Source of the DNA: a virus | IMG/VR virus record: IMGVR_UViG_3300031576_000144 | Coordinates: 1 to 40,535 of that record | Strand: one strand, 5' to 3' | Length of the DNA: 40,535 nt | In this document: positions 1-40,535 of the stretch, in pieces | Position numbering within the stretch: the stretch's first letter is position 1 | Layout of the letters: the number at the start of each line of letters is the position of its first letter | Position numbers and translations under genes: made by a program | The notes under the pieces: model-generated | The model's database searches: none | What the model was told of the DNA's origin: nothing | What the model saw: the letters and a program-made list of their open reading frames with translations, nothing else

Positions 1-127
1 ACATGGCCTGAGCGTTCCCAGCCTTCGCGACCAGGCCCTTGTGGAACTCCTCTACCGCGTTCTTCGTGTTGATGAGTCCAGATTTCCCAGCCATCAGCCT
101 TCACCGTTCGCACGAACGACGAGCTCG
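1..127. repeat. Terminal direct repeat, copy 1 (identical to 40409-40535); circular-assembly overlap
   Basis: Read base by base. The string acatggcctgagcg...cgaacgacgagctcg occurs at both window ends. The repeat interrupts a gene, so the ends join. Confidence 0.95.
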
Positions 128-255
128 ACGGCGACCCTGTTCAGCAGGTCGAACTCGACCTGGTCCTTCGGGTGGAACATGGCGACGATCGTCCCGTTGC
201 CGTCGACCACTGCGATCGAGAGGCGGGTGCGCTTGATCGCCCACGGTCGGCTCAT
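94..255 (-). CDS. Small hypothetical protein (53 aa) in the neck/head-tail joining module
   Basis: Below the ORF-track cut-off. ATG 255 overlaps the stop of 252..905 (ATGA). Its TGA overlaps the ATG at 94 (= 40502) of the next gene. Translation MSRPWAIKRTRLSIAVVDGNGTIVAMFHPKDQVEFDLLNRVAVELVVRANGEG. Third codon positions are G/C-rich. Confidence 0.6.
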   Translation of the reverse strand: MSRPWAIKRTRLSIAVVDGNGTIVAMFHPKDQVEFDLLNRVAVELVVRANGEG

Positions 256-905
256 CGCTTCGGCACCACGCTTCGGACACTTCCGATTACCCGGGCGACG
301 AGGGGGGCTTTCGCCTGGTCCTGTCGGGTGTAGAACCCAGCACGCTCCTTCTGGGCCAGGCCGAAGAACTGCTTCGCGAGCTCTGCGTATGGGTTCGACG
401 CCTTCTGAGTGTTCGGGTCAGGGGAGTCCTCCATCCGGTACGTCTCGGATCGGTTCGTCGCCCAGTGGACAGCGATCTTCTGGTAGGCTTCCGCGGCGGC
501 GTACTTCAGCGAGGAGGGCTGAAGACCGTCAGGGATCAGCGTCGGGTCAGCGCCCAGTCCTAACCACTTCACGGCATGAACTAGAAACTCGTCTAATTCA
601 GTGTCGATGAACCACTGGGCGTAGTACGTCGCCTCGACCCGCGCCTCCTGAGCAGGAGCCACGGCCAGAGTAAACGCACCGGATGCTAGATCCTCGCCAG
701 AGACGACGGCCGAAACACCATTGACGAAAACCCCGGATGGGGCGGTGGGTGCAACGAAATTTGAGAGCCTTCGAAACTCGAACGTCTTAAAAGTCGTATT
801 GACCCCGTCGACGTATCCGATAACGGTCTTCATCCACCGTAGGCGGTCCTTCGTTCCATCGTTCAGGAGGGTCCGCAGTTCATCGGTAGAAGTGGTCCAG
901 CTCAC
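252..905 (-). CDS. Hypothetical structural protein (between capsid and neck genes; possible head-tail adaptor)
   Basis: 217-aa ORF with protein-like composition, overlap-coupled on both sides and located downstream of the major capsid gene. No motif recognised. Confidence 0.75.
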   Translation of the reverse strand: MSWTTSTDELRTLLNDGTKDRLRWMKTVIGYVDGVNTTFKTFEFRRLSNFVAPTAPSGVFVNGVSAVVSGEDLASGAFTLAVAPAQEARVEATYYAQWFIDTELDEFLVHAVKWLGLGADPTLIPDGLQPSSLKYAAAEAYQKIAVHWATNRSETYRMEDSPDPNTQKASNPYAELAKQFFGLAQKERAGFYTRQDQAKAPLVARVIGSVRSVVPKR

Positions 906-1402
906 GACATCTCTCCGAGCTGCTCGAGCGCCTCATCCAGGCGTGTGGCCTTAACCAGCCCCCCTTCGGAGTTCTTGTAGTCGTCCACGATGATCACGAC
1001 GTGGCGGAAGCCCTGCTTCTTGAGCGCCTTCTGCTTCTCCCGACATGCCTCTGCCTCGAGCTCAGTCGTGGGCTCGTCGACCAGGAGTGGGCCGCCCTTC
1101 GCGAATGGGAAGTACCGGCTCACGTACCACATGCGCGGACGACCGGGCCACCGATCGCGGCTCGCGAACTGGTCTGGGTACCAGTTTCGCATGTAAACAT
1201 TCGAGCCTGCCACCTGGGCCGCGAGGGTCGTGAACCGCTCGCCGGCGACCTCCTGGTGCTCGATCCTGGCCAGCGCCTTCTCCCTGCGCAGCGCGCTCTC
1301 GTCGCGCTCCTTGCTCAGCACCGGCTCTGAGTGCTTGATCGTACGCGCGGAAACCATGTTGCTCTTGGGGTCGATTCGTTCCTTCATTGATCGGATCTCC
1401 AT
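902..1402 (-). CDS. Hypothetical protein (head module)
   Basis: 166-aa ORF coupled to 252..905. An alternative start at ATG 1387 is preceded by GGAG. The start region is buried in inverted repeats. Confidence 0.7.
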   Translation of the reverse strand: MEIRSMKERIDPKSNMVSARTIKHSEPVLSKERDESALRREKALARIEHQEVAGERFTTLAAQVAGSNVYMRNWYPDQFASRDRWPGRPRMWYVSRYFPFAKGGPLLVDEPTTELEAEACREKQKALKKQGFRHVVIIVDDYKNSEGGLVKATRLDEALEQLGEMS

Positions 1403-1472
1403 CTCGATTTAAACGGACTCCCCCGGAGCAGGACTCGAGATGGAGATCTAGAGATGATCCACCCCGGGGGAG
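1394..1472 (-). promoter_or_regulatory. Interleaved inverted repeats (pseudoknot or alternative hairpins) covering the start of gene 902..1402
   Basis: 14-bp perfect inverted repeat at 1394-1407/1435-1448 and 9-bp perfect inverted repeat at 1418-1426/1464-1472, interleaved. Arm 1394-1407 contains the ATG at 1402-1400. Confidence 0.55.
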
Positions 1473-1505
1473 CTGGTCGTCAGCTTGCGCCAACGCTTGG
1501 TTGGG

Positions 1506-2732
1506 TTATGCGCTACCGTCGGACCCGCGCCAGAAGAAGCGAGGATCGATGTAGTCGGCATTCGCCCGGACGCGAACCTTCCACCGGTAGATCTCTCTTT
1601 CGAAAGACTGACCGGCGTTCGGAGCTTCCTGTTCAACCGAAGCCGTTTCACGCAGCTGCAGCACGAACGCGGGCTTCGAGGAGTCAACCAGGTACCAGGC
1701 CGAGCTCAGGAAGGGGATGATCCCGGTGTGGTCGAACATGTACCGGCTGATCACCGGCGTCAGGGTCGCGCGGATCTGGCCCGTGGTCAGCGGGTTCACC
1801 GCGAACGCACCGCCCGTCACGCCTGCGGCCTGCGCACCGACCGGGTACCAGGACGAGTTCAGCAGGATGCCGATATCGTACTCGTACTTCGGGGAGAGGA
1901 TGATCTTATCCGGCTTCACCCCCATGAAGAGCCCGAGCAGGTTCTTCTGCTGCGTGGTCGTCTGCATCCCCGTGATGATGTTCGCCTGGGTCAGAGCCCC
2001 GTAGGCCGTCGGCCGGTTGAAGCCACCTCCCACGAACGGTGCCGAGGAGGGCACGTAGGGGTAGGTCGCTTCCGTCGAGGGCTTCGTTTCCGAGGCCGGC
2101 ACCCGCATGTTCTGGTAGACGCCCGCGGCTCCGGAGAGCTTCGACATCACCAGGACTTCGAGAGCCAGCTTCGCATACTCGCCCAGGAGTCCGGCCTGCT
2201 TCTGGAACTGACCTGTCTGGTCGTCCTCGAGGAGCTCCCGCTCGCAGGGCCACATGGTCCCGTACTTGCGGTTGATGAGCTTCAGGTCCAGCCCAGCCGC
2301 CCCGGTCTCCGGGTACGGCTCCTGGCCGCCGACTTCACGCATGAAGCCGATGCCATGGAGAGGAGCGTAGAGCTCGGTGTTCAGCTTCGAGGGCACGACA
2401 TGCACCCACTCTTCGAAGCTGGTCGGCACCGTCTCGTACATCGCGTTCACGATCGTCTGAACGCCCGCGCGAAGGACCTGCGGGAAGATGCTCGAGGAGT
2501 CCGCCTCGCGGAGATTCAGCTTCTGCCGGAGCTTCTTCCAGCTGAAGTTCGACTCGCACACGGGGAACTTCTTGACGTCCGTCTTGAAGTCAAACCCGAA
2601 GCGGCGCTTGATCGCCTCGCGGAAGCCGCGAATCTCTTCGCTCCCCCAGAGACGCTCGCGGAGTACCGCGCGGTTCTGCTCCGGAGAGTTCCGGGTTCTA
2701 AGTTCGTGTTTAGGAACAGTTTCTTCTGCCAT
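1506..2732 (-). CDS. Major capsid protein (HK97-fold type)
   Basis: 408 aa with a strong SD (AAGGAGGAG) upstream. It follows the scaffold/protease-like and decoration-like genes and is followed by a structured gap. Size and position are typical of a major capsid protein. Confidence 0.7.
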   Translation of the reverse strand: MAEETVPKHELRTRNSPEQNRAVLRERLWGSEEIRGFREAIKRRFGFDFKTDVKKFPVCESNFSWKKLRQKLNLREADSSSIFPQVLRAGVQTIVNAMYETVPTSFEEWVHVVPSKLNTELYAPLHGIGFMREVGGQEPYPETGAAGLDLKLINRKYGTMWPCERELLEDDQTGQFQKQAGLLGEYAKLALEVLVMSKLSGAAGVYQNMRVPASETKPSTEATYPYVPSSAPFVGGGFNRPTAYGALTQANIITGMQTTTQQKNLLGLFMGVKPDKIILSPKYEYDIGILLNSSWYPVGAQAAGVTGGAFAVNPLTTGQIRATLTPVISRYMFDHTGIIPFLSSAWYLVDSSKPAFVLQLRETASVEQEAPNAGQSFEREIYRWKVRVRANADYIDPRFFWRGSDGSA

Positions 2733-2746
2733 TGCTCCTCCTTTCT

Positions 2747-3292
2747 TTAGAAGTAGATGACTGGGGTGGCAACGACGTTCAAGCCGTCCATCCCGAAGTT
2801 AGAGCCGATGAGGACCTCGATCTTCGTGGTCGCCGTGGCCACAACGCCGGGGCCCTGGAAGTAGCCGATCAGGAACCGGCTCGCCGTATCCGAGCTGTTC
2901 GACACGGTCTGAGCAGTATTCGTAGCCGACGCTTCGTTGAAGTAGATCTTATCCCCCGCAACGTAGGTCTCTCCAGCCGTGGCGAAGAACTCAGCTACAA
3001 CGCCGAACTGAGGGCCCGGGATGTCCGAGATACCCACCGAGGCGTCGACGGCCGTCAGACCCGTATATGGGCCCTTCAGCACTCCAAGGACTACGGTCAC
3101 CAGGGATACCCCCAGGAAGAATTCGTAGTCTGCCTTTGTGATGCTGGTCTGGATCAGACCAGTTTTCAGGACCAGGAGGTCCCCCGCGTTGAACGACACG
3201 GTGGCGTCGATGACGTTCCGCGCGCTCGGGAAGATGGAGCGAGCCATCGCCCCATTCCTCCGGATGTTGTTAATGCCTACGGTCGCTCCCAT
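2747..3292 (-). CDS. Putative head decoration / capsid accessory protein
   Basis: 181-aa beta-rich, Gly/Thr/Val-rich protein placed between the scaffold-like gene and the capsid gene, the usual position of decoration or cement proteins. Confidence 0.35.
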   Translation of the reverse strand: MGATVGINNIRRNGAMARSIFPSARNVIDATVSFNAGDLLVLKTGLIQTSITKADYEFFLGVSLVTVVLGVLKGPYTGLTAVDASVGISDIPGPQFGVVAEFFATAGETYVAGDKIYFNEASATNTAQTVSNSSDTASRFLIGYFQGPGVVATATTKIEVLIGSNFGMDGLNVVATPVIYF

Positions 3293-3328
3293 GAGGAGCC
3301 CCCTTTCAAGATGGCCCGATCGGGCCGG

Positions 3329-4852
3329 TTAATCAGATTCAGTGCAGTCGCCGAAGCCTTCGCCCACAGAGTCGCCTTCCGCTTCTCTGTGATGCTGCTC
3401 CTTCTCCGTGCCGAACGTGAAGCCGCTATCGCCTTCCGCGATGGCCGCCTTGCGTCCTTCCAGGAACAACCCGATCGCGTGATCGATCTGCTCCTTGTTC
3501 TTCGGGTCCTTGATCAGGGCCCGGATCTTCTTCGTAGCGTCGTTCGGGAGCTTGGACTCTCCGAGCTTCTGGTCGAGGTAGGTCTCCAGCTCGCTCTTCT
3601 TGCCCTTGCTCTCCAGAGCGTGGATCCGACCCGAGAGCTTGAGGATCTCGGCGTCCTTCTCGGCGAGCTGGGACTCCACGGTATTCGCCCCGGAGCTCTC
3701 CTTCTTGCCCTTGCCGAACGGAGGAGCCTGCGCTTCTTCCGTCTCCTCGGCTTCGGACTCCGACTCGCCCTCGGCCTCCTTCTTAGCCTGGGCCATCTTC
3801 TTGCCAGCCTTGACCATGGCGGCGGCGCACTTGTAGGCTTCCTCGCCCTTCACGCCTTCGGCCTGGAGCGCCTCGTACGCTTCCATAGCGGCGGTCATGT
3901 CGGCCTCACCGCTCTCGGTGTTCTCCTCGTCGCCCCCGCCCATGTGCTTCTGGAGCTCCTTCTTGATCAGCTCCTTATCCTTCTCGGCGTCGTCGTGTTC
4001 ACCGTCGTCCTCGTGGCTCTCGGACTCGCGGACCTTGCCCTTGCCGTTCTTGCCTGCTGTCTTGCCCATTGCAGATGCCTCCCTTTCGAGGATGGTCAGA
4101 AGTTTCCCGCCCGCCCCTGCCTCGGTGACCAGGTCGCAGCTCACCGCTTCGACGATCGCCGTACAGACGCGAATGGTTTCGATCCCTATTCCCGCGGCGG
4201 CATCCAGCTTGCCGATCGCGGACGCGGGAACTTGGTACTGCGACTTGAACTCCTCCACGGACATCTCGTTCGCGTCGCCGGAAGCATTGATCGAGAGCCC
4301 CACCAGGTCCTGCTCTGGGTGTCCCTTCTGGAAGGCCACGGCCGCGAGCATGAGCTGGGACGCCCAGTTGAATGCCTCACCTGGGAGGATGCAGACGTCG
4401 CCGGCGAGCTGGCCCTGCCCTTCGGAGCCCTCCTCGAAGGAGACGTTCTCGAAGTACCCCAGGATATCGCGCACGCTGCGCTCGGGCCGGGTCTGCTCCT
4501 CGTCCATGGCCGGGTGATCGGCGTAGATCTTCTTGCCCTCGAAGATCCCCGCGCACCCCTCGAGGCACTGACGCGTGTAGTAGAACCGGTCGCCCAGGTT
4601 GCCTAAGCCTTCCTGGATCAGGATGCAGCGGAAGCGGCGGCCGGCAGGGTCAAGCCCCCCGGCGGCTTCTATGAAGCGCGGGCGGATCCGCCAGGCCCCT
4701 GGAGTGGACACGCGCGCGGCTTCCTTCGGCTTCGCGCGCTGAACGGGCGCCTGGGTCGACGTGCCATCCGCCTGCTTCGCCTTCTTCTTGGGGCGACGAG
4801 GGGGGGCAGACGGGACTAGACCTGCGTCTTGGAAGATCTTAGCGAGTCCCAT
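3329..4852 (-). CDS. Putative scaffolding protein, possibly with an N-terminal prohead-protease-like domain
   Basis: 507 aa. Globular N-terminal half, then a long acidic/Lys-rich coiled-coil-like region (EEAEGESESEAEETEE...). Lies between the portal and capsid genes. Confidence 0.5.
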   Translation of the reverse strand: MGLAKIFQDAGLVPSAPPRRPKKKAKQADGTSTQAPVQRAKPKEAARVSTPGAWRIRPRFIEAAGGLDPAGRRFRCILIQEGLGNLGDRFYYTRQCLEGCAGIFEGKKIYADHPAMDEEQTRPERSVRDILGYFENVSFEEGSEGQGQLAGDVCILPGEAFNWASQLMLAAVAFQKGHPEQDLVGLSINASGDANEMSVEEFKSQYQVPASAIGKLDAAAGIGIETIRVCTAIVEAVSCDLVTEAGAGGKLLTILEREASAMGKTAGKNGKGKVRESESHEDDGEHDDAEKDKELIKKELQKHMGGGDEENTESGEADMTAAMEAYEALQAEGVKGEEAYKCAAAMVKAGKKMAQAKKEAEGESESEAEETEEAQAPPFGKGKKESSGANTVESQLAEKDAEILKLSGRIHALESKGKKSELETYLDQKLGESKLPNDATKKIRALIKDPKNKEQIDHAIGLFLEGRKAAIAEGDSGFTFGTEKEQHHREAEGDSVGEGFGDCTESD

Positions 4853-5201
4853 CTCTGACCTTGAAGTGAGTCCGCACGATGCACTTCCCGTTGCCCTGTG
4901 GGATGATCTGCGGCTTGATCTCGAGCTGGTCGAGCCGGTATCCCTGGTTGTTCGCGATCCTCTCGACGTCCTCCAGGCTCCTTGCCTTATAGCCGTCGAT
5001 GTAAAACTCCTCCCGCTGGATCAGGTCTCGAAGCCCCCTGATCTGACTGCCCCGCTCTACCGAGTCGAACAGTCTGGTCGGACTCTCTCTGTAACGCTCA
5101 GGGCGTTTCACGAATTCGTCAAACGTGGGCAGGCCGAACCGGTTCGGGTCGGCGTAGATGTCCTCGAGCGTGAGCTCCGGTTGCTGCTCAGAGCTGTCCA
5201 T
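4839..5201 (-). CDS. Hypothetical protein (head module)
   Basis: The track ORF extends to 5255. ATG 5201 (MDSSEQQPELT...) has GAAGGTG 5 nt upstream and overlaps the portal gene end by only 14 nt. Confidence 0.6.
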   Translation of the reverse strand: MDSSEQQPELTLEDIYADPNRFGLPTFDEFVKRPERYRESPTRLFDSVERGSQIRGLRDLIQREEFYIDGYKARSLEDVERIANNQGYRLDQLEIKPQIIPQGNGKCIVRTHFKVRDGTR

Positions 5202-6975
5202 CGTGCACCTTCTGGGCGACGCGGTCCTCGCCATCAAGGGTGTTCCCGTCGTCACCGCCGGCGACAGGGGGGGCAGGCACTTTCGCCAGAGTCGCGGGGC
5301 TCGAGAGCGGGTTGCTCGGAAGCCCGGCGCTCTTCGGCTTCTCGGCAGCGATATGAGCCTGCTCCTGCTTATAGTCGTAACTGGTGCGCTGAAGCTCCTT
5401 CGCCACTCCCGTCGACATGTGCTCGTGTGAGATCGCCCCGCACTCCTCGGCTAGGATCAGGTCTTGGATCTTCTTGGATCGGTCCTGACTCATGAGCTCG
5501 GGGAAGGTGATCTCGCACTCCGCATCGGGCATCCCGAATCGGTCCATGACCATGCCCCAGAGGTTCTGAAGCAGGCGCTCGACCTTCATCTGGCGCGCCT
5601 CCCACTTCTTCGTCACTGGCTCGGTGCCCACGATCGCGCTCGCCTTCGTCTGCCCCCCGGAGAGGTGCATCCCGAAGTAGGAGATCGGAACCCCGACGCC
5701 GGCAGCGATCATCGACATGCACCACTCGAACGCCAGACCATGAGCTCCCTGGCCAGCGGGGGCGGAGAGGAACTCGCGCTTGACGGCCTTCGTGTGGACG
5801 AACTCGGAGCCCGCCTCGCGGATCGTTCCGGCGGTCTGCTCATCGTTCACGTACTGATCGAGGTCCGCCTGGCTCCCTTCGATCGTCGTGTCGATCGCCC
5901 AGGCCGCCTGCTTCTGCTGACCGATGATCGAGTAGTTCACCGAGTCGCGCAGGCGCTTCAGGTACCCGAGCACCGGGAAGAGATCGGACCGGCCACGCTT
6001 CTCGTTGCTCACGGTGTTCACCTTGAGGTGGAGCATCTGAGCCGCGGGGATCTGCTGCATGATGAACTTCAGCGAGGGCACGTACTCGCCGTTCTTCTCG
6101 CCGGTGTACATCTGGTACTGGGTGGGCGCGACCCACTGGTAGTAGAGCACCCGGGTGATGTCCTCGGGGAATGTCACGATCTCCCAGATGGCCGACGGGT
6201 CCACGAGCCGCACCCGAGGGAGCAGGCCGTGCGGGATGTTCTTCGGCAGGACGTTGTAGACGATCTTCGACTGGAGGTCGGGCAGCTTCCAGAGCATCGA
6301 CTCGCCGTAGATCGCGAGCTCAATACACATCCAGTCCATCAGCTCGGCCAGGTTGTTCGCGTCCTCGAAGGCGCGCCAGATCGAGAGAGCCTTCTTGTCT
6401 TCGGAGTCGACCCGGTACCCGCGGCCCAGCACGAAGTCGCGCGTGGCGTTCACGATGAACCGGGCGATCGGGTCGTGGTGGTATGCGTGGAAGCAGGTGG
6501 CGAACTGGGCCAGCGCATCCTGCAGGTAGAGCTGCTTGAAGAATGCCCCCCCGAGAAGCGGGATGAAGTCGTGCCCGACCAGGTTCGAGGTGCCGGCACC
6601 GCCGCAGTCGAGGTCCCATCCGAAGGGATCACCCTGTTCGAGGAAGCGGAACTTGCGCTGGGTTGCCTGGCGGGTCTGCTCCAGGAACTGAGCTCGGTTC
6701 AGCCTGACGAGCCGGCGCGTCTGCTCGCGTGGGTTGACGGCCATGACTCGCGCGTCGATCTGGGTCTTCGCACTCTTCCCCTCGGCCCGCAGGGACTCGA
6801 TCAGCTCGGCCACGTTTCGAGCCGTCAGGGCGTTGCCGGGGTTCGCGCGCTTCTTCCAGTCTGAGCTGACCTCGTACTTCTTGAGATCCAGCTCTATATT
6901 CGAACCCAGGAGAGCTCGCCGGCGAGCAGCGACTAGTCGCTCTGTCGGCGATCCCTGCCCATCTGGTTCAGCCAC
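5188..6975 (-). CDS. Portal protein
   Basis: 595 aa, in the head module between the MuF-like gene and the scaffold/protease-like gene. Size and composition are portal-like (for example ...NEKRGRSDLFPVLGYLKRL...). The start is GTG. Confidence 0.75.
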   Translation of the reverse strand: MAEPDGQGSPTERLVAARRRALLGSNIELDLKKYEVSSDWKKRANPGNALTARNVAELIESLRAEGKSAKTQIDARVMAVNPREQTRRLVRLNRAQFLEQTRQATQRKFRFLEQGDPFGWDLDCGGAGTSNLVGHDFIPLLGGAFFKQLYLQDALAQFATCFHAYHHDPIARFIVNATRDFVLGRGYRVDSEDKKALSIWRAFEDANNLAELMDWMCIELAIYGESMLWKLPDLQSKIVYNVLPKNIPHGLLPRVRLVDPSAIWEIVTFPEDITRVLYYQWVAPTQYQMYTGEKNGEYVPSLKFIMQQIPAAQMLHLKVNTVSNEKRGRSDLFPVLGYLKRLRDSVNYSIIGQQKQAAWAIDTTIEGSQADLDQYVNDEQTAGTIREAGSEFVHTKAVKREFLSAPAGQGAHGLAFEWCMSMIAAGVGVPISYFGMHLSGGQTKASAIVGTEPVTKKWEARQMKVERLLQNLWGMVMDRFGMPDAECEITFPELMSQDRSKKIQDLILAEECGAISHEHMSTGVAKELQRTSYDYKQEQAHIAAEKPKSAGLPSNPLSSPATLAKVPAPPVAGGDDGNTLDGEDRVAQKVHDGQL

Positions 6976-8210
6976 TCGTCGAAGTCTCCGGGGGGTTCGC
7001 TCTGGTCATCGCTGAGCTGGTCCTTTGAGACCGGAGCAGGAACGCACCGGCAGTTGAAGTGGGCCGGTGGCACGATAGCGTCGCATTCATCTCCGGCATG
7101 GTCAGCTTCGAGTTCAGCCTCGATCTCCGAAGTGGTCAACCCGTCTCGCCATACGCAACATTCATCGGTCCGGTCGTCGAGGATGGCGACCCACACGAAC
7201 TCGTCGATGCCGTTATCGTTGGCCGCCTGCACCTGGCCTGATCGGACGCGGTTCACAAAGTCTTGAGTCATCTGCTGCTCGAGCTCCCAGCCGTACATCT
7301 CCTCGAGCTCGGGGTCGCCCACGTCGACATCGAACACGTTCTTCGCGCTCCGATCGATGGGGATGTGCTTCGTCTTATAGTCGGCGACCAGGTCCCCCCA
7401 GGTCTCCTCGTCCACGAACCCCGTAGCGAAGGTCCGAGAGCCCAGCTTCGCCACCTGGGTGATCTCGACACCATCCTCCTCGTCGTCCTCCGGATCCCAT
7501 GGGGATCGCGCTTCTGTCACCCGCTTGAGGGTTCGGCCCTTGCTGGGTAGCGGTCGGGTGCTTGGGAACTTCTTCGAGATGCGCTTGAGGCAGTCAGCCA
7601 TGGGGGAGTTCATCGCGCGTGAGAGCTCCACGGCGTTCATGATCTCCCGGCGCATCCGGTTGAAGGCGAGCGCGATCCGGTCCGGGAGTGATTCTCCTCC
7701 ATCGAGAGCAGGGACTTGATCAAGATCGATCTGCTCCAGTTTCGCAGGCCGCCCCAGCGCGCGGCCGATCGCCTCCACCTCCCCCGCGTAGGCGAGGAGC
7801 TGGGACTTCTGCCCGAGGTCTACCCACACCCCCAGGATCTGCCCCCCGGAGTGGGTGAAGACCCGCTCGATCTGAGCCTCGATATCGTGGAGGATCCGCT
7901 TGCTATGCAGGACAAAAGCTGTTCCTGCGGAGAGGTGGCTGTACCGCAGATGCACGATCTCGAGCACCCGGATCAGGGCGTGCCGGAGGATCTCCGAGCT
8001 CCGCTTCTGAGCCACCCTGAGCAGATGCTCAAGCGCCTGGTCCCGCTGGTGAATGAAGTTGCGGTAGCGTTTTGACTGATTCAGCGCCATGCCGCGGGGG
8101 GGCTTGAAACCCTCACGGACCAGCCCGATACTTGAACTGTCATCGGGTATCCTTCCATGAGCGCCCCGGGGGCGAGTGCCTCCGGGGTTTTTACTTGTAG
8201 CCGACGCCAC
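6933..8210 (-). CDS. Minor head protein, Mu F / SPP1 gp7-like head morphogenesis protein
   Basis: The C-terminal motif ILDDRTDECCVWRDG...VPPAHFNCRCVP matches the Mu F-family signature (DxRT...PPxHxNCRC). The GTG start at 8210 is uncertain. ATG 8090 (MALNQSKRY...) is an alternative. Confidence 0.75.
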   Translation of the reverse strand: MASATSKNPGGTRPRGAHGRIPDDSSSIGLVREGFKPPRGMALNQSKRYRNFIHQRDQALEHLLRVAQKRSSEILRHALIRVLEIVHLRYSHLSAGTAFVLHSKRILHDIEAQIERVFTHSGGQILGVWVDLGQKSQLLAYAGEVEAIGRALGRPAKLEQIDLDQVPALDGGESLPDRIALAFNRMRREIMNAVELSRAMNSPMADCLKRISKKFPSTRPLPSKGRTLKRVTEARSPWDPEDDEEDGVEITQVAKLGSRTFATGFVDEETWGDLVADYKTKHIPIDRSAKNVFDVDVGDPELEEMYGWELEQQMTQDFVNRVRSGQVQAANDNGIDEFVWVAILDDRTDECCVWRDGLTTSEIEAELEADHAGDECDAIVPPAHFNCRCVPAPVSKDQLSDDQSEPPGDFDEWLNQMGRDRRQSD

Positions 8211-8409
8211 TCGCGCGATCCTTCCGCACTTGACCGATCATCTCCATCGCCTCGTTCACGGTCCATATCGAGACCTTGCCCTTGCCGTTGATCGCTTCAT
8301 TGCAGACGATGAGCACTCCTCGCTTGGCCTTCTTGTACATAACGAAGATCGGCAGAGTGAAGATGGTCGAACCCAGTAGGAATGATGCGATACATGCAAC
8401 CAGGGTCAC
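8191..8409 (-). CDS. Small membrane protein (72 aa)
   Basis: GTG start overlaps the stop of the fibre-like gene (GTGA). N-terminal hydrophobic helix LVACIASFLLGSTIFTLPIFVMY followed by a basic patch. Confidence 0.6.
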   Translation of the reverse strand: MTLVACIASFLLGSTIFTLPIFVMYKKAKRGVLIVCNEAINGKGKVSIWTVNEAMEMIGQVRKDRASGVGYK

Positions 8410-10724
8410 GACGCCAGCTTCGAGATGGCGATGAACACGCGATCCGTAGTCGCGCTAATCGTGGGAGTCCCGGCCGTGCTTTTGAGCTGTAACCGAATTG
8501 TGTCGCCGGAAGTTACAGACACCAGGTCACTCCCATGAGCGATTTCTGAAGCTGCTACCCCGGTCGTTCGATTGACAAACTCAGATTGCACCGTGCCATT
8601 CTTTTGAATTTGAGCGGCAACCGAGGACCCCGCGCCGAAGACCCCGTCAACTTCCACCAAGAAAAACACATTATAGTATCCGGTGGAAGGCACTGTGAAG
8701 GTACCCGCCGACATTGCACTATTGGTGTCAAAATCCGCCGTAGTCCAGGAGACAGTCGCGTAAGTGCTACTGATCGACGTTGCGCTACCATGATATCGAG
8801 CCCCGATGAGCGTCGGCGTGGGGGCACTCTGGTAGGTCGGGTCGGCGGCCGAGCCATTGCTCGTGAGCACTTGCCCAGAAGTCCCAGCCCCGGTAGATGT
8901 CATCGCGTTGGTTGCGCTCGCGATCACGACTCCTTGATTCGTCTGCCCCGAGATGGTCGTGTTTCCAGTCGCCGTGCCCACGAAACTAGACGCGGTCATG
9001 GTTGAAGTAGAAGTGACCGCACCGAAGAAGCCCGTACTCAGGTCTTGAGCGATCGACATCGCGGTAGCGGGTGTCACGCTCCCGTCTGGGGTCACCAGGA
9101 AGCTCAGTCTCCCAGGCATGTCGTTTGACCCAGGAGTGCCGTCAACCGTCGAAATAATTCGCGCTGTATTTTCGTAGTCCACTCCGTCATAGCCGAAGAA
9201 GTCAATTTGGCCAGAAGTGTCCCCGCTCGAAACAATCGTCGGGGCGGCAAAAGTCCCGCGAGATTTCGCAAACTGAAGTTTGCCGCTCTGGGTATTGGTT
9301 TGATGACGGATGACTCTGAACCCGCCTTGGTTTCCGTCGTTGTCATCGCTCACCGAATAGCTGGCGTAGTTCGCGGACCCTGAAACGGTTATCGGGTTAT
9401 CAGTCGGTGTAGTCCCCGCACCGAAGCGTAGCGTGTTACCCGACGCTGTCACGTTGAATTGACCAGTTGAATTCATCGACCCCGCTGCGGTGAGAGCTAC
9501 ACGGCTTGTAGCGTTTTGCTGAAAATCAAAAAGATTTCCGGTGAAACCCAAAGTCGCGTTGACGCCGAGTTCCGTACCGCTCGTACTCCACGCGGTTGAA
9601 GTCGCGCCGGACGGCTCGATCAGAAGGAAAGGTTTAGTCGTCGTCGAGGTGCCCCCAGTAAACGGGGCTCCGAAAAAATAGAGTGACGGAGTAGACGCCG
9701 CGCCTGGAGCCAATGTCCAAAACGGAACAGATGAAGCGACAAGGGTCGGAGTCATGGCGAATTTAGTAGCGCCATTCAGTTGAAAGTCGAAAAGATACCC
9801 GGTGAACCCGGAAGCGGCATTGACCCCTAGCGCGGTTCCGCTTGTGTTCCATCCTGTTGATGTCGTCCCAGTAGGCTCGATCAGCACATGAGGTTTAGTG
9901 GTCGTGGAGGTCCCCCCAGAGAACCACGATCCGCTCATTAACTGCGCTGGAGACGAGACGGTACTTGAAATGCCGGATAGTACCTGTCCGAAGAATTCAG
10001 AGATTTTACTACTATGCACCCGAAGAGCGATGACCGGGTCGAGAGATCCAGAGGCAGTCACTCTTAAGTTGATCCGTCCAGGCATACTGGTAGGGCTTGG
10101 AGTCCCGTCCGCTTCGGCACCGATGCTGGCAGCCGCCTCGAAACTCGTGCCCGTGTACCCGTTGTAAAAAGTAGTACCAAGGCCATTACCACTGGAGACA
10201 GCGAGAGGTGCTGCGTTGGTCCCCCTGGCCCTCGCTAGCATGATGATCGGATCAAACCCCGACGTAGAGTAGCTCTTCGCGAGGAGAGGAGCCTGATTGG
10301 TTCCAAGGTTATCGCTGGTTGAGAAACTTCCGAATAGAGTGAATGGGCCACCCGAGCCAGGAACACCGATCGTTATAGAATTATCCGTTGCGTTAGTCCC
10401 AGTGCTGAATCTGGCCGCACCGATGGCACCGTCGTTCTGAATTGTGCCGTTGAACTTAGCCCCCCTCCATCGGAATGGACCCGTGAGCGTCCCCAGATCG
10501 AACGCAGAGTCAGTCCCTGGGTTGATCGACGCGCTCGCAGCAGTAGATGCGATGTTGTTCAGCGTCGTCGTGGCTCCAGGAGAGAAACTCCCGGAAGTAA
10601 CACAGGTCGTATCAGGGAAACAGATTGCTGGAGTGAGAAGCTGAGCTCCGCTACCTCCCCAGATGATCGGCGGACCTGCGTGCGCGAGGGATGAGATGAA
10701 CAGGATCGGGAGGAAGAGATTCAT
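8406..10724 (-). CDS. Secreted tail-fibre-like protein with internal repeats and a C1q/TNF-like C-terminal domain
   Basis: True start taken as ATG 10724 (SD GTGAGG upstream). N-terminus MNLFLPILFISSLAHA|G looks like a Sec signal peptide. Fibre-type repeats (sRGTxAAPxxVSSGD...MPGRL, GGTSTTTKPxLIEP). The C-terminus (TFTVPSTGYYNVFF...SGDTIRLQL) is C1q-like. Confidence 0.65.
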   Translation of the reverse strand: MNLFLPILFISSLAHAGPPIIWGGSGAQLLTPAICFPDTTCVTSGSFSPGATTTLNNIASTAASASINPGTDSAFDLGTLTGPFRWRGAKFNGTIQNDGAIGAARFSTGTNATDNSITIGVPGSGGPFTLFGSFSTSDNLGTNQAPLLAKSYSTSGFDPIIMLARARGTNAAPLAVSSGNGLGTTFYNGYTGTSFEAAASIGAEADGTPSPTSMPGRINLRVTASGSLDPVIALRVHSSKISEFFGQVLSGISSTVSSPAQLMSGSWFSGGTSTTTKPHVLIEPTGTTSTGWNTSGTALGVNAASGFTGYLFDFQLNGATKFAMTPTLVASSVPFWTLAPGAASTPSLYFFGAPFTGGTSTTTKPFLLIEPSGATSTAWSTSGTELGVNATLGFTGNLFDFQQNATSRVALTAAGSMNSTGQFNVTASGNTLRFGAGTTPTDNPITVSGSANYASYSVSDDNDGNQGGFRVIRHQTNTQSGKLQFAKSRGTFAAPTIVSSGDTSGQIDFFGYDGVDYENTARIISTVDGTPGSNDMPGRLSFLVTPDGSVTPATAMSIAQDLSTGFFGAVTSTSTMTASSFVGTATGNTTISGQTNQGVVIASATNAMTSTGAGTSGQVLTSNGSAADPTYQSAPTPTLIGARYHGSATSISSTYATVSWTTADFDTNSAMSAGTFTVPSTGYYNVFFLVEVDGVFGAGSSVAAQIQKNGTVQSEFVNRTTGVAASEIAHGSDLVSVTSGDTIRLQLKSTAGTPTISATTDRVFIAISKLAS

Positions 10725-10732
10725 CGGATGCC

Positions 10733-11125
10733 TCACTGGTAGAAGTTGATATCGAGCTCGCCCGTGCTGGCCGTGCCAGAGATCGATCGGATGGAGACGC
10801 GAGCACCGCTGGGGACTCGGATCGGCACCTTGCCGTTCCCCCCGGGGATGATCTGAAATTGAGTGACCTCGGAACCCGAGGCTCCGAAGCCGATCTTCAG
10901 CGTCTGCCCGCTCGAGTCGAAGACCTCGATCTCGCTCGCGCTCTGGGGCATGGCCGAGACGAGCTGCACCCAGGCGGCCGTGGTGACGTTCGTGCTCGAG
11001 TAGACGTTCCTCACGGTGAGGATCGAGTACTTGCCGACGTCGCCCGAGCTTCCGGCGGCGAGGGTCTGGCGAGGGGTGGAGACACAGGCGGCGATCAGAG
11101 CGATCGCCAGGAGAAGGTTGCGCAT
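10733..11125 (-). CDS. Putative lipoprotein (130 aa)
   Basis: ATG 11125 has AAAGGAG 9 nt upstream. MRNLLLAIALIAAC has a lipobox (IAAC). The rest is a beta-rich Ser/Gly/Thr domain. The upstream 34 codons of the track ORF look non-coding. Confidence 0.6.
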   Translation of the reverse strand: MRNLLLAIALIAACVSTPRQTLAAGSSGDVGKYSILTVRNVYSSTNVTTAAWVQLVSAMPQSASEIEVFDSSGQTLKIGFGASGSEVTQFQIIPGGNGKVPIRVPSGARVSIRSISGTASTGELDINFYQ

Positions 11126-11269
11126 GGCGGGTGGACTCCTTTGACTTGATCCTACACAGCGATCTGCATTCGTCGAGCCCAAGGACGGGCGACGACTTGG
11201 GGCGCCGCCCGTCCTCCACCACCACAAGGAGGTGGCTCAAGGATCAGGCAGATCGGAGGAGCGGTCAAG

Positions 11270-12601
11270 TCAGCGCCGGATCACCCGGAGCCTGCCGACG
11301 TTCCCGACGGGGGTGATCGGGGTGAAGACGTGGATGCCGTACCCCACCGCGTCCGACCCGTGGGTGCGTTTGGGGTCCTTCTTCTTCTCGATCTCCCCGC
11401 TCATCCCCTTCCGCCAGCTCACCTTATCGTGGTCCTTCTTGAGCTCAGGGCTCCGCTTGGGGTTGAACCAGAACCGGACGGACCCGTCAGCCGACTTCAG
11501 CACGGCGTTGTAGGCGTTGACCCGGTCCTTCACGAAGGGGTTCGCCTCGGGCTTCTTCACGATGAAGGTGATACCCGCCTCGCTCAGGGCTCGGGTCACC
11601 AGGGAGTAGTCGGTCTCGCCCGCGGCCGAGCTCCGCCGGCCCGTGCCCGTGGCGTCACCGGTCAGGACGACCTGGGGGTTCGCCTTCGTGGGGAAGCCCT
11701 TGAGCCGCTCGACGAGCTCCTTCGCCTGCGCCTCCGTGTGGGTGTCCTCCACGCAGATCTCGTCGAAGATCCACCAGCTCTCGAGGTTCGTCTGCCCGAG
11801 CTCCCAGACCATGGGGTTCACGTTGAAGTCCATCATCACCACGATCGGGAGGGCGGGCGAGTAGAGCTTGCCCGGAGCGAACGGGCAGTCCTCGCGGAAG
11901 TTGTGAGCCCCCGCGCTGACGTACACCTTGCCGGCGAACATGTCGCGGAACTGAGCCTCGATCTCCTGGGCGAAGTAGGCCTCGGTGTACTTCGTGCGGA
12001 GACGGTTCACCTCGGCCATCGGGAAGGCTGGGTTGCACCAGGAGGGGGCGTTGATAAACTTAGACTCGGGATCATCCCGCATCTCCTCGGCCAGGTCATA
12101 GCAGTGATCGAACCCGTTTGGGGTCGTGAGGAACTTCGCGAACCCGTTCGTGGTCGAGAGCATCGGGCGGCAGATGTCCCATACCGAGGGCTTCATGTTG
12201 CGGTACTCGTCGAGGTAGATCCCGTCGAGGGTCTCCATGCGGAGGTTCTCCTCGAGCTCGGCCGAGAGGAAGAAGAAGGTCGATCCAGTGGTGAATGTGA
12301 AGTAGAGGTCCGACTTCGAGGCGTCTGCGACGTACTCGGAGCAGCTCGATAGAGCGCGCTTCACCCTTCGCCAGCCTATCTTGCACTGTCGGTAGGTAGG
12401 CAGGAGGTACCAGTAGGTCCGATGCTCGTGCTCCCAGGCGTTCTTCACCACGTCGTTCAGGCCGAAGGAGGTCTTCCCTGACTGCCGTCCCCAGAGGGAG
12501 AACAGAAATCGGCCGCGCCAGTCGTGCGCCTCCCGCTGTACCGCGTGCGGGTTGTACAGCTCCAGGGTATGGGTCTGGATCTGCCTGGCGGGTTCGTTCA
12601 C
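11270..12601 (-). CDS. terL: Terminase large subunit
   Basis: Walker A WGRQSGKTS, Walker B-like LDGIYLDE, C-terminal nuclease-like MMDFNVNP / LTGDATG / HGSDAVGY. 443 aa. Confidence 0.9.
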   Translation of the reverse strand: MNEPARQIQTHTLELYNPHAVQREAHDWRGRFLFSLWGRQSGKTSFGLNDVVKNAWEHEHRTYWYLLPTYRQCKIGWRRVKRALSSCSEYVADASKSDLYFTFTTGSTFFFLSAELEENLRMETLDGIYLDEYRNMKPSVWDICRPMLSTTNGFAKFLTTPNGFDHCYDLAEEMRDDPESKFINAPSWCNPAFPMAEVNRLRTKYTEAYFAQEIEAQFRDMFAGKVYVSAGAHNFREDCPFAPGKLYSPALPIVVMMDFNVNPMVWELGQTNLESWWIFDEICVEDTHTEAQAKELVERLKGFPTKANPQVVLTGDATGTGRRSSAAGETDYSLVTRALSEAGITFIVKKPEANPFVKDRVNAYNAVLKSADGSVRFWFNPKRSPELKKDHDKVSWRKGMSGEIEKKKDPKRTHGSDAVGYGIHVFTPITPVGNVGRLRVIRR

Positions 12602-13887
12602 CGCTTGCGCTTCGCCTCTCCGATCAGCTCGGCCTTCTTGCCCGAGTACTTCCGCCAGCGGGCGATGATCACGTCACAGTAGTTGGGGTCGATCTCCATC
12701 CCGAAGCAACGTACCTTCTCCTTCTCTGCGGCGATGAAGTTAGATCCTGACCCAGCGAACGGCTCGTATAGCACCTCTCCGGCCTTCAGATGGTTTCGGA
12801 TCGGTATGGCAAAGAGCTCCACCGGCTTTTGGGTGGGGTGGATCTTGTCATTCTCCCGGCCCACCTCCCAAACGGTCGACTGGTTCCGCTCCCCATAGAA
12901 TTGCGGCTCTTCCCCCTGCATCCACCCCATGAGGCAGAGTTCGTGGCGCCAGTGGTACTGGCCCCGACCGAACACAAAGCTGGGCTTCACCCAGATGATC
13001 TGGCGATGGAATAAGATACCGGCGGCGGCGGCGGCGGCGGCGGCGGCTTGCGAGAAGTATGCCTGCATCTTCATCGCGTGCCACATGTAGAACGCGAACC
13101 CCTTGCCCATGTGGGCCAACGACGTGGTGATCGCCTTGAGGATGAATGCACGAAGAGCCTCGTCCTGCAGCTCGTCGTTCTCGATCTTTTTGTACCCTTT
13201 CGCCTGACGCTTCTCGTTGGCTACCTCGACGTGGTTGATCCCATATGGTGGATCCGACGACCAGAGCATGGCCTTGTGATCGCCCATGAGCCGCCCCACC
13301 TGGGCCGCATCCGTCGAGTCCCCGCACATAAGTCGGTGGTCCCCGAGCTTGAATATCTGGCCGGGCTTCGTGCGCGCCTTCTCTCGCACGATCGGCACGT
13401 CATCCTCGGCCGCCCCCTTCGCGCTGAACATCACGTCCTTGAAGTACCCCCGACCGAAGTGCTCCGTGTCGATCCCAGGCACGTCGAAGGACTGGGCGAA
13501 GTCCTGGTAGCCGATCCCAGCGTCATGCATGAACTCGTACAGAGTCTCCTCCGCCGCGTGGCCGAACTGGGAGACGTTCGAGAGGAGGATCTTCTTCGCG
13601 TGCTTCGTGTCCCGGGCCTCGACGAAGACGACGGGGAGCGGCGGGATCGTTCGCTTCTTCGCCAGGCGCTTGAGGACGCGGATCCGCTGGTGCCCGTCGA
13701 GATTCCAGTGCTTCCCATTCGGGTCCTTCCAGACGTGGATCGGAGCCGTGATCCCATTATCGAGGATCAGCTCCTCGAGGCGCTTCGCGTTCTCATCACT
13801 AAGCGCCTTCAGGTTCCCCTGTAGCGCATGGATCTTGCTCATCGGGAGCGTCGCCGCCCCGGTACAGCTCACCTTGATCGCCTTCAC
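12598..13887 (-). CDS. ParB-like nuclease domain fused to a beta-class N6/N4 DNA methyltransferase
   Basis: N-terminal ParB-type motif (NLDGHQRIRVL), then the catalytic motif SSDPPYGI, then the AdoMet motif YEPFAGSGSNF near the C-terminus (motif IV before I). An internal Ala9 tract is present. Confidence 0.85.
   Translation of the reverse strand: MKAIKVSCTGAATLPMSKIHALQGNLKALSDENAKRLEELILDNGITAPIHVWKDPNGKHWNLDGHQRIRVLKRLAKKRTIPPLPVVFVEARDTKHAKKILLSNVSQFGHAAEETLYEFMHDAGIGYQDFAQSFDVPGIDTEHFGRGYFKDVMFSAKGAAEDDVPIVREKARTKPGQIFKLGDHRLMCGDSTDAAQVGRLMGDHKAMLWSSDPPYGINHVEVANEKRQAKGYKKIENDELQDEALRAFILKAITTSLAHMGKGFAFYMWHAMKMQAYFSQAAAAAAAAAGILFHRQIIWVKPSFVFGRGQYHWRHELCLMGWMQGEEPQFYGERNQSTVWEVGRENDKIHPTQKPVELFAIPIRNHLKAGEVLYEPFAGSGSNFIAAEKEKVRCFGMEIDPNYCDVIIARWRKYSGKKAELIGEAKRKR
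13021..13047. repeat. (GGC)9 trinucleotide repeat encoding Ala9 inside the methyltransferase gene
   Basis: Nine perfect GGC units read directly. On the minus strand they are GCC x9 = AAAAAAAAA in ...YFSQAAAAAAAAAGILFH... Confidence 0.95.
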
Positions 13888-14378
13888 TTATCCTCCTCCT
13901 TCGGTGGGGCACCGCCCCATACGGTCCTACGTCTGATCTCCGGTGCTACCACGTTGCTCTGCTGCTTCATCAGCTCCTCGTCGAACCTGTGCGTGGCTCT
14001 GCGCTTCTTCGCCTCGAGGGTACTCTCCAGGAGGGTGCGGGCGGCGCCCAGAGCGACCTTGCGATCCGGGTCGTCGACCATCGCGACGAGCTTCCTCATG
14101 ATGCTGGCCTCCGCCTCCTCGATGATGTCCATCGACTTCTTGAGTGCTTGCTCCTTCTGGAACTTGTACGCCGCGCAGTTCCGATAGGAGTTTACGGCCT
14201 GACGGGCATACCCGAGGATGTCCGCGATCGCCTGATCCGTCGAGGCGAAGTGCCGAGCCATGTCCTGCCGCCAGATGATCTTCGCCGTCTCGTTGAACGG
14301 CGCGAGCGGATCCGATAACGCATCGGGGGCGCCGTGGGACTTGCGCCGGTCGTGTCGGCGTTTGGCCGCTCCTGTCAT
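13884..14378 (-). CDS. HTH DNA-binding protein, candidate terminase small subunit
   Basis: 164 aa, basic N-terminus, HTH-like STDQAIADILGYARQAVNSYRN. Lies at the head of the packaging gene string and is coupled to the ParB-MTase gene. The function is positional inference. Confidence 0.4.
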   Translation of the reverse strand: MTGAAKRRHDRRKSHGAPDALSDPLAPFNETAKIIWRQDMARHFASTDQAIADILGYARQAVNSYRNCAAYKFQKEQALKKSMDIIEEAEASIMRKLVAMVDDPDRKVALGAARTLLESTLEAKKRRATHRFDEELMKQQSNVVAPEIRRRTVWGGAPPKEEDK

Positions 14379-14384
14379 CGGGGG

Positions 14385-14606
14385 TCAGCTGCGATCGCGC
14401 GAGTAGAGCTGGTACTTGTTACAGGCGGCGCAGGTCCTCTCCCGAGTTCGGCCGCGGATCACGGTGGCGACGTAGTCCTTGTTGCACTTGGGGCAGTGGA
14501 AGGTCCGGCAGGGCTCGCAGTACCCGGAGCCGTGGCCCGTGAAGTTCCCGCAGTCGTTGAGGCAAGCCTCCTGGTATTTCGACGCCGCCTTGGGGGCGCC
14601 GCTCAT
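14385..14606 (-). CDS. Cys-rich zinc-finger protein (73 aa)
   Basis: Several CxxC pairs (CEPCRTFHCPKC, CAAC). Confidence 0.6.
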   Translation of the reverse strand: MSGAPKAASKYQEACLNDCGNFTGHGSGYCEPCRTFHCPKCNKDYVATVIRGRTRERTCAACNKYQLYSRDRS

Positions 14607-14878
14607 TGGGTTTGATTCCCCTGGGGGTTCAGCAGAACCGGCTGGGTGGCCAGAGCGGGGGTCACACTCACGATGTCCTGGATGATCAGCAGTCCGACCA
14701 TGATCAGCCCGGCCATATCGAAGCCGGACTTCGGTCCCATCTCAATCGCCTGCTTCAGGATCTCCCGGGCGGTCAAGGCGGTGAGCTCGGGCTTCGGCTG
14801 GAGCGGGTGAACGCGGCCGATCGCGATCGTCTTATCCAGCCAGAACTTCGGTTTTACTATTACGTGCGGGTCAGGCAT
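14603..14878 (-). CDS. Small membrane protein (91 aa)
   Basis: ATG 14878 has AGGAGAG 6 nt upstream (the track ORF starts at 14923). Contains the TM segment FDMAGLIMVGLLIIQDIV. Confidence 0.6.
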   Translation of the reverse strand: MPDPHVIVKPKFWLDKTIAIGRVHPLQPKPELTALTAREILKQAIEMGPKSGFDMAGLIMVGLLIIQDIVSVTPALATQPVLLNPQGNQTQ

Positions 14879-15007
14879 CGGGTCTCTCCTGTTCGGCAGA
14901 GACGTACGCGCGCTGTCTTGCACCGTTGTGGTGCTCTTGGATCTCCATCCCGTCCCTGCTTTCTATAGCTTCTACCCTAGAGCCAGTCGGGTACTCGCGC
15001 AAGGGGC

Positions 15008-15262
15008 TCAGTGCTCGGGCTCACCCTCTGCCGGCCGCCAGCACATGAGCCACGCAACCCGCGCGGTGTTCATCACCACCTCGTCAGGAAGCTGACTGAC
15101 TGTCTGCGCTGAGATCTCAACCAGGCCGTGGCTGATGCAGACCGCGAGGTAGTCCCTCGCCTGGGCGGCGGTCGAGAGCCTCCATCTCCGGTTGCCCAGG
15201 AGAGGCACGGCGCGCTCGGGAAACAGCTTCAGGAGAATCTCTTCCACGGCGAAGTTCCTCAA
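15008..15262 (-). CDS. Hypothetical protein
   Basis: This frame has strongly G/C-rich third positions across 15262-15008. Only TTG (15262) or GTG (15247) starts are available. It overlaps the tail of the RusA ORF. Confidence 0.55.
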   Translation of the reverse strand: MRNFAVEEILLKLFPERAVPLLGNRRWRLSTAAQARDYLAVCISHGLVEISAQTVSQLPDEVVMNTARVAWLMCWRPAEGEPEH

Positions 15263-15689
15263 GGGTTGCCGGCTTCATCTGGGTCAGCACGACCAGAGCG
15301 CATTCGTCCTGCGGGGATGCGGCCTGGATTTTCTCACAGGTACCGGACCAGAACCAGCGGTCGTCAAACCCCAGGACGTACTCGGCCAGGGCGTCATCGA
15401 GCGGCTTGATGAAGTTCGTCGCGTCGATCGACTTCGGCCTTCCGTCCAGGGTCCAGAGCCTCTCGCGGCGGAAGGCGAAGTACCGATCGATCTGGATGGC
15501 GTGGCCGGAGAACTCGGCCCGGGCCAGGTTCGAGAGCTGCAGGTTCTGCAGACGCCAGACTTGGACCGCTTGCTTGAACGCCTTGCTCTCCCGGGAGGGG
15601 ATCCGGATCGGCCTCCCGCCAGCCATGATCGTGGCGTACATATGGTTCGAGGTGGGAGGCAGAGGCAGGCGGTCGAGGACAAGGATCAA
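15117..15689 (-). CDS. rusA: RusA-family Holliday junction resolvase (the last ~48 codons may not be genuine)
   Basis: LPLPPTSNHMY and DATNFIKPLDDAL match RusA motifs. After about residue 142 the frame becomes Arg/Pro/Gly-rich with A/T third positions. Confidence 0.75.
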   Translation of the reverse strand: MILVLDRLPLPPTSNHMYATIMAGGRPIRIPSRESKAFKQAVQVWRLQNLQLSNLARAEFSGHAIQIDRYFAFRRERLWTLDGRPKSIDATNFIKPLDDALAEYVLGFDDRWFWSGTCEKIQAASPQDECALVVLTQMKPATLEELRRGRDSPEAVSRARRASPGQPEMEALDRRPGEGLPRGLHQPRPG

Positions 15690-15964
15690 GTCTGAGCGTC
15701 CTTCTCGAACTGATGGATCGCAGTCATCAGGACCGACTCGCGAAACTGAAGGACCGATGCCTTCACGCTGAGCATCTTCTCAGCCAGCCGCTTCAACCCC
15801 CGGATGTTCCCCATCGCGTCTCGGTAGTTCGTGGGATCGAGGATCGGACCAGTGGTCTCTACGGTGGAGATCCTACCGAGGTACCCCTCGAGGTCCAGCT
15901 TATCGATCTGCACCGCGAGCTTGATCATCTTCATCTGGGTGGCCTTGTACTGCTCGTCGGTCAT
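15686..15964 (-). CDS. Hypothetical protein (92 aa)
   Basis: Protein-like ORF coupled to rusA through an ATGA-type overlap. Confidence 0.7.
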   Translation of the reverse strand: MTDEQYKATQMKMIKLAVQIDKLDLEGYLGRISTVETTGPILDPTNYRDAMGNIRGLKRLAEKMLSVKASVLQFRESVLMTAIHQFEKDAQT

Positions 15965-15998
15965 TATACCGCTCCTCGGTCATTACATTGTTCGTCGG

Positions 15999-16697
15999 TC
16001 ATTGGGTCGCCTCCACCAGGCCGAGCTCCTGCACCGCCATCCAAAGCATGAGCCTCTCCTCCTTCCGTCGCCCTCCCGCTCGGAGCACCTGGGCCGCGGT
16101 GACGAAGGTCTTCGCGATCATCGCTGACTGCTCGAGCGGATCCACCTCACCCTTCTTCTTGCGCGCCTTGCGTACGGTCGGCGGCTTCACCGCATCCTTC
16201 GGGTTGCCCTCTCCCCCATCGATGAACTTCCGAAGCGCGGCGCGGCTGATGATCATCTTTTGCCCGTCCCTCGAGGTCGGCAGTCCGGCCCTCACCCAGT
16301 TCCGGATCGTCTGCGCTGACTTGCCCGCCTCCTCGGCGGCCTCCTGAATCGTCATTCCTATCTCTTCGACCACGTCTCTCTCCTCCATCTCGATCTCCTC
16401 CTGCGGTTCTGCTATCGGGCGGGGGTCACTCAGACCCTCCCTGAAACCCTCTACGCTGCCCGCCACGGGCTTCTGCTCAAGCCTGTCGGCGATCTCCTGG
16501 CGGCTGGGGGATCGGTTGCTCAGGCTAGCCAGGGGGGCGCAGGCGGCCGAGCAGTAGCCCATCCCCGGTAACACGTCCTTCCCGCATCCGATCCGCCGGC
16601 AGGTCATGCCCCCCCTGTTTACGCTCAGTGCCATAACAGCAGGATCGCTCCAATCACCACGACCGATGCGAGCCCTGCCCCGACGTTCCATCTCCAC
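15999..16697 (-). CDS. DNA-binding protein with an excisionase/MerR-type HTH and an N-terminal Cys cluster
   Basis: MTIQEAAEEAGKSAQTIRNWVRAGLP is an HTH of the excisionase/MerR type. N-terminal CRRIGCG...CSAAC. The start may be ATG 16607, which is preceded by AGGGGGG. Confidence 0.6.
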   Translation of the reverse strand: MEMERRGRARIGRGDWSDPAVMALSVNRGGMTCRRIGCGKDVLPGMGYCSAACAPLASLSNRSPSRQEIADRLEQKPVAGSVEGFREGLSDPRPIAEPQEEIEMEERDVVEEIGMTIQEAAEEAGKSAQTIRNWVRAGLPTSRDGQKMIISRAALRKFIDGGEGNPKDAVKPPTVRKARKKKGEVDPLEQSAMIAKTFVTAAQVLRAGGRRKEERLMLWMAVQELGLVEATQ

Positions 16698-16727
16698 TCC
16701 TCGTTCCCCATCCCTTAGCCCCCCGTT

Positions 16728-16853
16728 CTAAAAACGAATGTACTTCTGAATCAGCCCGCCGACCACGAGCCCCACGACTGCCACGCAGAAGATCAGCGTG
16801 ACGACGTCGCCGTGGTCCCAGCCCTGCACCGGAGCCGTGAGCCAGGCCGTCAC
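16728..16853 (-). CDS. Tiny membrane protein (41 aa)
   Basis: Not in the track. GTG overlaps the upstream stop (GTGA). Translation TAWLTAPVQGWDHGDVVTLIFCVAVVGLVVGGLIQKYIRF. G/C-rich third positions. Confidence 0.5.
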   Translation of the reverse strand: MTAWLTAPVQGWDHGDVVTLIFCVAVVGLVVGGLIQKYIRF

Positions 16854-17020
16854 AGGCGGTCCCCGAACAGTCGCCCCAGGGCGAGTCCGTACCCGGCGCA
16901 TCCCATGATCACCCAGAACGCGAAGCTCCCGTGGCGATCACGCTTGACCGTGTGAAGCGCCGCTAAGAAGCAGGCCGTACCCGCAACGATATGGGCGATG
17001 GCCCAGCTGAGATTACTCAT
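16850..17020 (-). CDS. Tiny two-helix membrane protein (56 aa)
   Basis: Not in the track. Translation MSNLSWAIAHIVAGTACFLAALHTVKRDRHGSFAFWVIMGCAGYGLALGRLFGDRL. Overlaps the upstream gene end by 8 nt. G/C-rich third positions. Confidence 0.55.
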   Translation of the reverse strand: MSNLSWAIAHIVAGTACFLAALHTVKRDRHGSFAFWVIMGCAGYGLALGRLFGDRL

Positions 17021-17210
17021 GCCCGGTCTCCTTCTGCCCGAACCGCTGGTTCATCTGCCTCTCCGCTTGGGCCTCATCGAATGGGCGGAACTCCACCCAG
17101 GAGTCGGCGTACTTCGGCTCCGGTGGGAGGCGCCGGATGACGACCTCCTGGTTCCCCTCGTCCAGGCGGTACAGCGACTGCACGCTGATCCAGATCTTGT
17201 TAGGCGTCAC
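17013..17210 (-). CDS. Hypothetical protein (65 aa)
   Basis: GTG start with the strong SD GAAGGAGGAGAGG upstream. Confidence 0.65.
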   Translation of the reverse strand: MTPNKIWISVQSLYRLDEGNQEVVIRRLPPEPKYADSWVEFRPFDEAQAERQMNQRFGQKETGHE

Positions 17211-17322
17211 GCTTCCTCTCCTCCTTCAGCTTCCTCTATTGAGCCGGCGAGAGGGGTAGTCCTCCCGCCGGTATGTCCTACTCTTTCGGTGTTCGACTTA
17301 GCGCATGGCCTCACCTCCCCTT

Positions 17323-17574
17323 TCATAATCGTTTGCCTTCCCGCTTCTCCTTCGCCCGCTTCATCGCCAGCCACTCCGGCCCCTCGGGGCACGCGTGGAC
17401 GTGGCTCACGAAGGCGTCGGTACGCACGGCCTTCATGTCTCCGAAGATGTCCTTCTCGATCGAGTAGCAAGCGGCCTTCCGGTCCAGCGGTACGGACTTC
17501 TTCGTGGAGTCGCAGTAGGCGAAGAAGATCATCCGGCGGCAGTCCTTGCAGGGGCGGATCGAGAGGTTGTTCAC
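17323..17574 (-). CDS. Small Cys/His-rich protein (83 aa)
   Basis: GTG 17574 overlaps the stop of the J-domain gene (GTGA). Contains CKDC ... HVHAC. The longer track ORF (to 17823) is an out-of-frame extension across the upstream gene. Confidence 0.6.
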   Translation of the reverse strand: MNNLSIRPCKDCRRMIFFAYCDSTKKSVPLDRKAACYSIEKDIFGDMKAVRTDAFVSHVHACPEGPEWLAMKRAKEKREGKRL

Positions 17575-18167
17575 GCGCCCTTCTCCGCCCGGGCCGTCTC
17601 GATCGCCCGGTTCATGGCCTGCATCTCCGCGGCATCCCCGCCCAGGTCCGGGTGCAGCTGCTTCGCCCGCATCTTGTAGGCGAACTCGATCGCATCCAGC
17701 GGCCACTCCTGAGAGCACCCCAGGACGGTCCACCAGTCCGGATCTGGCTCGACGTGGCCGGCTGGCGGGGGCAGAGCGGTGAAGCCCTGGAAGACCCGGT
17801 CGAGCATGTCGCTCGCGCCCCACCGATCCAGCCCGCGCATCGCCTCCACCGTGAGCCCGATCGCCCGGAGGTTATCCTCGATCCTCTCCCACCGGTCGCA
17901 GGCGATCGACAGCGGCCGGCCCTTGCGGTGGAAGTAAACCGCCACACCCGGGTCCTCGATCCTCCGCTCGGCCGCGTACGGCTGGCCGTCCTTTCGGATC
18001 GGCTGGTTGGTTGAGATGATCACGTTCGTGACTCGCATAAGTCGGAGCTCGTTCTGCACCGACCAGAGTCCGCCCGCCCAGGTCGACTTGAACTTCGCCC
18101 GGACTCGCCCGAGAGGCTTCGTCCTTTTGAACGCTACCGGCCAGTCCAGCGGATACGCTTCAGGCAT
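17571..18167 (-). CDS. J-domain (DnaJ-like) protein with an uncharacterised N-terminal domain
   Basis: ATG 18167 overlaps the upstream stop (ATGA). The C-terminus WWTVLGCSQEWPLDAIEFAYKMRAKQLHPDLGGD carries the HPD tripeptide in J-domain context. Confidence 0.7.
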   Translation of the reverse strand: MPEAYPLDWPVAFKRTKPLGRVRAKFKSTWAGGLWSVQNELRLMRVTNVIISTNQPIRKDGQPYAAERRIEDPGVAVYFHRKGRPLSIACDRWERIEDNLRAIGLTVEAMRGLDRWGASDMLDRVFQGFTALPPPAGHVEPDPDWWTVLGCSQEWPLDAIEFAYKMRAKQLHPDLGGDAAEMQAMNRAIETARAEKGA

Positions 18168-18658
18168 CAGTACGCCCCGCTCAGATTCTTGCCGTCGACT
18201 TCTGCCGGAGCCTCGGGCTTGAGCCACTTGCGCTTTAGCTTCTTGCCGGCCAGGGGGAGATCCGCCTGCCGCTCGGAGTCTTCCATCGCCCGCTCCTCGA
18301 CCATGAACCACTCGCCCTCGCGCTCGACATAGAAGCGGATCAGGTTCTGCTCGAAGACCTTCTGCATCACGCAGTCCACCAGCCTGAGCTCGGAGCCTGA
18401 CTTGATCTCGCCCAGGAGCCGGTCGCGGTCCTTCTGCACCCGGCGGATATTCGCGGCCGTGCCCTTCGCCTCCTCCTTCCAGCCCTCGATACTCTTCGCG
18501 CAGGTCGCCGCCTCCTGCGCCTTCTCGGCGATCTCCTTATCCGAGAGCGGGATCGTCAGCTCCTTCTGCAGGGCCACCCCCGTCGGCGCCTCCTTCATCA
18601 GCTTGAGCTTGCGCTCCTTGGGTGCCTTCGTCTTCGCTGCCTTCTTCGACTTGCTCAT
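18167..18658 (-). CDS. Hypothetical protein with a Lys-rich N-terminus (163 aa)
   Basis: ATG 18658 (MSKSKKAAKTKAPK...) is preceded by GAAAGGA. The upstream VTVTV part of the track ORF is a repeat-derived shadow. Confidence 0.65.
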   Translation of the reverse strand: MSKSKKAAKTKAPKERKLKLMKEAPTGVALQKELTIPLSDKEIAEKAQEAATCAKSIEGWKEEAKGTAANIRRVQKDRDRLLGEIKSGSELRLVDCVMQKVFEQNLIRFYVEREGEWFMVEERAMEDSERQADLPLAGKKLKRKWLKPEAPAEVDGKNLSGAY

Positions 18659-18677
18659 GCATTCCTTTCTGCTGTTC

Positions 18678-18941
18678 TCAGTCACCGTCACCGGAACCGT
18701 CACCGTCACCGGAACCGTCACCGGAACCGTCACCGGAACCGTCACCGTCACCGGAACCGTCACCGTCACCGTCACCAGAACCGTAACCGGAACCGTCACC
18801 GTAACCGGAACCGTCACCAGAACCGTAACCGGAGACGTAACCGTCACCGTAACCGGAACCGTCACCGTAACCGTAACCGGAACCGGAGACGTGCTGACTT
18901 TCCTCGCCGAGAGAACCGATCAGTCGCAGTGCTTCGCCCAT
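18678..18941 (-). CDS. Acidic (Gly-X)n dipeptide-repeat protein (87 aa)
   Basis: ATG 18941 has GAGGAGG 5 nt upstream. A 17-aa leader is followed by about 35 G-[D/S/Y] dipeptides encoded by the hexamer repeat. Confidence 0.55.
   Translation of the reverse strand: MGEALRLIGSLGEESQHVSGSGYGYGDGSGYGDGYVSGYGSGDGSGYGDGSGYGSGDGDGDGSGDGDGSGDGSGDGSGDGDGSGDGD
18681..18890. repeat. Tandem hexanucleotide repeat, 35 units (GTCACC / GGAACC / GTAACC variants)
   Basis: Parsed directly: 35 consecutive hexamers with the pattern NNNACC, using five variants. All three minus-strand frames stay open. Confidence 0.95.
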
Positions 18942-19195
18942 GCCGCCTCCTCGAGGTCGCGGATTAGATTCACCGCGGTCAGCTCATGGAAGTCTACGGT
19001 GCCGGCAGGGTCAAGCTTCGTGATGGCGGTCGGCCCCTTACGAAGCTGTCCAAGCCCATTCGTCGTACCCCACGATCTGATGCAGTTTGCTCCTTTCAAT
19101 CGGAGCCATCCCGGCATGTCAGGAACCATCGTCAGCCTGCCCACGTAGACCCAGCCCCTCTGCAGTACCGCGATCACAATCTTCGAGTCGTTCAT
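18920..19195 (-). CDS. Hypothetical protein (91 aa)
   Basis: ATG 19195 is preceded by GGAAGGTGGAG. Composition is protein-like. Confidence 0.7.
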   Translation of the reverse strand: MNDSKIVIAVLQRGWVYVGRLTMVPDMPGWLRLKGANCIRSWGTTNGLGQLRKGPTAITKLDPAGTVDFHELTAVNLIRDLEEAAWAKHCD

Positions 19196-19469
19196 GTCTC
19201 CACCTTCCGTTATCTAGTTTCCACCCAGCGAGTTCTAACCAATGACCGATCGCTGGGTACTTCTCGGCCATGTATTTCAATCCCCTGCGGTGCCGCTCCT
19301 GGTGACAACGCCTGCACAAAGGCAGGAGGTTCTCCGCCACATCATCGCCGCCCGCGCCTCTCGTCCTAACATGGTCGGCATCAGAGGGTGTCCTCTGGCA
19401 ACCCATACATGGCAGGGTCCGCACCAGCGCCAGGAGTCCCTTGTCCACGACTCGCCTTCGCTTCAGCAC
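19119..19469 (-). CDS. HNH-type endonuclease-like protein
   Basis: PCMGC...DADHV...NLLPLCRRCHQERH fits the Cys4/HNH motif arrangement. GTG start. Long overlaps with both neighbours. Confidence 0.5.
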   Translation of the reverse strand: MLKRRRVVDKGLLALVRTLPCMGCQRTPSDADHVRTRGAGGDDVAENLLPLCRRCHQERHRRGLKYMAEKYPAIGHWLELAGWKLDNGRWRHERLEDCDRGTAEGLGLRGQADDGS

Positions 19470-19677
19470 GGTTGAACGCCTTCACGGCAAGATCCATCGA
19501 GCGGGCGTGCTCCTCCGGAGAGACCGGCCGAACCCCGTAGATCGCGGCACCTGGTTGCGCCAACCCTCGCCCGCGGCAGCGAGGGCAGAGCTCGAGTCGG
19601 TCTGGCCCCCCCTCCCGATGCGCCATCAGCCATACTTCCCCGGCTCCGCCGCACGTTGCGCAGATCCCTTCTGTCAC
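19381..19677 (-). CDS. Zinc-ribbon protein with DnaJ-type CxxCxGxG motifs
   Basis: CATCGGAG and CPRCRGRG. GTG start overlaps the upstream stop (GTGA). Confidence 0.55.
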   Translation of the reverse strand: MTEGICATCGGAGEVWLMAHREGGPDRLELCPRCRGRGLAQPGAAIYGVRPVSPEEHARSMDLAVKAFNRAEAKASRGQGTPGAGADPAMYGLPEDTL

Positions 19678-20042
19678 GACTCCTCCCTGGCGAGATACGC
19701 CTGCCGCTCGATATCCCGCGCGATCTGCTTCTTCCTAAGCTGCCTGCGCGCGGCCTCGATAAGGACGGTCGCTGCGTCCCGATACTCCTCCGCTGCCGCG
19801 TCCACGAGATCCTGATCTCCACTCTCGACTGCATCCCTCAGCCACCCTTCCGCTTCATCCCACTTCTCTCGGAGCCCGATGTCAGTCAGGGCATCCATCA
19901 GGGTGGGGAGCACCCGAAGGCCGAGTACCGCTTCGCCCCCCCGATCCCGAATACCTAACGACGTGAGCGCGAGCTCAACCTGATTTACGACGCGTCCGAA
20001 CTGCACGGCCGAGCACCTCCCCTTCGGTGTAGGTCGTTCCAT
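19674..20042 (-). CDS. Hypothetical protein (122 aa; start uncertain)
   Basis: ORF downstream of the helicase gene. ATG 20042 would overlap the helicase by 68 nt with a weak SD. Confidence 0.5.
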   Translation of the reverse strand: MERPTPKGRCSAVQFGRVVNQVELALTSLGIRDRGGEAVLGLRVLPTLMDALTDIGLREKWDEAEGWLRDAVESGDQDLVDAAAEEYRDAATVLIEAARRQLRKKQIARDIERQAYLAREES

Positions 20043-20892
20043 CGCTCGTGAAGATCAGCCGGTGATTCGTGTAGACCCCCCGCCGGCGCATCTTCCGGAG
20101 CGTGATCACCCGGTCAAGCGGAGTCCGGACGTCGTTCTCTATGTCCTCCTCGCTCGGCGGGTTGAAGAGCAGCACGTTCTGCGCCTCCTGCACCGAGGTG
20201 GATGAGCCCTTGATATCGTTCTCGCTCTCCACCAGGCCGTCGACCTTGCGCGGGTGCATGACCTGGATCCAGTGGATCGGGGCGTTCTTCGTGAAGTCGA
20301 TCATCCGGTGGGTCACCCGGTCCTGCTCGATCATCCAGGCGCGCTCGTCCTTCACCTCGAGGAAGTAGTTCAGGTTATCGGTGATCGCGATCGTGCACTG
20401 GTGGACCTGCTTCGCGTGCCAAATATCGTCCATCAGGATGTCGGGGTCCACGCGGTCGTCGTACACGCTGAGCTGGACCCGGTCCGTGAGGAAGAAGTCG
20501 GCGTGCTTCGAGTTGATCGACTGCAGGCGCTCCGCGTGGACAGAGTCCCCCGTGTTTACATCGAAGCCGTGGACCACGGAGATCATACGCTTCACGAAGT
20601 CCGAGTCTCCCGTCTCGACAGGGGCCACGAAGAGTCGGTGGCCTGCCATCACGAGCTGCACCGCGATATTAGCGAGCAGTGTGGTTTTTCCTACCCCCGT
20701 CCCGCCACAGAGAATCGAGTACTCACCTAGACGGAAGCCCCCTGTCAGCCAGTTGAACTTCGTCCAGTTGTAGAGCTTCGCCGATGGGAAGGGGCGCGCG
20801 AGCTCGCCCATGGCCTGCCCGTACACGTCGCCGATCGAGCGCATCCGGATCTTATGCTCTCGCTTCGGGCGGCGGTGGGGGGCCAGCTCCAT
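19975..20892 (-). CDS. DnaB-like / RecA-fold replicative helicase (P-loop ATPase)
   Basis: ATG 20892 overlaps the upstream stop (ATGA). Walker A CGGTGVGKTT. The layout resembles the DnaB C-terminal domain. No N-terminal DnaB domain or primase domain is present. Confidence 0.6.
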   Translation of the reverse strand: MELAPHRRPKREHKIRMRSIGDVYGQAMGELARPFPSAKLYNWTKFNWLTGGFRLGEYSILCGGTGVGKTTLLANIAVQLVMAGHRLFVAPVETGDSDFVKRMISVVHGFDVNTGDSVHAERLQSINSKHADFFLTDRVQLSVYDDRVDPDILMDDIWHAKQVHQCTIAITDNLNYFLEVKDERAWMIEQDRVTHRMIDFTKNAPIHWIQVMHPRKVDGLVESENDIKGSSTSVQEAQNVLLFNPPSEEDIENDVRTPLDRVITLRKMRRRGVYTNHRLIFTSDGTTYTEGEVLGRAVRTRRKSG

Positions 20893-21233
20893 CACGGGAT
20901 CACCTCTCCCGTGGAAGTCATGCCCGGGATCTGGATCGACTGACCTCCGCGGGGGGGATTGCCATTCGGCTTCAGCGGGTTCTCGATGAAGTCCTCCCAC
21001 TCGCCGGCGAAGGTGGAGAAGTGCTTCACGTACTGGTCCTCGGTCTGCTCCCGTCTCACCAGGGCAGCGTAGTGGAGGACCGCGAGCTGGAACTGAGCCA
21101 GGCGCTCGGGGGTCTTGATCTGGCGGAGGAGGCGGTCAACCCCCTTCTTCTTCCCGCGGTGCCGCGGGTACTGCAGGTACGCTTCCTCGATCGCGCGGCG
21201 GATCTGACTGCGATCCATGATCTCCATCTCCAA
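20892..21233 (-). CDS. Hypothetical protein (first gene after the terminator; possible helicase partner)
   Basis: 113-aa ORF coupled to the helicase gene. Three in-frame ATGs lie at the start (MEMEIMD) within GGAGATGGAGATCATG. Confidence 0.65.
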   Translation of the reverse strand: MEMEIMDRSQIRRAIEEAYLQYPRHRGKKKGVDRLLRQIKTPERLAQFQLAVLHYAALVRREQTEDQYVKHFSTFAGEWEDFIENPLKPNGNPPRGGQSIQIPGMTSTGEVIP

Positions 21234-21382
21234 ATTGAAAGGGCCAGTCAGCTATCCTTCGCGAGGAAACCGACCGGCCCTGGATCACCTTGCTTGGGGC
21301 ACGGTGAAGCATTCAAACTTGGGGTCCTCGCGAAGTGCCTCGAGGATTAAAACGAGTTCGGTCGAGAGTCCACCGAAATAAT

Positions 21383-21416
21383 AAAAAAGGGCTGGACCTT
21401 GCGGACCAACCCTTTT
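21383..21416 (-). terminator. Rho-independent terminator (strongest on the minus strand)
   Basis: 10-bp arms at 21389-21398 / 21403-21412 with a 4-nt loop. On minus-strand RNA, 9 of 10 positions pair (one G-U) with loop GCAA, followed by UUUUUUAUUAUUU. On the plus strand it has two mismatches and a shorter U run. Confidence 0.8.
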
Positions 21417-21833
21417 ATGTTCCTCGTCGCTGAACAGAGAACGGATCCTTCTTCGCACGTTCGTGCGGAAAATACCATTCCAAATCAGCCCGGCTCGATG
21501 AGCGAGATGCAAACGACGTAGTTCGAGCCGGTGAGAGTGGTCGGCGGTGAGTTCATTCGACCAGCCGTGGGATGCAACCCTTTGGGGTTCAGGTAGAGCG
21601 GCGAACGGTGGGGCGTCTTGAGCCCTATATAGTCTGCCTGGGGGCTTCCGGTCTTTGACCCGGCGGCCTGTCTCGAAACGACGGCTCGTCCGGGGGCGAT
21701 CGAATGAGAGACATGTTTCGACTCGCTGCACTTTTTAGTGCCAGCCTGGTTAGGAAACGTGTCTCTCACTCTGGTCTGAACCGAAAGCTGACCCCTCTCT
21801 TAAAGGCAGGAACAGTGAGCAAGGAGAACTAAA
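21417..21833. other. Long structured non-coding region (candidate ncRNA and/or rnhA leader)
   Basis: No credible ORF in six frames. Stems at 21452-21469, 21490-21498/21523-21531, 21576-21589, and a 14-bp stem 21706-21719/21754-21767 enclosing hairpin 21728-21741. Confidence 0.5.
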
Positions 21834-22319
21834 ATGAACTCTGCTGAAGCAATGAGCGTGTGGACCGATGGATGTTGTATGCCGAACCCAGGAGTCGGTG
21901 GCTGGGCGTGGGTCACTCGAGCGGGGATGCGAGGACCGCACGCTCAAGGCAGAGATGCCTTCTCGACCAACCAGCGGATGGAACTCATGGCTGTGATTCA
22001 CGCGCTCGAGCAGAACCCTGGCGCGCCTATGCGGATCCACTCTGACAGCCAGTACGTGATCCTCGGAGCCACGAAGTGGTCGAGGAGCTGGCTGGCAAAC
22101 GGTTGGAAGAATTCGCAGCGAAAGGATGTCGCGAACCGCGAGCTCTGGGAGCGCCTCCTGCGTTCTATAGCCGGCCGGTCGATCGAGTTTATTTGGGTCA
22201 AAGGCCACTCCGGGGATGAGATGAATGACCTGGCTGACGATCTCGCCACGCAGGCTACGCGCCTGAATCCTAAAGTGATTGAGCGATACCGACGAATGTA
22301 CCATGGAGCGCCCGCTTAA
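21834..22319 (+). CDS. rnhA: Ribonuclease HI
   Basis: WTDGCCMPNPGVGGWA, TNQRMELMAVIHAL, IHSDSQYV, WVKGHSGDEMNDLADDLA give the complete RNase H1 motif set (D-E-D-D). SD AAGGAGA upstream. Confidence 0.9.
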   Translation: MNSAEAMSVWTDGCCMPNPGVGGWAWVTRAGMRGPHAQGRDAFSTNQRMELMAVIHALEQNPGAPMRIHSDSQYVILGATKWSRSWLANGWKNSQRKDVANRELWERLLRSIAGRSIEFIWVKGHSGDEMNDLADDLATQATRLNPKVIERYRRMYHGAPA

Positions 22320-22729
22320 AACCCCAGCTCCGGCTCGATCGGAGCGTCGAAGTCCGGGCCTGGGTTCGGATCCACCTGCTGCATCCCCTTGCCGAGATCC
22401 CGAGGCTTCCCACCCGTGAGGCAGCGAACGGTGATCGCGTGGATCTCGGTACCCCGCTTGCGGTACCCATCCTTGCCGACCCACTCCCGGGTGACGAGCT
22501 TGCCCTCGACGAAGACGAGGACGCCGGTGAGGAGGTAGGGCTTCATCCTCCTGGCCAGCCCGCCCCAGAGAACGACACGCATCCACTCCGTGGCCTTGTT
22601 CTCCACGCCCCGCTTATCGATCCAGCGATCGGTCATGCCGATAGAGAAGGTCGCGACCGGGCCGCCCGCGGTGTCTCGGAGCTCAGCGGTCTTCCCGATC
22701 CAGCCGATGCAGGTGGCGCGGTTGAGCAC
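22316..22729 (-). CDS. ssb: Single-stranded DNA-binding protein
   Basis: OB-fold SSB N-terminus (LNRATCIGWIGKTAELR...ATFSIGM...TEWMRVVLWG) and an acidic C-terminal tip DFDAPIEPELGF. GTG start. Confidence 0.85.
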   Translation of the reverse strand: MLNRATCIGWIGKTAELRDTAGGPVATFSIGMTDRWIDKRGVENKATEWMRVVLWGGLARRMKPYLLTGVLVFVEGKLVTREWVGKDGYRKRGTEIHAITVRCLTGGKPRDLGKGMQQVDPNPGPDFDAPIEPELGF

Positions 22730-22753
22730 CCCTCGATTGTATTACAACTTATA

Positions 22754-23380
22754 TTACAAGTCCGGGAAGTCGCGCGCGAGATGGGCGTCGCACTCCGACT
22801 GCTTCTCGTGGGGGCAATCGCCCGTGCTGCACGCGTGATCCTCACGGTTGAAAGCTATCTCGGGTGCCGGAGTCGAACCGACCGTGGCCGACGCTGCCGC
22901 ATCCCCACCGCCCGTGGGAGGACCCGAGTTCAAGGCTTCGCGAGCGCGTTCGACTGCACCGATTTTATCCCGGCTCCCGTATGCCGTGCGCAAATCCTCA
23001 ATCGCTTGCTCCAGAGCCCCCAGAAATCGGGCGTTCTCCTCTTCGAGCTGCGCGAGCACGTCTGGGCAGGTGACCGTGATCTCGATCTTCGAGTACTTCT
23101 GGAAGTCGCACGCTTCGAGGATCTGCCGAAGAGCCGCGGCCGTTCTGCCACATCGATTGGGTGTAACCCATGTCGCCCGGAAGACCTGGCGCTCTACCGG
23201 CTGAGCTGCCTCCCCACGTGCGAACAGTATCTTGATCTCGTTGGCAACTATTTCAAGCTGGCAGATGGCGAGCTCGTAGGCCGAGTATACGGTGCCGCCA
23301 GGCTTCGCGCCCGCCATCTTCAGGACATCCTTCGCGATCTGATCGTTGATCACCTTCAGGACCTGATCGAGCGTGACCAC
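22754..23380 (-). CDS. Hypothetical protein (208 aa)
   Basis: Protein-like ORF between erf and ssb, abutting the erf stop. Confidence 0.7.
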   Translation of the reverse strand: MVTLDQVLKVINDQIAKDVLKMAGAKPGGTVYSAYELAICQLEIVANEIKILFARGEAAQPVERQVFRATWVTPNRCGRTAAALRQILEACDFQKYSKIEITVTCPDVLAQLEEENARFLGALEQAIEDLRTAYGSRDKIGAVERAREALNSGPPTGGGDAAASATVGSTPAPEIAFNREDHACSTGDCPHEKQSECDAHLARDFPDL

Positions 23381-24438
23381 TACCCGAACTCCTTGCAGCT
23401 CGCCTCGAAGTCGGGGTTATGCCGCAGGAAGCCCATGAGCACCTTCGCCTGGTCGGCATTCAGCTCGGTGATGGTCTCGACCTTCCATGCCAGCTTAGCG
23501 TACGCGTTGCCCTGGGCGATCGTCCAGCCGGCCACGGTCAGTGCCTTGATCAAGTCCTGTGTAGACTTCTTGCCTCCCCCGCCAGCTGCCTTGCCTTTAG
23601 GCGCGGGAGGGGTGGGTCGAGGCTCAGGCGCAACGGGGGGAGGAGTCGATCCTGGGGCATCCTCGCGCGTCTGGGGAGGTTCACTTTTTGACGCCTCAGT
23701 TGAGGGCCGGATACCCGGGGCGTCATTGAACCCCTGGGCCGCCGCCTTCTCGAGGTACTCGCAGAAGTCCAGAAGTTCCGTGTCGCTGAGCTCCTTCGAG
23801 GTGTTCTTGCCGTACCGCTGCAGTGTGATGCCGGTCATGAACTTCGCGTTCTGGGGGCACGCCTTCTCGAAGGACTTGAATGCCTTGCCGAGCCGATCAA
23901 AGAGAGCGCCTCGAGCTGCGGCCACGGTCTTCGCCCCTACCGTCTGACTCGGCTTCGTTCCAGACTTCGCGACAGGCTTCCCAGCGGGTCGGCCCACCTC
24001 CTCCTGTCGGCCGTGCTCCGGGTCGTCCGCAGGCTCGTCGGTGGGGATGCAGAAGATCTGCACGGCCATGTACTTGAAGGCCACGGACATCGACTTGCTC
24101 GAGCTCTTATCCCCGGTGTCCTGCGCCTCGCCTACCGTGATCACCGTGACGCTCGACCCGTCCTCTGCGCAGAGGGTGAACTTCACCGTCATGATCGAGA
24201 AGGTCTGCTGCGCCCCGCTCTTCGTCGTCCTCGGCTCGCGGATCTGGCTCAGCACTTCGGTCAGCACGAACACCTTATGCTCGACGAAGGCGGGCTTCAG
24301 GGCGAGCAGGACGTCGTCGATCCCGCGGAACTTGTACCCCTGCTCGCTGGTGCGGCCCTTCTTCACGGCGCTCAGGTCGGCGATGATCTTGGGTATCCTG
24401 GAAAAAATAAGACCGGGCTTGTCTGAATTCGTTGCCAT
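23380..24438 (-). CDS. erf: ERF-family single-strand annealing recombinase
   Basis: The N-terminal domain has GYKFRGIDDVLLALKPAF and GDKSSSKSMSVAFKYMAVQIFCIPTDE, resembling the P22 Erf core. The C-terminal half is low-complexity and Pro/Lys-rich. Confidence 0.75.
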   Translation of the reverse strand: MATNSDKPGLIFSRIPKIIADLSAVKKGRTSEQGYKFRGIDDVLLALKPAFVEHKVFVLTEVLSQIREPRTTKSGAQQTFSIMTVKFTLCAEDGSSVTVITVGEAQDTGDKSSSKSMSVAFKYMAVQIFCIPTDEPADDPEHGRQEEVGRPAGKPVAKSGTKPSQTVGAKTVAAARGALFDRLGKAFKSFEKACPQNAKFMTGITLQRYGKNTSKELSDTELLDFCEYLEKAAAQGFNDAPGIRPSTEASKSEPPQTREDAPGSTPPPVAPEPRPTPPAPKGKAAGGGGKKSTQDLIKALTVAGWTIAQGNAYAKLAWKVETITELNADQAKVLMGFLRHNPDFEASCKEFG

Positions 24439-24661
24439 GGGCGCGAGCTCCTTTGGTTGAAACCCTTCTACCCCGGGCGAGCTCGCGGATCACCCAAGGT
24501 AGAAGGGTCGAAGCGGACACAGGCCATGACACTCATGTGGGGAGAAAAACCCGGACCCGCTGGATAGCTGCGGACCCTAATATATAGGCCGGCGGAGTGG
24601 AAGTGGAAAGTAATGTCACAGTGTGATATCATGACATCAGAAGTAGAAGGAGTACCCCGCC
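24439..24661. promoter_or_regulatory. Divergent early control region (putative promoters and operators)
   Basis: This 223-bp gap is the only divergent one. Contains an 11-bp inverted repeat 24462-24472/24498-24508 enclosing palindrome GCGAGCTCGC (24477-24486), the AT-rich box TAATATATAGG, palindrome TCACAGTGTGA (24616-24626) and ATGTCA-N13-TGACAT. Confidence 0.55.
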
Positions 24662-24826
24662 ATGAAGTTCATCCTCGTCTCTGTCCACGGCACGGACCAG
24701 AACCCCCTGCAGCAGATCACCTATCTCTCCTCGTTCTCCGACCTGATCTCTGCGATCACCGCGCTACACACGATCCGCGATCGCAACCCGAGCCAGACCT
24801 TCTCCCTCCTCCAGGTGCTCGCGTGA
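24662..24826 (+). CDS. Small hypothetical protein (54 aa), first gene of the plus-strand operon
   Basis: Not in the track. SD GAAGGAG lies 7 nt upstream. Translation MKFILVSVHGTDQNPLQQITYLSSFSDLISAITALHTIRDRNPSQTFSLLQVLA. Third positions are strongly G/C-rich, unlike the overlapping 133-aa track ORF. Confidence 0.6.
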   Translation: MKFILVSVHGTDQNPLQQITYLSSFSDLISAITALHTIRDRNPSQTFSLLQVLA

Positions 24827-25014
24827 GGGAGACATATTTGGGCGATGGGCTGTACGCACGTGATGAAGGCTTCCAGATCTGGCTTCGCGCCCCACAAGGA
24901 GGTGGCGTCGATCACGAGGTAGCGCTAGAACCCGAGGTCCTGTTTGAATTTTTCAAGTTCATTGAGCGGACCCGAGGCCTAAAGATCACTATCGAAGAAG
25001 CTGTGAAGCCATGA
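24823..25014 (+). CDS. Small hypothetical protein (63 aa)
   Basis: GTG overlaps the upstream stop (GTGA). This is the C-terminal part of track ORF 24613..25014 (RETYLGDGLYARDEGFQIWL...). The codon bias is only moderate. Confidence 0.4.
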   Translation: MRETYLGDGLYARDEGFQIWLRAPQGGGVDHEVALEPEVLFEFFKFIERTRGLKITIEEAVKP

Positions 25015-25184
25015 TCATCTTCGCCGTCGCCCTGGTCGGAGTCTGGATCGCCTATGAGGTCGGGCACTGGAGAGGCCATCGAGGAGCTGTCCGCCGCGGG
25101 ATCGAGTCTCTTCAACGCCGATCAGATGAACTTGAGCGGCAGTACCAGGCTCTCCTATCCCGCTTCGAAAGGAAGGACCGGTGA
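25011..25184 (+). CDS. Possible small membrane protein (57 aa), in conflict with the 5' end of the next gene
   Basis: ATGA overlap with the upstream stop. MIIFAVALVGVWIAYEV is TM-like. The codon bias is good for the first 14 codons only, and it overlaps 25054..26067. Confidence 0.3.
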   Translation: MIIFAVALVGVWIAYEVGHWRGHRGAVRRGIESLQRRSDELERQYQALLSRFERKDR

Positions 25185-26067
25185 GCAGGTGAAGATCGAG
25201 TACACCCCGAAGAAGTTCAAGCCGTCGACGCTCGCCATGATCGAGCAGGCGAACGTGATCATAGCCGACTACCAAGCCCAGGGCTTCGAGCTCACCCTCC
25301 GCCAGCTCTACTACCAGTTCGTTTCCCGGGACCTGATCCCAAACACGCAGCGGTCCTACAAAATCCTGGGCTCCGCGATCAACGACGGCCGTCTGGCCGG
25401 GCTGATCGACTGGGAAGCGATCGTCGATCGCACGCGCAACCTGCAGAGGAACTCGCACTGGGACTCCCCGGCTGAGATTGTTGAGACCTGCGTGAAGTCC
25501 TACGCGATCGATAAGTGGGCCGATCAGGAGAACCGCCCCGAGGTCTGGATCGAGAAGGACGCCCTCGCCGGCGTGATCGAGGGCGTCTGCCGACGGAACG
25601 ACGTCAGTTACTTCTCGTGCCGTGGATACACCAGCCAGAGCGAAATGCACGCGGCAGCTCTCCGGCTGATGCGATACCAGGAGAACGGCCAGACCCCCGT
25701 GATCATCCACCTCGGCGACCACGATCCCAGCGGCGTGGACATGACCCGGGATATCCAGGACCGGCTCGAGCTCTTCACTCGCGGCGAGCTCACGGTGAAC
25801 CGCATCGCCCTGAACATGGACCAGATCCGGAAACACAAGCCCCCGCCGAACCCATCGAAGATCACCGACCCCAGGGCGACGGGCTATCTCAAGATCCACG
25901 GCCGCCAGTCCTGGGAACTCGACGCGCTTGAGCCAAAGGTGCTCGACCGCTTGATCGAACGAACGATCATGGCACTTCGTGATGACGCCCTATGGGAGGC
26001 GGCGGAGGCCAGAGAGGCAGCGGATAAAGACGAGCTGCGAGAAGCAGCGGAGAGGATGGGTCATTGA
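25054..26067 (+). CDS. Stand-alone Topo VI-A / Spo11-like protein (5Y-CAP + Toprim; Mini-A-like)
   Basis: TLRQLYYQF (candidate catalytic Tyr in a winged-helix context), Toprim Glu in VWIEKDALAGV and DxD in IIHLGDHDPSGVDM, in the same order as Topo VI-A. Alternative start GTG 25189 follows GGAAGGA. Confidence 0.55.
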   Translation: MRSGTGEAIEELSAAGSSLFNADQMNLSGSTRLSYPASKGRTGEQVKIEYTPKKFKPSTLAMIEQANVIIADYQAQGFELTLRQLYYQFVSRDLIPNTQRSYKILGSAINDGRLAGLIDWEAIVDRTRNLQRNSHWDSPAEIVETCVKSYAIDKWADQENRPEVWIEKDALAGVIEGVCRRNDVSYFSCRGYTSQSEMHAAALRLMRYQENGQTPVIIHLGDHDPSGVDMTRDIQDRLELFTRGELTVNRIALNMDQIRKHKPPPNPSKITDPRATGYLKIHGRQSWELDALEPKVLDRLIERTIMALRDDALWEAAEAREAADKDELREAAERMGH

Positions 26068-26354
26068 TCACCTTCACCCAGTTCGTGCGGCCCTTCGGTC
26101 GGCCGAGAGAGAACTCAATCTTGCGGCCCGGGCCGATTGAGGTGATGGCGATCGAGCTCCACGAGGCCGGCTTCCGGTTCGAGATGGAGGAGCTCCAGAC
26201 TGGCGAGGTGAGCTTCGAGATCGTTCACCGCGATGATCAGGACCACGAGCGCGCGACGATGCGTATCTGCCCGAACGGACCCCAGGTTCCAGCGACAGTC
26301 GACGACCTGATCACGGCCGCGCATCAGCGGTGGAAGGATGGCGTATGCGGATGA
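26064..26354 (+). CDS. Hypothetical protein (96 aa)
   Basis: TTG start overlaps the upstream stop. Third positions are G/C-rich throughout. Confidence 0.6.
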   Translation: MITFTQFVRPFGRPRENSILRPGPIEVMAIELHEAGFRFEMEELQTGEVSFEIVHRDDQDHERATMRICPNGPQVPATVDDLITAAHQRWKDGVCG

Positions 26355-26695
26355 AGCATATGTGCGTACACGGAAGAGGCCCGGAGACCCCCTGCATCCA
26401 CTGCATGGGATTGAGCAAGGGGCAGACCGTATCTCTGGACCCATCAAGAGGAACGCCGAAGACTCTGCGCGAGGCGATCGAGAACGGGTGCGACCAGGCG
26501 GGATGCGCCGGCAAGGTCACGGAGGACTCCGTCGAGAAGCACGTCGTCGATCTCCTGCGCCAGAAGTTCACGGTCGCCTACTTCGCCGCGGAGATCATCA
26601 GCCCCGCCGCTCTCGCGATCGTTCAGAAGCTGGCCGAGGAGTGCGGGATCGCCGTTCCCGTGATATCACCACCCAAGAAGGAGACCCGATCATGA
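26351..26695 (+). CDS. Hypothetical Cys/His-rich protein (114 aa)
   Basis: ATG 26351 overlaps the upstream stop (ATGA). N-terminus MKHMCVHGRGPETPCIHCMG. Confidence 0.6.
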   Translation: MKHMCVHGRGPETPCIHCMGLSKGQTVSLDPSRGTPKTLREAIENGCDQAGCAGKVTEDSVEKHVVDLLRQKFTVAYFAAEIISPAALAIVQKLAEECGIAVPVISPPKKETRS

Positions 26696-26874
26696 CCCCA
26701 GCCAAGCCCCCCTTGCCAGACCCGAAGACCCGCTTCGCCCTGCGCCTGTCCACGAATGTATACAAACGGATGCAGCGCCACGCGAAGGCCTGCGGCATCT
26801 CGGTGAACTCCCTGATCGAGGACGCCTGCAAGTACCTGGCGAGCTCGCTCGACGCCGCGCGGAGAAAGAAGTGA
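26692..26874 (+). CDS. Ribbon-helix-helix (Arc/CopG/HicB-C-like) DNA-binding protein (60 aa)
   Basis: ATG overlaps the upstream stop, with SD AAGAAGGAGA. RFALRLSTNVYKRMQRHAKACGISVNSLIEDACKYL fits the RHH beta-alpha-alpha pattern. Confidence 0.65.
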   Translation: MTPAKPPLPDPKTRFALRLSTNVYKRMQRHAKACGISVNSLIEDACKYLASSLDAARRKK

Positions 26875-27251
26875 CCGCTCCGAAGTACGACCCGAAGCTG
26901 AAGGCCTGCGCGCGCGAGCTCGAGCTCGTCCTCGAGAAGTACGACGTGGGCGCCTGGATCTGCCTGACCTCGCCGACCCACTCGGAGTTCGTCATGCACC
27001 TGCCCGCGTCGTCCGGGATCTCCCTCGAGGATGGTCCGGCGGGCTCGAAGAGTATCCGTGTGAGGATACGCAAGGAGGAGCGGGCGAAGGCTGAGTTCGC
27101 CGTGTGGCTGACATGTGGGATCATGGAGCTCTGCGAGCTCGGCCTGAACCAGTTCGGGAATGTCCTCGACGCCCTCCGCTCAAAGTCTATCATCGGCCTT
27201 CCGTCGAAGCGCGAACCGACGCCACACTCTCCGGAGATGGATCCGGCCTAG
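26871..27251 (+). CDS. Hypothetical protein (126 aa) coupled to the RHH gene
   Basis: GTG overlaps the RHH stop (GTGA). No motif recognised. Confidence 0.6.
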   Translation: MTAPKYDPKLKACARELELVLEKYDVGAWICLTSPTHSEFVMHLPASSGISLEDGPAGSKSIRVRIRKEERAKAEFAVWLTCGIMELCELGLNQFGNVLDALRSKSIIGLPSKREPTPHSPEMDPA

Positions 27252-27322
27252 TATTGTTTTACTAGTCGGCCGCAGCCCGTCGCTGGTTGACCGCTCCGGT
27301 CAGGAGCACCATAATAGGGTCT

Positions 27323-27514
27323 ATGCGGCAGGATCTCGACGAATGGGTACCCCGCGTCGGCGACGCCGTCGAGGCGCTGGTAGATGATCAGTGGCTCTCG
27401 GCCCGGGTGATCCTGGTTCCGAACGCCCACGAGGTCGCCCTGTCGCTCTTCGAGGGGGGCTCAGCCATCGTCCTTCGCCACCTCTGCCGGCCCGTCGCGA
27501 GCGATTGCTTCTAG
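27323..27514 (+). CDS. Small hypothetical protein (63 aa from ATG 27323; the track ORF starts at TTG 27287)
   Basis: MRQDLDEWVPRVGDAVEALVDDQWLSARVILVPN... is a small beta-rich domain. This is the last plus-strand gene, and its stop overlaps the stop of the converging gene. Confidence 0.5.
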   Translation: MRQDLDEWVPRVGDAVEALVDDQWLSARVILVPNAHEVALSLFEGGSAIVLRHLCRPVASDCF

Positions 27515-27690
27515 ATCCTGACCTTCCTGGTCCCATAGGATCCGCCTGGGGTCGGAGCAGGCCGCCAAGAGGCCAGGATCTGAGCTTCCGTTAAGGCGGC
27601 GCCGCATCCCACGCAGCACTTGCGGCCTCGAGAGTCCCGCAGTGATCGGCGGCAGTAGTCGCACTTCGGCGCGCGCGCGAGCTGCTCCAT
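27511..27690 (-). CDS. Zinc-ribbon protein (59 aa), last gene of the minus-strand late transcript
   Basis: ATG 27690 (MEQLARAPKCDYCRRSL...CCVGCG). The upstream part of the track ORF is Arg-rich shadow sequence. Confidence 0.5.
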   Translation of the reverse strand: MEQLARAPKCDYCRRSLRDSRGRKCCVGCGAALTEAQILASWRPAPTPGGSYGTRKVRI

Positions 27691-27712
27691 CGTCTGTTTC
27701 CAGTCGGCCACG

Positions 27713-27931
27713 TTAGAACGTCTGCGCCGGGCAGGAGACCACGACCCGCGACAGGTCCTCCATGGCCATACACGCCTTGCCGGCCGCCTGCTCATCGGTG
27801 AGGGTCTCGACCAGGTCGCCGGTCTTATGCTCGAGCTTCCCCGCGGGGTTCACCCGGTAGAACTTCACCGGCACCTTTGGCTCGGAGGCGCACGCGCTAA
27901 GCAGCAGGAGGAACGGGAGGAGTCGGTTCAT
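27713..27931 (-). CDS. Outer-membrane lipoprotein, o-spanin candidate
   Basis: ATG 27931 has GGAGAG 8 nt upstream. MNRLLPFLLLLSAC has a lipobox. 72 aa with additional Cys residues. The start lies inside the 3' end of the preceding gene (overlapped spanin architecture). Confidence 0.65.
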   Translation of the reverse strand: MNRLLPFLLLLSACASEPKVPVKFYRVNPAGKLEHKTGDLVETLTDEQAAGKACMAMEDLSRVVVSCPAQTF

Positions 27932-28148
27932 CAGTCTTCTCTCCGAGGTAGAGGGCTTCAAGCTTCGCGGAGTCTCCGGTCTCCTTGAACTCCTTCATGG
28001 CGACCCTGAGATCCGCCGCTCGCTGCGCCTTGTTCTTCATCCCCTTGATCTCGTGGACCAGTTGGATGATCTGCCAGACGATCGCGATCCCGTCCTTCAG
28101 CCCCTTCAGCGCAACGGGGATAGCGGCGAGCCAGAGCAGCGGGTTCAT
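27897..28148 (-). CDS. i-spanin candidate (83 aa)
   Basis: Hydrophobic N-terminus (LLWLAAIPVAL), a charged helical middle and a Pro-rich C-terminus. Overlaps the lipoprotein gene start by 35 nt. Confidence 0.45.
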   Translation of the reverse strand: MNPLLWLAAIPVALKGLKDGIAIVWQIIQLVHEIKGMKNKAQRAADLRVAMKEFKETGDSAKLEALYLGEKTDEPTPPVPPAA

Positions 28149-28432
28149 GTGGCGGCGGGCTTCATGAGCTCCTCGGCCAGGTCGATCGACTTGTTCGACA
28201 GGGCCCGGATCACCGGGAACTTATCTTCCGCCGCGTCCGCCTGGAGCGTGGGCATATCCCTGATCACCGACGAGAGATCCCTGTACGCCTCGAGGACGAT
28301 CACGGGGATGTCGGTCCCTGGCTGGAAGCCGTCGGCCAGCGCCTTCCTCGTGGCCTTCACCAGGGCGACGAGCTTATCACCGACGTCCGCCGCTGCCTTC
28401 GATCCTTCCACCTTCAGATCGATCTTCTCCAT
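28145..28432 (-). CDS. Hypothetical protein in the lysis cassette (95 aa)
   Basis: Coupled ORF with no TM segment or recognisable motif. Confidence 0.6.
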   Translation of the reverse strand: MEKIDLKVEGSKAAADVGDKLVALVKATRKALADGFQPGTDIPVIVLEAYRDLSSVIRDMPTLQADAAEDKFPVIRALSNKSIDLAEELMKPAAT

Positions 28433-28442
28433 GACGCTCTCC

Positions 28443-28730
28443 TCAGAGGCTGGGTTGAAGGACGTCGGCCGGGCGCCTCGTGCCCTTGAGCTCGCGGATC
28501 CCTGCGTGGGCCGCGTCGACGTCTCTCTTGAGTTTCGGAAATTCCTCGGCCGCCTTGAGCACTGCCGTCATGCTGCCCTTGATCTCTGCGACATCCTTCG
28601 TCAGCTGCCCGAGCTTCCGGCCATCTCGCCTGGCCATCCGCCAGAGTCCACGCGCGATGAAGGCTCCGAGGAGCGCCACGTTTGAGGCGATGAGCTGCTT
28701 TAGTGGCTCGCTGGGGATCTCGATCTGCAC
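28443..28730 (-). CDS. Membrane protein, holin-like candidate (95 aa)
   Basis: Single TM segment LIASNVALLGAFIARGLW followed by a charged helical tail. Directly downstream of the endolysin-like gene. GTG start without a clear SD. Confidence 0.4.
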   Translation of the reverse strand: MQIEIPSEPLKQLIASNVALLGAFIARGLWRMARRDGRKLGQLTKDVAEIKGSMTAVLKAAEEFPKLKRDVDAAHAGIRELKGTRRPADVLQPSL

Positions 28731-28761
28731 GGTTCAAGCGTAGGGGTGGCCGGCGAAAGGG

Positions 28762-29187
28762 TCAACCCGGCAGGGTCTTCCACCGAGGATCCAGCTCGAA
28801 GTGATCGGCATCCCCGATTGACTTCCAGGTCGCTCCGCACCGAATCGGGTCACCGTCCTGCACAACCTCGACCGCGAGCATCTGGAAGAAGTCTGAGCTC
28901 CAGGATCCGGTTCCGTCGACGTTTTGAAGGAACAGGTCGAGGGCTTCGGCGCAAGGGCTCCCGTCCGCTGCCGTGCGGTTGTGCATGGAGTATGGCCAGT
29001 GCCGCTCGCTCTTCCCCTGGGCGACCGCCTTCTCCTGATCGGTTCTCCCCCGGAAGGACCAGGAGATATGAGCCGTGGTGTGGAAGGGCTTGACCTTCTC
29101 GCGGAACCACCGGGCGATCCTCGGATGCGCCTGCTTCAGCTTCTCCTCGCAACCCGGGCAGGCTGGTATCCCGTTGATGTGCATCAA
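28762..29187 (-). CDS. Endolysin candidate, M15-type zinc cell-wall peptidase
   Basis: YSMHNRTAADGSPCAEALDLF and GDADHFEL resemble the SxHxxGxAxD ... DxxHxE signature of L-Ala-D-Glu / VanY-like peptidases (for example the T5 endolysin). 141 aa. Confidence 0.55.
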   Translation of the reverse strand: MMHINGIPACPGCEEKLKQAHPRIARWFREKVKPFHTTAHISWSFRGRTDQEKAVAQGKSERHWPYSMHNRTAADGSPCAEALDLFLQNVDGTGSWSSDFFQMLAVEVVQDGDPIRCGATWKSIGDADHFELDPRWKTLPG

Positions 29188-29501
29188 GGCGAGTTCTTGA
29201 ACTCCACTCCGGTGACGTGGGCGTTCTGCCCCCCGCCTCCGGACGTGACCAGGGACTGCCCCGGGCCGACGTAGATCTGGACCGGACGCGATCCCTCGAC
29301 CGCGGAAGGGGATGACATGAAGCCGGTGAAGACAACCTTGCTGTCGAGCAGCAGCTGGAAGCCCGAGGTGCCACCCACGTTCGTGAAATTCACGATCGCG
29401 TAGGAGTTCGCCGGGCAGGTGTACAGAGTGCCGTTGCCGGTGAGGCTAGCGCCGATCGCCGCCTGGACCTTGAGCGTGGTGTTATTTGAATAGGTGGACA
29501 C
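29184..29501 (-). CDS. Hypothetical small tail-associated protein (105 aa)
   Basis: Beta-rich Gly/Thr/Ser protein at the distal end of the tail module. Confidence 0.6.
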   Translation of the reverse strand: MSTYSNNTTLKVQAAIGASLTGNGTLYTCPANSYAIVNFTNVGGTSGFQLLLDSKVVFTGFMSSPSAVEGSRPVQIYVGPGQSLVTSGGGGQNAHVTGVEFKNSP

Positions 29502-29513
29502 TGAGATCTCCTA

Positions 29514-30086
29514 TCACCGATTTCGGTAGTGAACCAGCAGGCCGGCGTTCTGTCCACCCGTCTGCACGGCCGTCGTTTTTAAGATCATCGCACTCCGCAG
29601 TGCGATCGTATCTGTGACTGCTGCATTCAGTACTGGTGCCACCGTGTTGGCTGGTGCTGCATAGGCCGGTGGCGAATAGTTCGATCCGATCAGTGCTGGA
29701 TTCGGAGCCCCCACCCAGGCGTTAGTCCCTGCTAAGTAACTGATCGAAGGAAGTGTGGTGAAGATCGAAGTGAACGCGCCCCCTGATGTCGTCGCCACGA
29801 GGCAGTCGAACTCGGTTGATCCTGCGCTCCCGGCTGTCAAGTTGAACATCCACACGTCGATGATCTGCGCGTCGAACTCGAACACGACCAGGCCATCGAC
29901 CCCGGTTTGCGGGGGAGCCACGATCGAGTAGCTTCCGTTCACGAAGAATGCCTTCTCCTGGTAGGCGAAGTAGTTCAGGAAGTTCGACTGCCCAGCGAGA
30001 GACTGAGCGAAGAACTCGCTGCAGGCGGCCAGGAACTCTACCCCAGGGAATGCGATGTTCTGCCTGACTGGTGTGACGTCTGCCAT
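29514..30086 (-). CDS. Hypothetical tail-associated protein (190 aa)
   Basis: ORF following the large tail-tip gene. No motif recognised. Confidence 0.6.
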   Translation of the reverse strand: MADVTPVRQNIAFPGVEFLAACSEFFAQSLAGQSNFLNYFAYQEKAFFVNGSYSIVAPPQTGVDGLVVFEFDAQIIDVWMFNLTAGSAGSTEFDCLVATTSGGAFTSIFTTLPSISYLAGTNAWVGAPNPALIGSNYSPPAYAAPANTVAPVLNAAVTDTIALRSAMILKTTAVQTGGQNAGLLVHYRNR

Positions 30087-30095
30087 GCTATCCCC

Positions 30096-32669
30096 CTATA
30101 TCCATCGGTAACTCTCCCCGCCGTCCGGGAATCCGATGAGGTCCACGAAGAAGGTGCTGTTCGGCGTGAACCCCATCGATGCCGAGACCGTGATGGTGAC
30201 CCCGGTGATATCCGTCACCGTAAGGTCTCCCGAGTCAGAAGAGTAGTCCTCAGTGTGGACTCTGACAAAATTTCCCTCAGTGAACTTCGCCACATCCCCG
30301 GGAGCCACAGTAAACTGCGTCGTCGAGACTCCGGTCGCGACCTGAACGTGTGGACTCCAGAAGACGTGCATAACTTTATAGAGAGCGTTCTCCGTCGGGT
30401 CTGCCCCGGTTGGGTAGGGCGCAATATCAATGACGTAGTCCGCTGGCGGGGAGAACCCCAAGGAGGAGACGTTCAGGAGGTTGTTATTAGATGGGTCGAC
30501 GGAAAGGAGAGTGACGGTTGTAGTCGAGACCCAGTCCTTCGAATGCACGACGACAGGGAGCCCCACATAATTTCGCCACTTCTTGCTCTCATTCCCTGGG
30601 AATACGGCACCGAAGGAGTCCTTGATGATGAGCTGGGTCGGAGTGCTTCCCGTGTCGAGTAGCGAGGATGGGGAGATCGTCGCGAAGCGATCGTTCGAGG
30701 TGGCTCCGACCCCGCCCACCAGCTTCAGAGTGCCCTTCCCGCTGGCGATGTCGAAGGTCTTATCGATCACCTCGAACAGCTGGTCATCCAGGCCGCGTTG
30801 ACCCGTCTTGAAATTCGCGATCTGAAGCACATCAGGGTCATCGAATACGCAGATATCGCCCGCCTCGATGACGCTTCCAACCTCCCAGTTCACCTCGCAG
30901 GGGATGGTCAGCGCCCCGCGCTTGTACCGAGAGAGGAGGAAGAACGCGCGCTTCTGGAGCAGGGCTGCCGAGTACCCCCCGTAGACCCCGCGGGCTTCGA
31001 TCTGCAGTGTACTTGTGAGTCCGATCCCTCCGTCCTGCGGGTCCTGGATGCTGTCAATATCAGCCAGGATCGTCCGCGATCGGGAGGTCCCATCGTCGTC
31101 GAAGTTATAGCTGATCTGGATCTGGTTAAAGAAGGTCCTCGAGTTCAGCGATCGGGATGGTCGGATGCCAGCCGGGTTCAGCAGGTTATCCTTCCCAAGG
31201 AAGAAGACCTGCTGATTCGCGATCGGCGGCGAGTGGTAGCCGCAGGAGATCTTCCCACGACGCGAAAGGGAGTAGGCGCCGACCGGGAGGTAGACCTGCT
31301 TCTCGAGCCAGTCCTTGCCGGAGGTCTGCGTCTCTGTGAGGAAGAAGATCAGGTCATTCCCGGCGCTCCCTAAAAAAGTGTTCTTCACATATAGGTGACG
31401 AACGACGTCGACATCCTTGGGGTTCAGCCGCAATCCGGCACCTACCGGGAGAACGTCGTACTGGGATCGGAACGATACGGTCGCCGGCGTTGCCTGCTCC
31501 TTCGTGAGGAGATCCGTTGGCATCGCGTAGATCAGTCGGTTCGTCTGCCCATCCTGATCTCCGAATCGGGAGATCCGGAAATAAACCCCATTGTTCCCAC
31601 CGAACGAGCTCCCAGTCAGGATGAAGAAGTCCCCCTCCACCAGGCCGTAGTCCTTCACCGCATCCACAAAGTTCGGCAGCGTGATGAGCTGCGTGGTCGT
31701 AACGAATGGAGCAGGGTCGGGATCGGGACCGATCGCGAGCAGCGGCTCCTCCGAGATCCACGGGCCGTCCCACCCCGACAGCATGACCTGAAGGGCCATG
31801 TCGATCGCGTTCTGCGGGTTCGTCGCCTCCCCGAGCTGGATACCAGCGACGACGTCCGACCCGTTGACGTGCGCCGCGGCCGTCGTTCCCCGGACCCCCC
31901 GTTGGATCACGGTGAATCGATCGGTGAATGTCGGTGTTGGCTGGCATTCAATCCACTCGTCCTCGATCTTGATATAGCAGTGAGCTTTTGCATCCCCTAC
32001 GCTCGGGTAGAAGTCCCCATCAGGTCCTTCGATCTGGGCGAAGAAGTCCTCGTTCGATACGACGAATATGGTCATGTCCCCAGCGCCCACCGCTACGGTA
32101 ACGGTCGTCGCTCCCATGAAGAAGACCATCTGCCTACGCTTGAGGTTCGGGTCCGAGAGCTGGAACACGACCAGGCCGGCGGGCTCTTCTACTCCGGAGA
32201 TGTACCCGCGGAAGAGCTCGAAGAAGTCCTGCGGGTAGGAGATCTGCGTGAACCCCAGGAACACGCGTACCTCTCGGCCAAGGATCTCGGGGACGATCCC
32301 CCCGCCCGAGGAGATCAGGCGGGTCATGTACTGCTGGTAGTCGATGAAGGCGAGACCCATGATCGAGACCGATGCCTTCCCCTGCTCGGGCTCTAAGCGT
32401 TGGGAGATCGAGAGACTCGAACCCTTCAGGGATAGGATCGGTCTGAAGGTCGAGATCGATCCGTCTAGGTTCTGGATCGAATAGGGCCGGAGCCCCCCAT
32501 AAATGACGCCTGCCCCCCCGTAGATGATCCCAGGATCCCCGTAGAGGATCTGCGTGTTCAGTGTGTTCAGGGTGAGGAGATCTTTAACCCCTTGGATCTG
32601 GACGACCAGGACGGGGTTCTTGCTCTTGCGTGCGTTGAAGTTCGTATAGTTCTGAGGGACATCGCTCAT
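30096..32669 (-). CDS. Large tail tip / host-specificity-like protein (857 aa)
   Basis: Largest ORF of the tail module, downstream of the tape measure and distal tail genes. The assignment rests on position and size. Confidence 0.55.
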   Translation of the reverse strand: MSDVPQNYTNFNARKSKNPVLVVQIQGVKDLLTLNTLNTQILYGDPGIIYGGAGVIYGGLRPYSIQNLDGSISTFRPILSLKGSSLSISQRLEPEQGKASVSIMGLAFIDYQQYMTRLISSGGGIVPEILGREVRVFLGFTQISYPQDFFELFRGYISGVEEPAGLVVFQLSDPNLKRRQMVFFMGATTVTVAVGAGDMTIFVVSNEDFFAQIEGPDGDFYPSVGDAKAHCYIKIEDEWIECQPTPTFTDRFTVIQRGVRGTTAAAHVNGSDVVAGIQLGEATNPQNAIDMALQVMLSGWDGPWISEEPLLAIGPDPDPAPFVTTTQLITLPNFVDAVKDYGLVEGDFFILTGSSFGGNNGVYFRISRFGDQDGQTNRLIYAMPTDLLTKEQATPATVSFRSQYDVLPVGAGLRLNPKDVDVVRHLYVKNTFLGSAGNDLIFFLTETQTSGKDWLEKQVYLPVGAYSLSRRGKISCGYHSPPIANQQVFFLGKDNLLNPAGIRPSRSLNSRTFFNQIQISYNFDDDGTSRSRTILADIDSIQDPQDGGIGLTSTLQIEARGVYGGYSAALLQKRAFFLLSRYKRGALTIPCEVNWEVGSVIEAGDICVFDDPDVLQIANFKTGQRGLDDQLFEVIDKTFDIASGKGTLKLVGGVGATSNDRFATISPSSLLDTGSTPTQLIIKDSFGAVFPGNESKKWRNYVGLPVVVHSKDWVSTTTVTLLSVDPSNNNLLNVSSLGFSPPADYVIDIAPYPTGADPTENALYKVMHVFWSPHVQVATGVSTTQFTVAPGDVAKFTEGNFVRVHTEDYSSDSGDLTVTDITGVTITVSASMGFTPNSTFFVDLIGFPDGGESYRWI

Positions 32670-33026
32670 CTAGTCGGTGATCTCTATGTTGAACTGGGCG
32701 GGGTTCGTGAGCAGGGAAGACGGGATGATGACCATTCCATTATCGAAGTCCCGCAGTCGGACACTGACCACGGACCAGGTGTTTCTAAGTGCAGAATTGG
32801 ACACTCGGAAACAACTGGTGAGAACAGGGAAATCGAAGGTTATCCCGCCAATCTGGAATAGAGTGGCGTCCATCATTCTGAATTCGACCATCGATATATT
32901 CGACTGCTCCTGCATGTAGGGTTCCACACCAGGAAGCCATGCGATTAGATCTGCGAAGTCTAGGGTGATGGTTCCCGACGTCTGTCCTGCTACGAGAGAA
33001 CTCGGGTTACCTGTGAGTATCGCCAT
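32670..33026 (-). CDS. Hypothetical tail protein (118 aa)
   Basis: ORF abutting the next gene (TAG immediately followed by ATG). Confidence 0.6.
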   Translation of the reverse strand: MAILTGNPSSLVAGQTSGTITLDFADLIAWLPGVEPYMQEQSNISMVEFRMMDATLFQIGGITFDFPVLTSCFRVSNSALRNTWSVVSVRLRDFDNGMVIIPSSLLTNPAQFNIEITD

Positions 33027-33036
33027 GAATTCCCCC

Positions 33037-35049
33037 TTAATTTAGAATAGGACGAACGGTCCAGTGGCTCTCTGGATTAGTCCCGCCGCCAGTCGTGTTT
33101 GAAATAATCCCATTAACGGTCCCTGAGACTACGTCGACGTACAGGAGCCGGAACGTCTGAATCGATCCACTCGTTACTGCGAACAGTCCGCAGACTCGGA
33201 CTGGCCAGTGGATGATGCTTCTCCTGTTCGCGTTCAGCAGCTGGTGGGTGATGTCGGCCCGCTCGCTGCGGAACAGGATCGTCTGACTGGTGTTCGTCGT
33301 CTGAGCTATTTCGAAGTTCACTCCTGCGTTACCAAGAGAGATATTGCTCCCGATATCGATGTCCCAGCTGGTGAGGTTGCAGACCTCGACGTTCCCGCTC
33401 GTGGGAGGAGTGAAAGCTATTCCAATCTGCTCACTCCCTGCAGCGCAGGTCGTACCCGTCGATGGGTTCGTGCTCGAGCAGGAGATCTTCGCGGTGAGTG
33501 GCACGCCGAAGTTGCCAGGATTATTAGTCAGGGTGAGGGCCCCTGACTCGATCGGGGTGTAAACGGTAACATTCGCCCCAGTGTTAATATTGATATCGGC
33601 TCCGGTGATGTAGGAGTCGACGAACCAACGCTCATCCAGAGCTGGTCGCAGGGATACCTCTGTAGGGGCGGTCGCCCAGGTCCCGGCTGTGGCTTCACTG
33701 ATATTGATCCGCAGTAAAAGTCGGATCGGGACGTTACTTCTGGCCGTCGTCGAGTACAGGACGTTGTTCGAGTCCGCTGCTCCGGCTCCGCCCTCGGCCG
33801 TAGTGCTGTGAAGCGACCCCTCGTCGAACTTAGATTGTGAGACGGCGATTTCTACCGCTCCGGCGTTATCCAGAGCGTACATGTACATATACCCAGAAAT
33901 AGCGCTCGTCATCCCCAGGGTAGATCCGGAGCTGATGACGACGCTCAGAGCGGCGGTCACATTGCGTTGGTTGAACGCCCCGCTCGTTGCCGTGCTGCTG
34001 CGGAACCCGATCCTGCATGGTTGTCCTGACGTGCAGTCCGTAGACCCATCGGGTTGCTTCAAGCTGAATGTCAGCGCGTTCGCCGCTACGGTGACGCTCA
34101 CGCCGATATTCGAGATCTCATAGGACTGCGTCGACAGTGTGGCCGAGGGAGCTGTGAATGTCCCGCCGGCGTTGAGGAACTTCCCTGCCGCGAAGTCCCC
34201 AGCGCCAGGCGCGGGGACGAGTCCTTTCGTCCCACCCGCCCCGGAATCCCCGACCATATTGTCAAGGATCGCCGTAGCCTGCGTTGCACTGAGGTCTGTC
34301 GGATCGCCGGTCCCTGCGCCTACGGCCCGGCCCTTAATAGTACTCTGAGCCATGTTCGCGAGCTTCGAGTTCGTCACCGCATCTGCTGCTATTGTTACTA
34401 CAGCTGCCGAATCCATCGTGATATCCCCGGAGGGAAGGAGCCACGCGGGAAGGGCAGATATAGCCCCGGTTCCGGTCTGGACCAGGATCTTCGCAGAGCT
34501 CGATGTGTTGCCTGCTACTCTGACGTTCCCGCTGCTGTAGCTCAGGAGGTCGCCCAGGGTTGTCAGCGGAGAGAGGGCACTGAAGGCGTCCGATGCGTTT
34601 GTGCTCCCTGTGCCCCCCCGAGCGATTGGAAGAGTACCGGTCGTACTCGTCGAGAGATTGATCAGAGGGCCGTTGCCTCCGATCCCGTTATGGCTGTGGC
34701 CCGTCGCTGGATCGAAGGCGGTGTCGAGCGCCTTTGTCCGGTTGAAGATGTTATTTGTAGACAGGCCCCAGTAGTTCGTGACCCAGGTGGGGAGAGTATT
34801 AAAGACCTGGTTCGGGGACATCCCCAGGAATGACTCGATCGCGTTCCACTCTCTCTGCGCGTTCGTGATGGCCGTGCCGCTCGCTGGGTTCGCGTTCGTG
34901 AAGGCGAGGACGAATGGGTCGGTGTCATCTCCGTTCTTGAACAGGAAGGCGGCGTTCGTAACTGCGGCATTGACGGGCTGTCCGTTAACAACGCCGGCGG
35001 CCTGGGCGTGGGATCCAAGGAAGATTAGAAGTAGAGGGATCAGCTTCAT
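33037..35049 (-). CDS. Tail fibre protein with an N-terminal Sec-type signal peptide
   Basis: ATG overlaps the upstream stop (ATGA). N-terminus MKLIPLLLIFLGSHAQA|AG. Fibre motifs LPIARGGTGSTNASDAFSAL, SKLANMAQSTIKGR and GTKGLVPAPGAGDFAAGKFLNAGGTFTAP. Confidence 0.7.
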   Translation of the reverse strand: MKLIPLLLIFLGSHAQAAGVVNGQPVNAAVTNAAFLFKNGDDTDPFVLAFTNANPASGTAITNAQREWNAIESFLGMSPNQVFNTLPTWVTNYWGLSTNNIFNRTKALDTAFDPATGHSHNGIGGNGPLINLSTSTTGTLPIARGGTGSTNASDAFSALSPLTTLGDLLSYSSGNVRVAGNTSSSAKILVQTGTGAISALPAWLLPSGDITMDSAAVVTIAADAVTNSKLANMAQSTIKGRAVGAGTGDPTDLSATQATAILDNMVGDSGAGGTKGLVPAPGAGDFAAGKFLNAGGTFTAPSATLSTQSYEISNIGVSVTVAANALTFSLKQPDGSTDCTSGQPCRIGFRSSTATSGAFNQRNVTAALSVVISSGSTLGMTSAISGYMYMYALDNAGAVEIAVSQSKFDEGSLHSTTAEGGAGAADSNNVLYSTTARSNVPIRLLLRINISEATAGTWATAPTEVSLRPALDERWFVDSYITGADININTGANVTVYTPIESGALTLTNNPGNFGVPLTAKISCSSTNPSTGTTCAAGSEQIGIAFTPPTSGNVEVCNLTSWDIDIGSNISLGNAGVNFEIAQTTNTSQTILFRSERADITHQLLNANRRSIIHWPVRVCGLFAVTSGSIQTFRLLYVDVVSGTVNGIISNTTGGGTNPESHWTVRPILN

Positions 35050-35807
35050 ATTGACCTCTGCCTGAACTTCATGAGCGGCGTTTGGTAGTTGAATGGGAAC
35101 TGGGGGATCTGCTCCGTGAGCGTCATGTCCAAGCCCTCGTTTGGGCCCTCGAGCGTTCCCGAGAAGTAGGTGTTCCCCGCGGTGATGTCCGGGGTAAACT
35201 CAAGTTCCCGCTGCTGAATCATCCAATCGACGAGGGGGGACCAGAGCGTGGGGATGTCGGCCTCGGGGATGAACCTAAACTGAGCCTGCCAGAAGTGCTG
35301 AAGGCTGAAAGTGATTGACTCCTTGAGGCCGGAGGCGGCGACATTTAGTGCCCCGAAGTTCTTCTTCATCATCTCAGGCGAGAGGTAGGTGTAGGCGTTA
35401 TAGAACGGGATCAGAGACGTCCCCGTGGTCGTCGCCCCGAGGTAGCTCGTCGCCCCCGTATAATCGGCCGTATTGAACCCGATGATCGACGCCAGGTTGC
35501 TCGGGTTTCCGGTGAGGAAGTAGATGCTCAGGAATGTCCCGTTCGTGGCGATCGTCACCCGGTTCTCCAATCCGGCGGAGTATGTCCGGTCACTCGTTAC
35601 GGAGTAGATCCGCTGCGGATCGGCCGCTGCCATCGCCCGCTCGATCTCAAGACCCAAGGAGGAGAGTGAGTAAAAGCCGAGATTCAGGATGGCCGTGCGT
35701 GATCCGGATCCTGGGATCTCTCCGATGACTGCCCCGAACTCGATATATCGGTTTTCGGAAGTGACCTCGAACCCGTAGAGGAAGAGAGATTTATTCCGAA
35801 GCGCCAT
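35046..35807 (-). CDS. Putative distal tail protein
   Basis: 253-aa ORF immediately after the tape measure gene. Positional inference. Confidence 0.45.
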   Translation of the reverse strand: MALRNKSLFLYGFEVTSENRYIEFGAVIGEIPGSGSRTAILNLGFYSLSSLGLEIERAMAAADPQRIYSVTSDRTYSAGLENRVTIATNGTFLSIYFLTGNPSNLASIIGFNTADYTGATSYLGATTTGTSLIPFYNAYTYLSPEMMKKNFGALNVAASGLKESITFSLQHFWQAQFRFIPEADIPTLWSPLVDWMIQQRELEFTPDITAGNTYFSGTLEGPNEGLDMTLTEQIPQFPFNYQTPLMKFRQRSI

Positions 35808-37814
35808 CTATAGCCCCGATCCCGTACTGGTTTGAACCCGGAAGTCCGTAGCATCGGAGGCTGCTCGGACCTGGTCAACCAGCCATCGCTGCGTCTTCTC
35901 CGTCTCGAATACGTGACCCTGGATGATGAGGTTGACTGACTTCTTCTTCGCCGTCCCGTCGAATTGCGACGCGCTGGCCTCGTCCATCTTCGTCGCCTCA
36001 TGGGCCTTCGCGACCATATCCCCGCCTCCACCGCCTGGCGCTCCGCCGGTACCGCTTCCCTGACCCCCGAGGAAGCCACCCAGGGCGACTAGGGCAGTAC
36101 CAGCCGCGAGCTCCGGAGCGTTGATCGCCGGGAAGCTCTTGAACGAATCGAGGATCATGAACTCGCCCTGCTGGGTCGCGATGTCTCCGAGCATATGGAA
36201 GAATGCATTCTTGAGCTCCTCGGCGACGTTCGCACCCTCCCTGCCGGCGGCCTGGAACCCTTTGACGAGGCTCCCCTGGAATGCCTTCATCGCGGCTCCG
36301 CCTATTCCTCCGGATTTCTTCCAGGCGGTCGAGGACTTCAGGGCGGCGAGCTGTGCCGAGGCGGCCATCTGACTGTTAACACTCTTCGCGTTCGCAAGAC
36401 CGCGGGCCATGGATTGCTCCTGGTGGTGCCTCCGCGTATCCTCCAGGTGCTTCAGCTCGAGGACCTTCTGCTGTTCCATCGTGACTTCGAGCCGGTTCTT
36501 CTGCTCAGGACTAAACTGCTCATCGAGCCGAAGCTGGGCGATCTTGACATTATAGGACTCGGTCAGGAGCTGCTTCTGCCGGTCGAGTGACGCATTCGCT
36601 GCGTCGATCGTATCGGTCTGTTCGGACTGGAGCTTCGCGAGCTTCTGATTCTCCTCGATCTCCTTCGCCTTCATTTCGACCCGGTGCCTCGCGGCTTCTC
36701 GCTGGTCGATCGCGGACTCCTTGCCTTCGGTCGATCCTGGAGCACGGACGGGGCCTGCTTCCGACTGGGATTCTGTCGCCTTCTTCGTGGTCTTATCGAG
36801 CTCGTCCTGAAGGACTTTAAGCTGACGGGTTTTCTCCTCTATTCGCCCTTCGGTGAGACTTGGGAACCACTCCCCACCTTTGAGCTGCTTTTGATCGAGG
36901 TCGATCAGGTCGCCTTTGAGCTGCTGGATCTGTTCTCGTAGTCGATCAATATGCGCCGTTTCCTTCGCTGCTCCCTCACCGAATTTATCCTCTATGTACC
37001 GCTTGAGGTCGTCGGCCATCGCCTTGATCCCCTGAAAGTAGGTCTTCAGGGTGGGGCCGGCGATCTTCTCAAAGGCGAGCGCGAGCGTGTCGCCTACATC
37101 TTTGATCGTGACCTTGATCTGGGTCCAGAGTTTCGTGTTCTCTTTGAGATGGCCGCTCTGCCCTTCGAATGCCTTATTTCCCTGCGCGAGGAGCGCCTCC
37201 AGGATGGCCTGCTGTTTCCCGAACTGGGAGAGCTCTCCGGCGGTGTGGCCGATGGACTCTGCGTAGTCCTTCATGACCTTTCGCTGATCGAGATAGATCC
37301 CATAACTGCGGAGCGCGCGGGTGTTCCCCGTGGCGATCGCAGCGTTCATCCCGGAGAACACTTCCGTTGTGTCCCGCCCCATGATCAACGCCGTCTTGCG
37401 TGAGAGTTCGAGGATCTCGGGCAGTCGCTCGGCGGACTGGCCCAGGCGCAGCATCCCTTCGTTCGCGATCTTCAGGAGCTCGCTCTCGTCGATCAACCCC
37501 TTGCTCGAATCCTTCAGCCCCTGCTTCAGCGCTTCAGATGCGATCCCAGCATTTCGTGCGAGCATCTCAAACTGAGCATCGATGGCCCGGAGCGCCTCCC
37601 CCTCGAAGATCGCATCGATCCCAGACTTGATCGCGAAGACTGCGGTCCCTACAACGCCTACGGCGATCCCGACCTGGGCGAACTTCCCCGCCAGAGCGGC
37701 TATGGACTCAATCTCTCCCAGTCCGTGGAGGGTGTCCTTGAAGTGGAGCGCCTTCTCGAGCGCTTCCTTCGCGTCAAGATCTAGTCGGAATTTTACTTCG
37801 TCATCACCCGCCAT
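35808..37814 (-). CDS. Tail tape measure protein
   Basis: 668 aa, follows the chaperone pair. Long helical protein with a hydrophobic stretch (VGIAVGVVGTAVFAI) and a TMP-core-like segment (LSRKTALIMGRDTTEVFSGMNAAIATGN). Confidence 0.85.
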   Translation of the reverse strand: MAGDDEVKFRLDLDAKEALEKALHFKDTLHGLGEIESIAALAGKFAQVGIAVGVVGTAVFAIKSGIDAIFEGEALRAIDAQFEMLARNAGIASEALKQGLKDSSKGLIDESELLKIANEGMLRLGQSAERLPEILELSRKTALIMGRDTTEVFSGMNAAIATGNTRALRSYGIYLDQRKVMKDYAESIGHTAGELSQFGKQQAILEALLAQGNKAFEGQSGHLKENTKLWTQIKVTIKDVGDTLALAFEKIAGPTLKTYFQGIKAMADDLKRYIEDKFGEGAAKETAHIDRLREQIQQLKGDLIDLDQKQLKGGEWFPSLTEGRIEEKTRQLKVLQDELDKTTKKATESQSEAGPVRAPGSTEGKESAIDQREAARHRVEMKAKEIEENQKLAKLQSEQTDTIDAANASLDRQKQLLTESYNVKIAQLRLDEQFSPEQKNRLEVTMEQQKVLELKHLEDTRRHHQEQSMARGLANAKSVNSQMAASAQLAALKSSTAWKKSGGIGGAAMKAFQGSLVKGFQAAGREGANVAEELKNAFFHMLGDIATQQGEFMILDSFKSFPAINAPELAAGTALVALGGFLGGQGSGTGGAPGGGGGDMVAKAHEATKMDEASASQFDGTAKKKSVNLIIQGHVFETEKTQRWLVDQVRAASDATDFRVQTSTGSGL

Positions 37815-38609
37815 GACCTTCGCCTCGCTTCTTCTGGTCGAACACCGCTTTTAAGGCGTGCCACGCTTCACGACTGCCTGCCTGGAGCTCCGGAACGGGC
37901 CCAGGAGTGCGTCCGGTAGGATTCGCCCTCTCGTCGATCGTAGGCCCTTCCATCCACCCATCCGGAGATCTAAACCGGCCTAAAACAGTCTCCATCCACT
38001 TCGAGTCCCCGGCCGCTACGGAGGCGATCCAGACCTGATCCCGGCGGTCTGATCTCTGAATCTCCCGATTGGCTCGGAGCACCGTGAAGAGCTGGCTGGC
38101 TGGCAGGTCCAGAACCGATCGCGGCAGGCAACTGAATAGCGCGCAGGCTTCAGCCACGATCGGAGCGGCCTGCATCCGTATACGGTCGACTGTTTCAGTC
38201 AGCTGGGCGGTGTGTTTTTTTTTTCTCCCACGGTGCCAGCGCGCGCTTCCTCGGTGCGGCCCTGCACCACATCGATCACGTATTGGAGCAGGGCGGCGAT
38301 CTGCGAGACCTGCATCCGGCGAACCTCTTCGTACCCGATCCCATCGATACAGGTCTCGAATAGATCCGCGTACGCCCGATAGAAGGCGTCCGGATCCTTC
38401 GACGTCGTGGCATTGCCGAACTTCTGAACAACGGCGATCTGGTTCACTACTCTAAAAAACGTCTCCGTCGTGATCGGCTTCACCGCGTAGACCTGGCCCT
38501 GCCAGCGAAAGGTCTGAGGCTTCGCTATCAGGGCGTCCAGGTCCATCATCACCGGGGTATCTGGTGCGTATTTCCGACGGGACGGTTTCAGGTTCAAGAT
38601 ACCCATCAA
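37804..38609 (-). CDS. Tail assembly chaperone, -1 frameshift fusion product (GT-like)
   Basis: The -1 frame is open from the A10 run (38224-38215) through track ORF 37804..38175. The frame arithmetic fits a -1 slip. Lies in the canonical position before the tape measure gene. Confidence 0.65.
38199..38609 (-). CDS. Tail assembly chaperone (G-like, zero-frame product)
   Basis: 136-aa ORF between the major tail and tape measure genes, ending ...VGEKKNTPPS just after the A10 run. Confidence 0.75.
   Translation of the reverse strand: MMGILNLKPSRRKYAPDTPVMMDLDALIAKPQTFRWQGQVYAVKPITTETFFRVVNQIAVVQKFGNATTSKDPDAFYRAYADLFETCIDGIGYEEVRRMQVSQIAALLQYVIDVVQGRTEEARAGTVGEKKNTPPS
38215..38224 (-). promoter_or_regulatory. 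Slippery homopolymer (A10 on the coding strand) for programmed -1 frameshifting
   Basis: The plus strand reads T10. On the minus strand it is G GGA GAA AAA AAA AAC, containing an A AAA AAA heptamer. Confidence 0.7.
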
Positions 38610-39463
38610 GTATAGTTCGCTGCCGTGGTTGCGATCGTGAAGGTGTCGCCGGCGACGAAGTCGATCCCGCCGTCGGTGATCGTGAAGTTGATCGGGTTAG
38701 ACACGAAGTTCGCCGATCCGCCAGGAGCTCCGGCCGTTATCTGCACGATGCCGAGAGGCCCGGAGATGGATCCGGAGACCGACCAGTTCGATTTGTGCGC
38801 CGACGGAGCACCCTGGCAGGTGAGAGTGATCGTCTCTGTCTTCGTCGAGCTGTTCGACACGGTGATCGCAGATACCGTTCCGTTTCCGGTGTTCGCCCCA
38901 GCGACTGCCGCGGCGGCAGATGCAGCGGTCAGACCTGTTGCCGGATCCCCGTAGAACATGTATCTCGCCGGCGTCGTGGTGAAGTCTGGGTATACGTTCC
39001 AGAGTGCCTTCATCTTCCACTGCTCGCTCGGCCCCTGAGTGAGCTCGCTCTTCGCATCGCAGGTGGAGAGGTAGAATAGGAGGTCTGCCGTGAGGTCCCC
39101 GTCCGCGTGTGACAGGGGGTGAAGAATCAGCGGGAGGGCGTGGTCACGATCCGAGTCCCCGAGCTGGGCATCGAAGAAGAATGCGGCTCCGGCACCGACC
39201 AGGTGCCCTTGCGGGAACAGGGTTTCCCACCTGGCCTTATTCAGGAGTTCAGCGATCATCGTCTCTATCGTCACGTCGAATCCGGAGACTCTACGATCGA
39301 TCGGGCTCTCCCCCAGCTGATCCGCCTTGAGCTCGGCCTTCTTCGTCTCAACCTTCACTTTCACGTTGCCCAGGGTCGCCCCGAGATCCACGCCCCCGTG
39401 CTTCACGCGACAGGGGGTCAGTTCGAAGCTTCCAGGGGTGATCGTGCTGAATGAAAGGGTCAT
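38606..39463 (-). CDS. Major tail (tube) protein with a C-terminal Ig-like extension
   Basis: 285 aa, immediately upstream of the chaperone pair. The C-terminal ~90 aa are a Thr/Ser/Gly-rich beta domain (VSAITVSNSSTKTETITLTC...FTITDGG), as in Ig-like decorations of tail tubes. Confidence 0.6.
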   Translation of the reverse strand: MTLSFSTITPGSFELTPCRVKHGGVDLGATLGNVKVKVETKKAELKADQLGESPIDRRVSGFDVTIETMIAELLNKARWETLFPQGHLVGAGAAFFFDAQLGDSDRDHALPLILHPLSHADGDLTADLLFYLSTCDAKSELTQGPSEQWKMKALWNVYPDFTTTPARYMFYGDPATGLTAASAAAAVAGANTGNGTVSAITVSNSSTKTETITLTCQGAPSAHKSNWSVSGSISGPLGIVQITAGAPGGSANFVSNPINFTITDGGIDFVAGDTFTIATTAANYT

Positions 39464-39478
39464 GACTGTCTCCTCGTC

Positions 39479-40006
39479 CTAGAAGGACTGAACTGTTTCC
39501 ACGTCAAAGGTCATACCGACTTCCTTTCGGAAGACCGACGGAGCGCCCGATTCCTTCGGGATGCTCGAATACAGGGGGGAAAATTCGAAGGATTTCACCT
39601 TGAGAAACAGCCTGACCTTCGAATCAGAACTCGTCAAACTGGTCTGGTCCAGGATCTCGTCGATGGCGTCCTGGTAGCGCCAGGTCAGGCGCGTAGCGAG
39701 GTCCTCGGTCTTCTCCTCGATCAGAGCGTGAACGCGGGTGACGACGAAGCAGTGGACATAGTTCGTCCCTCTCTCCTTCCTGAGCTCGCCCGAGTCTACG
39801 ACTGTGAAGATCGCAGGAACCTTGTACCCCTTCGCCCCGGAGTAGTTGAAATAGGACTGCGGCACGGTGGGGTTGACACGGAAGTCTACCCCACCGAAGA
39901 GGGTGTTCCGCTCAGTCTTGATGTCGGCCAGGGTAGCGAAGAAATCCAGCTTCAGCTTCGCGTTGACCAGATCGGGGATGATCTCGGCCAGGTTCTTCGC
40001 GCCCAC
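39479..40006 (-). CDS. Neck / tail terminator-like protein
   Basis: 175-aa ORF directly upstream of the major tail gene. Positional inference only. Confidence 0.4.
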   Translation of the reverse strand: MGAKNLAEIIPDLVNAKLKLDFFATLADIKTERNTLFGGVDFRVNPTVPQSYFNYSGAKGYKVPAIFTVVDSGELRKERGTNYVHCFVVTRVHALIEEKTEDLATRLTWRYQDAIDEILDQTSLTSSDSKVRLFLKVKSFEFSPLYSSIPKESGAPSVFRKEVGMTFDVETVQSF

Positions 40007-40007
40007 G

Positions 40008-40502
40008 TCATGCCCCCATGAAGTACTTCTTCAGCGCCTTGCGCATCTTATCGATCGTGACCTTCCCGAATCGCATGTAGGGGCGGATCTTGTTCGTGAA
40101 CTTAGCATACGAGAACGGTCGGCCCTTATACGCTGCGACCTGCACCCCTGGATCGAGGGACACCTCGAACACCTTCGGGGTGATGAGCCGGCGGTGGGCG
40201 GTCAGGTCTTCACCAGTCACGTTCTTCACCAGGAAAGAGGACTGAACCATCATGACATTCCCGGCTCCAGGAGCTCCGGCCCACCGTTTCCGCTTGCTGA
40301 TCTTCGTCGCTGGACTCAGCTCCGCCCAGCGGTCCCCCTCGCTGGAGTTCTCCGTCTCCCACCGCCGCTTCTGGGAGGCGACATAGATCTTGTAGATGTC
40401 CCTGGCGAACATGGCCTGAGCGTTCCCAGCCTTCGCGACCAGGCCCTTGTGGAACTCCTCTACCGCGTTCTTCGTGTTGATGAGTCCAGATTTCCCAGCC
40501 AT
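40008..40502 (-). CDS. Head-tail joining / virion morphogenesis protein (HK97 gp10 / Mu gpG-like)
   Basis: 164 aa. The segment RRWETENSSEGDRWAELSPATKISKRK...VMMVQSSFL resembles virion-morphogenesis/tail-completion families. Its start codon lies in the terminal repeat. Confidence 0.45.
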   Translation of the reverse strand: MAGKSGLINTKNAVEEFHKGLVAKAGNAQAMFARDIYKIYVASQKRRWETENSSEGDRWAELSPATKISKRKRWAGAPGAGNVMMVQSSFLVKNVTGEDLTAHRRLITPKVFEVSLDPGVQVAAYKGRPFSYAKFTNKIRPYMRFGKVTIDKMRKALKKYFMGA

Positions 40503-40535
40503 CAGCCTTCACCGTTCGCACGAACGACGAGCTCG
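40409..40535. repeat. Terminal direct repeat, copy 2 (identical to 1-127)
   Basis: Same 127 nt as the window start. The unit genome length is therefore 40408 bp. Confidence 0.95.

Follow-up and report, generated by a model that had tools for sequence, protein, structure and literature searches.

Tailed phages are assumed to make their fibres, and attach them to the virion, in the cytoplasm, and multipart fibres such as the long tail fibre gp34-37 of T4 are built by N-terminal docking. Accessory genes may accompany such components: the lipoprotein gene cor of T1-phi80 lies beside a receptor-binding protein gene, and morons, for instance lambda lom and bor, are autonomous accessory genes between conserved phage genes. 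In phage T5, the lipoprotein gene llp is likewise located beside the receptor-binding protein gene (PMC9586334). The T5-like phage DT57C has branched fibres composed of LtfA and LtfB, one of these proteins docking on the other via its N terminus (PMC4728585). Outside phages, the MAT (mosaic adhesive trimer) fibres of Bdellovibrio bacteriovorus are phage-tail-fibre-like trimers that carry a signal peptide and are exported to act outside the cytoplasm; their N-proximal part is conserved, whereas the C-terminal tips are swappable (PMC10769870). We found no report of Sec leaders on T4- or DT57C-type fibres, nor, in the open-access literature, a precedent for a leader-bearing phage fibre or for periplasmic maturation of a tailed-phage fibre.

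The window analyzed here, a 40,535-nt stretch of viral DNA (IMG/VR record IMGVR_UViG_3300031576_000144), contains three genes on the minus strand between terL (11270-12601) and the genes for MuF (6933 to about 8090, with a start at about 8089; called as 385 aa) and portal (5188-6975), these neighbours being assigned with Pfam and PHROGs. In four related phages (L002, L003, L004, and L099), no more than about 45 nt separate terL from MuF, after which comes portal, as expected from the original prediction that phages normally have nothing at this position; because terL and MuF directly adjoin in all four, the cassette represents inserted DNA compared with these phages. Every predicted element of the cassette was found in place, and GC-rich stem-loops mark its two boundaries. 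The upstream one (11182..11215, minus strand), between the terL stop and the first gene, had been described as a 10-bp hairpin and is in fact longer, with 13-nt arms (11182-11194 and 11203-11215) that are 92% complementary around an 8-nt loop (dG -35.6 kcal/mol, z = -3.5; 0 of 200 shuffles were as stable). The downstream one (8163..8188, minus strand; dG -19.5 kcal/mol, z -1.65), which the original prediction did not mention, lies in the spacer of about 100 nt between the third gene and the MuF start. Both hairpins lack U-tracts. The lower GC content proposed for the cassette holds for the fibre gene (56.0% GC and GC3 0.60, against 62 to 64% GC and GC3 0.78 to 0.91 in the neighbours) but not for the small gene, which resembles the neighbours with a GC3 of 0.87.

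The cassette has the late orientation and a position in the late operon. No cassette promoter passed the promoter scan, and a weak 8/12 match (TCGACG-16 nt-TAGGAT) was seen by eye downstream of the upstream hairpin. A search of the phage found no integrase, so lysogenic expression of the cassette is doubtful. Similar to morons, the cassette sits between genes that are adjacent in relatives, is flanked by stem-loops, deviates in composition, and encodes products predicted to be envelope targeted; unlike morons, it has neither a convincing promoter of its own nor a U-tract terminator, its three genes are coupled and in late orientation, and no integrase accompanies it. The host is probably diderm, since the phage encodes an o-spanin-like lipoprotein. 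The small protein has no match in GTDB species genomes, which yields no prophage or host assignment by that route, and neither this protein nor the gene pair has a cultured relative among 50,697 phage records searched by megablast and tblastn. The portal profile matched one contig binned in a Bacteriovoracaceae MAG of 49% GC, weak host evidence for a window of 62% GC.

The first gene (10733..11125, minus strand), with an AGGAG Shine-Dalgarno sequence 10 nt upstream of its ATG, encodes a leader-bearing protein of 130 aa that starts with MRNLLLAIALIAAC. Its N terminus, M-R-N-LLLAIAL-I-A-A-C14, matches the lipobox [LVI][ASTVI][GAS]C, preceded by a short charged n-region and an h-region; the leader would comprise residues 1 to 13 if IAAC14 is used and 1 to 23 if the type-I site TLA/AG is used. 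By eye, IAAC14 fits the G+LPP and PROSITE PS51257 patterns. Cys14 falls outside the PROSITE rule (Cys between positions 15 and 35), and the o-spanin-like lipoprotein of the same phage, if it starts at MNRLL, likewise carries its Cys at position 14. Type-I leaders are present in nearly all of the 84 homologs of the small protein. An alignment of 35 homologs shows no conservation of the lipobox Cys; in most of them an A-x-A type-I site occupies this position, and even homologs with 57 to 65% identity have type-I sites and no lipobox Cys. Thus, of the lipoprotein with its own Shine-Dalgarno sequence that had been predicted, the ribosome-binding site, the leader, and the lipobox-like IAAC14 stand, whereas the Cys is not shared by the family; the lipobox remains plausible for this protein, and lipidation as a family trait was rejected.

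Residues ~34 to 130 of the small protein form an eight-stranded jelly-roll (AF2 pLDDT 92) with weak fold matches to TNF, C1q, CBM, and Ena-like structures. This conserved domain of ~95 aa is in most phages the C terminus of a long leaderless protein in the structural module, and its gene always lies directly before that of a fibre of the P-x-I-[FW]-x-G type. The protein of this phage has no virion-docking extension; together with a possible lipid anchor, this makes an envelope location fit it better.

The original prediction went further and viewed the cassette as an envelope-targeted module and not a virion part. In such a module, an outer-membrane lipoprotein would anchor an exported fibre that masks a receptor, excludes superinfecting phage, or keeps progeny from binding debris, much as T5 Llp or Cor might. 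The leaders predicted on both proteins, the lipobox-like site with its counterpart in the o-spanin-like lipoprotein, the missing docking extension, and the coupling of the fibre gene to a membrane-protein gene are consistent with this view, as is an insertion absent from all four relatives, flanked by hairpins and containing a fibre gene of deviant GC3. However, even homologs of 57 to 65% identity have type-I sites in place of the Cys on which the anchor depends, the cassette matches no superinfection-exclusion or defence family in Pfam, PHROG, NCBIfam, or PADLOC, and a late operon, in late orientation and with neither a promoter passing the scan nor an integrase, would be an odd setting for an exclusion gene. 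Mimicry also lacks a model, as the window holds no paralogous virion receptor-binding protein. A decoy of the phage's own receptor-binding protein was ruled out on this ground, since neither the fibre nor its tip has a paralog in the window. Like Llp and Cor, the small protein is leader bearing, possibly lipidated, and encoded beside a receptor-binding-type gene, and the genes are accessory in both cases; unlike in those systems, the fibre itself is predicted to be exported, and the lipobox is not conserved. The analogy with the T5 pair fails on descent, since there is no sequence, family, or fold relation and the jelly-roll domain is common to long leaderless structural proteins. We regard the envelope-masking role as unlikely overall, although it is a live rival.

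The third gene (8191..8409, minus strand) encodes a protein of 72 aa with one N-terminal transmembrane segment (single pass), and its GTG start overlaps the TGA stop of the fibre gene as GTGA, in agreement with the predicted coupling. Among 1.8 billion representatives it has one homolog, of 38% identity and in an unrelated context, and it shows no similarity to the small transmembrane protein of the related phage L098. Membership in a conserved module was rejected on the basis of this single distant homolog and its context; the protein is an orphan outside the module described below.

The second gene (8406..10724, minus strand; GAGG 6 nt upstream of the ATG) encodes a fibre of 772 aa that starts with MNLFLPILFISSLAHA followed by GPPIIWGG. 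As had been predicted, this N terminus has the properties of a Sec-type leader (10677..10724, minus strand): the h-region LFLPILFISSL has a Kyte-Doolittle 10-residue maximum above 2.2, and the putative signal peptidase I (SPase I) site A14-H15-A16/G17, with a cut after A16, has A at -3 and -1 and G at +1. The mature N-terminal region (10602..10676, minus strand) comprises the conserved G17-P-P-I-I-W-G-G and then a Cys35...Cys41 loop, Cys35 and Cys41 being the only two cysteines of the mature protein, and the predicted cut is in register with the N terminus of leaderless homologs. The n-region contains no K or R if the ATG at 10724 is the start; an alternative in-frame GTG at 10736 would give MRHPMNLF... 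and overlap the stop of the small gene as GTGA.

The central repeats of the fibre match the tail-fiber families PHROG 18345 and 9942 (E values of 2.6e-26 and 1.9e-21), its tblastn matches are cyanophage tail fibres, and the shaft contains duplicated modules (two copies of ...RG..AAP..SSG...MPGR and two of GGTSTTTKP..LIEP). Its only PDB sequence match, in a shaft module, is the Bdellovibrio MAT fibre Bd2439 (8OL4; E value of 6e-4). The cassette fibre resembles MAT fibres in this shaft match and in combining a signal peptide (a predicted one here) and a conserved N-terminal part with swappable tips; they differ in that MAT genes are chromosomal in a predatory bacterium and have no jelly-roll partner gene, and in that the conserved N-terminal element is a domain of ~130 aa in MAT and the G-P-P-I-I-W motif here.

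The C-terminal tip (8409..8807, minus strand; fibre residues ~640 to 772) is a candidate C1q/TNF-like jelly-roll, as originally proposed. Residues 671 to 764 align with positions 34 to 122 of the 127 of Pfam C1q (PF00386) with an E value of 4e-4 and 21 bits, below the 23.7-bit cutoff, and a single-sequence AF2 model of low confidence (pLDDT 56, pTM 0.60) gives top Foldseek matches that are nearly all BclA, C1QL, Cbln1, C1q, Caprin-2, and TNF ligands (E values of ~1e-4). No sequence homologs of the tip were found, and PDB sequence searches were uninformative. A jelly-roll at the fibre C terminus, as predicted here, is also seen in Bacillus BclA and in phage "caprin-2 domain" or C1q-like tips; unlike these, the cassette tip scores below the Pfam gathering threshold, has no sequence homologs, and is modelled with a pLDDT of 56.

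For the pair formed by the first two genes, a module was defined as a gene for the jelly-roll domain directly upstream of a fibre with P-x-I-[FW]-x-G at its (mature) N terminus. A jelly-roll gene immediately followed by a fibre gene occurs on 3 unrelated contigs and in 60 nonredundant IMG/VR pairs, and genes 1 and 2 of this phage fit the definition, with a gap of 8 nt (or the GTGA overlap) and the fibre motif at residues 19 to 24. By sequence and gene order, they belong to a widespread, uncharacterized two-gene module of uncultured phages. Forty of the 60 fibres are leaderless and start M-G-S-P-x-I-F, with Met exactly 3 residues before the motif Pro in 35; another 19 bear predicted leaders, with A at -5 and -3 and G at -2, giving A-x-A/G-[SP]-P-x-I-[WF]. 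The leader therefore ends in register with the Met1 of leaderless fibres, and signal peptidase would expose the same N terminus. The upstream partner bears a leader in 12 of 19 pairs with a leader-bearing fibre versus 1 of 40 with a leaderless one (p = 5e-7) and is shorter in the former (median, 153 versus 435 aa). The mature Cys count is even in 12 of 14 leader-bearing but only 13 of 30 leaderless fibres (p = 0.01), and paired cysteines are found in leader-bearing members.

The module resembles the two-part fibres of T4 and DT57C in its adjacent genes, in a conserved and presumably docking segment at the N terminus of the distal protein, in swappable distal tips, and in the location of its leaderless majority within structural gene clusters. 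It differs from them in having no sequence relationship, in its docking partner, a TNF-like jelly-roll of ~95 aa, and in the predicted cleavable Sec leaders of about one third of its members, including those of this phage.

A second fibre of the same phage, outside the cassette, adds to this picture. It is encoded at 33037..35049 (minus strand) between a Dit-like gene and large tail genes, comprises 670 aa starting with MKLIPLLLIFLGSHAQA followed by AG, and has 6 Cys in close pairs. Its syntenic ortholog in L098 is leaderless and starts MAINDGQPV, and the predicted cut falls at the Met1 of this ortholog, with which residue 18 aligns. The other homologs, which have only a generic shaft motif in common with it, are all leaderless.

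These comparisons bear on whether the hydrophobic N termini are leaders at all. They could be start-codon artefacts or uncleaved segments of an ordinary virion fibre assembled in the cytoplasm; shaft homologs that are ordinary tail fibres point that way, as does the n-region free of K and R from the ATG, and the leader calls are based on hydrophobicity, the -3/-1 rule, and comparison with homologs. On the other hand, the fibre gene offers no alternative in-frame start downstream for >160 codons, nineteen independent fibres have classical leaders with A-x-A abutting the conserved N terminus, partner leaders are associated, and both the cysteine parity and the paired cysteines of leader-bearing members fit export. 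We consider a nonexported fibre very improbable. Register with leaderless relatives, association of leaders between partners, cysteine parity, and the second leader-bearing fibre together make predicted export of both larger cassette proteins well supported, and we infer that the fibre would be exported and cleaved.

Leader gain has been recurrent. For the fibres of L007, L044, and L057, leaderless fibres are nearer relatives (56 to 66% identity over 36 aa) than all other leader-bearing ones, and the leader-bearing fibre of L035, located in a T7-like late region, is syntenic with leaderless ones of L020, L023, and L036, showing, at the level of predicted leaders, that these were gained repeatedly on syntenic fibres. 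Leaderless pairs adjoin major-head, MuF-like, or internal-virion genes, and from this gene position we infer that they are virion components. Mixed pairs, with a leader on one partner only, are genuine and suggest that the partners do not come together until the compartments have merged. The closest sub-clade relatives (L096, L097, and L005) lie at module boundaries or among early/regulatory genes, and some sub-clade "fibres" are only 179 to 209 aa long and Cys rich; these short members look more moron-like than structural. The boundary positions, as those of morons, favour the envelope module, whereas recurrent leader gain on syntenic structural fibres and the existence of mixed pairs speak against it. 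Because homologous pairs lie beside major-head or internal-virion genes, leaders were gained on syntenic fibres, and mixed pairs exist, the claim that the cassette is not a virion part is unproven.

Mixed pairs, with their implied function after the compartments merge, would also suit an adaptor-fibre complex that is never attached to particles or membranes and acts at lysis as a soluble lectin-like agent binding host glycans or debris, for example by saturating receptors on debris. Most family members have soluble type-I leaders, short Cys-rich members exist, and the C1q/TNF-like tip and TNF/CBM-like adaptor have folds typical of glycan or ligand binders. Release by lysis, however, needs no export, which leaves oxidative folding as the leader's sole purpose; an assembled structure would better explain why the N-terminal docking motif is conserved and why the genes are strictly adjacent, and no experimental precedent was found. 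Such a free complex seems improbable.

Because fibres at structural positions have repeatedly gained leaders and mixed pairs exist, we favour a fibre that passes through the periplasm and is used at or after lysis. Genes 1 and 2 would then be the leader-bearing form of the two-gene fibre module, the product of gene 1 serving as a TNF-like jelly-roll "adaptor" onto which the fibre N terminus, G-[SP]-P-x-I-[FW]-x-G, probably docks; this docking is probably why the extreme N terminus of the fibre is conserved. Sec would export both proteins, and signal peptidase I would cut the fibre after AHA16 to yield G17-PPIIWGG, the N terminus that leaderless relatives obtain by Met removal. The Cys35-Cys41 loop would be oxidized in the periplasm, where the fibre, with its C1q-like binding tip, would pair with an adaptor that is soluble, or lipid anchored if IAAC14 is used. 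The complex would work outside the cytoplasm, at or after lysis, and the fibre could join particles late, after holin lesions have merged cytoplasm and periplasm; such postlysis joining is speculation. Taken as a whole, the cassette is tentatively read as a horizontally acquired, translationally coupled accessory-fibre module whose fibre joins particles late and serves, like that of the leaderless pairs, as an adsorption or adhesion fibre, a role we consider a better candidate than a dedicated superinfection-exclusion device. The adaptor-fibre contact and the late joining are the deduced parts of this reading.

What is newly defined here is a widespread, uncharacterized two-gene fibre module, consisting of a jelly-roll adaptor and a G-S-P-x-I-F fibre, and the N-terminal register of the fibre makes a prediction that is clear and inexpensive to put to experiment. 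Predicted Sec leaders whose cleavage would recreate the native N terminus occur in about one third of a large fibre family and in a syntenic tail-module fibre. It is conceivable, though doubtful, that some tailed phages infecting diderm hosts route fibres and adaptors through Sec, with periplasmic folding and disulfide formation, and attach them at lysis, through holin lesions, to otherwise complete particles, as a periplasmic branch of virion assembly; in the infected cell, Sec-routed fibres could in addition keep receptors sequestered or masked. If these fibres are exported, either particles are completed with periplasm-matured fibres, which would be a new assembly route bearing on lysis timing, fibre stability, and engineering, or structural fibres have repeatedly been recruited as envelope effectors, which would point to a general way for receptor-binding proteins to become exclusion or adhesion factors.

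All relevant genes of the cassette and its neighbours are carried on the minus strand. Upstream of it, between a terS-like gene and terL, lies a gene (12598-13887) for a ParB-like N terminus fused to an N6/N4 DNA methyltransferase (Pfam, PHROGs), which contains a perfect (CGG)9 run (13020-13047) coding for poly-Ala. After terL (11270-12601; Pfam, PHROGs), a 144-nt spacer harbors a strong hairpin (13-nt arms at 11182-11194 and 11203-11215, 92% complementary, dG -35.6 kcal/mol, z -3.5), followed by the genes of the 130-aa small protein (10733-11125; AGGAG 10 nt before ATG), the 772-aa fibre (8406-10724; GAGG 6 nt before ATG; tail-fiber PHROGs, E 2.6e-26), and a 72-aa protein (8191-8409; GTG start overlapping the TGA stop of the fibre gene). 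A spacer of about 100 nt with a second GC-rich stem-loop (8163-8188) leads to the MuF (about 8089 down to 6933) and portal (5188-6975) genes, both matched in Pfam and PHROGs. The fibre gene has 56.0% GC and a GC3 of 0.53 to 0.70 over its entire length, and GC3 is 0.87 in the small gene and 0.78 to 0.91 in the neighbour genes. The gene layout, the Pfam and PHROGs matches, and these GC values show that the original prediction had described the cassette accurately. An in-frame GTG at 10736, four codons before the fibre ATG, overlaps the TGA of the small gene as GTGA (10733-10736), identical to the overlap at the junction of the fibre and 72-aa genes; if this GTG is used, all three cassette genes would be translationally coupled, and the fibre n-region would be charged (MRHPMNLF...), the leader gaining an Arg.

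The same head module is present in four compared phage loci, L002, L003, L004, and L099 (identities of 36 to 40% for terL, 40% for MuF, and 48 to 53% for portal). In all four, MuF starts within about 45 nt after terL and is followed by portal, and the 3-kb cassette is missing. The cassette is thus an insertion between terL and MuF/portal, as had been proposed.

The first two cassette genes form a conserved pair. Three unrelated contigs encode, within about 15 nt after the small protein, a large protein that starts with a leader and the same P-x-I-[FW]-x-G motif, namely MKKFLSLILLIATTALA/GSPMIFKG, ...LFSSLAHA/GPYCGAPIIWG, and MRLLIAALFLVTGLAHA/GPPIIWAP (slashes mark predicted signal peptidase cuts); in the cassette fibre, the start MNLFLPILFISSLAHA/GPPIIWGG leads into a loop, Cys35...Cys41, whose two cysteines are the only ones in the mature protein. 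Scanning IMG/VR with a profile returned 72 loci, from which ORF and HMM analysis, with genes taken from greedy ORF calls, yielded 60 nonredundant pairs. In most of them, a leaderless protein of 250 to 800 aa, rich in 'LPLPTGAATEATL'-type repeats, carries the jelly-roll as its C-terminal domain. In 35 of 40 leaderless fibres, a Met stands exactly three residues ahead of the motif Pro (M-G-S-P-x-I-F-x-G..K.L); in the 19 with leaders, A occupies positions -5 and -3 and G position -2 (A-x-A/G-[SP]-P-x-I-[WF]). Because the site is in register, cutting of the leader by signal peptidase I would yield the same N-terminal Gly as Met excision does in leaderless fibres, and we regard this register as the strongest evidence at hand for the leaders being genuine export signals that are cleaved. 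The upstream protein also has a leader in 12 of 19 pairs with a leader-bearing fibre versus 1 of 40 with a leaderless one (Fisher p = 5e-7), and its median length is 153 versus 435 aa. Even mature cysteine counts are found in 12 of 14 leader-bearing versus 13 of 30 leaderless fibres (p = 0.01), a pattern that disulfide-forming proteins should show, and close Cys pairs are present in the leader-bearing fibres. Partner-leader association, cysteine parity, and close Cys pairs add to the support that the register gives to export. We consider it probable that the fibre and its partner are exported, and a fibre retained in the cytoplasm is highly improbable.

The AF2 model of the small protein (35 homologs, pLDDT 92) consists of a leader helix (residues 2 to 14), a disordered linker, and an eight-stranded jelly-roll (34 to 130), with weak and general matches to TNF-like lectins, CBM36, Ena, C1q-like phage proteins, and parts of phage tail tips. 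Nearly all of its 84 homologs, many from phage-like contigs of 35 to 58 kb, have classical type I leaders. The protein had been read as a lipoprotein; in the window, lipidation is possible, since the lipobox agrees with residue patterns and position 14 is also where the Cys of the phage's o-spanin-like lipoprotein lies, but the Cys of IAAC14 is not conserved among the homologs, and lipidation is not a family trait. The 72-aa protein has a single N-terminal transmembrane segment followed by KKAKRG. It is an orphan that belongs to no conserved module: 1.8 billion representatives included a single distant homolog, in an unrelated context.

The duplicated shaft modules of the cassette fibre are common to hundreds of metagenomic fibres and to cyanophage tail fibres, and in the PDB its sequence matches only the MAT fibre Bd2439 of Bdellovibrio (E 6e-4). 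No sequence homologs were found for the last ~130 residues. As to the C1q/TNF-like tip that had been suggested, the structures retrieved with a low-confidence AF2 model are nearly all C1q, TNF, or BclA, but the Pfam C1q score (E 4e-4) falls under the cutoff.

The L013 pair comes after the genes for portal, scaffold, and major head protein. In 24 loci, the large gene closest upstream mostly encodes the major head protein or a MuF-like one; in another group, it encodes a ~1000-aa protein, and a few of these proteins match PHROGs of the internal-virion or virion-structural type. From these positions, we infer a virion role for the leaderless pairs. The T7-like late region of L035 runs 560, 988, 121, jelly-roll 159, and leader-bearing fibre 639, then holin-like, spanin-like, and amidase genes; L020, L023, and L036 are syntenic with it, and their fibres are leaderless. 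The leader state is interspersed among fibres: the leader-bearing fibres of L007, L044, and L057 share 56 to 66% identity over 36 aa with leaderless fibres versus at most 44% with any other leader-bearing fibre. Mixed pairs are genuine, with a leader on the fibre alone (n = 6) or on the upstream protein alone (n = 1, L019). In the window's own sub-clade (window, L005, L052, L096, and L097; A/GPP[IV]IWG...LC...C), both genes have leaders in every case, some of the "fibres" are Cys-rich proteins of just 179 to 209 aa, and the position varies: after a Collar-type tail fibre (L096), among early/regulatory genes (L097), or after lysis genes (L005).

Other arrangements were also observed. Right after the major head gene, L044 (4365-11536) encodes five leader-bearing proteins (187, 179, 944, 529, and 183 aa), and L060 (2489-10447) a 69-aa lipobox protein with 635- and 1392-aa leader proteins. 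Tandem jelly-roll genes, the first leaderless (109 to 117 aa) and the second leader-bearing (207 to 253 aa), precede a leader-bearing fibre in L008 (7664-8624), L009, L024, and L029; an O-antigen-ligase-like multi-TM protein comes next after the L008 fibre. In L068, L071 to L073, L075, L078, and L079, no fibre comes after a short jelly-roll protein, leader-bearing or leaderless; a ~380-aa protein with the motif GMHFYPGVAEY, encoded with a 4-nt overlap, takes its place, and we suspect that it is of the head protease or scaffold type.

A second leader-bearing fibre (670 aa, 33037-35049, minus strand; six cysteines in close pairs) is encoded in the window tail module, which includes TMP (35808-37814) and a Dit-like gene (35046-35807), between the latter and an 857-aa tail gene. 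In the relative L098, TMP, Dit (48% identical), and fibre come in the same order, and the fibre (3540-5585; MAINDGQPVDAAN) is leaderless. Over their first ~117 residues, the two fibres share 41% identity, with window residue 18 aligned to L098 Met1; the predicted cut of the window fibre (MKLIPLLLIFLGSHAQA/AGVVNGQPV) falls where the leaderless ortholog begins. Grafting of leaders onto fibres in structural positions is therefore a trait of the window lineage. Between its fibre and its homolog of the 857-aa gene, L098 (5570-7611) encodes a 605-aa Cys-rich protein with a classical leader (MKKIFTGILIPLLLITNSYA/Q), then an 80-aa TM protein.

A probable lysis cassette (27713-29187, minus strand) encodes an M15-like endolysin (141 aa, SMHN...D...DADH motifs, no Pfam match), small TM proteins, and, in an overlapping gene, the 82-aa o-spanin-like lipoprotein (MNRLLPFLLLLSAC), which suggests a diderm host. 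The portal profile matched one GTDB genome, L099 (CAYZFQ010000015.1, phage-sized at 38.7 kb, GC 49%, portal 53% identical); its binning in an uncultured Bacteriovoracaceae MAG offers a weak hint to the host of the phage group. Elsewhere in the window, a tandem 12-nt unit (ACCGTAACCGGA; 18684-18885, ~16 copies, 80% match) encodes a (V/P)TV repeat at the N terminus of ORF 18167-18865, and a 19-nt direct repeat (TACTGCTCGTCGGTCATTA; 15948-16003, 2.9 copies) lies where two early-region genes meet.

The repeated gain of leaders on syntenic structural fibres and the mixed pairs suggest that a leader does not change the job of the complex, which would be performed after the compartments have merged or the cell has lysed. 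They are also the main point against the original reading of an envelope-masking or exclusion module, which we consider rather unlikely: the insertion, a possible lipid anchor, an adaptor without virion-docking extension, and the moron-like sub-clade positions accord with it, but the lipobox is not conserved, the cassette has late-operon orientation, no promoter passed the scan, no integrase was found, no exclusion or defence family was matched, and the window has no paralogous receptor-binding protein for the fibre to mimic. The analogy to T5 Llp is not supported beyond position, which is all that Llp/Cor lipoproteins share with the small protein. A free, released binding complex is improbable. 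Tentatively, we prefer an accessory fibre that Sec would route out of the cytoplasm, that would fold and oxidise in the periplasm, and that may join particles late. T4 fibres and P22 tailspikes can be added to particles in vitro, so this final step is possible outside an intact cytoplasm.

The pair was not found in any cultured phage (megablast/tblastn against phage records), and the literature searched does not describe leader-bearing tailed-phage fibres. Besides the Llp/Cor lipoproteins, the closest known systems are morons; two-part or branched phage fibres, which follow the same logic as the pair but have neither homology to it nor leaders; and the MAT fibres of Bdellovibrio, exported, phage-like fibres with swappable tips (PMC10769870), with which the cassette fibre has weak shaft homology in common.

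Follow-up and report, generated by a model that had tools for sequence, protein, structure and literature searches.

A structured non-coding gap between an initiator-like gene and rnhA in a metagenome-assembled phage genome, tentatively read as a lineage-specific regulatory junction

In the phage genome analyzed here (IMG/VR record IMGVR_UViG_3300031576_000144; the whole stretch of 40,535 nt is referred to below as the window), a minus-strand gene for a 108-aa initiator-like protein and a plus-strand rnhA gene are divergently oriented on the two sides of a non-coding gap. This gap is structured, on both strands, beyond shuffled sequences and beyond the background of the genome itself. The best reading is that of a regulatory junction peculiar to this lineage, which may double as a replication origin; a new gene for a conserved RNA is not favored. 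Our preferred account, a lineage-specific composite junction that is not the gene of a conserved RNA, is a tentative one, to which we would give somewhat less than an even chance.

The window is a metagenome-assembled phage genome in which bases 1-127 are repeated at 40409-40535; it therefore represents a circular assembly of 40,408 bp. An identical sequence is present in ENA (ERZ27247320, k141_2009330). Its structural and packaging genes encode a lambda-family portal, a Mu-F-like protein, a Mu gpT-like capsid protein and a large terminase, and a methylase is also encoded. Among the ORFs scanned in the genome, no polymerase, primase, RNA polymerase or integrase was found. Cultured phages yielded no match to the helicase at E ≤ 1e-10 and none to the 108-aa protein at E ≤ 1e-3. 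The genes of the replication/recombination block that contains the gap, together with the sequence elements discussed below, are listed in Table 1.

Table 1. Genes of the replication/recombination block and elements of the non-coding gap (positions in the window)
Feature	Position	Strand	Remarks
DnaB-like helicase gene	19975-20892	minus	An HNH protein is also in the block
108-aa initiator C-domain gene	20892-21218	minus	phrog_270 'replication initiation protein', E 2.6e-6
Whole non-coding gap, 615 nt	21219-21833		Between the 108-aa gene start (minus) and the rnhA start (plus)
~17-bp hairpin (21240-21281), then UUUCAAUUU	21231-21281	minus	~20 nt upstream of the SD/ATG of the 108-aa gene
Perfect 11-bp inverted repeat, CTTCGCGAGGA / TCCTCGCGAAG	21257-21267 / 21325-21335		57-nt spacer
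Intrinsic-terminator-like hairpin	21383-21415	minus	Stem 21389-21412, GCAA loop, then U6
Small 7-bp hairpin	21452-21469	plus	z -3.0 plus, -1.7 minus
Perfect 9-bp stem (21490-21498/21523-21531)	21490-21531	both	24-nt loop; z about -3 on each strand
Near-perfect 70-nt hairpin	21702-21771	plus	62 nt before the rnhA ATG; outer stem of 18 bp enclosing hairpin 21728-21741
rnhA (RNase HI, 161 aa)	21834-22319	plus	SD AAGGAG at 21821-21826; Pfam RNase_H, E 2e-37
ssb	22316-22729	minus	Stop codon overlaps the rnhA stop (TTAA, 22316-22319)
Gene for a 208-aa protein			Listed between Erf and SSB
Erf gene	23380-24438	minus	

The initial annotation had described a non-coding region of about 600 bp at 21234-21833. 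Its non-coding character stands, while its left edge had to be moved: the left neighbor starts at ATG 21218 and not at 21233, so the gap begins at 21219 and measures 615 nt. Public gene calls for the contig (L031, offset 18726) leave 21219-21833 empty. In a GC frame plot, codon periodicity is absent from the gap, the third-position GC signal ending at ~21200 and returning in rnhA. The ORFs of the gap have codon log-likelihood ratios (LLR) of -0.47 to +0.06 per codon and GC3 values of 0.36-0.69, against 0.5-0.6 and 0.87 in the flanking genes, and none of them matches Pfam or PHROG, which bears out the earlier judgement that they are of junk composition. The sole ORF with a non-negative score, of 94 aa on the minus strand, gave two weak matches only (E 1.6e-5 and 3.9e-4) in an exhaustive HMMER search of ~1.84 billion representatives; both are to giant proteins and look repetitive, because several stretches are matched. 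A hidden small protein was sought by six-frame peptide comparison among rnhA gaps, as well as by Pfam, PHROGs and HMMER of the best ORF, and all of these were negative. Judged by codon bias, ribosome-binding site and homologues, the gap is not a protein-coding gene, either as a small protein or as a pseudogene of an initiator N-terminal domain. The other true intergenic gaps in the genome do not exceed ~230 nt, and those other low-scoring stretches that were inspected or that span long ORFs (8410-10732, 17211-18166 and 19196-19673) are coding; the gap is therefore, as first proposed, by far the largest non-coding stretch of this genome. Its GC content is 0.55, compared with 0.62-0.65 in the flanks, and the lowest regional GC (0.48-0.50) is found at 21300-21390.

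The region had also been called dense in stems, and folding agrees. Compared with dinucleotide shuffles, the whole 600 nt has z scores of -4.5 on the plus strand and -6.7 on the minus strand. As a genome background control, the MFE of 805 segments of 300 nt per strand was regressed on GC. The segment 21501-21800 ranked 2 of 805 on the plus strand and 106th on the minus strand, while on the minus strand 21201-21500 and 21151-21450 ranked 1st and 2nd, and 21401-21750 was unremarkable. Every stem listed in the initial annotation exists at its reported coordinates. Taken singly, the elements that reach significance include the long hairpin, the terminator hairpin, the perfect 9-bp stem, the plus-strand hairpin at 21452-21469 and the 17-bp minus-strand hairpin at 21240-21281. 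The stem at 21576-21589 is no better than shuffles, and the same is true of 21636-21700. The z score of 21205-21378 is -3.4 on the minus strand versus -1.1 on the plus strand; the structure is therefore particular to the strand that is sense for the 108-aa gene. In the distal part, the plus strand is the more unusual one against the genome background, whereas by shuffling the minus strand is at least as low (z -6.05 for minus 21383-21833, terminator included, versus -4.0 for plus 21422-21833), so the strand of the distal part is ambiguous. An asymmetry in G-runs favoring the plus strand (6 versus 1, counted by eye) was dropped, as it is not clearly above rough expectation.

On the minus strand, the hairpin at 21383-21415 has the GC-rich stem-loop and the U-tract of an intrinsic terminator, GGGUUGGUCCGCAAGGUCCAGCCC followed by UUUUUU. 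The region 21380-21421 folds with -20.5 kcal/mol (z -6.3) on this strand and more weakly on the plus strand (-14.8 kcal/mol, z -3.2, U4 tail), and the earlier argument that the terminator pairs better on the minus strand is sound. A simple terminator scanner missed this stem because of one internal U-U mismatch. An AAAGGGYYRG motif, present three times in the window and always in the gap, was rejected: it was defined post hoc, and two of its copies are the two arms of the terminator. Also set aside was CCCTATATAG: it is similar to a box of the control region upstream of Erf and is unrepeated in the genome. On the initiator side of the terminator, the predicted MFE fold of the 5' region pairs part of the tract just upstream of the 108-aa gene SD (~21229-21235). 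The inverted repeat originally given as 10 bp (21257-21266/21326-21335) is real and in fact extends to 11 perfect base pairs; it lies 40-115 nt upstream of the C-domain gene, near the position of the iteron-like repeats of related phages.

The long hairpin upstream of rnhA is among the best local inverted repeats of the genome, with 16 of 18 positions complementary between 21702-21719 and 21754-21771. Folded as 78 nt (21698-21775), it has -37.1 kcal/mol on the plus strand (z -5.9) and -34.6 kcal/mol on the minus strand (z -6.5). The plus-strand advantage is just 2.5 kcal/mol, because each strand has one wobble and one mismatch; thus, of the proposal that its 14-bp stem pairs better on the plus strand, the small edge holds, while the strand assignment drawn from G-U asymmetry is weak. 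The 7-bp alternative pairing of 21673-21679 with 21715-21721 is real. The hairpin is not a terminator, because a U-tract is missing 3' of it on both strands. It is a candidate RNase III-type processing or stabilizing site, or a candidate translational or kinetic control element; compared with the ~20 bp or more of double-stranded RNA in a UTR expected of an RNase III-type site, it offers an 18-bp outer stem plus inner helices at -37 kcal/mol.

The rnhA gene opposes minus-strand neighbors on both sides and is convergent with ssb. Because the overlapping stop codons of ssb and rnhA leave no room between the two genes, the Erf-SSB transcript has no earlier terminator, and the first good one for this strand is that at 21389-21412. 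A minus-strand RNA running antisense over rnhA and ~420 nt of the gap is therefore plausible, as a 3' UTR and not as a separate gene. Accordingly, of the ~400-nt terminated minus-strand RNA that had been proposed at the end of the Erf-SSB transcript, we retain the terminator and the 3' UTR, but not the separate gene. In composition, rnhA is foreign, with a GC3 of 0.67 and an LLR of 0.17 versus 0.87 and 0.5-0.6 in its neighbors. Its closest cellular homologues are from Acidimicrobiales (~50-54% identity), and relatives of the helicase (45-52% identity, on ~40-kb contigs) have neither rnhA nor the gap at this position. The GC3 of rnhA and the GC content of the gap, both lower than in the flanks (GC3 0.87, GC 0.63), suggest that the gap and rnhA may have been acquired together.

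The covariance-model scan proposed in the initial annotation was run and recovered no RNA family at gathering or relaxed thresholds. At gathering thresholds, no Rfam model matched anywhere in the window, be it of a riboswitch, ribozyme, small RNA, leader, group I or II intron, tmRNA or 6S RNA; with E relaxed to 10, the segment 21000-22000 gave just look-alikes of miRNA precursors and PK-BYV, with 14-16 bits against thresholds of 50-100, and the miRNA precursors are the sole weak look-alikes of the long hairpin. No tRNA or tmRNA was found. Searches by blastn of 50,697 phage records and of 72,556 plasmids detected no DNA similar to the gap, nor did nhmmer and blastn searches of ~250 loci fetched from the surroundings of related rnhA and helicase genes. 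The rnhA loci collected comprised 30 from IMG/VR, 80 from JGI metagenomes and 80 from GTDB, plus the individual contexts of the closest homologues. Two of the six closest homologues with readable context have a long gap upstream of rnhA, namely L032 (62% rnhA identity) and L033 (50%; on a phage contig that also encodes Erf). Both gaps are ORF-free, fold well and measure 500-575 nt; they have no Rfam match, and no sequence, peptide or alignable motif is common to any of the three gaps, that of the window included. A 'CAGAAC..ATC' motif that seemed to follow putative promoters in the window, in L032 and in L033 was discarded after it failed on alignment. In the next four homologues (P0005, P0007, P0009 and P0010), the upstream gene lies within 0-150 nt of rnhA, and a long upstream gap is present in only about one-tenth of the 80 metagenomic rnhA loci. 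These long gaps are mutually unrelated, save for pairs, none with the window as a member, that are closely related or almost identical. Since the L032 and L033 gaps are unrelated to ours, the next four homologues have no long gap and such gaps occur in a minority of the loci, we recognize no family of rnhA leaders. The plus-strand regulatory leader for RNase H put forward initially is thus not upheld as a conserved element, nor is a functional non-coding RNA upheld as a conserved RNA. The lineage-specific reading follows from this, as nothing resembling the gap was found elsewhere.

In our preferred reading, the starting points are the non-coding status and excess structure of the gap, the geometry of the terminator, the gene arrangement, the foreign composition of rnhA and the absence of homologues; the promoters, the direction and ends of the transcripts and all regulatory effects are what we infer. 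The foreign rnhA with ~420 nt of upstream DNA would sit reversed between ssb and the initiator/helicase genes, in the place taken by the N-terminal half of the initiator in related phages. The intrinsic terminator (21383-21415) would end the leftward minus-strand transcripts of the Erf-SSB operon, which would run antisense over rnhA and its upstream region and form a long antisense 3' UTR that could interfere with rnhA expression. The proximal part (21219-21382) would hold the start signals and structured 5' UTR of the initiator-C-domain/helicase operon, including a second hairpin with a U-rich tract. With this second hairpin and the paired tract upstream of the SD, the operon would be expressed through read-through or attenuation, if not from a local promoter. 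The distal part (21416-21833) would contain the rnhA promoter and a long structured leader, doubling as the antisense 3' UTR, in which the 70-nt hairpin may be a processing, stability or translation-control element.

Several observations speak against such a junction. Sigma-70-like promoters matching at least 9 of 12 positions were not found in the gap, though strong ones are present elsewhere in the phage (27287, 8699 and 24604). The only promoter-like sites of the gap (8 of 12) flank or overlap the terminator hairpin, on both strands. Shuffle z scores give the minus strand of the distal part no less structure than the plus strand, and 420 nt is long for a leader.

Based on tblastn and alignment, the 108-aa protein corresponds to the C-terminal domain only of a replication-initiator-like protein, which related phages encode ahead of the DnaB-like helicase; no word-indexed homologues of the 108-aa protein were found. 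The full-length protein, of 195-290 aa, is present in at least 12 relatives and carries one of three unrelated N-terminal domains. Iteron-like or tandem repeats occur in the initiator linker of five of six relatives examined, 50-120 nt upstream of the part coding for the C-domain: L240 has three 21-22-bp palindromic units, L200 has four units spaced by 10 bp and L215 has three, and the tandem repeats of L229 and L206 are shorter. An origin located inside the initiator gene is the lambda O arrangement; in lambda O and P22 gene 18, iterons and an AT-rich region lie between the N- and C-terminal domains. With respect to the initiator C-domain and helicase genes, which it adjoins, the gap is placed like these origins, where the N-domain and repeats of its relatives would be. 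In contrast to a lambda-type origin, with at least three initiator-binding repeats beside an AT-rich region, the gap contains no iterons; it has just weak two-copy repeats, a 14-bp AT-rich tract, hairpins and the one 11-bp inverted repeat. The initiator N-domain is absent from the gap and from the rest of the genome according to tblastn and three HMMs, and no k-mer enrichment beyond AT-rich words was detected in the gap.

A replication origin had been the third option of the initial annotation, and it is now the one with most new contextual support, because the gap adjoins a truncated initiator-like gene; iterons or a GC-skew signal did not accompany this context. It is the main rival of the junction and is compatible with it. 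An iteron-free origin, in the whole gap or in its proximal part (21219-21420, with the 11-bp inverted repeat, the AT-rich 14-mer and hairpins), would replace the iteron/N-domain arrangement of the relatives, with initiation by transcription or hairpin-based priming, helicase loading by the C-domain protein and possibly recombination help from Erf and SSB. We consider this possible, if unlikely. The lack of both the N-terminal domain found in 12 relatives and the lambda O-like linker repeats, the presence of the 11-bp repeat near their position, the GC minimum at 21300-21390 and the location of the gap inside a module of Erf, SSB, RNase HI and helicase all argue for it. This evidence is purely positional, however: besides the missing repeats and k-mer signal, the AT-rich tract of ~14 bp is short for an unwinding element, the genome yielded no origin-binding domain, and the cumulative GC skew has no origin signal at the gap. 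We attach the lowest probability of all to RNA-primed, RNase HI-assisted initiation, with an R-loop or a processed-RNA primer, as the replacement for the lost N-domain and repeat arrays. In this picture, the transcribed, structured gap and the horizontally acquired RNase HI would start replication in a tailed phage by a mechanism like that of ColE1 or mitochondria, the C-domain-only protein being a mere helicase loader.

The strong minus-strand terminator at the far end of the gap and the low z score of minus 21383-21833 could also mark a free-standing minus-strand non-coding RNA of ~400-450 nt, with its own promoter near the rnhA start and its end at 21389-21412, that would regulate either rnhA or replication, in an antisense or a structural role. 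The 575-nt rnhA gap of L033 offers a parallel, an A8 tract and hairpin at its far end that amount to a T8 terminator opposite to all L033 genes, but a plus-strand promoter matching 10 of 12 positions overlaps this element, and the overlap suggests that the element should be read differently in L033. We regard such an RNA as improbable: no promoter-like site was found on the minus strand near 21770-21833, neither an Rfam family nor a homologue of any kind was recovered, the minus strand of 21401-21750 does not stand out from the genome background, and read-through from ssb accounts for the terminator without a separate gene. Quite improbable, too, is that the gap is decayed coding or junk DNA, either the eroded N-terminal half of the initiator or DNA dragged in with rnhA, its hairpins being functionless save for the terminator. 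A 148-aa minus-strand ORF (21285-21731) shares the frame of the 108-aa gene, with only two stop codons between them, the combined ~278 aa would fit the length of the full-length relatives, and the region has no homologue anywhere searched. Nevertheless, a shared frame has a one-in-three chance, the ORF has no homology or coding signal (no residual GC3 bias, LLR -0.29), neither tblastn nor HMMs revealed similarity to the three N-domain types, and structure well above shuffles and genome background is unexpected for decaying coding DNA. The 8-of-12 sites that flank the terminator raise an alternative in which the palindrome is an operator between back-to-back divergent promoters. A minus-strand promoter (-10 TATTAT, 21383-21378) would drive the helicase operon, and a plus-strand promoter (-35 TGGACC, -10 TATGTT, 21393-21421) would drive rnhA with a ~405-nt leader. 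These sites are roughly symmetric about the dyad, A-rich, UP-element-like tracts lie upstream of them, and L033 has a comparable layout, with the A8 tract, a hairpin and a promoter of the form TTTACA-18-TATAGT on the far side of its rnhA gap. Matches of 8 of 12 are nevertheless under the scanner threshold and common by chance, and the hairpin with U6 fits a terminator very well (-20.5 kcal/mol), so that we hold the operator to be very unlikely; the operator and terminator readings are mutually compatible.

Compared with known systems, the 11+2-bp GC-rich hairpin with its A-run and T-run flanks at the end of a leftward operon resembles the intrinsic bidirectional terminators of phages. It differs from phage operon-junction terminators in lying ~930 nt past the last gene of the operon, because an opposite gene and its upstream region intervene, and its function is putative. 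The long hairpin is a candidate counterpart of RNase III hairpins such as the T7 R-sites and the lambda N leader/sib, being likewise long, near-perfect, in a presumed UTR and devoid of a U-tract. The atypical composition of rnhA, its opposite orientation and its absence at this position in the helicase relatives are shared with morons and foreign cassettes; a classical moron brings its own promoter and is followed by a terminator, whereas the terminator here is upstream of rnhA and the 3' end of the gene overlaps ssb.

By functional analogy only, the gap may also be likened to the origins of ColE1 (RNA II/RNA I) and to the R-loop origins of T4, T7 and mitochondria, as ~0.5 kb of structured non-coding DNA with potential transcripts from both strands. 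Its position beside RNase HI and a helicase whose relatives are labelled 'twinkle protein' by some sources would fit this analogy. A ColE1-like origin has a preprimer promoter ~0.5 kb upstream, an antisense RNA with three stem-loops and an RNase H cleavage site, and at the T7 origin RNase H reportedly antagonizes replication. Unlike these origins, the gap has no Rfam match, no identified promoter and no plasmid similarity; Rfam presumably includes ColE1 RNA I and GOLLD/ROOL, none of which the gap matches. If the gap is only a regulatory junction, it is a routine case of how phages arrange terminators, leaders and antisense overlap where a foreign gene has been inserted, and its main value lies in the annotation: no gene in the gap, a terminator at 21389-21412 and a truncated initiator adjoining it. 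If it were an origin, one family of ~40-kb phages would have swapped an iteron/initiator origin for a structured non-coding region plus RNase HI, which would provide a natural handle on the swapping of phage replication-initiation modules.

The 108-aa gene that borders the rnhA upstream gap (window 20892-21218, minus strand) encodes the C-terminal domain alone of a replication-initiator-like protein whose counterparts in related phages measure 195-290 aa and have an N-terminal domain belonging to one of three unrelated types. This N-terminal domain is absent from the entire genome of the window's phage. Of the six relatives examined, five have iteron-like or tandem repeats in the linker of the initiator-like gene, a lambda O-like layout in which the origin is embedded in the gene. 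The 12-mer GAGATGGAGATC, a start-region context that codes for M-E-I, is found where two unrelated minus-strand genes begin (window 1394-1448 and 21221-21232); at 1394-1448, it additionally forms a perfect 14-bp inverted repeat.

Coordinates of control-region, hairpin and repeat features in the window and in related phage loci
Feature	Sequence	Coordinates	Position
Divergent control region	Window	24462-24508 and 24576-24632	Upstream of erf
A8 tract and interrupted hairpin	L033	5444-5494	Start of gap
Long near-perfect hairpin, ~72 nt overall	L033	5837-5908	93-164 nt upstream of ATG
Linker repeats	L240	3069-3132	
Linker repeats	L200	2987-3075	
Linker repeats	L215	3045-3099	
Linker repeats	L229	627-688	
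Linker repeats	L206	3098-3125	

In L033, an Erf-carrying phage contig whose rnhA is 50% identical to that of the window, a 575-nt gap lies upstream of rnhA. Its A8/hairpin element overlaps a sigma-70-like promoter with a 10/12 match (TTTACA-18-TATAGT). The layout of this gap parallels that of the window's gap, although the two share no sequence similarity.

The sequence TTAA at window 22316-22319 comprises the overlapping stop codons of the convergent rnhA (plus) and ssb (minus) genes; since this overlap leaves no space for a terminator, each transcript must enter the other gene in antisense. The composition of rnhA (window 21834-22319) is atypical for the genome, with a GC3 of 0.67 versus 0.87 for its neighbours, which suggests horizontal acquisition. 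Its nearest cellular homologues, with ~50-54% identity, are found in Acidimicrobiales, a possible hint of the host lineage.

The divergent region upstream of erf is probably the early switch region; it contains a CCCTAATATATAGG box, a promoter-like site with an extended -10, and an inverted repeat of 19 nt that is 84% complementary and has a spacer of 9 nt. Farther along, the 337-aa protein encoded at window 25054-26067 matched PHROG 6247, 'DNA topoisomerase', very strongly (E 1e-110), and had no match in Pfam.

Positions 1-127 of the window are identical to 40409-40535; this 127-nt overlap of its ends makes the contig a 40,408-bp assembly that is circular (or terminally redundant). The top canonical terminator-like hairpin of the genome (window 8163-8188) has 11 bp, 9 of them GC pairs, with TTTTT directly after it. 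It belongs to the plus strand but lies within a block of minus-strand structural genes, so that the coding strand shows an A-run first and the hairpin after it. A tandem array of ~15 copies of ACCGTCACCGGA-like units, with periods of 12 and 18 nt (window 18642-18923), sits inside the minus-strand ORF 18167-18865, where it codes for a (V/P)T-rich repeat at the N-terminus of the protein.

Follow-up and report, generated by a model that had tools for sequence, protein, structure and literature searches.

The published family closest to the locus described here is Topo Mini-A, which is set apart from Topo VI and Topo VIII by an xWELDAL signature and which has a protein of Pseudomonas phage NP1 as a representative in the published alignment figure (PMC7671362). 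The literature assigns Mini-A no biochemical function, and its role has been open since 2019; room is left for a partner protein, and Mini-A has been proposed as a rolling-circle initiator in skuldviruses. Here, we describe nine plus-strand open reading frames (g1 to g9) at positions 24662 to 27514 of the window, which is the whole stretch of viral DNA analyzed (40,535 nucleotides; IMG/VR record IMGVR_UViG_3300031576_000144), with a Mini-A gene as g4. The contig carries terminase, ERF, and further phage genes, and we consider it reasonably probable that the region is transcribed rightward as an early unit of an uncultured tailed phage of ~40.5 kb, forming a mosaic replication/recombination and regulation operon and not a coevolved system. 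Its features are as follows.

24604..24632, plus strand: promoter-like site of the operon (consensus match only), TGGAAA-17-TATCAT, TG-extended at the -10, 30 nt 5' of the g1 ATG
24623..24632, unstranded: 10-nt palindrome GTGATATCAT that overlaps the -10; candidate operator site 1
24662..24826, plus strand: g1, 54 aa, ATG start with a GAAGGAG RBS; GC3 0.89
24823..25014, plus strand: g2, 63 aa, small phage protein matching phrog_11545; GC3 0.56
25011..25184, plus strand: g3, 57 aa, N-terminal helix predicted to span the membrane, then a charged tail; GC3 0.67
[quoted passage not shown]
26064..26354, plus strand: g5, 96 aa, GGAGAGG RBS; GC3 0.81 from 26064 onward
26351..26695, plus strand: g6, 114 aa, Cys/His-rich N terminus; GC3 0.80
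26660..26669, unstranded: perfect palindrome GTGATATCAC, 23 nt 5' of g7; candidate operator site 2
26692..26874, plus strand: g7, 60 aa, predicted RHH protein (Arc/CopG-like), AAGGAG RBS
26871..27251, plus strand: g8, 126 aa, from an uncurated family of ~125-aa early proteins of phages
27287..27315, plus strand: promoter-like site, TTGACC-17-CATAAT (10/12 match), with its end 8 nt 5' of the g9 ATG
27323..27514, plus strand: g9, 63 aa, last plus-strand gene; GC3 0.84

Start/stop overlaps of 4 nt are frequent across the whole phage genome. Within the operon they occur at six of the eight junctions, as GTGA at g1/g2 and g7/g8, ATGA at g2/g3, g5/g6, and g6/g7, and TTGA at g4/g5. An earlier note on this DNA described the genes from 24662 to 27251 as an uninterrupted overlap chain, which is correct for these six, but the g3/g4 junction is a 4-nt spacer, with the g3 stop at 25182-25184, the in-frame g4 start (GTG) at 25189, and AGGAAGGA upstream of that start; a GTG at 25181 was ruled out as the g4 start, being out of frame. 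The further gene that had been placed 71 nt downstream of the chain is g9, with its ATG at 27323. The chain is denser than the genome background, since the remaining window has overlaps at 10 of 45 junctions (Fisher p=0.0065). Coding signal is strong (GC3 0.80 to 0.89) for g1, g4, g5, g6, g7, g8, and g9, and weaker in g2 and g3. The weakest gene call is g3, the support for which is twofold: a position-1/2 GC pattern that favors the g3 frame over a 5' extension of g4, and the length of Mini-A homologues. A 337-aa g4 call in the public record would erase g3, and we disfavor it because Mini-A homologues are typically 291 to 292 aa long.

On its 5' side, the operon is divergent from the early recombination genes, as the earlier note had it; this leftward operon encodes ERF (PF04404), SSB (PF00436), a DnaB_C/AAA_25 helicase, RNase H, and RusA, and the shared intergenic region is 223 bp. 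No initiator, primase, or polymerase was recognized in the window. On its 3' side, the operon is convergent with minus-strand genes resembling lysis and tail genes (putative assignments, without a family match). No intrinsic terminator was found downstream of g9 that would mark the 3' end of the putative transcription unit. The promoter-like site just 5' of g9 suggests that this gene may be transcribed separately, possibly as a leaderless mRNA.

Transcription of the unit would initiate at a promoter inside the 223-bp divergent region. The exact pattern GTGATATCAY, which was set post hoc from one of its own sites, is present only twice in 40.5 kb, against 0.03 expected matches and with none of 100 shuffles attaining that number, and both sites are in regulatory positions of this operon, at the promoter-like -10 and upstream of g7. 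These palindromes are candidate operators. The RHH protein of the earlier note corresponds to g7, which matches phrog_582 (Arc-like repressor; E 9e-6) and has a net charge of +9, with Pfam matches to HicB (19.0 bits versus a cutoff of 21), RHH_5, Arc, and NikA-like that all fall below gathering score. We infer that g7 is an Arc-like RHH repressor that probably autoregulates the operon through the two GTGATATCAY sites.

The Topo VI-A-like protein recognized earlier is g4, and its motifs and matches place it fully within the Topo Mini-A family as published. It matches phrog_6247 (E 5.7e-111) and the NP1 protein (47.8% identity, E 1e-74 by tblastn), and its best database relative is 70% identical. 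The catalytic tyrosine motif is L-R38-Q-L-Y41-Y42, with R38 and Y42 invariant in alignments of 17 and of 24 sequences. Also invariant in both alignments are the Toprim residues, E122 (in WIEKDAL) and D177-H-D179-P-S-G182, and residues W242 to A246 of the T2BI box (S241-W-E-L-D-A-L247); L247 is nearly invariant in the first alignment and invariant in the second. The Tyr/Mg2+ DNA-cleavage center of g4 is intact, as read from sequence. Family members have weak Pfam matches to DUF2399, TOP6A-Spo11_Toprim, and TP6A_N, with DUF2399 matched by three of them (best E 1.6e-4). An AF2 model of g4 (pLDDT 83) has an N-terminal helical domain and an alpha/beta Toprim-like core; searched against the PDB with Foldseek, it gives generic Rossmann-like matches (best E 0.011), with Topo VI-A absent from the top 50, and HMMER found nothing for g4 in the PDB. 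No GHKL/Bergerat B subunit or fusion was found in g4, the operon proteins, or the scanned neighbors. A functional type IIB topoisomerase (Topo VI/VIII) was considered and rejected, as a GHKL ATPase and transducer are lacking in g4 and its neighbors.

Mini-A genes are abundant: our searches found at least 8,000 clusters at the protein level, and the viral contigs with Mini-A numbered at least 587 and the bacterial genome loci at least 449. We compared 174 Mini-A loci, comprising 94 viral or metagenomic loci (the window included) and 80 genomic loci. No neighbor family recurs in more than ~10% of them, the maxima being 9 of 94 and 9 of 80. Among the 93 other viral or metagenomic loci and the 80 genomic ones, g8 is the sole window gene to recur, and it does so once, directly 3' of Mini-A (locus L019); matches to g2 and g3 are sub-significant. 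Of 12 independent g8-family contexts, counting the window, only 2 have Mini-A nearby, and none was found near six g8-family loci from the viral collection. A conserved multi-gene system was therefore rejected, the gene set co-occurring nowhere among the 174 Mini-A loci or the 12 g8-family contexts. The earlier note had singled out this operon as the prime place for an undescribed system and had named a lack of co-occurrence, with members resembling ordinary replication or regulatory proteins, as what would count against it. That is largely what we find: the members that can be identified (Mini-A, the Arc-like RHH protein, and the g8 family) belong to DNA metabolism or regulation, and the operon as a new multi-gene system is not supported.

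In cultured phages and prophages, Mini-A lies within replication/recombination modules. The PaMx25 gene has a ligase on one side and a Sak4 annealase on the other, and genes for primase, RNase H, Cas4 exonuclease, and helicase are close by; that of LWP01 is upstream of a DNA polymerase. In Salvo and SPN19, as in the window, Mini-A is near the end of an early operon that converges with the lysis cassette. Prophage neighbors include SSB and, as judged from sequences, a YqaJ-like exonuclease, a possible RecT-like protein, and an SNF2-like helicase. Mini-A most likely acts on phage DNA in replication or recombination, together with the leftward ERF annealase, SSB, DnaB-like helicase, RNase H, and RusA. 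This role is argued from guilt by association.

The g8 family has 129 representative clusters at E<1e-3, with proteins of ~125 aa and a conserved pattern DPKLK...S-x-T-H-x-E-F...P-x-W-S, and none of 37 members has a Pfam or PHROG match. The AF2 model of g8 (pLDDT 93.5) has an alpha-beta4-long alpha topology, for which no match was found in the PDB or BFVD at E<=0.001. Relatives are located in early modules with initiator, helicase, or resolvase genes. At the locus of the closest homologue (58% identity), the order is exonuclease VIII-like | O-like initiator, DnaB-like helicase (43% identical to that of the window), a 115-aa gene, the g8 homologue, and a Holliday junction resolvase; another homologue is downstream of a replication initiator, near ERF. 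Elsewhere, the g8 family travels with genes for a replication initiator, a helicase, and a resolvase.

The remaining genes are small and have weak relatives or none. The three very small proteins pointed out earlier are g1 to g3, the membrane-like one being g3 (Kyte-Doolittle 17-residue mean of 2.24 over residues 1-17) and the Cys/His-rich one g6 (6 Cys and 4 His, with C5, H7, C15, H17, and C18 at the N terminus). The earlier description is essentially right, the small genes being mostly unrecognizable. Among them, g2 matches phrog_11545 (E 3.9e-7) and, weakly by tblastn (~50% identity, E 5e-3), proteins annotated as hypothetical in 29 Mycobacterium phages, and g8 belongs to the uncurated phage family. 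No match above noise was found for g1 in Pfam, PHROG, NCBIfam, or PADLOC, nor by tblastn in phages, and tblastn in phages likewise gave no match for g3. Among 5.8 billion protein clusters, no homologue was found for g5 and only the self-match for g6, neither of which has a family or PDB match. For g9, there are only noise-level chromo/SH3-like Pfam matches and no tblastn match in phages. None of the nine proteins has a PADLOC-DB v2 match at E<=1.

Small, fast-evolving genes lacking homologues are typical of anti-defense loci, and g1, g3, g5, g6, and g9, perhaps with g2 and g8, may form an anti-defense, host-takeover, or exclusion island that inhibits host defense or other host functions, with Mini-A and the RHH protein merely co-located. 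The early position divergent from the recombination genes is in keeping with this, as are the small fast-evolving genes without detected homologues, the membrane-like character of g3 (shared with many exclusion proteins), and the atypically low GC3 of g2 and g3, which suggests recent acquisition. We nonetheless regard such an island as unlikely, since there is neither a family match nor a recurrent association, the genes that can be identified point to DNA metabolism and regulation, and g8 relatives are inside replication modules. On the mosaic-operon reading that we prefer, the small genes would have been acquired independently and become translationally coupled, with g2 a scattered small phage protein and g1, g3, g5, g6, and g9 specific to the lineage.

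It is also conceivable, at a lower probability again, that Mini-A is part of a multi-subunit machine, a DNA-cleaving or topology-changing complex and possibly a replication initiator, in which g3, g5, and perhaps g8, as phage-specific partners, provide the missing "Mini-B." The TTGA overlap of g4 with g5, the end of g3 4 nt before g4, the g8-family gene downstream of Mini-A in L019, and the unrecognized initiator, primase, and polymerase are consistent with this, as are the partner protein and the rolling-circle initiation considered in the literature. Against it, no neighbor family exceeds the 9 of 94 and 9 of 80 loci given above, g5 has no homologue at all, the g8 family adjoins Mini-A in only 2 of 174 loci, and Mini-A is also present in phages with their own primase, polymerase, or initiator. 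Its most specific form, with Mini-A as an origin-cleaving replication initiator here and the coupled lineage-specific g3 and g5, and possibly the new-fold g8, as partner subunits, is slightly more doubtful still. Least probable by far is that g7-g8 is a type II toxin-antitoxin pair of an RHH antitoxin and an overlapping ~126-aa toxin, a reading drawn from the 4-nt GTGA overlap, the RHH-then-larger order, the typical sizes, and weak matches of g7 to the HicB and BrnA antitoxin RHH domains, and opposed by the varied genes upstream of g8 homologues (89, 115, 289, or 78 aa, or none, in the contexts read; no RHH-like protein among those translated) and by g8 itself, which has no similarity to toxin families or folds and no PADLOC or NCBIfam toxin match.

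The window is a clean example of Mini-A in a small phage without a recognizable initiator or primase. The absence of a conserved neighbor in 174 loci argues for a Mini-A that acts by itself or together with host factors. The window also adds the g8 group, an uncurated ~125-aa early-protein family that accompanies replication modules and for which a confident fold is predicted without a match.

Compared with known systems, the arrangement resembles lambdoid PL/PR-like early operons in having two divergent units leading from one short intergenic region, with recombination to the left and a regulator and DNA metabolism to the right, but no CI/Cro-type HTH pair, integrase, or O/P-type initiator is recognized here, and the helicase is in the left unit. 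Like the Arc/Mnt/CopG RHH repressors of phages and plasmids, g7 is a basic 60-aa protein matching an Arc-like repressor PHROG, and, as in Arc/Mnt-type autoregulation, a palindrome overlaps the putative -10 of the operon; it departs from them in its sub-threshold Pfam scores, and its DNA binding and operator are predicted. With the JetD/MksG-type Toprim nucleases of Wadjet (DUF2399), Mini-A shares being a Topo VI-A-like Toprim protein acting without a GHKL B subunit, whereas the window has no JetABC/SMC-like or kleisin genes and no PADLOC match, and g4 is phage encoded and not a host defense. The likeness to topoisomerase VI subunit A and Spo11 includes the catalytic Tyr after R-x-x-Y/F, the Toprim acidic residues, and a C-terminal T2BI-type box; however, g4 is ~100 aa shorter than subunit A, lacks the B-subunit-binding N-terminal part of 5Y-CAP, has no Top6B/GHKL ATPase in the window, and is too diverged for HMMER matches in the PDB; Foldseek did not recover Topo VI-A. 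From Topo Mini-A (Takahashi et al. 2020, NAR Genom Bioinform, PMC7671362), g4 differs in no defining feature; its sequence and phage background are new, and no homologues were detected for the genes that flank it. It is a stand-alone, virus-encoded protein of ~300 aa without an adjacent Bergerat-fold B subunit, and it shares with that family RxxYY in 5Y-CAP, E and DxDxxG in Toprim, and the xWELDAL box.

The nine plus-strand genes at 24662 to 27514 form a mosaic rightward early operon and are not a conserved multi-gene system. The operon codes for Topo Mini-A (a stand-alone topoisomerase VI-A-like protein), an Arc-like regulator with a candidate operator, a conserved, uncharacterised early protein, and several lineage-specific small genes, as follows:

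24662-24826, plus strand, g1
24823-25014, plus strand, g2
25011-25184, plus strand, g3
25189-26067, plus strand, g4 (Topo Mini-A)
26064-26354, plus strand, g5
26351-26695, plus strand, g6
26692-26874, plus strand, g7 (Arc-like regulator)
26871-27251, plus strand, g8 (conserved early protein)
27323-27514, plus strand, g9

Start and stop codons overlap by 4 nt at six of the eight operon junctions, versus 10 of 45 in the rest of the genome (Fisher p = 0.0065), although overlaps are common throughout the phage despite this enrichment. The overlap chain that the earlier note drew from 24662 to 27251 largely stands, but is broken at g3/g4, where there is a 4-nt spacer since the GTG that overlaps the stop codon of g3 is in another frame; the one further gene it placed downstream is g9, separated from g8 by the expected 71 nt. 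Third-position GC strongly supports seven of the genes (0.80 to 0.89) and is weaker for g2 (0.56) and g3 (0.67); the g2 call is backed by a PHROG match, and the position-1 and -2 GC pattern of g3 suits coding better than the alternative frame. An alternative open reading frame at 24613-25014 was rejected for its third-position GC of 0.37 upstream of 24823. Mini-A homologues are uniformly 291 to 292 aa with aligned N termini, which argues against the 337-aa g4 call of the public record, a call that would overwrite g3 and that we rejected on these lengths.

The window corresponds, in rotated form, to ENA metagenome contig ERZ27247320 k141_2009330 (40.5 kb; GC ~62%), and almost all of its genes are on the minus strand, the exceptions being g1 to g9 and an RNase H gene. 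Among the non-structural genes, PHROG and Pfam scans pick out a large terminase, an HTH_17 protein, and an ERF annealase, together with:

12598-13887, ParB-N/DNA methyltransferase fusion
15117-15689, RusA
19975-20892, DnaB_C/AAA_25 (DnaB-like) helicase
21834-22319, plus strand, RNase H
22316-22729, minus strand, SSB

These scans recognise no integrase, CI-type repressor, replication initiator, primase, or DNA polymerase among the window's non-structural genes; there are no tRNA or Rfam elements in the window, and an ERF-based search finds only distant relatives of the phage (≤38% identity). The RNase H gene converges on the end of the SSB gene with a 4-nt overlap. We also note a tandem array at 18684-18885, with ~16 copies of the 12-nt unit ACCGTAACCGGA and a 24-nt super-period, which precedes a minus-strand gene with a probable true start at ~18640; the ends of the public contig fall within it (window 18726/18727). 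The array may represent an iteron-like origin or may just be the repeat at which a circular assembly was broken; the operon itself contains no iteron-like repeats. A long minus-strand open reading frame at 8406-10730 (~770 aa from a signal-peptide-like start, MNLFLPILF...) has a GC content of 0.55 to 0.58, below the rest of the genome, and sits between homologues of head genes and, upstream, a 164-aa protein that looks secreted; it probably encodes a horizontally acquired fibre or adhesin.

The earlier note regarded the block as the prime place for an undescribed system, a view that comparison with other genomes does not support; the absence of co-occurrence is an outcome that the note itself named as counting against it. 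We collected 174 Mini-A loci (93 from IMG/VR, Logan, and cultured phages, 80 from bacterial genomes, and the window) and compared their neighbourhoods by tblastn with all operon proteins, by all-against-all clustering of neighbouring open reading frames, and with a g8-family HMM. The commonest neighbour family reaches at most 9 of the 94 viral or metagenomic loci and 9 of the 80 genomic ones, and g1 to g3, g5 to g7, and g9 show no convincing recurrence among the 174. The g8 family adjoins Mini-A only in the window and one other locus (L019), and among 12 independent g8-family contexts these are the only two with Mini-A nearby; none of the other window genes recurs in the 12. In L019 the g8-family gene (7949-8560) is immediately downstream of Mini-A, the single recurrence; a weak g8 match near Mini-A in another locus, L008 (E 0.004), was rejected, as the family HMM did not confirm it. 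PADLOC and NCBIfam searches of all nine operon proteins return nothing meaningful, and a putative anti-defence island, one of the functions that the earlier note expected in this genomic slot, is in our view unlikely.

On sequence evidence, g4 (292 aa) is a genuine Topo Mini-A. Its PHROG match is phrog_6247 ("DNA topoisomerase"; E 6e-111), at least 8000 clusters are homologous to it, and it shares 48% identity (E 1e-74) with a protein of phage NP1 that is a Mini-A exemplar (PMC7671362). It bears every signature defining Topo Mini-A in Takahashi et al. (PMC7671362), with motifs R38-x-x-Y41-Y42, E122, D177-x-D179-x-x-G182, and S-W-E-L-D-A-L (241-247), and the signature residues are invariant or nearly so across our alignments. 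Family members have weak Pfam matches to DUF2399, TOP6A-Spo11_Toprim, and TP6A_N, and the Pfam families competing with these each match at most one member. HMMER searches of PDB sequences with g4 and with a 17-sequence Mini-A profile find no match, and Foldseek comparison of an AF2 model (pLDDT 83) with the PDB gives generic Rossmann-like matches only; Topo VI-A is recovered by neither, and the motifs and published work thus carry the fold-level link of Mini-A. In the literature, no B-subunit partner of Mini-A is reported, and Mini-A is proposed to be a rolling-circle initiator in Asgard skuldviruses. A holoenzyme of Mini-A with locally encoded partners is improbable, since the 174 loci show no conserved neighbour.

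Pattern scans confirm Mini-A at over a thousand loci, as a lower bound. It is present in at least 449 bacterial genome loci across many phyla. The nearest genome copies among the matches listed (61 to 66% identity) are in Thermoguttaceae/Planctomycetales, Omnitrophota, and actinomycete genomes, a weak hint as to the host. The best-scoring relative among the matches listed (415 aa; locus L105, 1763-3010) has ~120 residues of its Toprim half duplicated in tandem, the duplication being either an assembly artefact or real; its neighbours are unrelated.

The g8 protein (126 aa) is a member of a real but uncurated family, with 129 representative clusters at E < 1e-3. Members are ~125 aa and share DPKLK, S-x-T-H-x-E-F, and P-x-W-S motifs, a Ser replacing the conserved Trp in the window copy. 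Neither Pfam nor PHROGs match any of 37 family members, a g8 profile has no match in the PDB, and the AF2 model (pLDDT 93.5; alpha-beta4-long alpha topology) finds nothing at E ≤ 0.001 by Foldseek in the PDB and BFVD. The diverse alignment is too variable for pattern scans, and a narrower one finds six viral and no genomic loci. The nearest relative (58% identity) is encoded between a 115-aa gene and a Holliday junction resolvase, in the order exonuclease VIII-like, then O-like initiator, DnaB-like helicase (43% identical to the window helicase), 115-aa gene, g8 homologue, and resolvase; a second follows a replication initiator gene and has ERF close by. Where read, the genes upstream of g8 homologues vary, which makes it very improbable that g7 and g8 are a toxin-antitoxin pair.

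Among the remaining proteins, g7 is a basic 60-aa ribbon-helix-helix (RHH) protein matching an Arc-like repressor PHROG (E 9e-6), with sub-threshold Pfam RHH matches, and g2 matches phrog_11545 and, weakly, hypothetical proteins of Mycobacterium phages. A concatenated g5 and g6 query against 5.8 billion protein clusters finds only itself, and g1, g3, and g9 have no tblastn match in 50,697 phage records. Candidate regulatory signals are:

24604-24632, promoter-like site, 30 nt upstream of g1, whose -10 is TG-extended
24623-24632, GTGATATCAY palindrome, copy 1, overlapping the -10-like hexamer of the operon
26660-26669, GTGATATCAY palindrome, copy 2, 23 nt upstream of g7
27287-27315, sigma-70-like promoter match TTGACC-17-CATAAT, ending 8 nt before the g9 ATG

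The exact palindrome occurs at these two sites in 40.5 kb (0.03 matches expected; observed count reached in 0 of 100 shuffles), although the pattern was chosen post hoc and is a lead for g7 autoregulation rather than proof; we regard it as a candidate g7 operator. The last site suggests a separate, possibly leaderless, g9 transcript, and no intrinsic terminator is found after g9. An inverted repeat at 24462-24508 (19-nt arms, 84% complementary; 9-nt loop) is in the divergent intergenic region, closer to the ERF gene start, and may serve to regulate the leftward operon.

Mini-A genes of cultured phages lie within DNA-metabolism regions. PaMx25 has primase, MazG, RNase H, ThyX, and ligase genes, then Mini-A, then Sak4 annealase, Cas4 exonuclease, and helicase, and in LWP01 a DNA polymerase is downstream of Mini-A. 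Prophage neighbours are variable and include an SSB (by tblastn) and, judged by sequence, YqaJ-type exonuclease-, RecT-type annealase-, and SNF2-type helicase-like genes. What can be identified in the operon thus points to replication or recombination, plus regulation. The likeliest mechanism, which we favour at somewhat better than even, is a DNA-processing role for Mini-A, in which it would act together with the phage ERF, SSB, helicase, RNase H, and RusA, and g7 would autoregulate the operon. The locus matters mainly as a case of Mini-A in a small phage without a recognisable initiator. In phages Salvo and SPN19, Mini-A comes late in an early operon that converges with the lysis cassette, a topology shared by the window, where the facing minus-strand genes are putative lysis and tail genes.

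Follow-up and report, generated by a model that had tools for sequence, protein, structure and literature searches.

A gene on the plus strand of the window, the whole 40,535-nt stretch of viral DNA analysed here (IMG/VR record IMGVR_UViG_3300031576_000144), almost certainly encodes a member of Mini-A, the subfamily of type IIB topoisomerase A-subunit homologues described by Takahashi et al. in 2019 (PMC7671362). Taking all observations together, we lean slightly toward the explanation that Mini-A acts as a gated tyrosine transesterase on the phage's own DNA, in replication or recombination. A sequence-only reading of the window had proposed a stand-alone, Mini-A-type relative of Topo VI-A and Spo11, and this proposal was borne out: the tyrosine, the Toprim glutamate and the DxD motif are in place and no B subunit accompanies them. 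The novelty that it implied was overstated, since a description of the family dates from 2019 and its members in RefSeq phage records already bear the label "DNA topoisomerase"; the gene adds a clean, complete-genome example to an existing category. In two respects the findings extend the published account of Mini-A. Judged from the sequences, Mini-A retains both halves of the recently described Top6A clasp, and the family recurs as a core gene in Zot-bearing elements without a recognisable Rep.

Extent of the gene and membership of the Mini-A family

The 337-aa ORF at 25054..26067 (+) that had been read as the gene exists and contains the motifs RQLYY, VWIEKDA, GDHDPSG and SWELDAL; its start, however, probably lies 135 nt further downstream, at GTG 25189. 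Nearly all homologues are about 291 aa long with their start aligned to query residues 46-50, the Shine-Dalgarno sequence AGGAAGGA precedes GTG 25189 by 11 nt, and this codon stands 5 nt beyond the stop of an upstream 57-aa ORF. On these grounds the true coding sequence is most likely the 292-aa frame with the GTG start, which probably leaves the first 45 residues of the annotated ORF untranslated. Codon composition speaks strongly for coding, with a GC1/2/3 of 0.62/0.40/0.84 in the core as against 0.49/0.58/0.76 in the N-terminal extension, which overlaps the 57-aa ORF in a different frame. Translation of the 57-aa ORF is probably coupled to that of Mini-A. Neither this ORF nor the 96-aa ORF downstream matched a Pfam or PHROG family, and the latter is not conserved beside Mini-A in other loci. 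The features are collected in Table 1; residue numbers of the catalytic positions (R83, Y87, E167, D222, D224 and E288) follow the annotated 337-aa ORF.

Table 1. Positions of the Mini-A gene, its predicted domains and motifs, and adjoining features in the window
Feature	Position	Strand	Basis or remark
Promoter-like site heading the rightward Mini-A operon	24604..24632	+	Consensus match only, 9/12 with extended-10 TG
57-aa ORF with hydrophobic N-terminus (MIIFAVALVGVWIAY...)	25011..25184	+	Directly upstream of Mini-A; putative gene
N-terminal extension from ATG 25054, probably outside the protein	25054..25188	+	No homologue counterpart; atypical composition
Shine-Dalgarno-like AGGAAGGA serving GTG 25189	25170..25177	+	Read from sequence
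Most likely Mini-A CDS (292 aa plus stop)	25189..26067	+	Homologue lengths, Shine-Dalgarno, phrog_6247 coverage, AlphaFold pLDDT 94.8
N-terminal winged-helix (5Y-CAP-like) domain with R83 and Y87	25189..25524	+	Motif, AF2 secondary structure, hhalign
R83-Q-L-Y86-Y87 motif	25300..25314	+	R83 and Y87 invariant
Toprim domain with C-terminal T2BI/WELDAL element	25525..25932	+	Beta-alpha-beta model topology; Top6A PDB matches
E167, Toprim glutamate, equivalent to Top6A E202	25552..25554	+	Invariant; E-to-E in co-linear hhalign path
D222-H-D224-P-S-G227, Toprim DxDxxG metal site	25717..25734	+	D222, D224 and G227 invariant in all sets
W287-E288-L-D290-A-L, Mini-A signature T2BI box	25912..25929	+	xWELDAL signature (PMC7671362)
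C-terminal helix pair, H249-263 and H266-291	25933..26064	+	AF2; length varies among homologues
96-aa ORF, downstream operon partner	26064..26354	+	Start overlaps the Mini-A stop codon

The assignment to Mini-A draws on several comparisons, which together go far beyond chance. The protein matched phrog_6247, annotated as "DNA topoisomerase", at E=1.3e-110 over residues 46-334, and tblastn retrieved the archaeal entry LC711082.1 (BDI55143.1, "Topo Mini-A/DNA topoisomerase VI, Type II") at E=2e-24 and, weakly, LC711081.1 ("Topo mini-A"). More than 8000 relatives are present in the databases, with 7,747 representatives at the 50% identity level, and Mini-A clusters occur in tailed phages, filamentous-type elements, Streptomyces plasmids and archaeal viruses; the window protein shares no more than 70% identity with any other database protein and no more than 54% with any from an isolated phage. 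The subfamily was first found via Topo VIII queries and is characterised by an xWELDAL T2BI box (PMC7671362). All seven of the defining Mini-A features that we tested were found here (7/7): a length of 292 aa, close to the approximately 300 aa expected of Mini-A and shorter than the approximately 370-400 aa of Top6A; the RxxY/FY motif (R83-Q-L-Y-Y87); the Toprim residues (E167, followed by the DxDxxG sequence D222-H-D224-P-S-G227); the T2BI box (S-W-E-L-D-A-L, residues 286-292); encoding by a virus, with the major head protein, portal, large terminase and tail fibre on the same 40.4-kb circle; the absence of a nearby B subunit; and homology to proteins named Mini-A.

Predicted catalytic residues and the distant kinship to Topo VI-A

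The motifs lie where the sequence-only reading had placed them: RQLYY comprises residues 83-87, with the codons of Y86 and Y87 at 25309-25314; VWIEK comprises residues 164-168, with the codon of E167 at 25552-25554; and GDHDPSG comprises residues 221-227, with the codons of D222 and D224 spanning 25717-25725. Conservation was assessed in two sets, one of 59 close homologues and one of 29 members, six of them at 20-29% identity. R83, Y87, R113, E167, G191, S194, D222, D224 and G227 are invariant in both sets (59/59 and 29/29), E288 is kept in 59/59 and 27/29, and the W, E and D of the WELDAL box are kept in 57-59 of the 59 sequences; all four motifs occur together in 364 of 386 near-full-length homologues. 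The tyrosine, glutamate and aspartates on which the earlier proposal rested are therefore conserved down to 20% identity, in the form of Y87, E167, D222 and D224. Of the paired tyrosines only Y87 is conserved and of the catalytic type; Y86 is present in 51/59 and 19/29 sequences and is replaced by F, H, W, C and others.

In the Top6A of Methanosarcina mazei (M. mazei), the catalytic tyrosine is Y106, the acidic tetrad is E202/D254/D256/E342, and R102 and E342 form a clasp; the E342Q variant cleaves far more readily than the wild type (PMC13040014). R83, Y87, E167, D222, D224 and E288 keep the Top6A order at comparable distances, and all of them are invariant or close to it; the intervals between the ordered catalytic residues are 80/55/64 residues in Mini-A and 96/52/86 in Top6A. 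The R(+4)Y spacing is that of R102/Y106, and Y87 is the predicted catalytic tyrosine (counterpart of Y106), with R83 as the predicted clasp and DNA-contact arginine (counterpart of R102). The DxDxxG motif aligned with FTDGDPWS of Top6A, D222 and D224 being the predicted counterparts of D254 and D256. From the motif order and spacing, E288 is predicted to correspond to E342, which in Top6A is both the fourth acidic residue and the arginine's partner in the clasp and falls in the equivalent C-terminal box KKKAEQQA.

The AlphaFold model of the 292-aa protein has a pLDDT of 94.8. Its N-terminal domain consists of helices 12-30, 37-46 (which holds Y87) and 54-69 plus a wing, that is, a helix-turn-helix with a wing, and in its Toprim domain E167 comes right after strand 1 and D222xD224 right after strand 3. 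The C-terminal helix pair may be a dimerisation or partner-binding element. The 5Y-CAP-like assignment of the N-terminal domain is based on the motif, the secondary structure and an hhalign comparison with the Top6A N-domain (P=0.0032), in which ..LTLRQLYY lies over ..STLREIYY and the alignment ends on YY. This N-terminal part is short: only approximately 23 residues precede the region aligned to Top6A columns 47-65, and the hhalign alignment to Top6A begins at about column 47-83.

At the sequence level, the kinship to Topo VI-A is distant, and homology is much weaker than the list of motifs suggests. Pfam and NCBIfam scans of the window protein gave no match even at E<=10. The recurrent sub-threshold Pfam matches among the 59 homologues were TP6A_N (6/59, best 0.059), DUF2399 (the JetD Toprim) and DUF7281, and the Toprim Pfam model was seen in 1/59. 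Both phmmer and the 59-sequence profile, searched against all PDB sequences, returned chance matches only (E about 0.6-0.8) and no Top6A. A whole-protein hhalign comparison with a 30-sequence Top6A profile gave P=0.027 (probability 1.9%) and was not improved by the six added members at 20-29% identity (P=0.03). The per-domain comparisons with Top6A gave P=0.0032 and 0.025, as against P=0.37-0.43 in cross-domain controls, and at a permissive threshold hhalign produced one co-linear path with the tyrosine, the glutamate and the DxD in register.

Structure searches gave a firmer result for the Toprim domain. Foldseek with the full-length model found nothing in the PDB at E<=1e-3 (best E about 1e-2); aspartate aminotransferase and PurE headed that list, at a TM of about 0.2. 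With the Toprim domain of the model, the best PDB match was M. mazei Top6A (9o0g_C, E=1.5e-4, TM 0.53, 174/176 columns) and the second another Top6A chain (9o8p_A, E=3.5e-4); both have prob 1.00, TM 0.53-0.54 and 171-174/176 columns, and the remaining PDB matches have E>=8e-3. Because the Toprim-only model retrieved Top6A, we regard the full-length miss as a failure of sensitivity and ranking. The search of BFVD gave one significant match, an unnamed 152-aa protein, the others being weak; a full-length Mini-A match was not found there, and DnaG/TOPRIM proteins made up 7 of the top 50 matches. The profile and structure comparisons thus divided, with Pfam, the PDB profile search and full-length Foldseek failing and the Toprim-only model retrieving Top6A. 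The Toprim fold was recovered, Top6A being the best PDB match of the domain model, and the model indicates that this fold is of the Top6A type.

Replication setting and candidate roles of Mini-A

The genome is complete and circular (40.4 kb): its two ends repeat each other (1-127 identical to 40409-40535), and an independent ENA contig matches it in rotated form, with 0 mismatches in 17,341 bases. Pfam and PHROGs searches of all ORFs of at least 150 aa in this complete circle found no GHKL/HATPase domain, in agreement with the earlier statement that no such partner is encoded. The Mini-A gene adjoins genes for ERF, SSB, RNase H, a DnaB-like helicase and an initiator-like protein, and is transcribed divergently from the ERF-SSB block; RusA is also encoded in the genome. 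The sequence-only reading had spoken of an accessory operon; the gene stands beside a replication/recombination module and not in an obvious accessory or defence island, and no PADLOC model matches. The GC content of the region equals that of the rest of the genome, and the region therefore bears no mark of a recently acquired island. We looked for iterons or a nick site near the gene, but nothing convincing emerged: the upstream intergenic region has one 19-nt hairpin, and the only repeats are short and in two copies.

By analogy with Top6A, two protomers would dimerise to form a DNA-binding channel, in which E167, D222 and D224 of one protomer would hold Mg2+ and Y87 of the other would attack the phosphodiester and become covalently joined to the 5' phosphate; this link would make the break reversible. 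That the protein is an active covalent tyrosine transesterase is, in our judgement, likely. R83 would stand in for R102 and E288 for E342, so that both halves of the electrostatic clasp appear to be conserved; cleavage is therefore probably gated rather than constitutive. Without a B subunit to open the clasp, the trigger could be DNA geometry (a bend, a supercoil or a hairpin) or a further partner. In what is the least certain step, a site- or structure-specific nick or break would be made in phage DNA, and it might either prime rolling-circle (sigma) replication in the style of the HUH Reps or feed the neighbouring ERF/SSB recombination machinery. We place a role in the element's own replication or recombination at a little short of an even chance, and the more specific role of a rolling-circle nickase appears doubtful. 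We found no published biochemical activity for any Mini-A, and a 2024 review still calls the topic unexplored.

Among the roles listed by the sequence-only reading, replication initiation gains some circumstantial support, and defence or attack does not. A rolling-circle initiator role has been proposed for the Mini-A of a skuldvirus (bioRxiv 10.1101/2021.07.29.453957). Mini-A is present, and a recognisable Rep absent, in an 8.8-kb archaeal circle and in four Zot-bearing, unidirectional 9-15-kb Paenibacillus-type elements with a filamentous-phage-like look. These four elements form a single lineage and are not four independent observations. The small replicons each carry large unannotated ORFs (519 aa, 427 aa), which could be unrecognised Reps. 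Full replication modules are present in many Mini-A phages. The window phage encodes its own initiator-like protein (phrog_270, E=2.7e-6) beside the helicase, and Mini-A would thus be dispensable here as the primary initiator.

A wider and rather speculative proposal is that Mini-A constitutes a separate, non-HUH class of replication-initiating nickases, which would make a gated, covalent 5'-phosphotyrosyl nick on a 5Y-CAP/Toprim chassis. If this were true, a nick at a bent or hairpin origin would start rolling-circle replication; Mini-A would serve some filamentous-phage-like and small archaeal replicons as their only Rep, and tailed phages such as the window phage as the theta-to-sigma switch; and the stand-alone A subunit would be a plausible ancestor of the Topo VI and Spo11 cleavage core.

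The neighbourhoods of other Mini-A genes bear on the alternatives to a gated transesterase. When 1,484 ORFs of 80 related loci were clustered by BLAST, no conserved "Mini-B" neighbour emerged and no neighbour family was shared by more than 10/81 loci; among 131 immediate neighbours, a Pfam census counted HTH domains in 7 and helicase domains in 3-4. Elsewhere, the neighbours include helicases, a YqaJ exonuclease, a sliding clamp, a polymerase and methyltransferases. One neighbour cluster (c13) contains the sequence EFVANAID, which resembles a GHKL N-box; it has no GHKL match in Pfam and was dropped as a chance match. An SF2 helicase as the partner of Mini-A was likewise rejected because adjacency is too rare (3-4/131 neighbours).

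Unlikely, in our estimate, is a Spo11-like dimer that makes double-strand breaks in phage DNA or its replicated copies, to be processed by the ERF annealase, SSB and RusA into recombination-dependent replication and concatemers for the terminase. The adjacent divergent ERF-SSB block and the presence of RusA suit such a break maker, as do the YqaJ-type exonucleases and annealase-type modules near Mini-A elsewhere, and the chemistry would be that of Spo11 (the sequence of which was verified against 8URQ), an enzyme that works with a degenerate B-like partner. Recombination genes, however, are not consistently linked to Mini-A, at most 10/81 loci sharing any neighbour family; a capped 5' end needs a dedicated removal pathway, of which none is evident; and the small filamentous-type and archaeal replicons have Mini-A without recombinases.

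A conflict nuclease of the JetD/MksG or OLD/GajA kind, destroying host, plasmid or competing-phage DNA in takeover, superinfection exclusion or anti-defence, seems quite unlikely. DUF2399, the C-terminal Toprim of JetD, was matched below threshold in 5/59 homologues (best E=0.0029), some homologues carry the UniRef label "Wadjet protein JetD C-terminal domain-containing", and small operon-partner ORFs without a known family would be in keeping with it. Against this, PADLOC models gave no match at E<=10, an SMC-like or ATPase partner is absent from the genome, the composition of the region shows no mark of an island, Mini-A is retained as a core gene in very small replicons, and the invariant tyrosine and clasp residues suggest reversible gated cleavage over hydrolytic destruction.

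Just as unlikely is a true topoisomerase that manages phage DNA topology, either by recruiting a "Mini-B" (a host GHKL protein, or a phage helicase as ATPase) or by ATP-free relaxation through nicking and closing. RefSeq and PHROGs name the family "DNA topoisomerase", SF2 helicases adjoin Mini-A in a Cupriavidus prophage and in clusters c2, c3 and c8, and conservation of the clasp suggests an external trigger. Nevertheless, the N-terminal 5Y-CAP segment that binds Top6B is missing from Mini-A (PMC7671362), the complete genome has no GHKL protein, the second gate or toroid for strand passage is absent, and neighbouring genes offer no conserved family and helicase domains in only 3-4 of 131 cases. 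A catalytically silent DNA-binding protein, as the label "DNA binding protein" on homologues in some Microbacterium and Curtobacterium phage records and the absence of any activity ever shown for Mini-A might suggest, is very hard to credit, because the R, Y, E, DxD and E set is invariant at 20-70% identity and is hard to explain without catalysis.

Mini-A is among the largest phage protein families whose active site is clearly enzymatic and fully conserved but for which no activity has been demonstrated, and it is the minimal natural form of the cleavage core common to Topo VI, Spo11 and the Wadjet nuclease. Spo11 initiates meiotic recombination, and ATPase-free gating, once known, would show how cleavage of the Spo11 type is controlled. 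The gating of Mini-A might also reveal a new route by which mobile elements start replication.

Comparison with known systems

The HUH Reps resemble the proposed gated transesterase by functional analogy only, in their 5'-phosphotyrosyl link, metal-dependent catalysis and occurrence in small circular replicons and phages. The folds are unrelated, the window protein having a predicted winged helix, a Toprim domain and no HUH motif; it gave no Rep-family match in Pfam or PHROGs, and the window phage has a separate initiator-like gene. OLD/GajA proteins differ by a fused N-terminal ABC-type ATPase, which is absent from the 292-aa window protein (no match in Pfam or PADLOC).

JetD/MksG proteins are alike in using a Top6A-like CAP and Toprim pair without a GHKL subunit, and weak DUF2399 matches were seen in 5/59 Mini-A homologues. 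JetD works with the JetABC SMC motor, and its cleavage is hydrolytic and is not known to depend on a conserved catalytic tyrosine. The JetD models of PADLOC gave no match at E<=10, DUF2399 is absent from the window protein, and SMC-like JetC and kleisin-type JetA/JetB partners are absent from the complete genome and from the flanks of 66-67 related loci. Topo VIII, which was compared by description, is a plasmid-borne type IIB relative from mobile elements that likewise lacks the first 5Y-CAP part; it differs in its fused or adjacent B moiety with GHKL and transducer domains and in its RVELNAM box, as against WELDAL in Mini-A.

Top6A and Spo11 share with the window protein the Toprim fold, the order of the catalytic residues (R(+4)Y, E, DxD and a C-terminal Glu) and, as would be expected, a 5'-phosphotyrosyl intermediate. 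The window protein is about 80-100 residues shorter and without the B-docking 5Y-CAP part; it is virus-borne, has no Top6B/GHKL partner, falls below threshold for Pfam TP6A_N and Toprim, and carries WELDAL as its T2BI box where Top6A has its own version. From the Mini-A proteins already described (PMC7671362; phrog_6247) there is no essential difference: the length of about 290-300 aa, the motifs, the encoding by a virus and the lack of a B subunit are all the same.

Gene boundaries and family membership

The ORF that the sequence-only reading had assigned to a stand-alone, Spo11-like protein of the Mini-A type is present in the window and encodes 337 aa (the numbering used here), and the GC content by codon position of its core (0.62/0.40/0.84) is as expected for a real gene in a genome of 62% GC. 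The RQLYY, VWIEK and GDHDPSG codons lie where that reading had placed them, and a fourth motif that it did not name, SWELDAL, proves the most diagnostic of the four. The ORF itself stands, but its annotated start probably does not: the 120 best database relatives are ~291 aa long, and their alignments, like those of the 150 best representatives at the 50% level, start at query residues 46-50; furthermore, AGGAAGGA precedes GTG 25189 with a spacing of 11 nt, and this GTG lies 5 nt past the stop of the upstream 57-aa ORF. The protein is therefore most likely the 292-aa form.

Mini-A proteins, as described by Takahashi et al. in 2019 (PMC7671362), are virus-borne homologs of the type IIB topoisomerase A subunit of ~300 aa, which carry the motifs RxxY/FY, E and DxDxxG and a C-terminal "T2BI" box with the Mini-A-specific sequence xWELDAL, and which have neither the first part of 5Y-CAP nor any B subunit. 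Because all of these features are found in the window protein, it is a Mini-A; the earlier identification was correct, with a Toprim fold recovered and Y87, E167, D222 and D224 conserved. The novelty that it implied was overstated, because the family has been known since 2019 and already has a PHROGs entry and a name in RefSeq, where phage homologs are often labeled "DNA topoisomerase". The PHROGs family phrog_6247 ("DNA topoisomerase") matched residues 46-334 at E=1.3e-110. No other database sequence is more than 70% identical to the window protein, and no isolated phage more than 54%.

A word-indexed database search returned at least 8000 candidate relatives, and HMMER, run exhaustively over 1.84 billion representatives, returned 7,747 clusters at E<=1e-3 (1,259 at E<=1e-30). 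By tblastn, the family occurs in 83 isolated phages (of Pseudomonas, Xylella, Salmonella, Flavobacterium, Brevundimonas, Roseobacter, Microbacterium, Listeria and others) and in 69 plasmid records; in the plasmid collection, an archaeal protein deposited as "Topo Mini-A/DNA topoisomerase VI, Type II" matched at E=2e-24. Fifty-four of the plasmid records (H43-H96; e.g. L084, NZ_CP108601.1, and L087, pNO33, NC_006571.1) hold a divergent clade, at 24-31% identity, on Streptomyces plasmids, among them large linear ones and pNO33, a conjugative plasmid of 37 kb, and in which the gene is always annotated "hypothetical protein". This clade looks under-appreciated, because the literature describes Mini-A as viral. 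Several homologs (e.g. P0397, P0417, P0499) are named "DUF2399 domain-containing protein" or "Wadjet protein JetD C-terminal domain-containing" in UniRef; automated surveys may therefore mistake prophage Mini-A genes for defense (Wadjet) components.

Positions of the Mini-A gene, its motifs and other features of the phage genome
Feature	Position	Strand	Remarks
Tail-fibre-like ORF	8406-11240	-	944 aa; phrog_18345, E=2e-26; weak, sub-threshold C1q-like match at C-terminus, E=6e-4; between head-morphogenesis and terminase genes, in lowest-GC part of genome (0.563); position unusual for a fibre, may point to a swapped host-range module
ParB-methyltransferase fusion	12598-13887	-	429 aa; ParB-like N-terminal matches; DNA methyltransferase, phrog_498, E=3e-99; adjoins large terminase
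ORF	17571-18311	-	~240 aa; phrog_9210, E=4e-54; sub-threshold DnaJ-domain match at C-terminus, E=1.7e-4
ORF	18167-18865	-	~240 aa; overlaps previous ORF by 145 nt, so one of the two starts is probably mis-set
DnaB-like/AAA_25 helicase ORF	19975-21000	-	
Initiator-like ORF	20892-21233	-	108-113 aa; matches only C-terminal third of phrog_270 replication-initiation proteins (positions 175-258 of 383, E=2.7e-6); directly upstream of, and overlapping, the helicase ORF; possibly a minimal or truncated form of initiator
RNase H gene (PF00075)	21834-22319	+	lone + strand gene amid - strand replication/recombination block; stop overlaps end of convergent SSB gene
Inverted repeat	24462-24508		19 nt, 84% complementary, 9-nt loop; between ERF operon (-) and Mini-A operon (+); could be an operator, terminator or origin-like hairpin
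AT-rich stretch	~24578-24590		just downstream of inverted repeat
Promoter-like site	24604-24632		Mini-A operon; just downstream of inverted repeat
ORF	24613..25014		stop overlaps ATG of next ORF (ATGA)
57-aa ORF	25011-25184	+	hydrophobic, transmembrane-like N-terminus (MIIFAVALVGVWIAY); overlaps annotated Mini-A 5' end; no family match; uncertain as a real gene
Mini-A ORF as annotated	25054..26067	+	337 aa
Mini-A CDS, most likely form	25189..26067	+	292 aa
RQLYY	residues 83-87	+	translated ORF
VWIEK	residues 164-168	+	translated ORF; E167
GDHDPSG	residues 221-227	+	translated ORF; D222, D224
SWELDAL	residues 286-292	+	translated ORF
Region of Toprim-domain model	25456-25983		176 aa

Relationship to the topoisomerase VI A subunit

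The window protein had no Pfam or NCBIfam match even at E<=10, and the topoisomerase VI A subunit (Top6A) was found among 177,635 PDB sequences neither by phmmer nor by a 59-sequence profile. The Spo11/Top6A superfamily is very divergent: a Spo11 query, checked by its match to PDB 8URQ (E=2e-265), reached Top6A by phmmer only at E=1e-4 to 0.03. The stretch of M. mazei Top6A matched in this Spo11 search was used as bait for Top6A proteins with PF04406, PF20768 and PF21180, and the Top6A profile comprised 30 aligned proteins. In the profile-profile comparison suggested by the sequence-only reading, the whole protein aligned weakly by hhalign (P=0.027, probability 1.9%), with LGDHDPSG on FTDGDPWS, and a permissive threshold gave a single co-linear path pairing RQLYY with REMYY, the Toprim E with E and DxD with DxD. 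Taken domain by domain, the N domains aligned at P=0.0032 (IIADYQAQGFELTLRQLYY on LIKEHLKNNRGSTLREIYY) and the C domains at P=0.025, against 0.43 and 0.37 for two cross-domain controls. The most recurrent weak Pfam matches of the 59 homologs were TP6A_N (6), DUF2399, the JetD Toprim (5), and DUF7281 (2), which is also found on genuine Top6A proteins.

The full-length AlphaFold model was confident (pLDDT 94.8, pTM 0.82) but retrieved nothing from the PDB by Foldseek at E<=1e-3, and from BFVD only weak DnaG/TOPRIM domain matches (7 of the 50 best). When the putative Toprim and WELDAL region was modeled by itself (pLDDT 93.0), its two best PDB matches were both M. mazei Top6A (9O0G_C, E=1.5e-4; 9O8P_A, E=3.5e-4; probability 1.00, TM 0.53-0.54 over 171-174 of 176 residues), and the remainder began at E=8e-3 with TM <=0.37, except for three TIR-domain chains (0.42-0.44). 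A Top6A-type Toprim fold is thus confirmed in the predicted structure. The predicted secondary structure places Y87 on helix two of a unit made up of three helices and a wing; this placement, the motif and the N-domain alignment support a putative assignment of the N domain to 5Y-CAP.

Genomic setting

Bases 1-127 recur as 40409-40535 in an exact 127-bp direct terminal repeat, and the independent ENA contig k141_2009330 (40,537 bp) holds the window sequence in rotated form, without a mismatch in 17,341 bases; the window thus represents a tailed phage genome assembled completely, as a circle of 40,408 bp. Its genes include those for major head protein, protease, portal, TerL, tail fibre, RusA, RNase H, SSB, ERF, the ParB-methyltransferase fusion and a DnaB-like helicase adjoining the initiator-like protein. 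No tRNA genes were found in the window, the ORFs scanned included no integrase, and no ORF of at least 150 aa in the complete genome matched GHKL, which agrees with the earlier claim that an ATPase partner is absent.

The Mini-A gene stands in a replication-module context, in a rightward operon (~24.6-27.5 kb) divergent from ERF-SSB; the other ORFs of the Mini-A operon had no family match. Across this and 80 related IMG/VR loci, no neighbor family was conserved in more than 10 of 81, and a universal "Mini-B" is absent; the neighbors that recurred belonged to replication and recombination, namely SF2 and UvrD-like helicases, YqaJ exonuclease, sliding clamp, polymerase, methyltransferases and HTH regulators.

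Active site and proposed activity

Residues invariant in the 59 homologs (43-70% identity) include R83, Y87, E167, K168, D222, H223, D224, S226, G227, E288 and D290. In a second set (n=29), to which six members at 20-29% identity were added (two archaeal "Topo mini-A", two Streptomyces, one Cupriavidus and one Rubrobacter), R83, Y87, R113, E167, G191, S194, D222, D224 and G227 were still invariant and E288 was kept in 27. The catalytic Glu and Asp residues proposed by the sequence-only reading are therefore conserved down to these divergent members. Of its paired tyrosines, Y87 held but Y86 varied (Y, F, H, W, C and other residues), so that the pair reduces to one catalytic-type tyrosine.

In a 2026 cryo-EM study of Topo VI (PMC13040014), the catalytic tyrosine of Top6A is Y106, the acidic tetrad is E202/D254/D256/E342, and an R102-E342 "electrostatic clasp" keeps the tyrosine off DNA; the E342Q protein cleaves far more readily than wild type. 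In our Top6A alignment, E342 maps to the C-terminal box KKKAEQQA, that is, the T2BI box. R83, Y87, E167, D222, D224 and E288 reproduce the Top6A set in identical order, with the same R+4=Y spacing and catalytic-residue spacings of 80/55/64 against 96/52/86 in Top6A. Both halves of the clasp thus seem to be conserved in a B-subunit-free protein. In alignment A3, which contains divergent members, the Rubrobacter (L086) and pNO33 sequences show Q at the E288 column (..TTQAEAM.., ..TVQAEAL..) and E two residues on, which reflects either a shift in the alignment or a naturally occurring counterpart of E342Q.

No activity has been published for any Mini-A, and a 2024 review describes the question as unexplored. 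Medvedeva et al. (bioRxiv 10.1101/2021.07.29.453957) proposed that skuldvirus Mini-A starts rolling-circle replication like an HUH endonuclease. Only two genes of an archaeal circle of 8.8 kb exceed 300 aa, and Mini-A is one of them. In the 15,151-bp circle of Paenibacillus durus (L089, NZ_CP009289.1), all genes lie on one strand, Mini-A is 58% identical to that of the window, and a Zot ATPase is present (35.1 bits; cut-off 20.3). Zot is a hallmark of filamentous phages, which replicate by rolling circle. The Zot...Mini-A synteny recurs in three metagenomic contigs (L090, L091, L092), where Mini-A (74-85% identity) keeps every motif; with the P. durus circle, these unidirectional elements of 9-15 kb form one lineage of four, and no replication initiator (Rep) was recognizable in them by Pfam/PHROG. 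Mini-A may be their Rep, although a large unannotated ORF in each could be an unrecognized one, and the window phage has its own initiator-like protein; the support for rolling-circle initiation is circumstantial.

The best-supported reading is a gated Y87 transesterase whose substrate would be the DNA of its own element, in the course of replication or recombination. We infer that Mini-A would be dimeric and Mg2+-dependent, that Y87 would form a 5'-phosphotyrosyl link, and that the R83-E288 clasp would gate cleavage until released by DNA geometry or some further factor. A Spo11-like break maker feeding the ERF and SSB proteins encoded alongside is unlikely. We give a still lower probability to a JetD-type conflict nuclease, against which speak the invariance of the tyrosine and of the clasp, the failure of PADLOC to match and the place of Mini-A as a core gene in very small replicons, and, equally, to a true topoisomerase whose partner has gone unseen, given that the B-docking segment is missing and that no neighbor is conserved. 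A silent DNA binder is very improbable.

The present analysis adds to the published description of Mini-A a corrected start codon, the conservation of Y87 alone of the tyrosine pair, and the retention of the Top6A clasp residues together with the recurrent association with Zot elements, which both give a testable hypothesis a sharper form.
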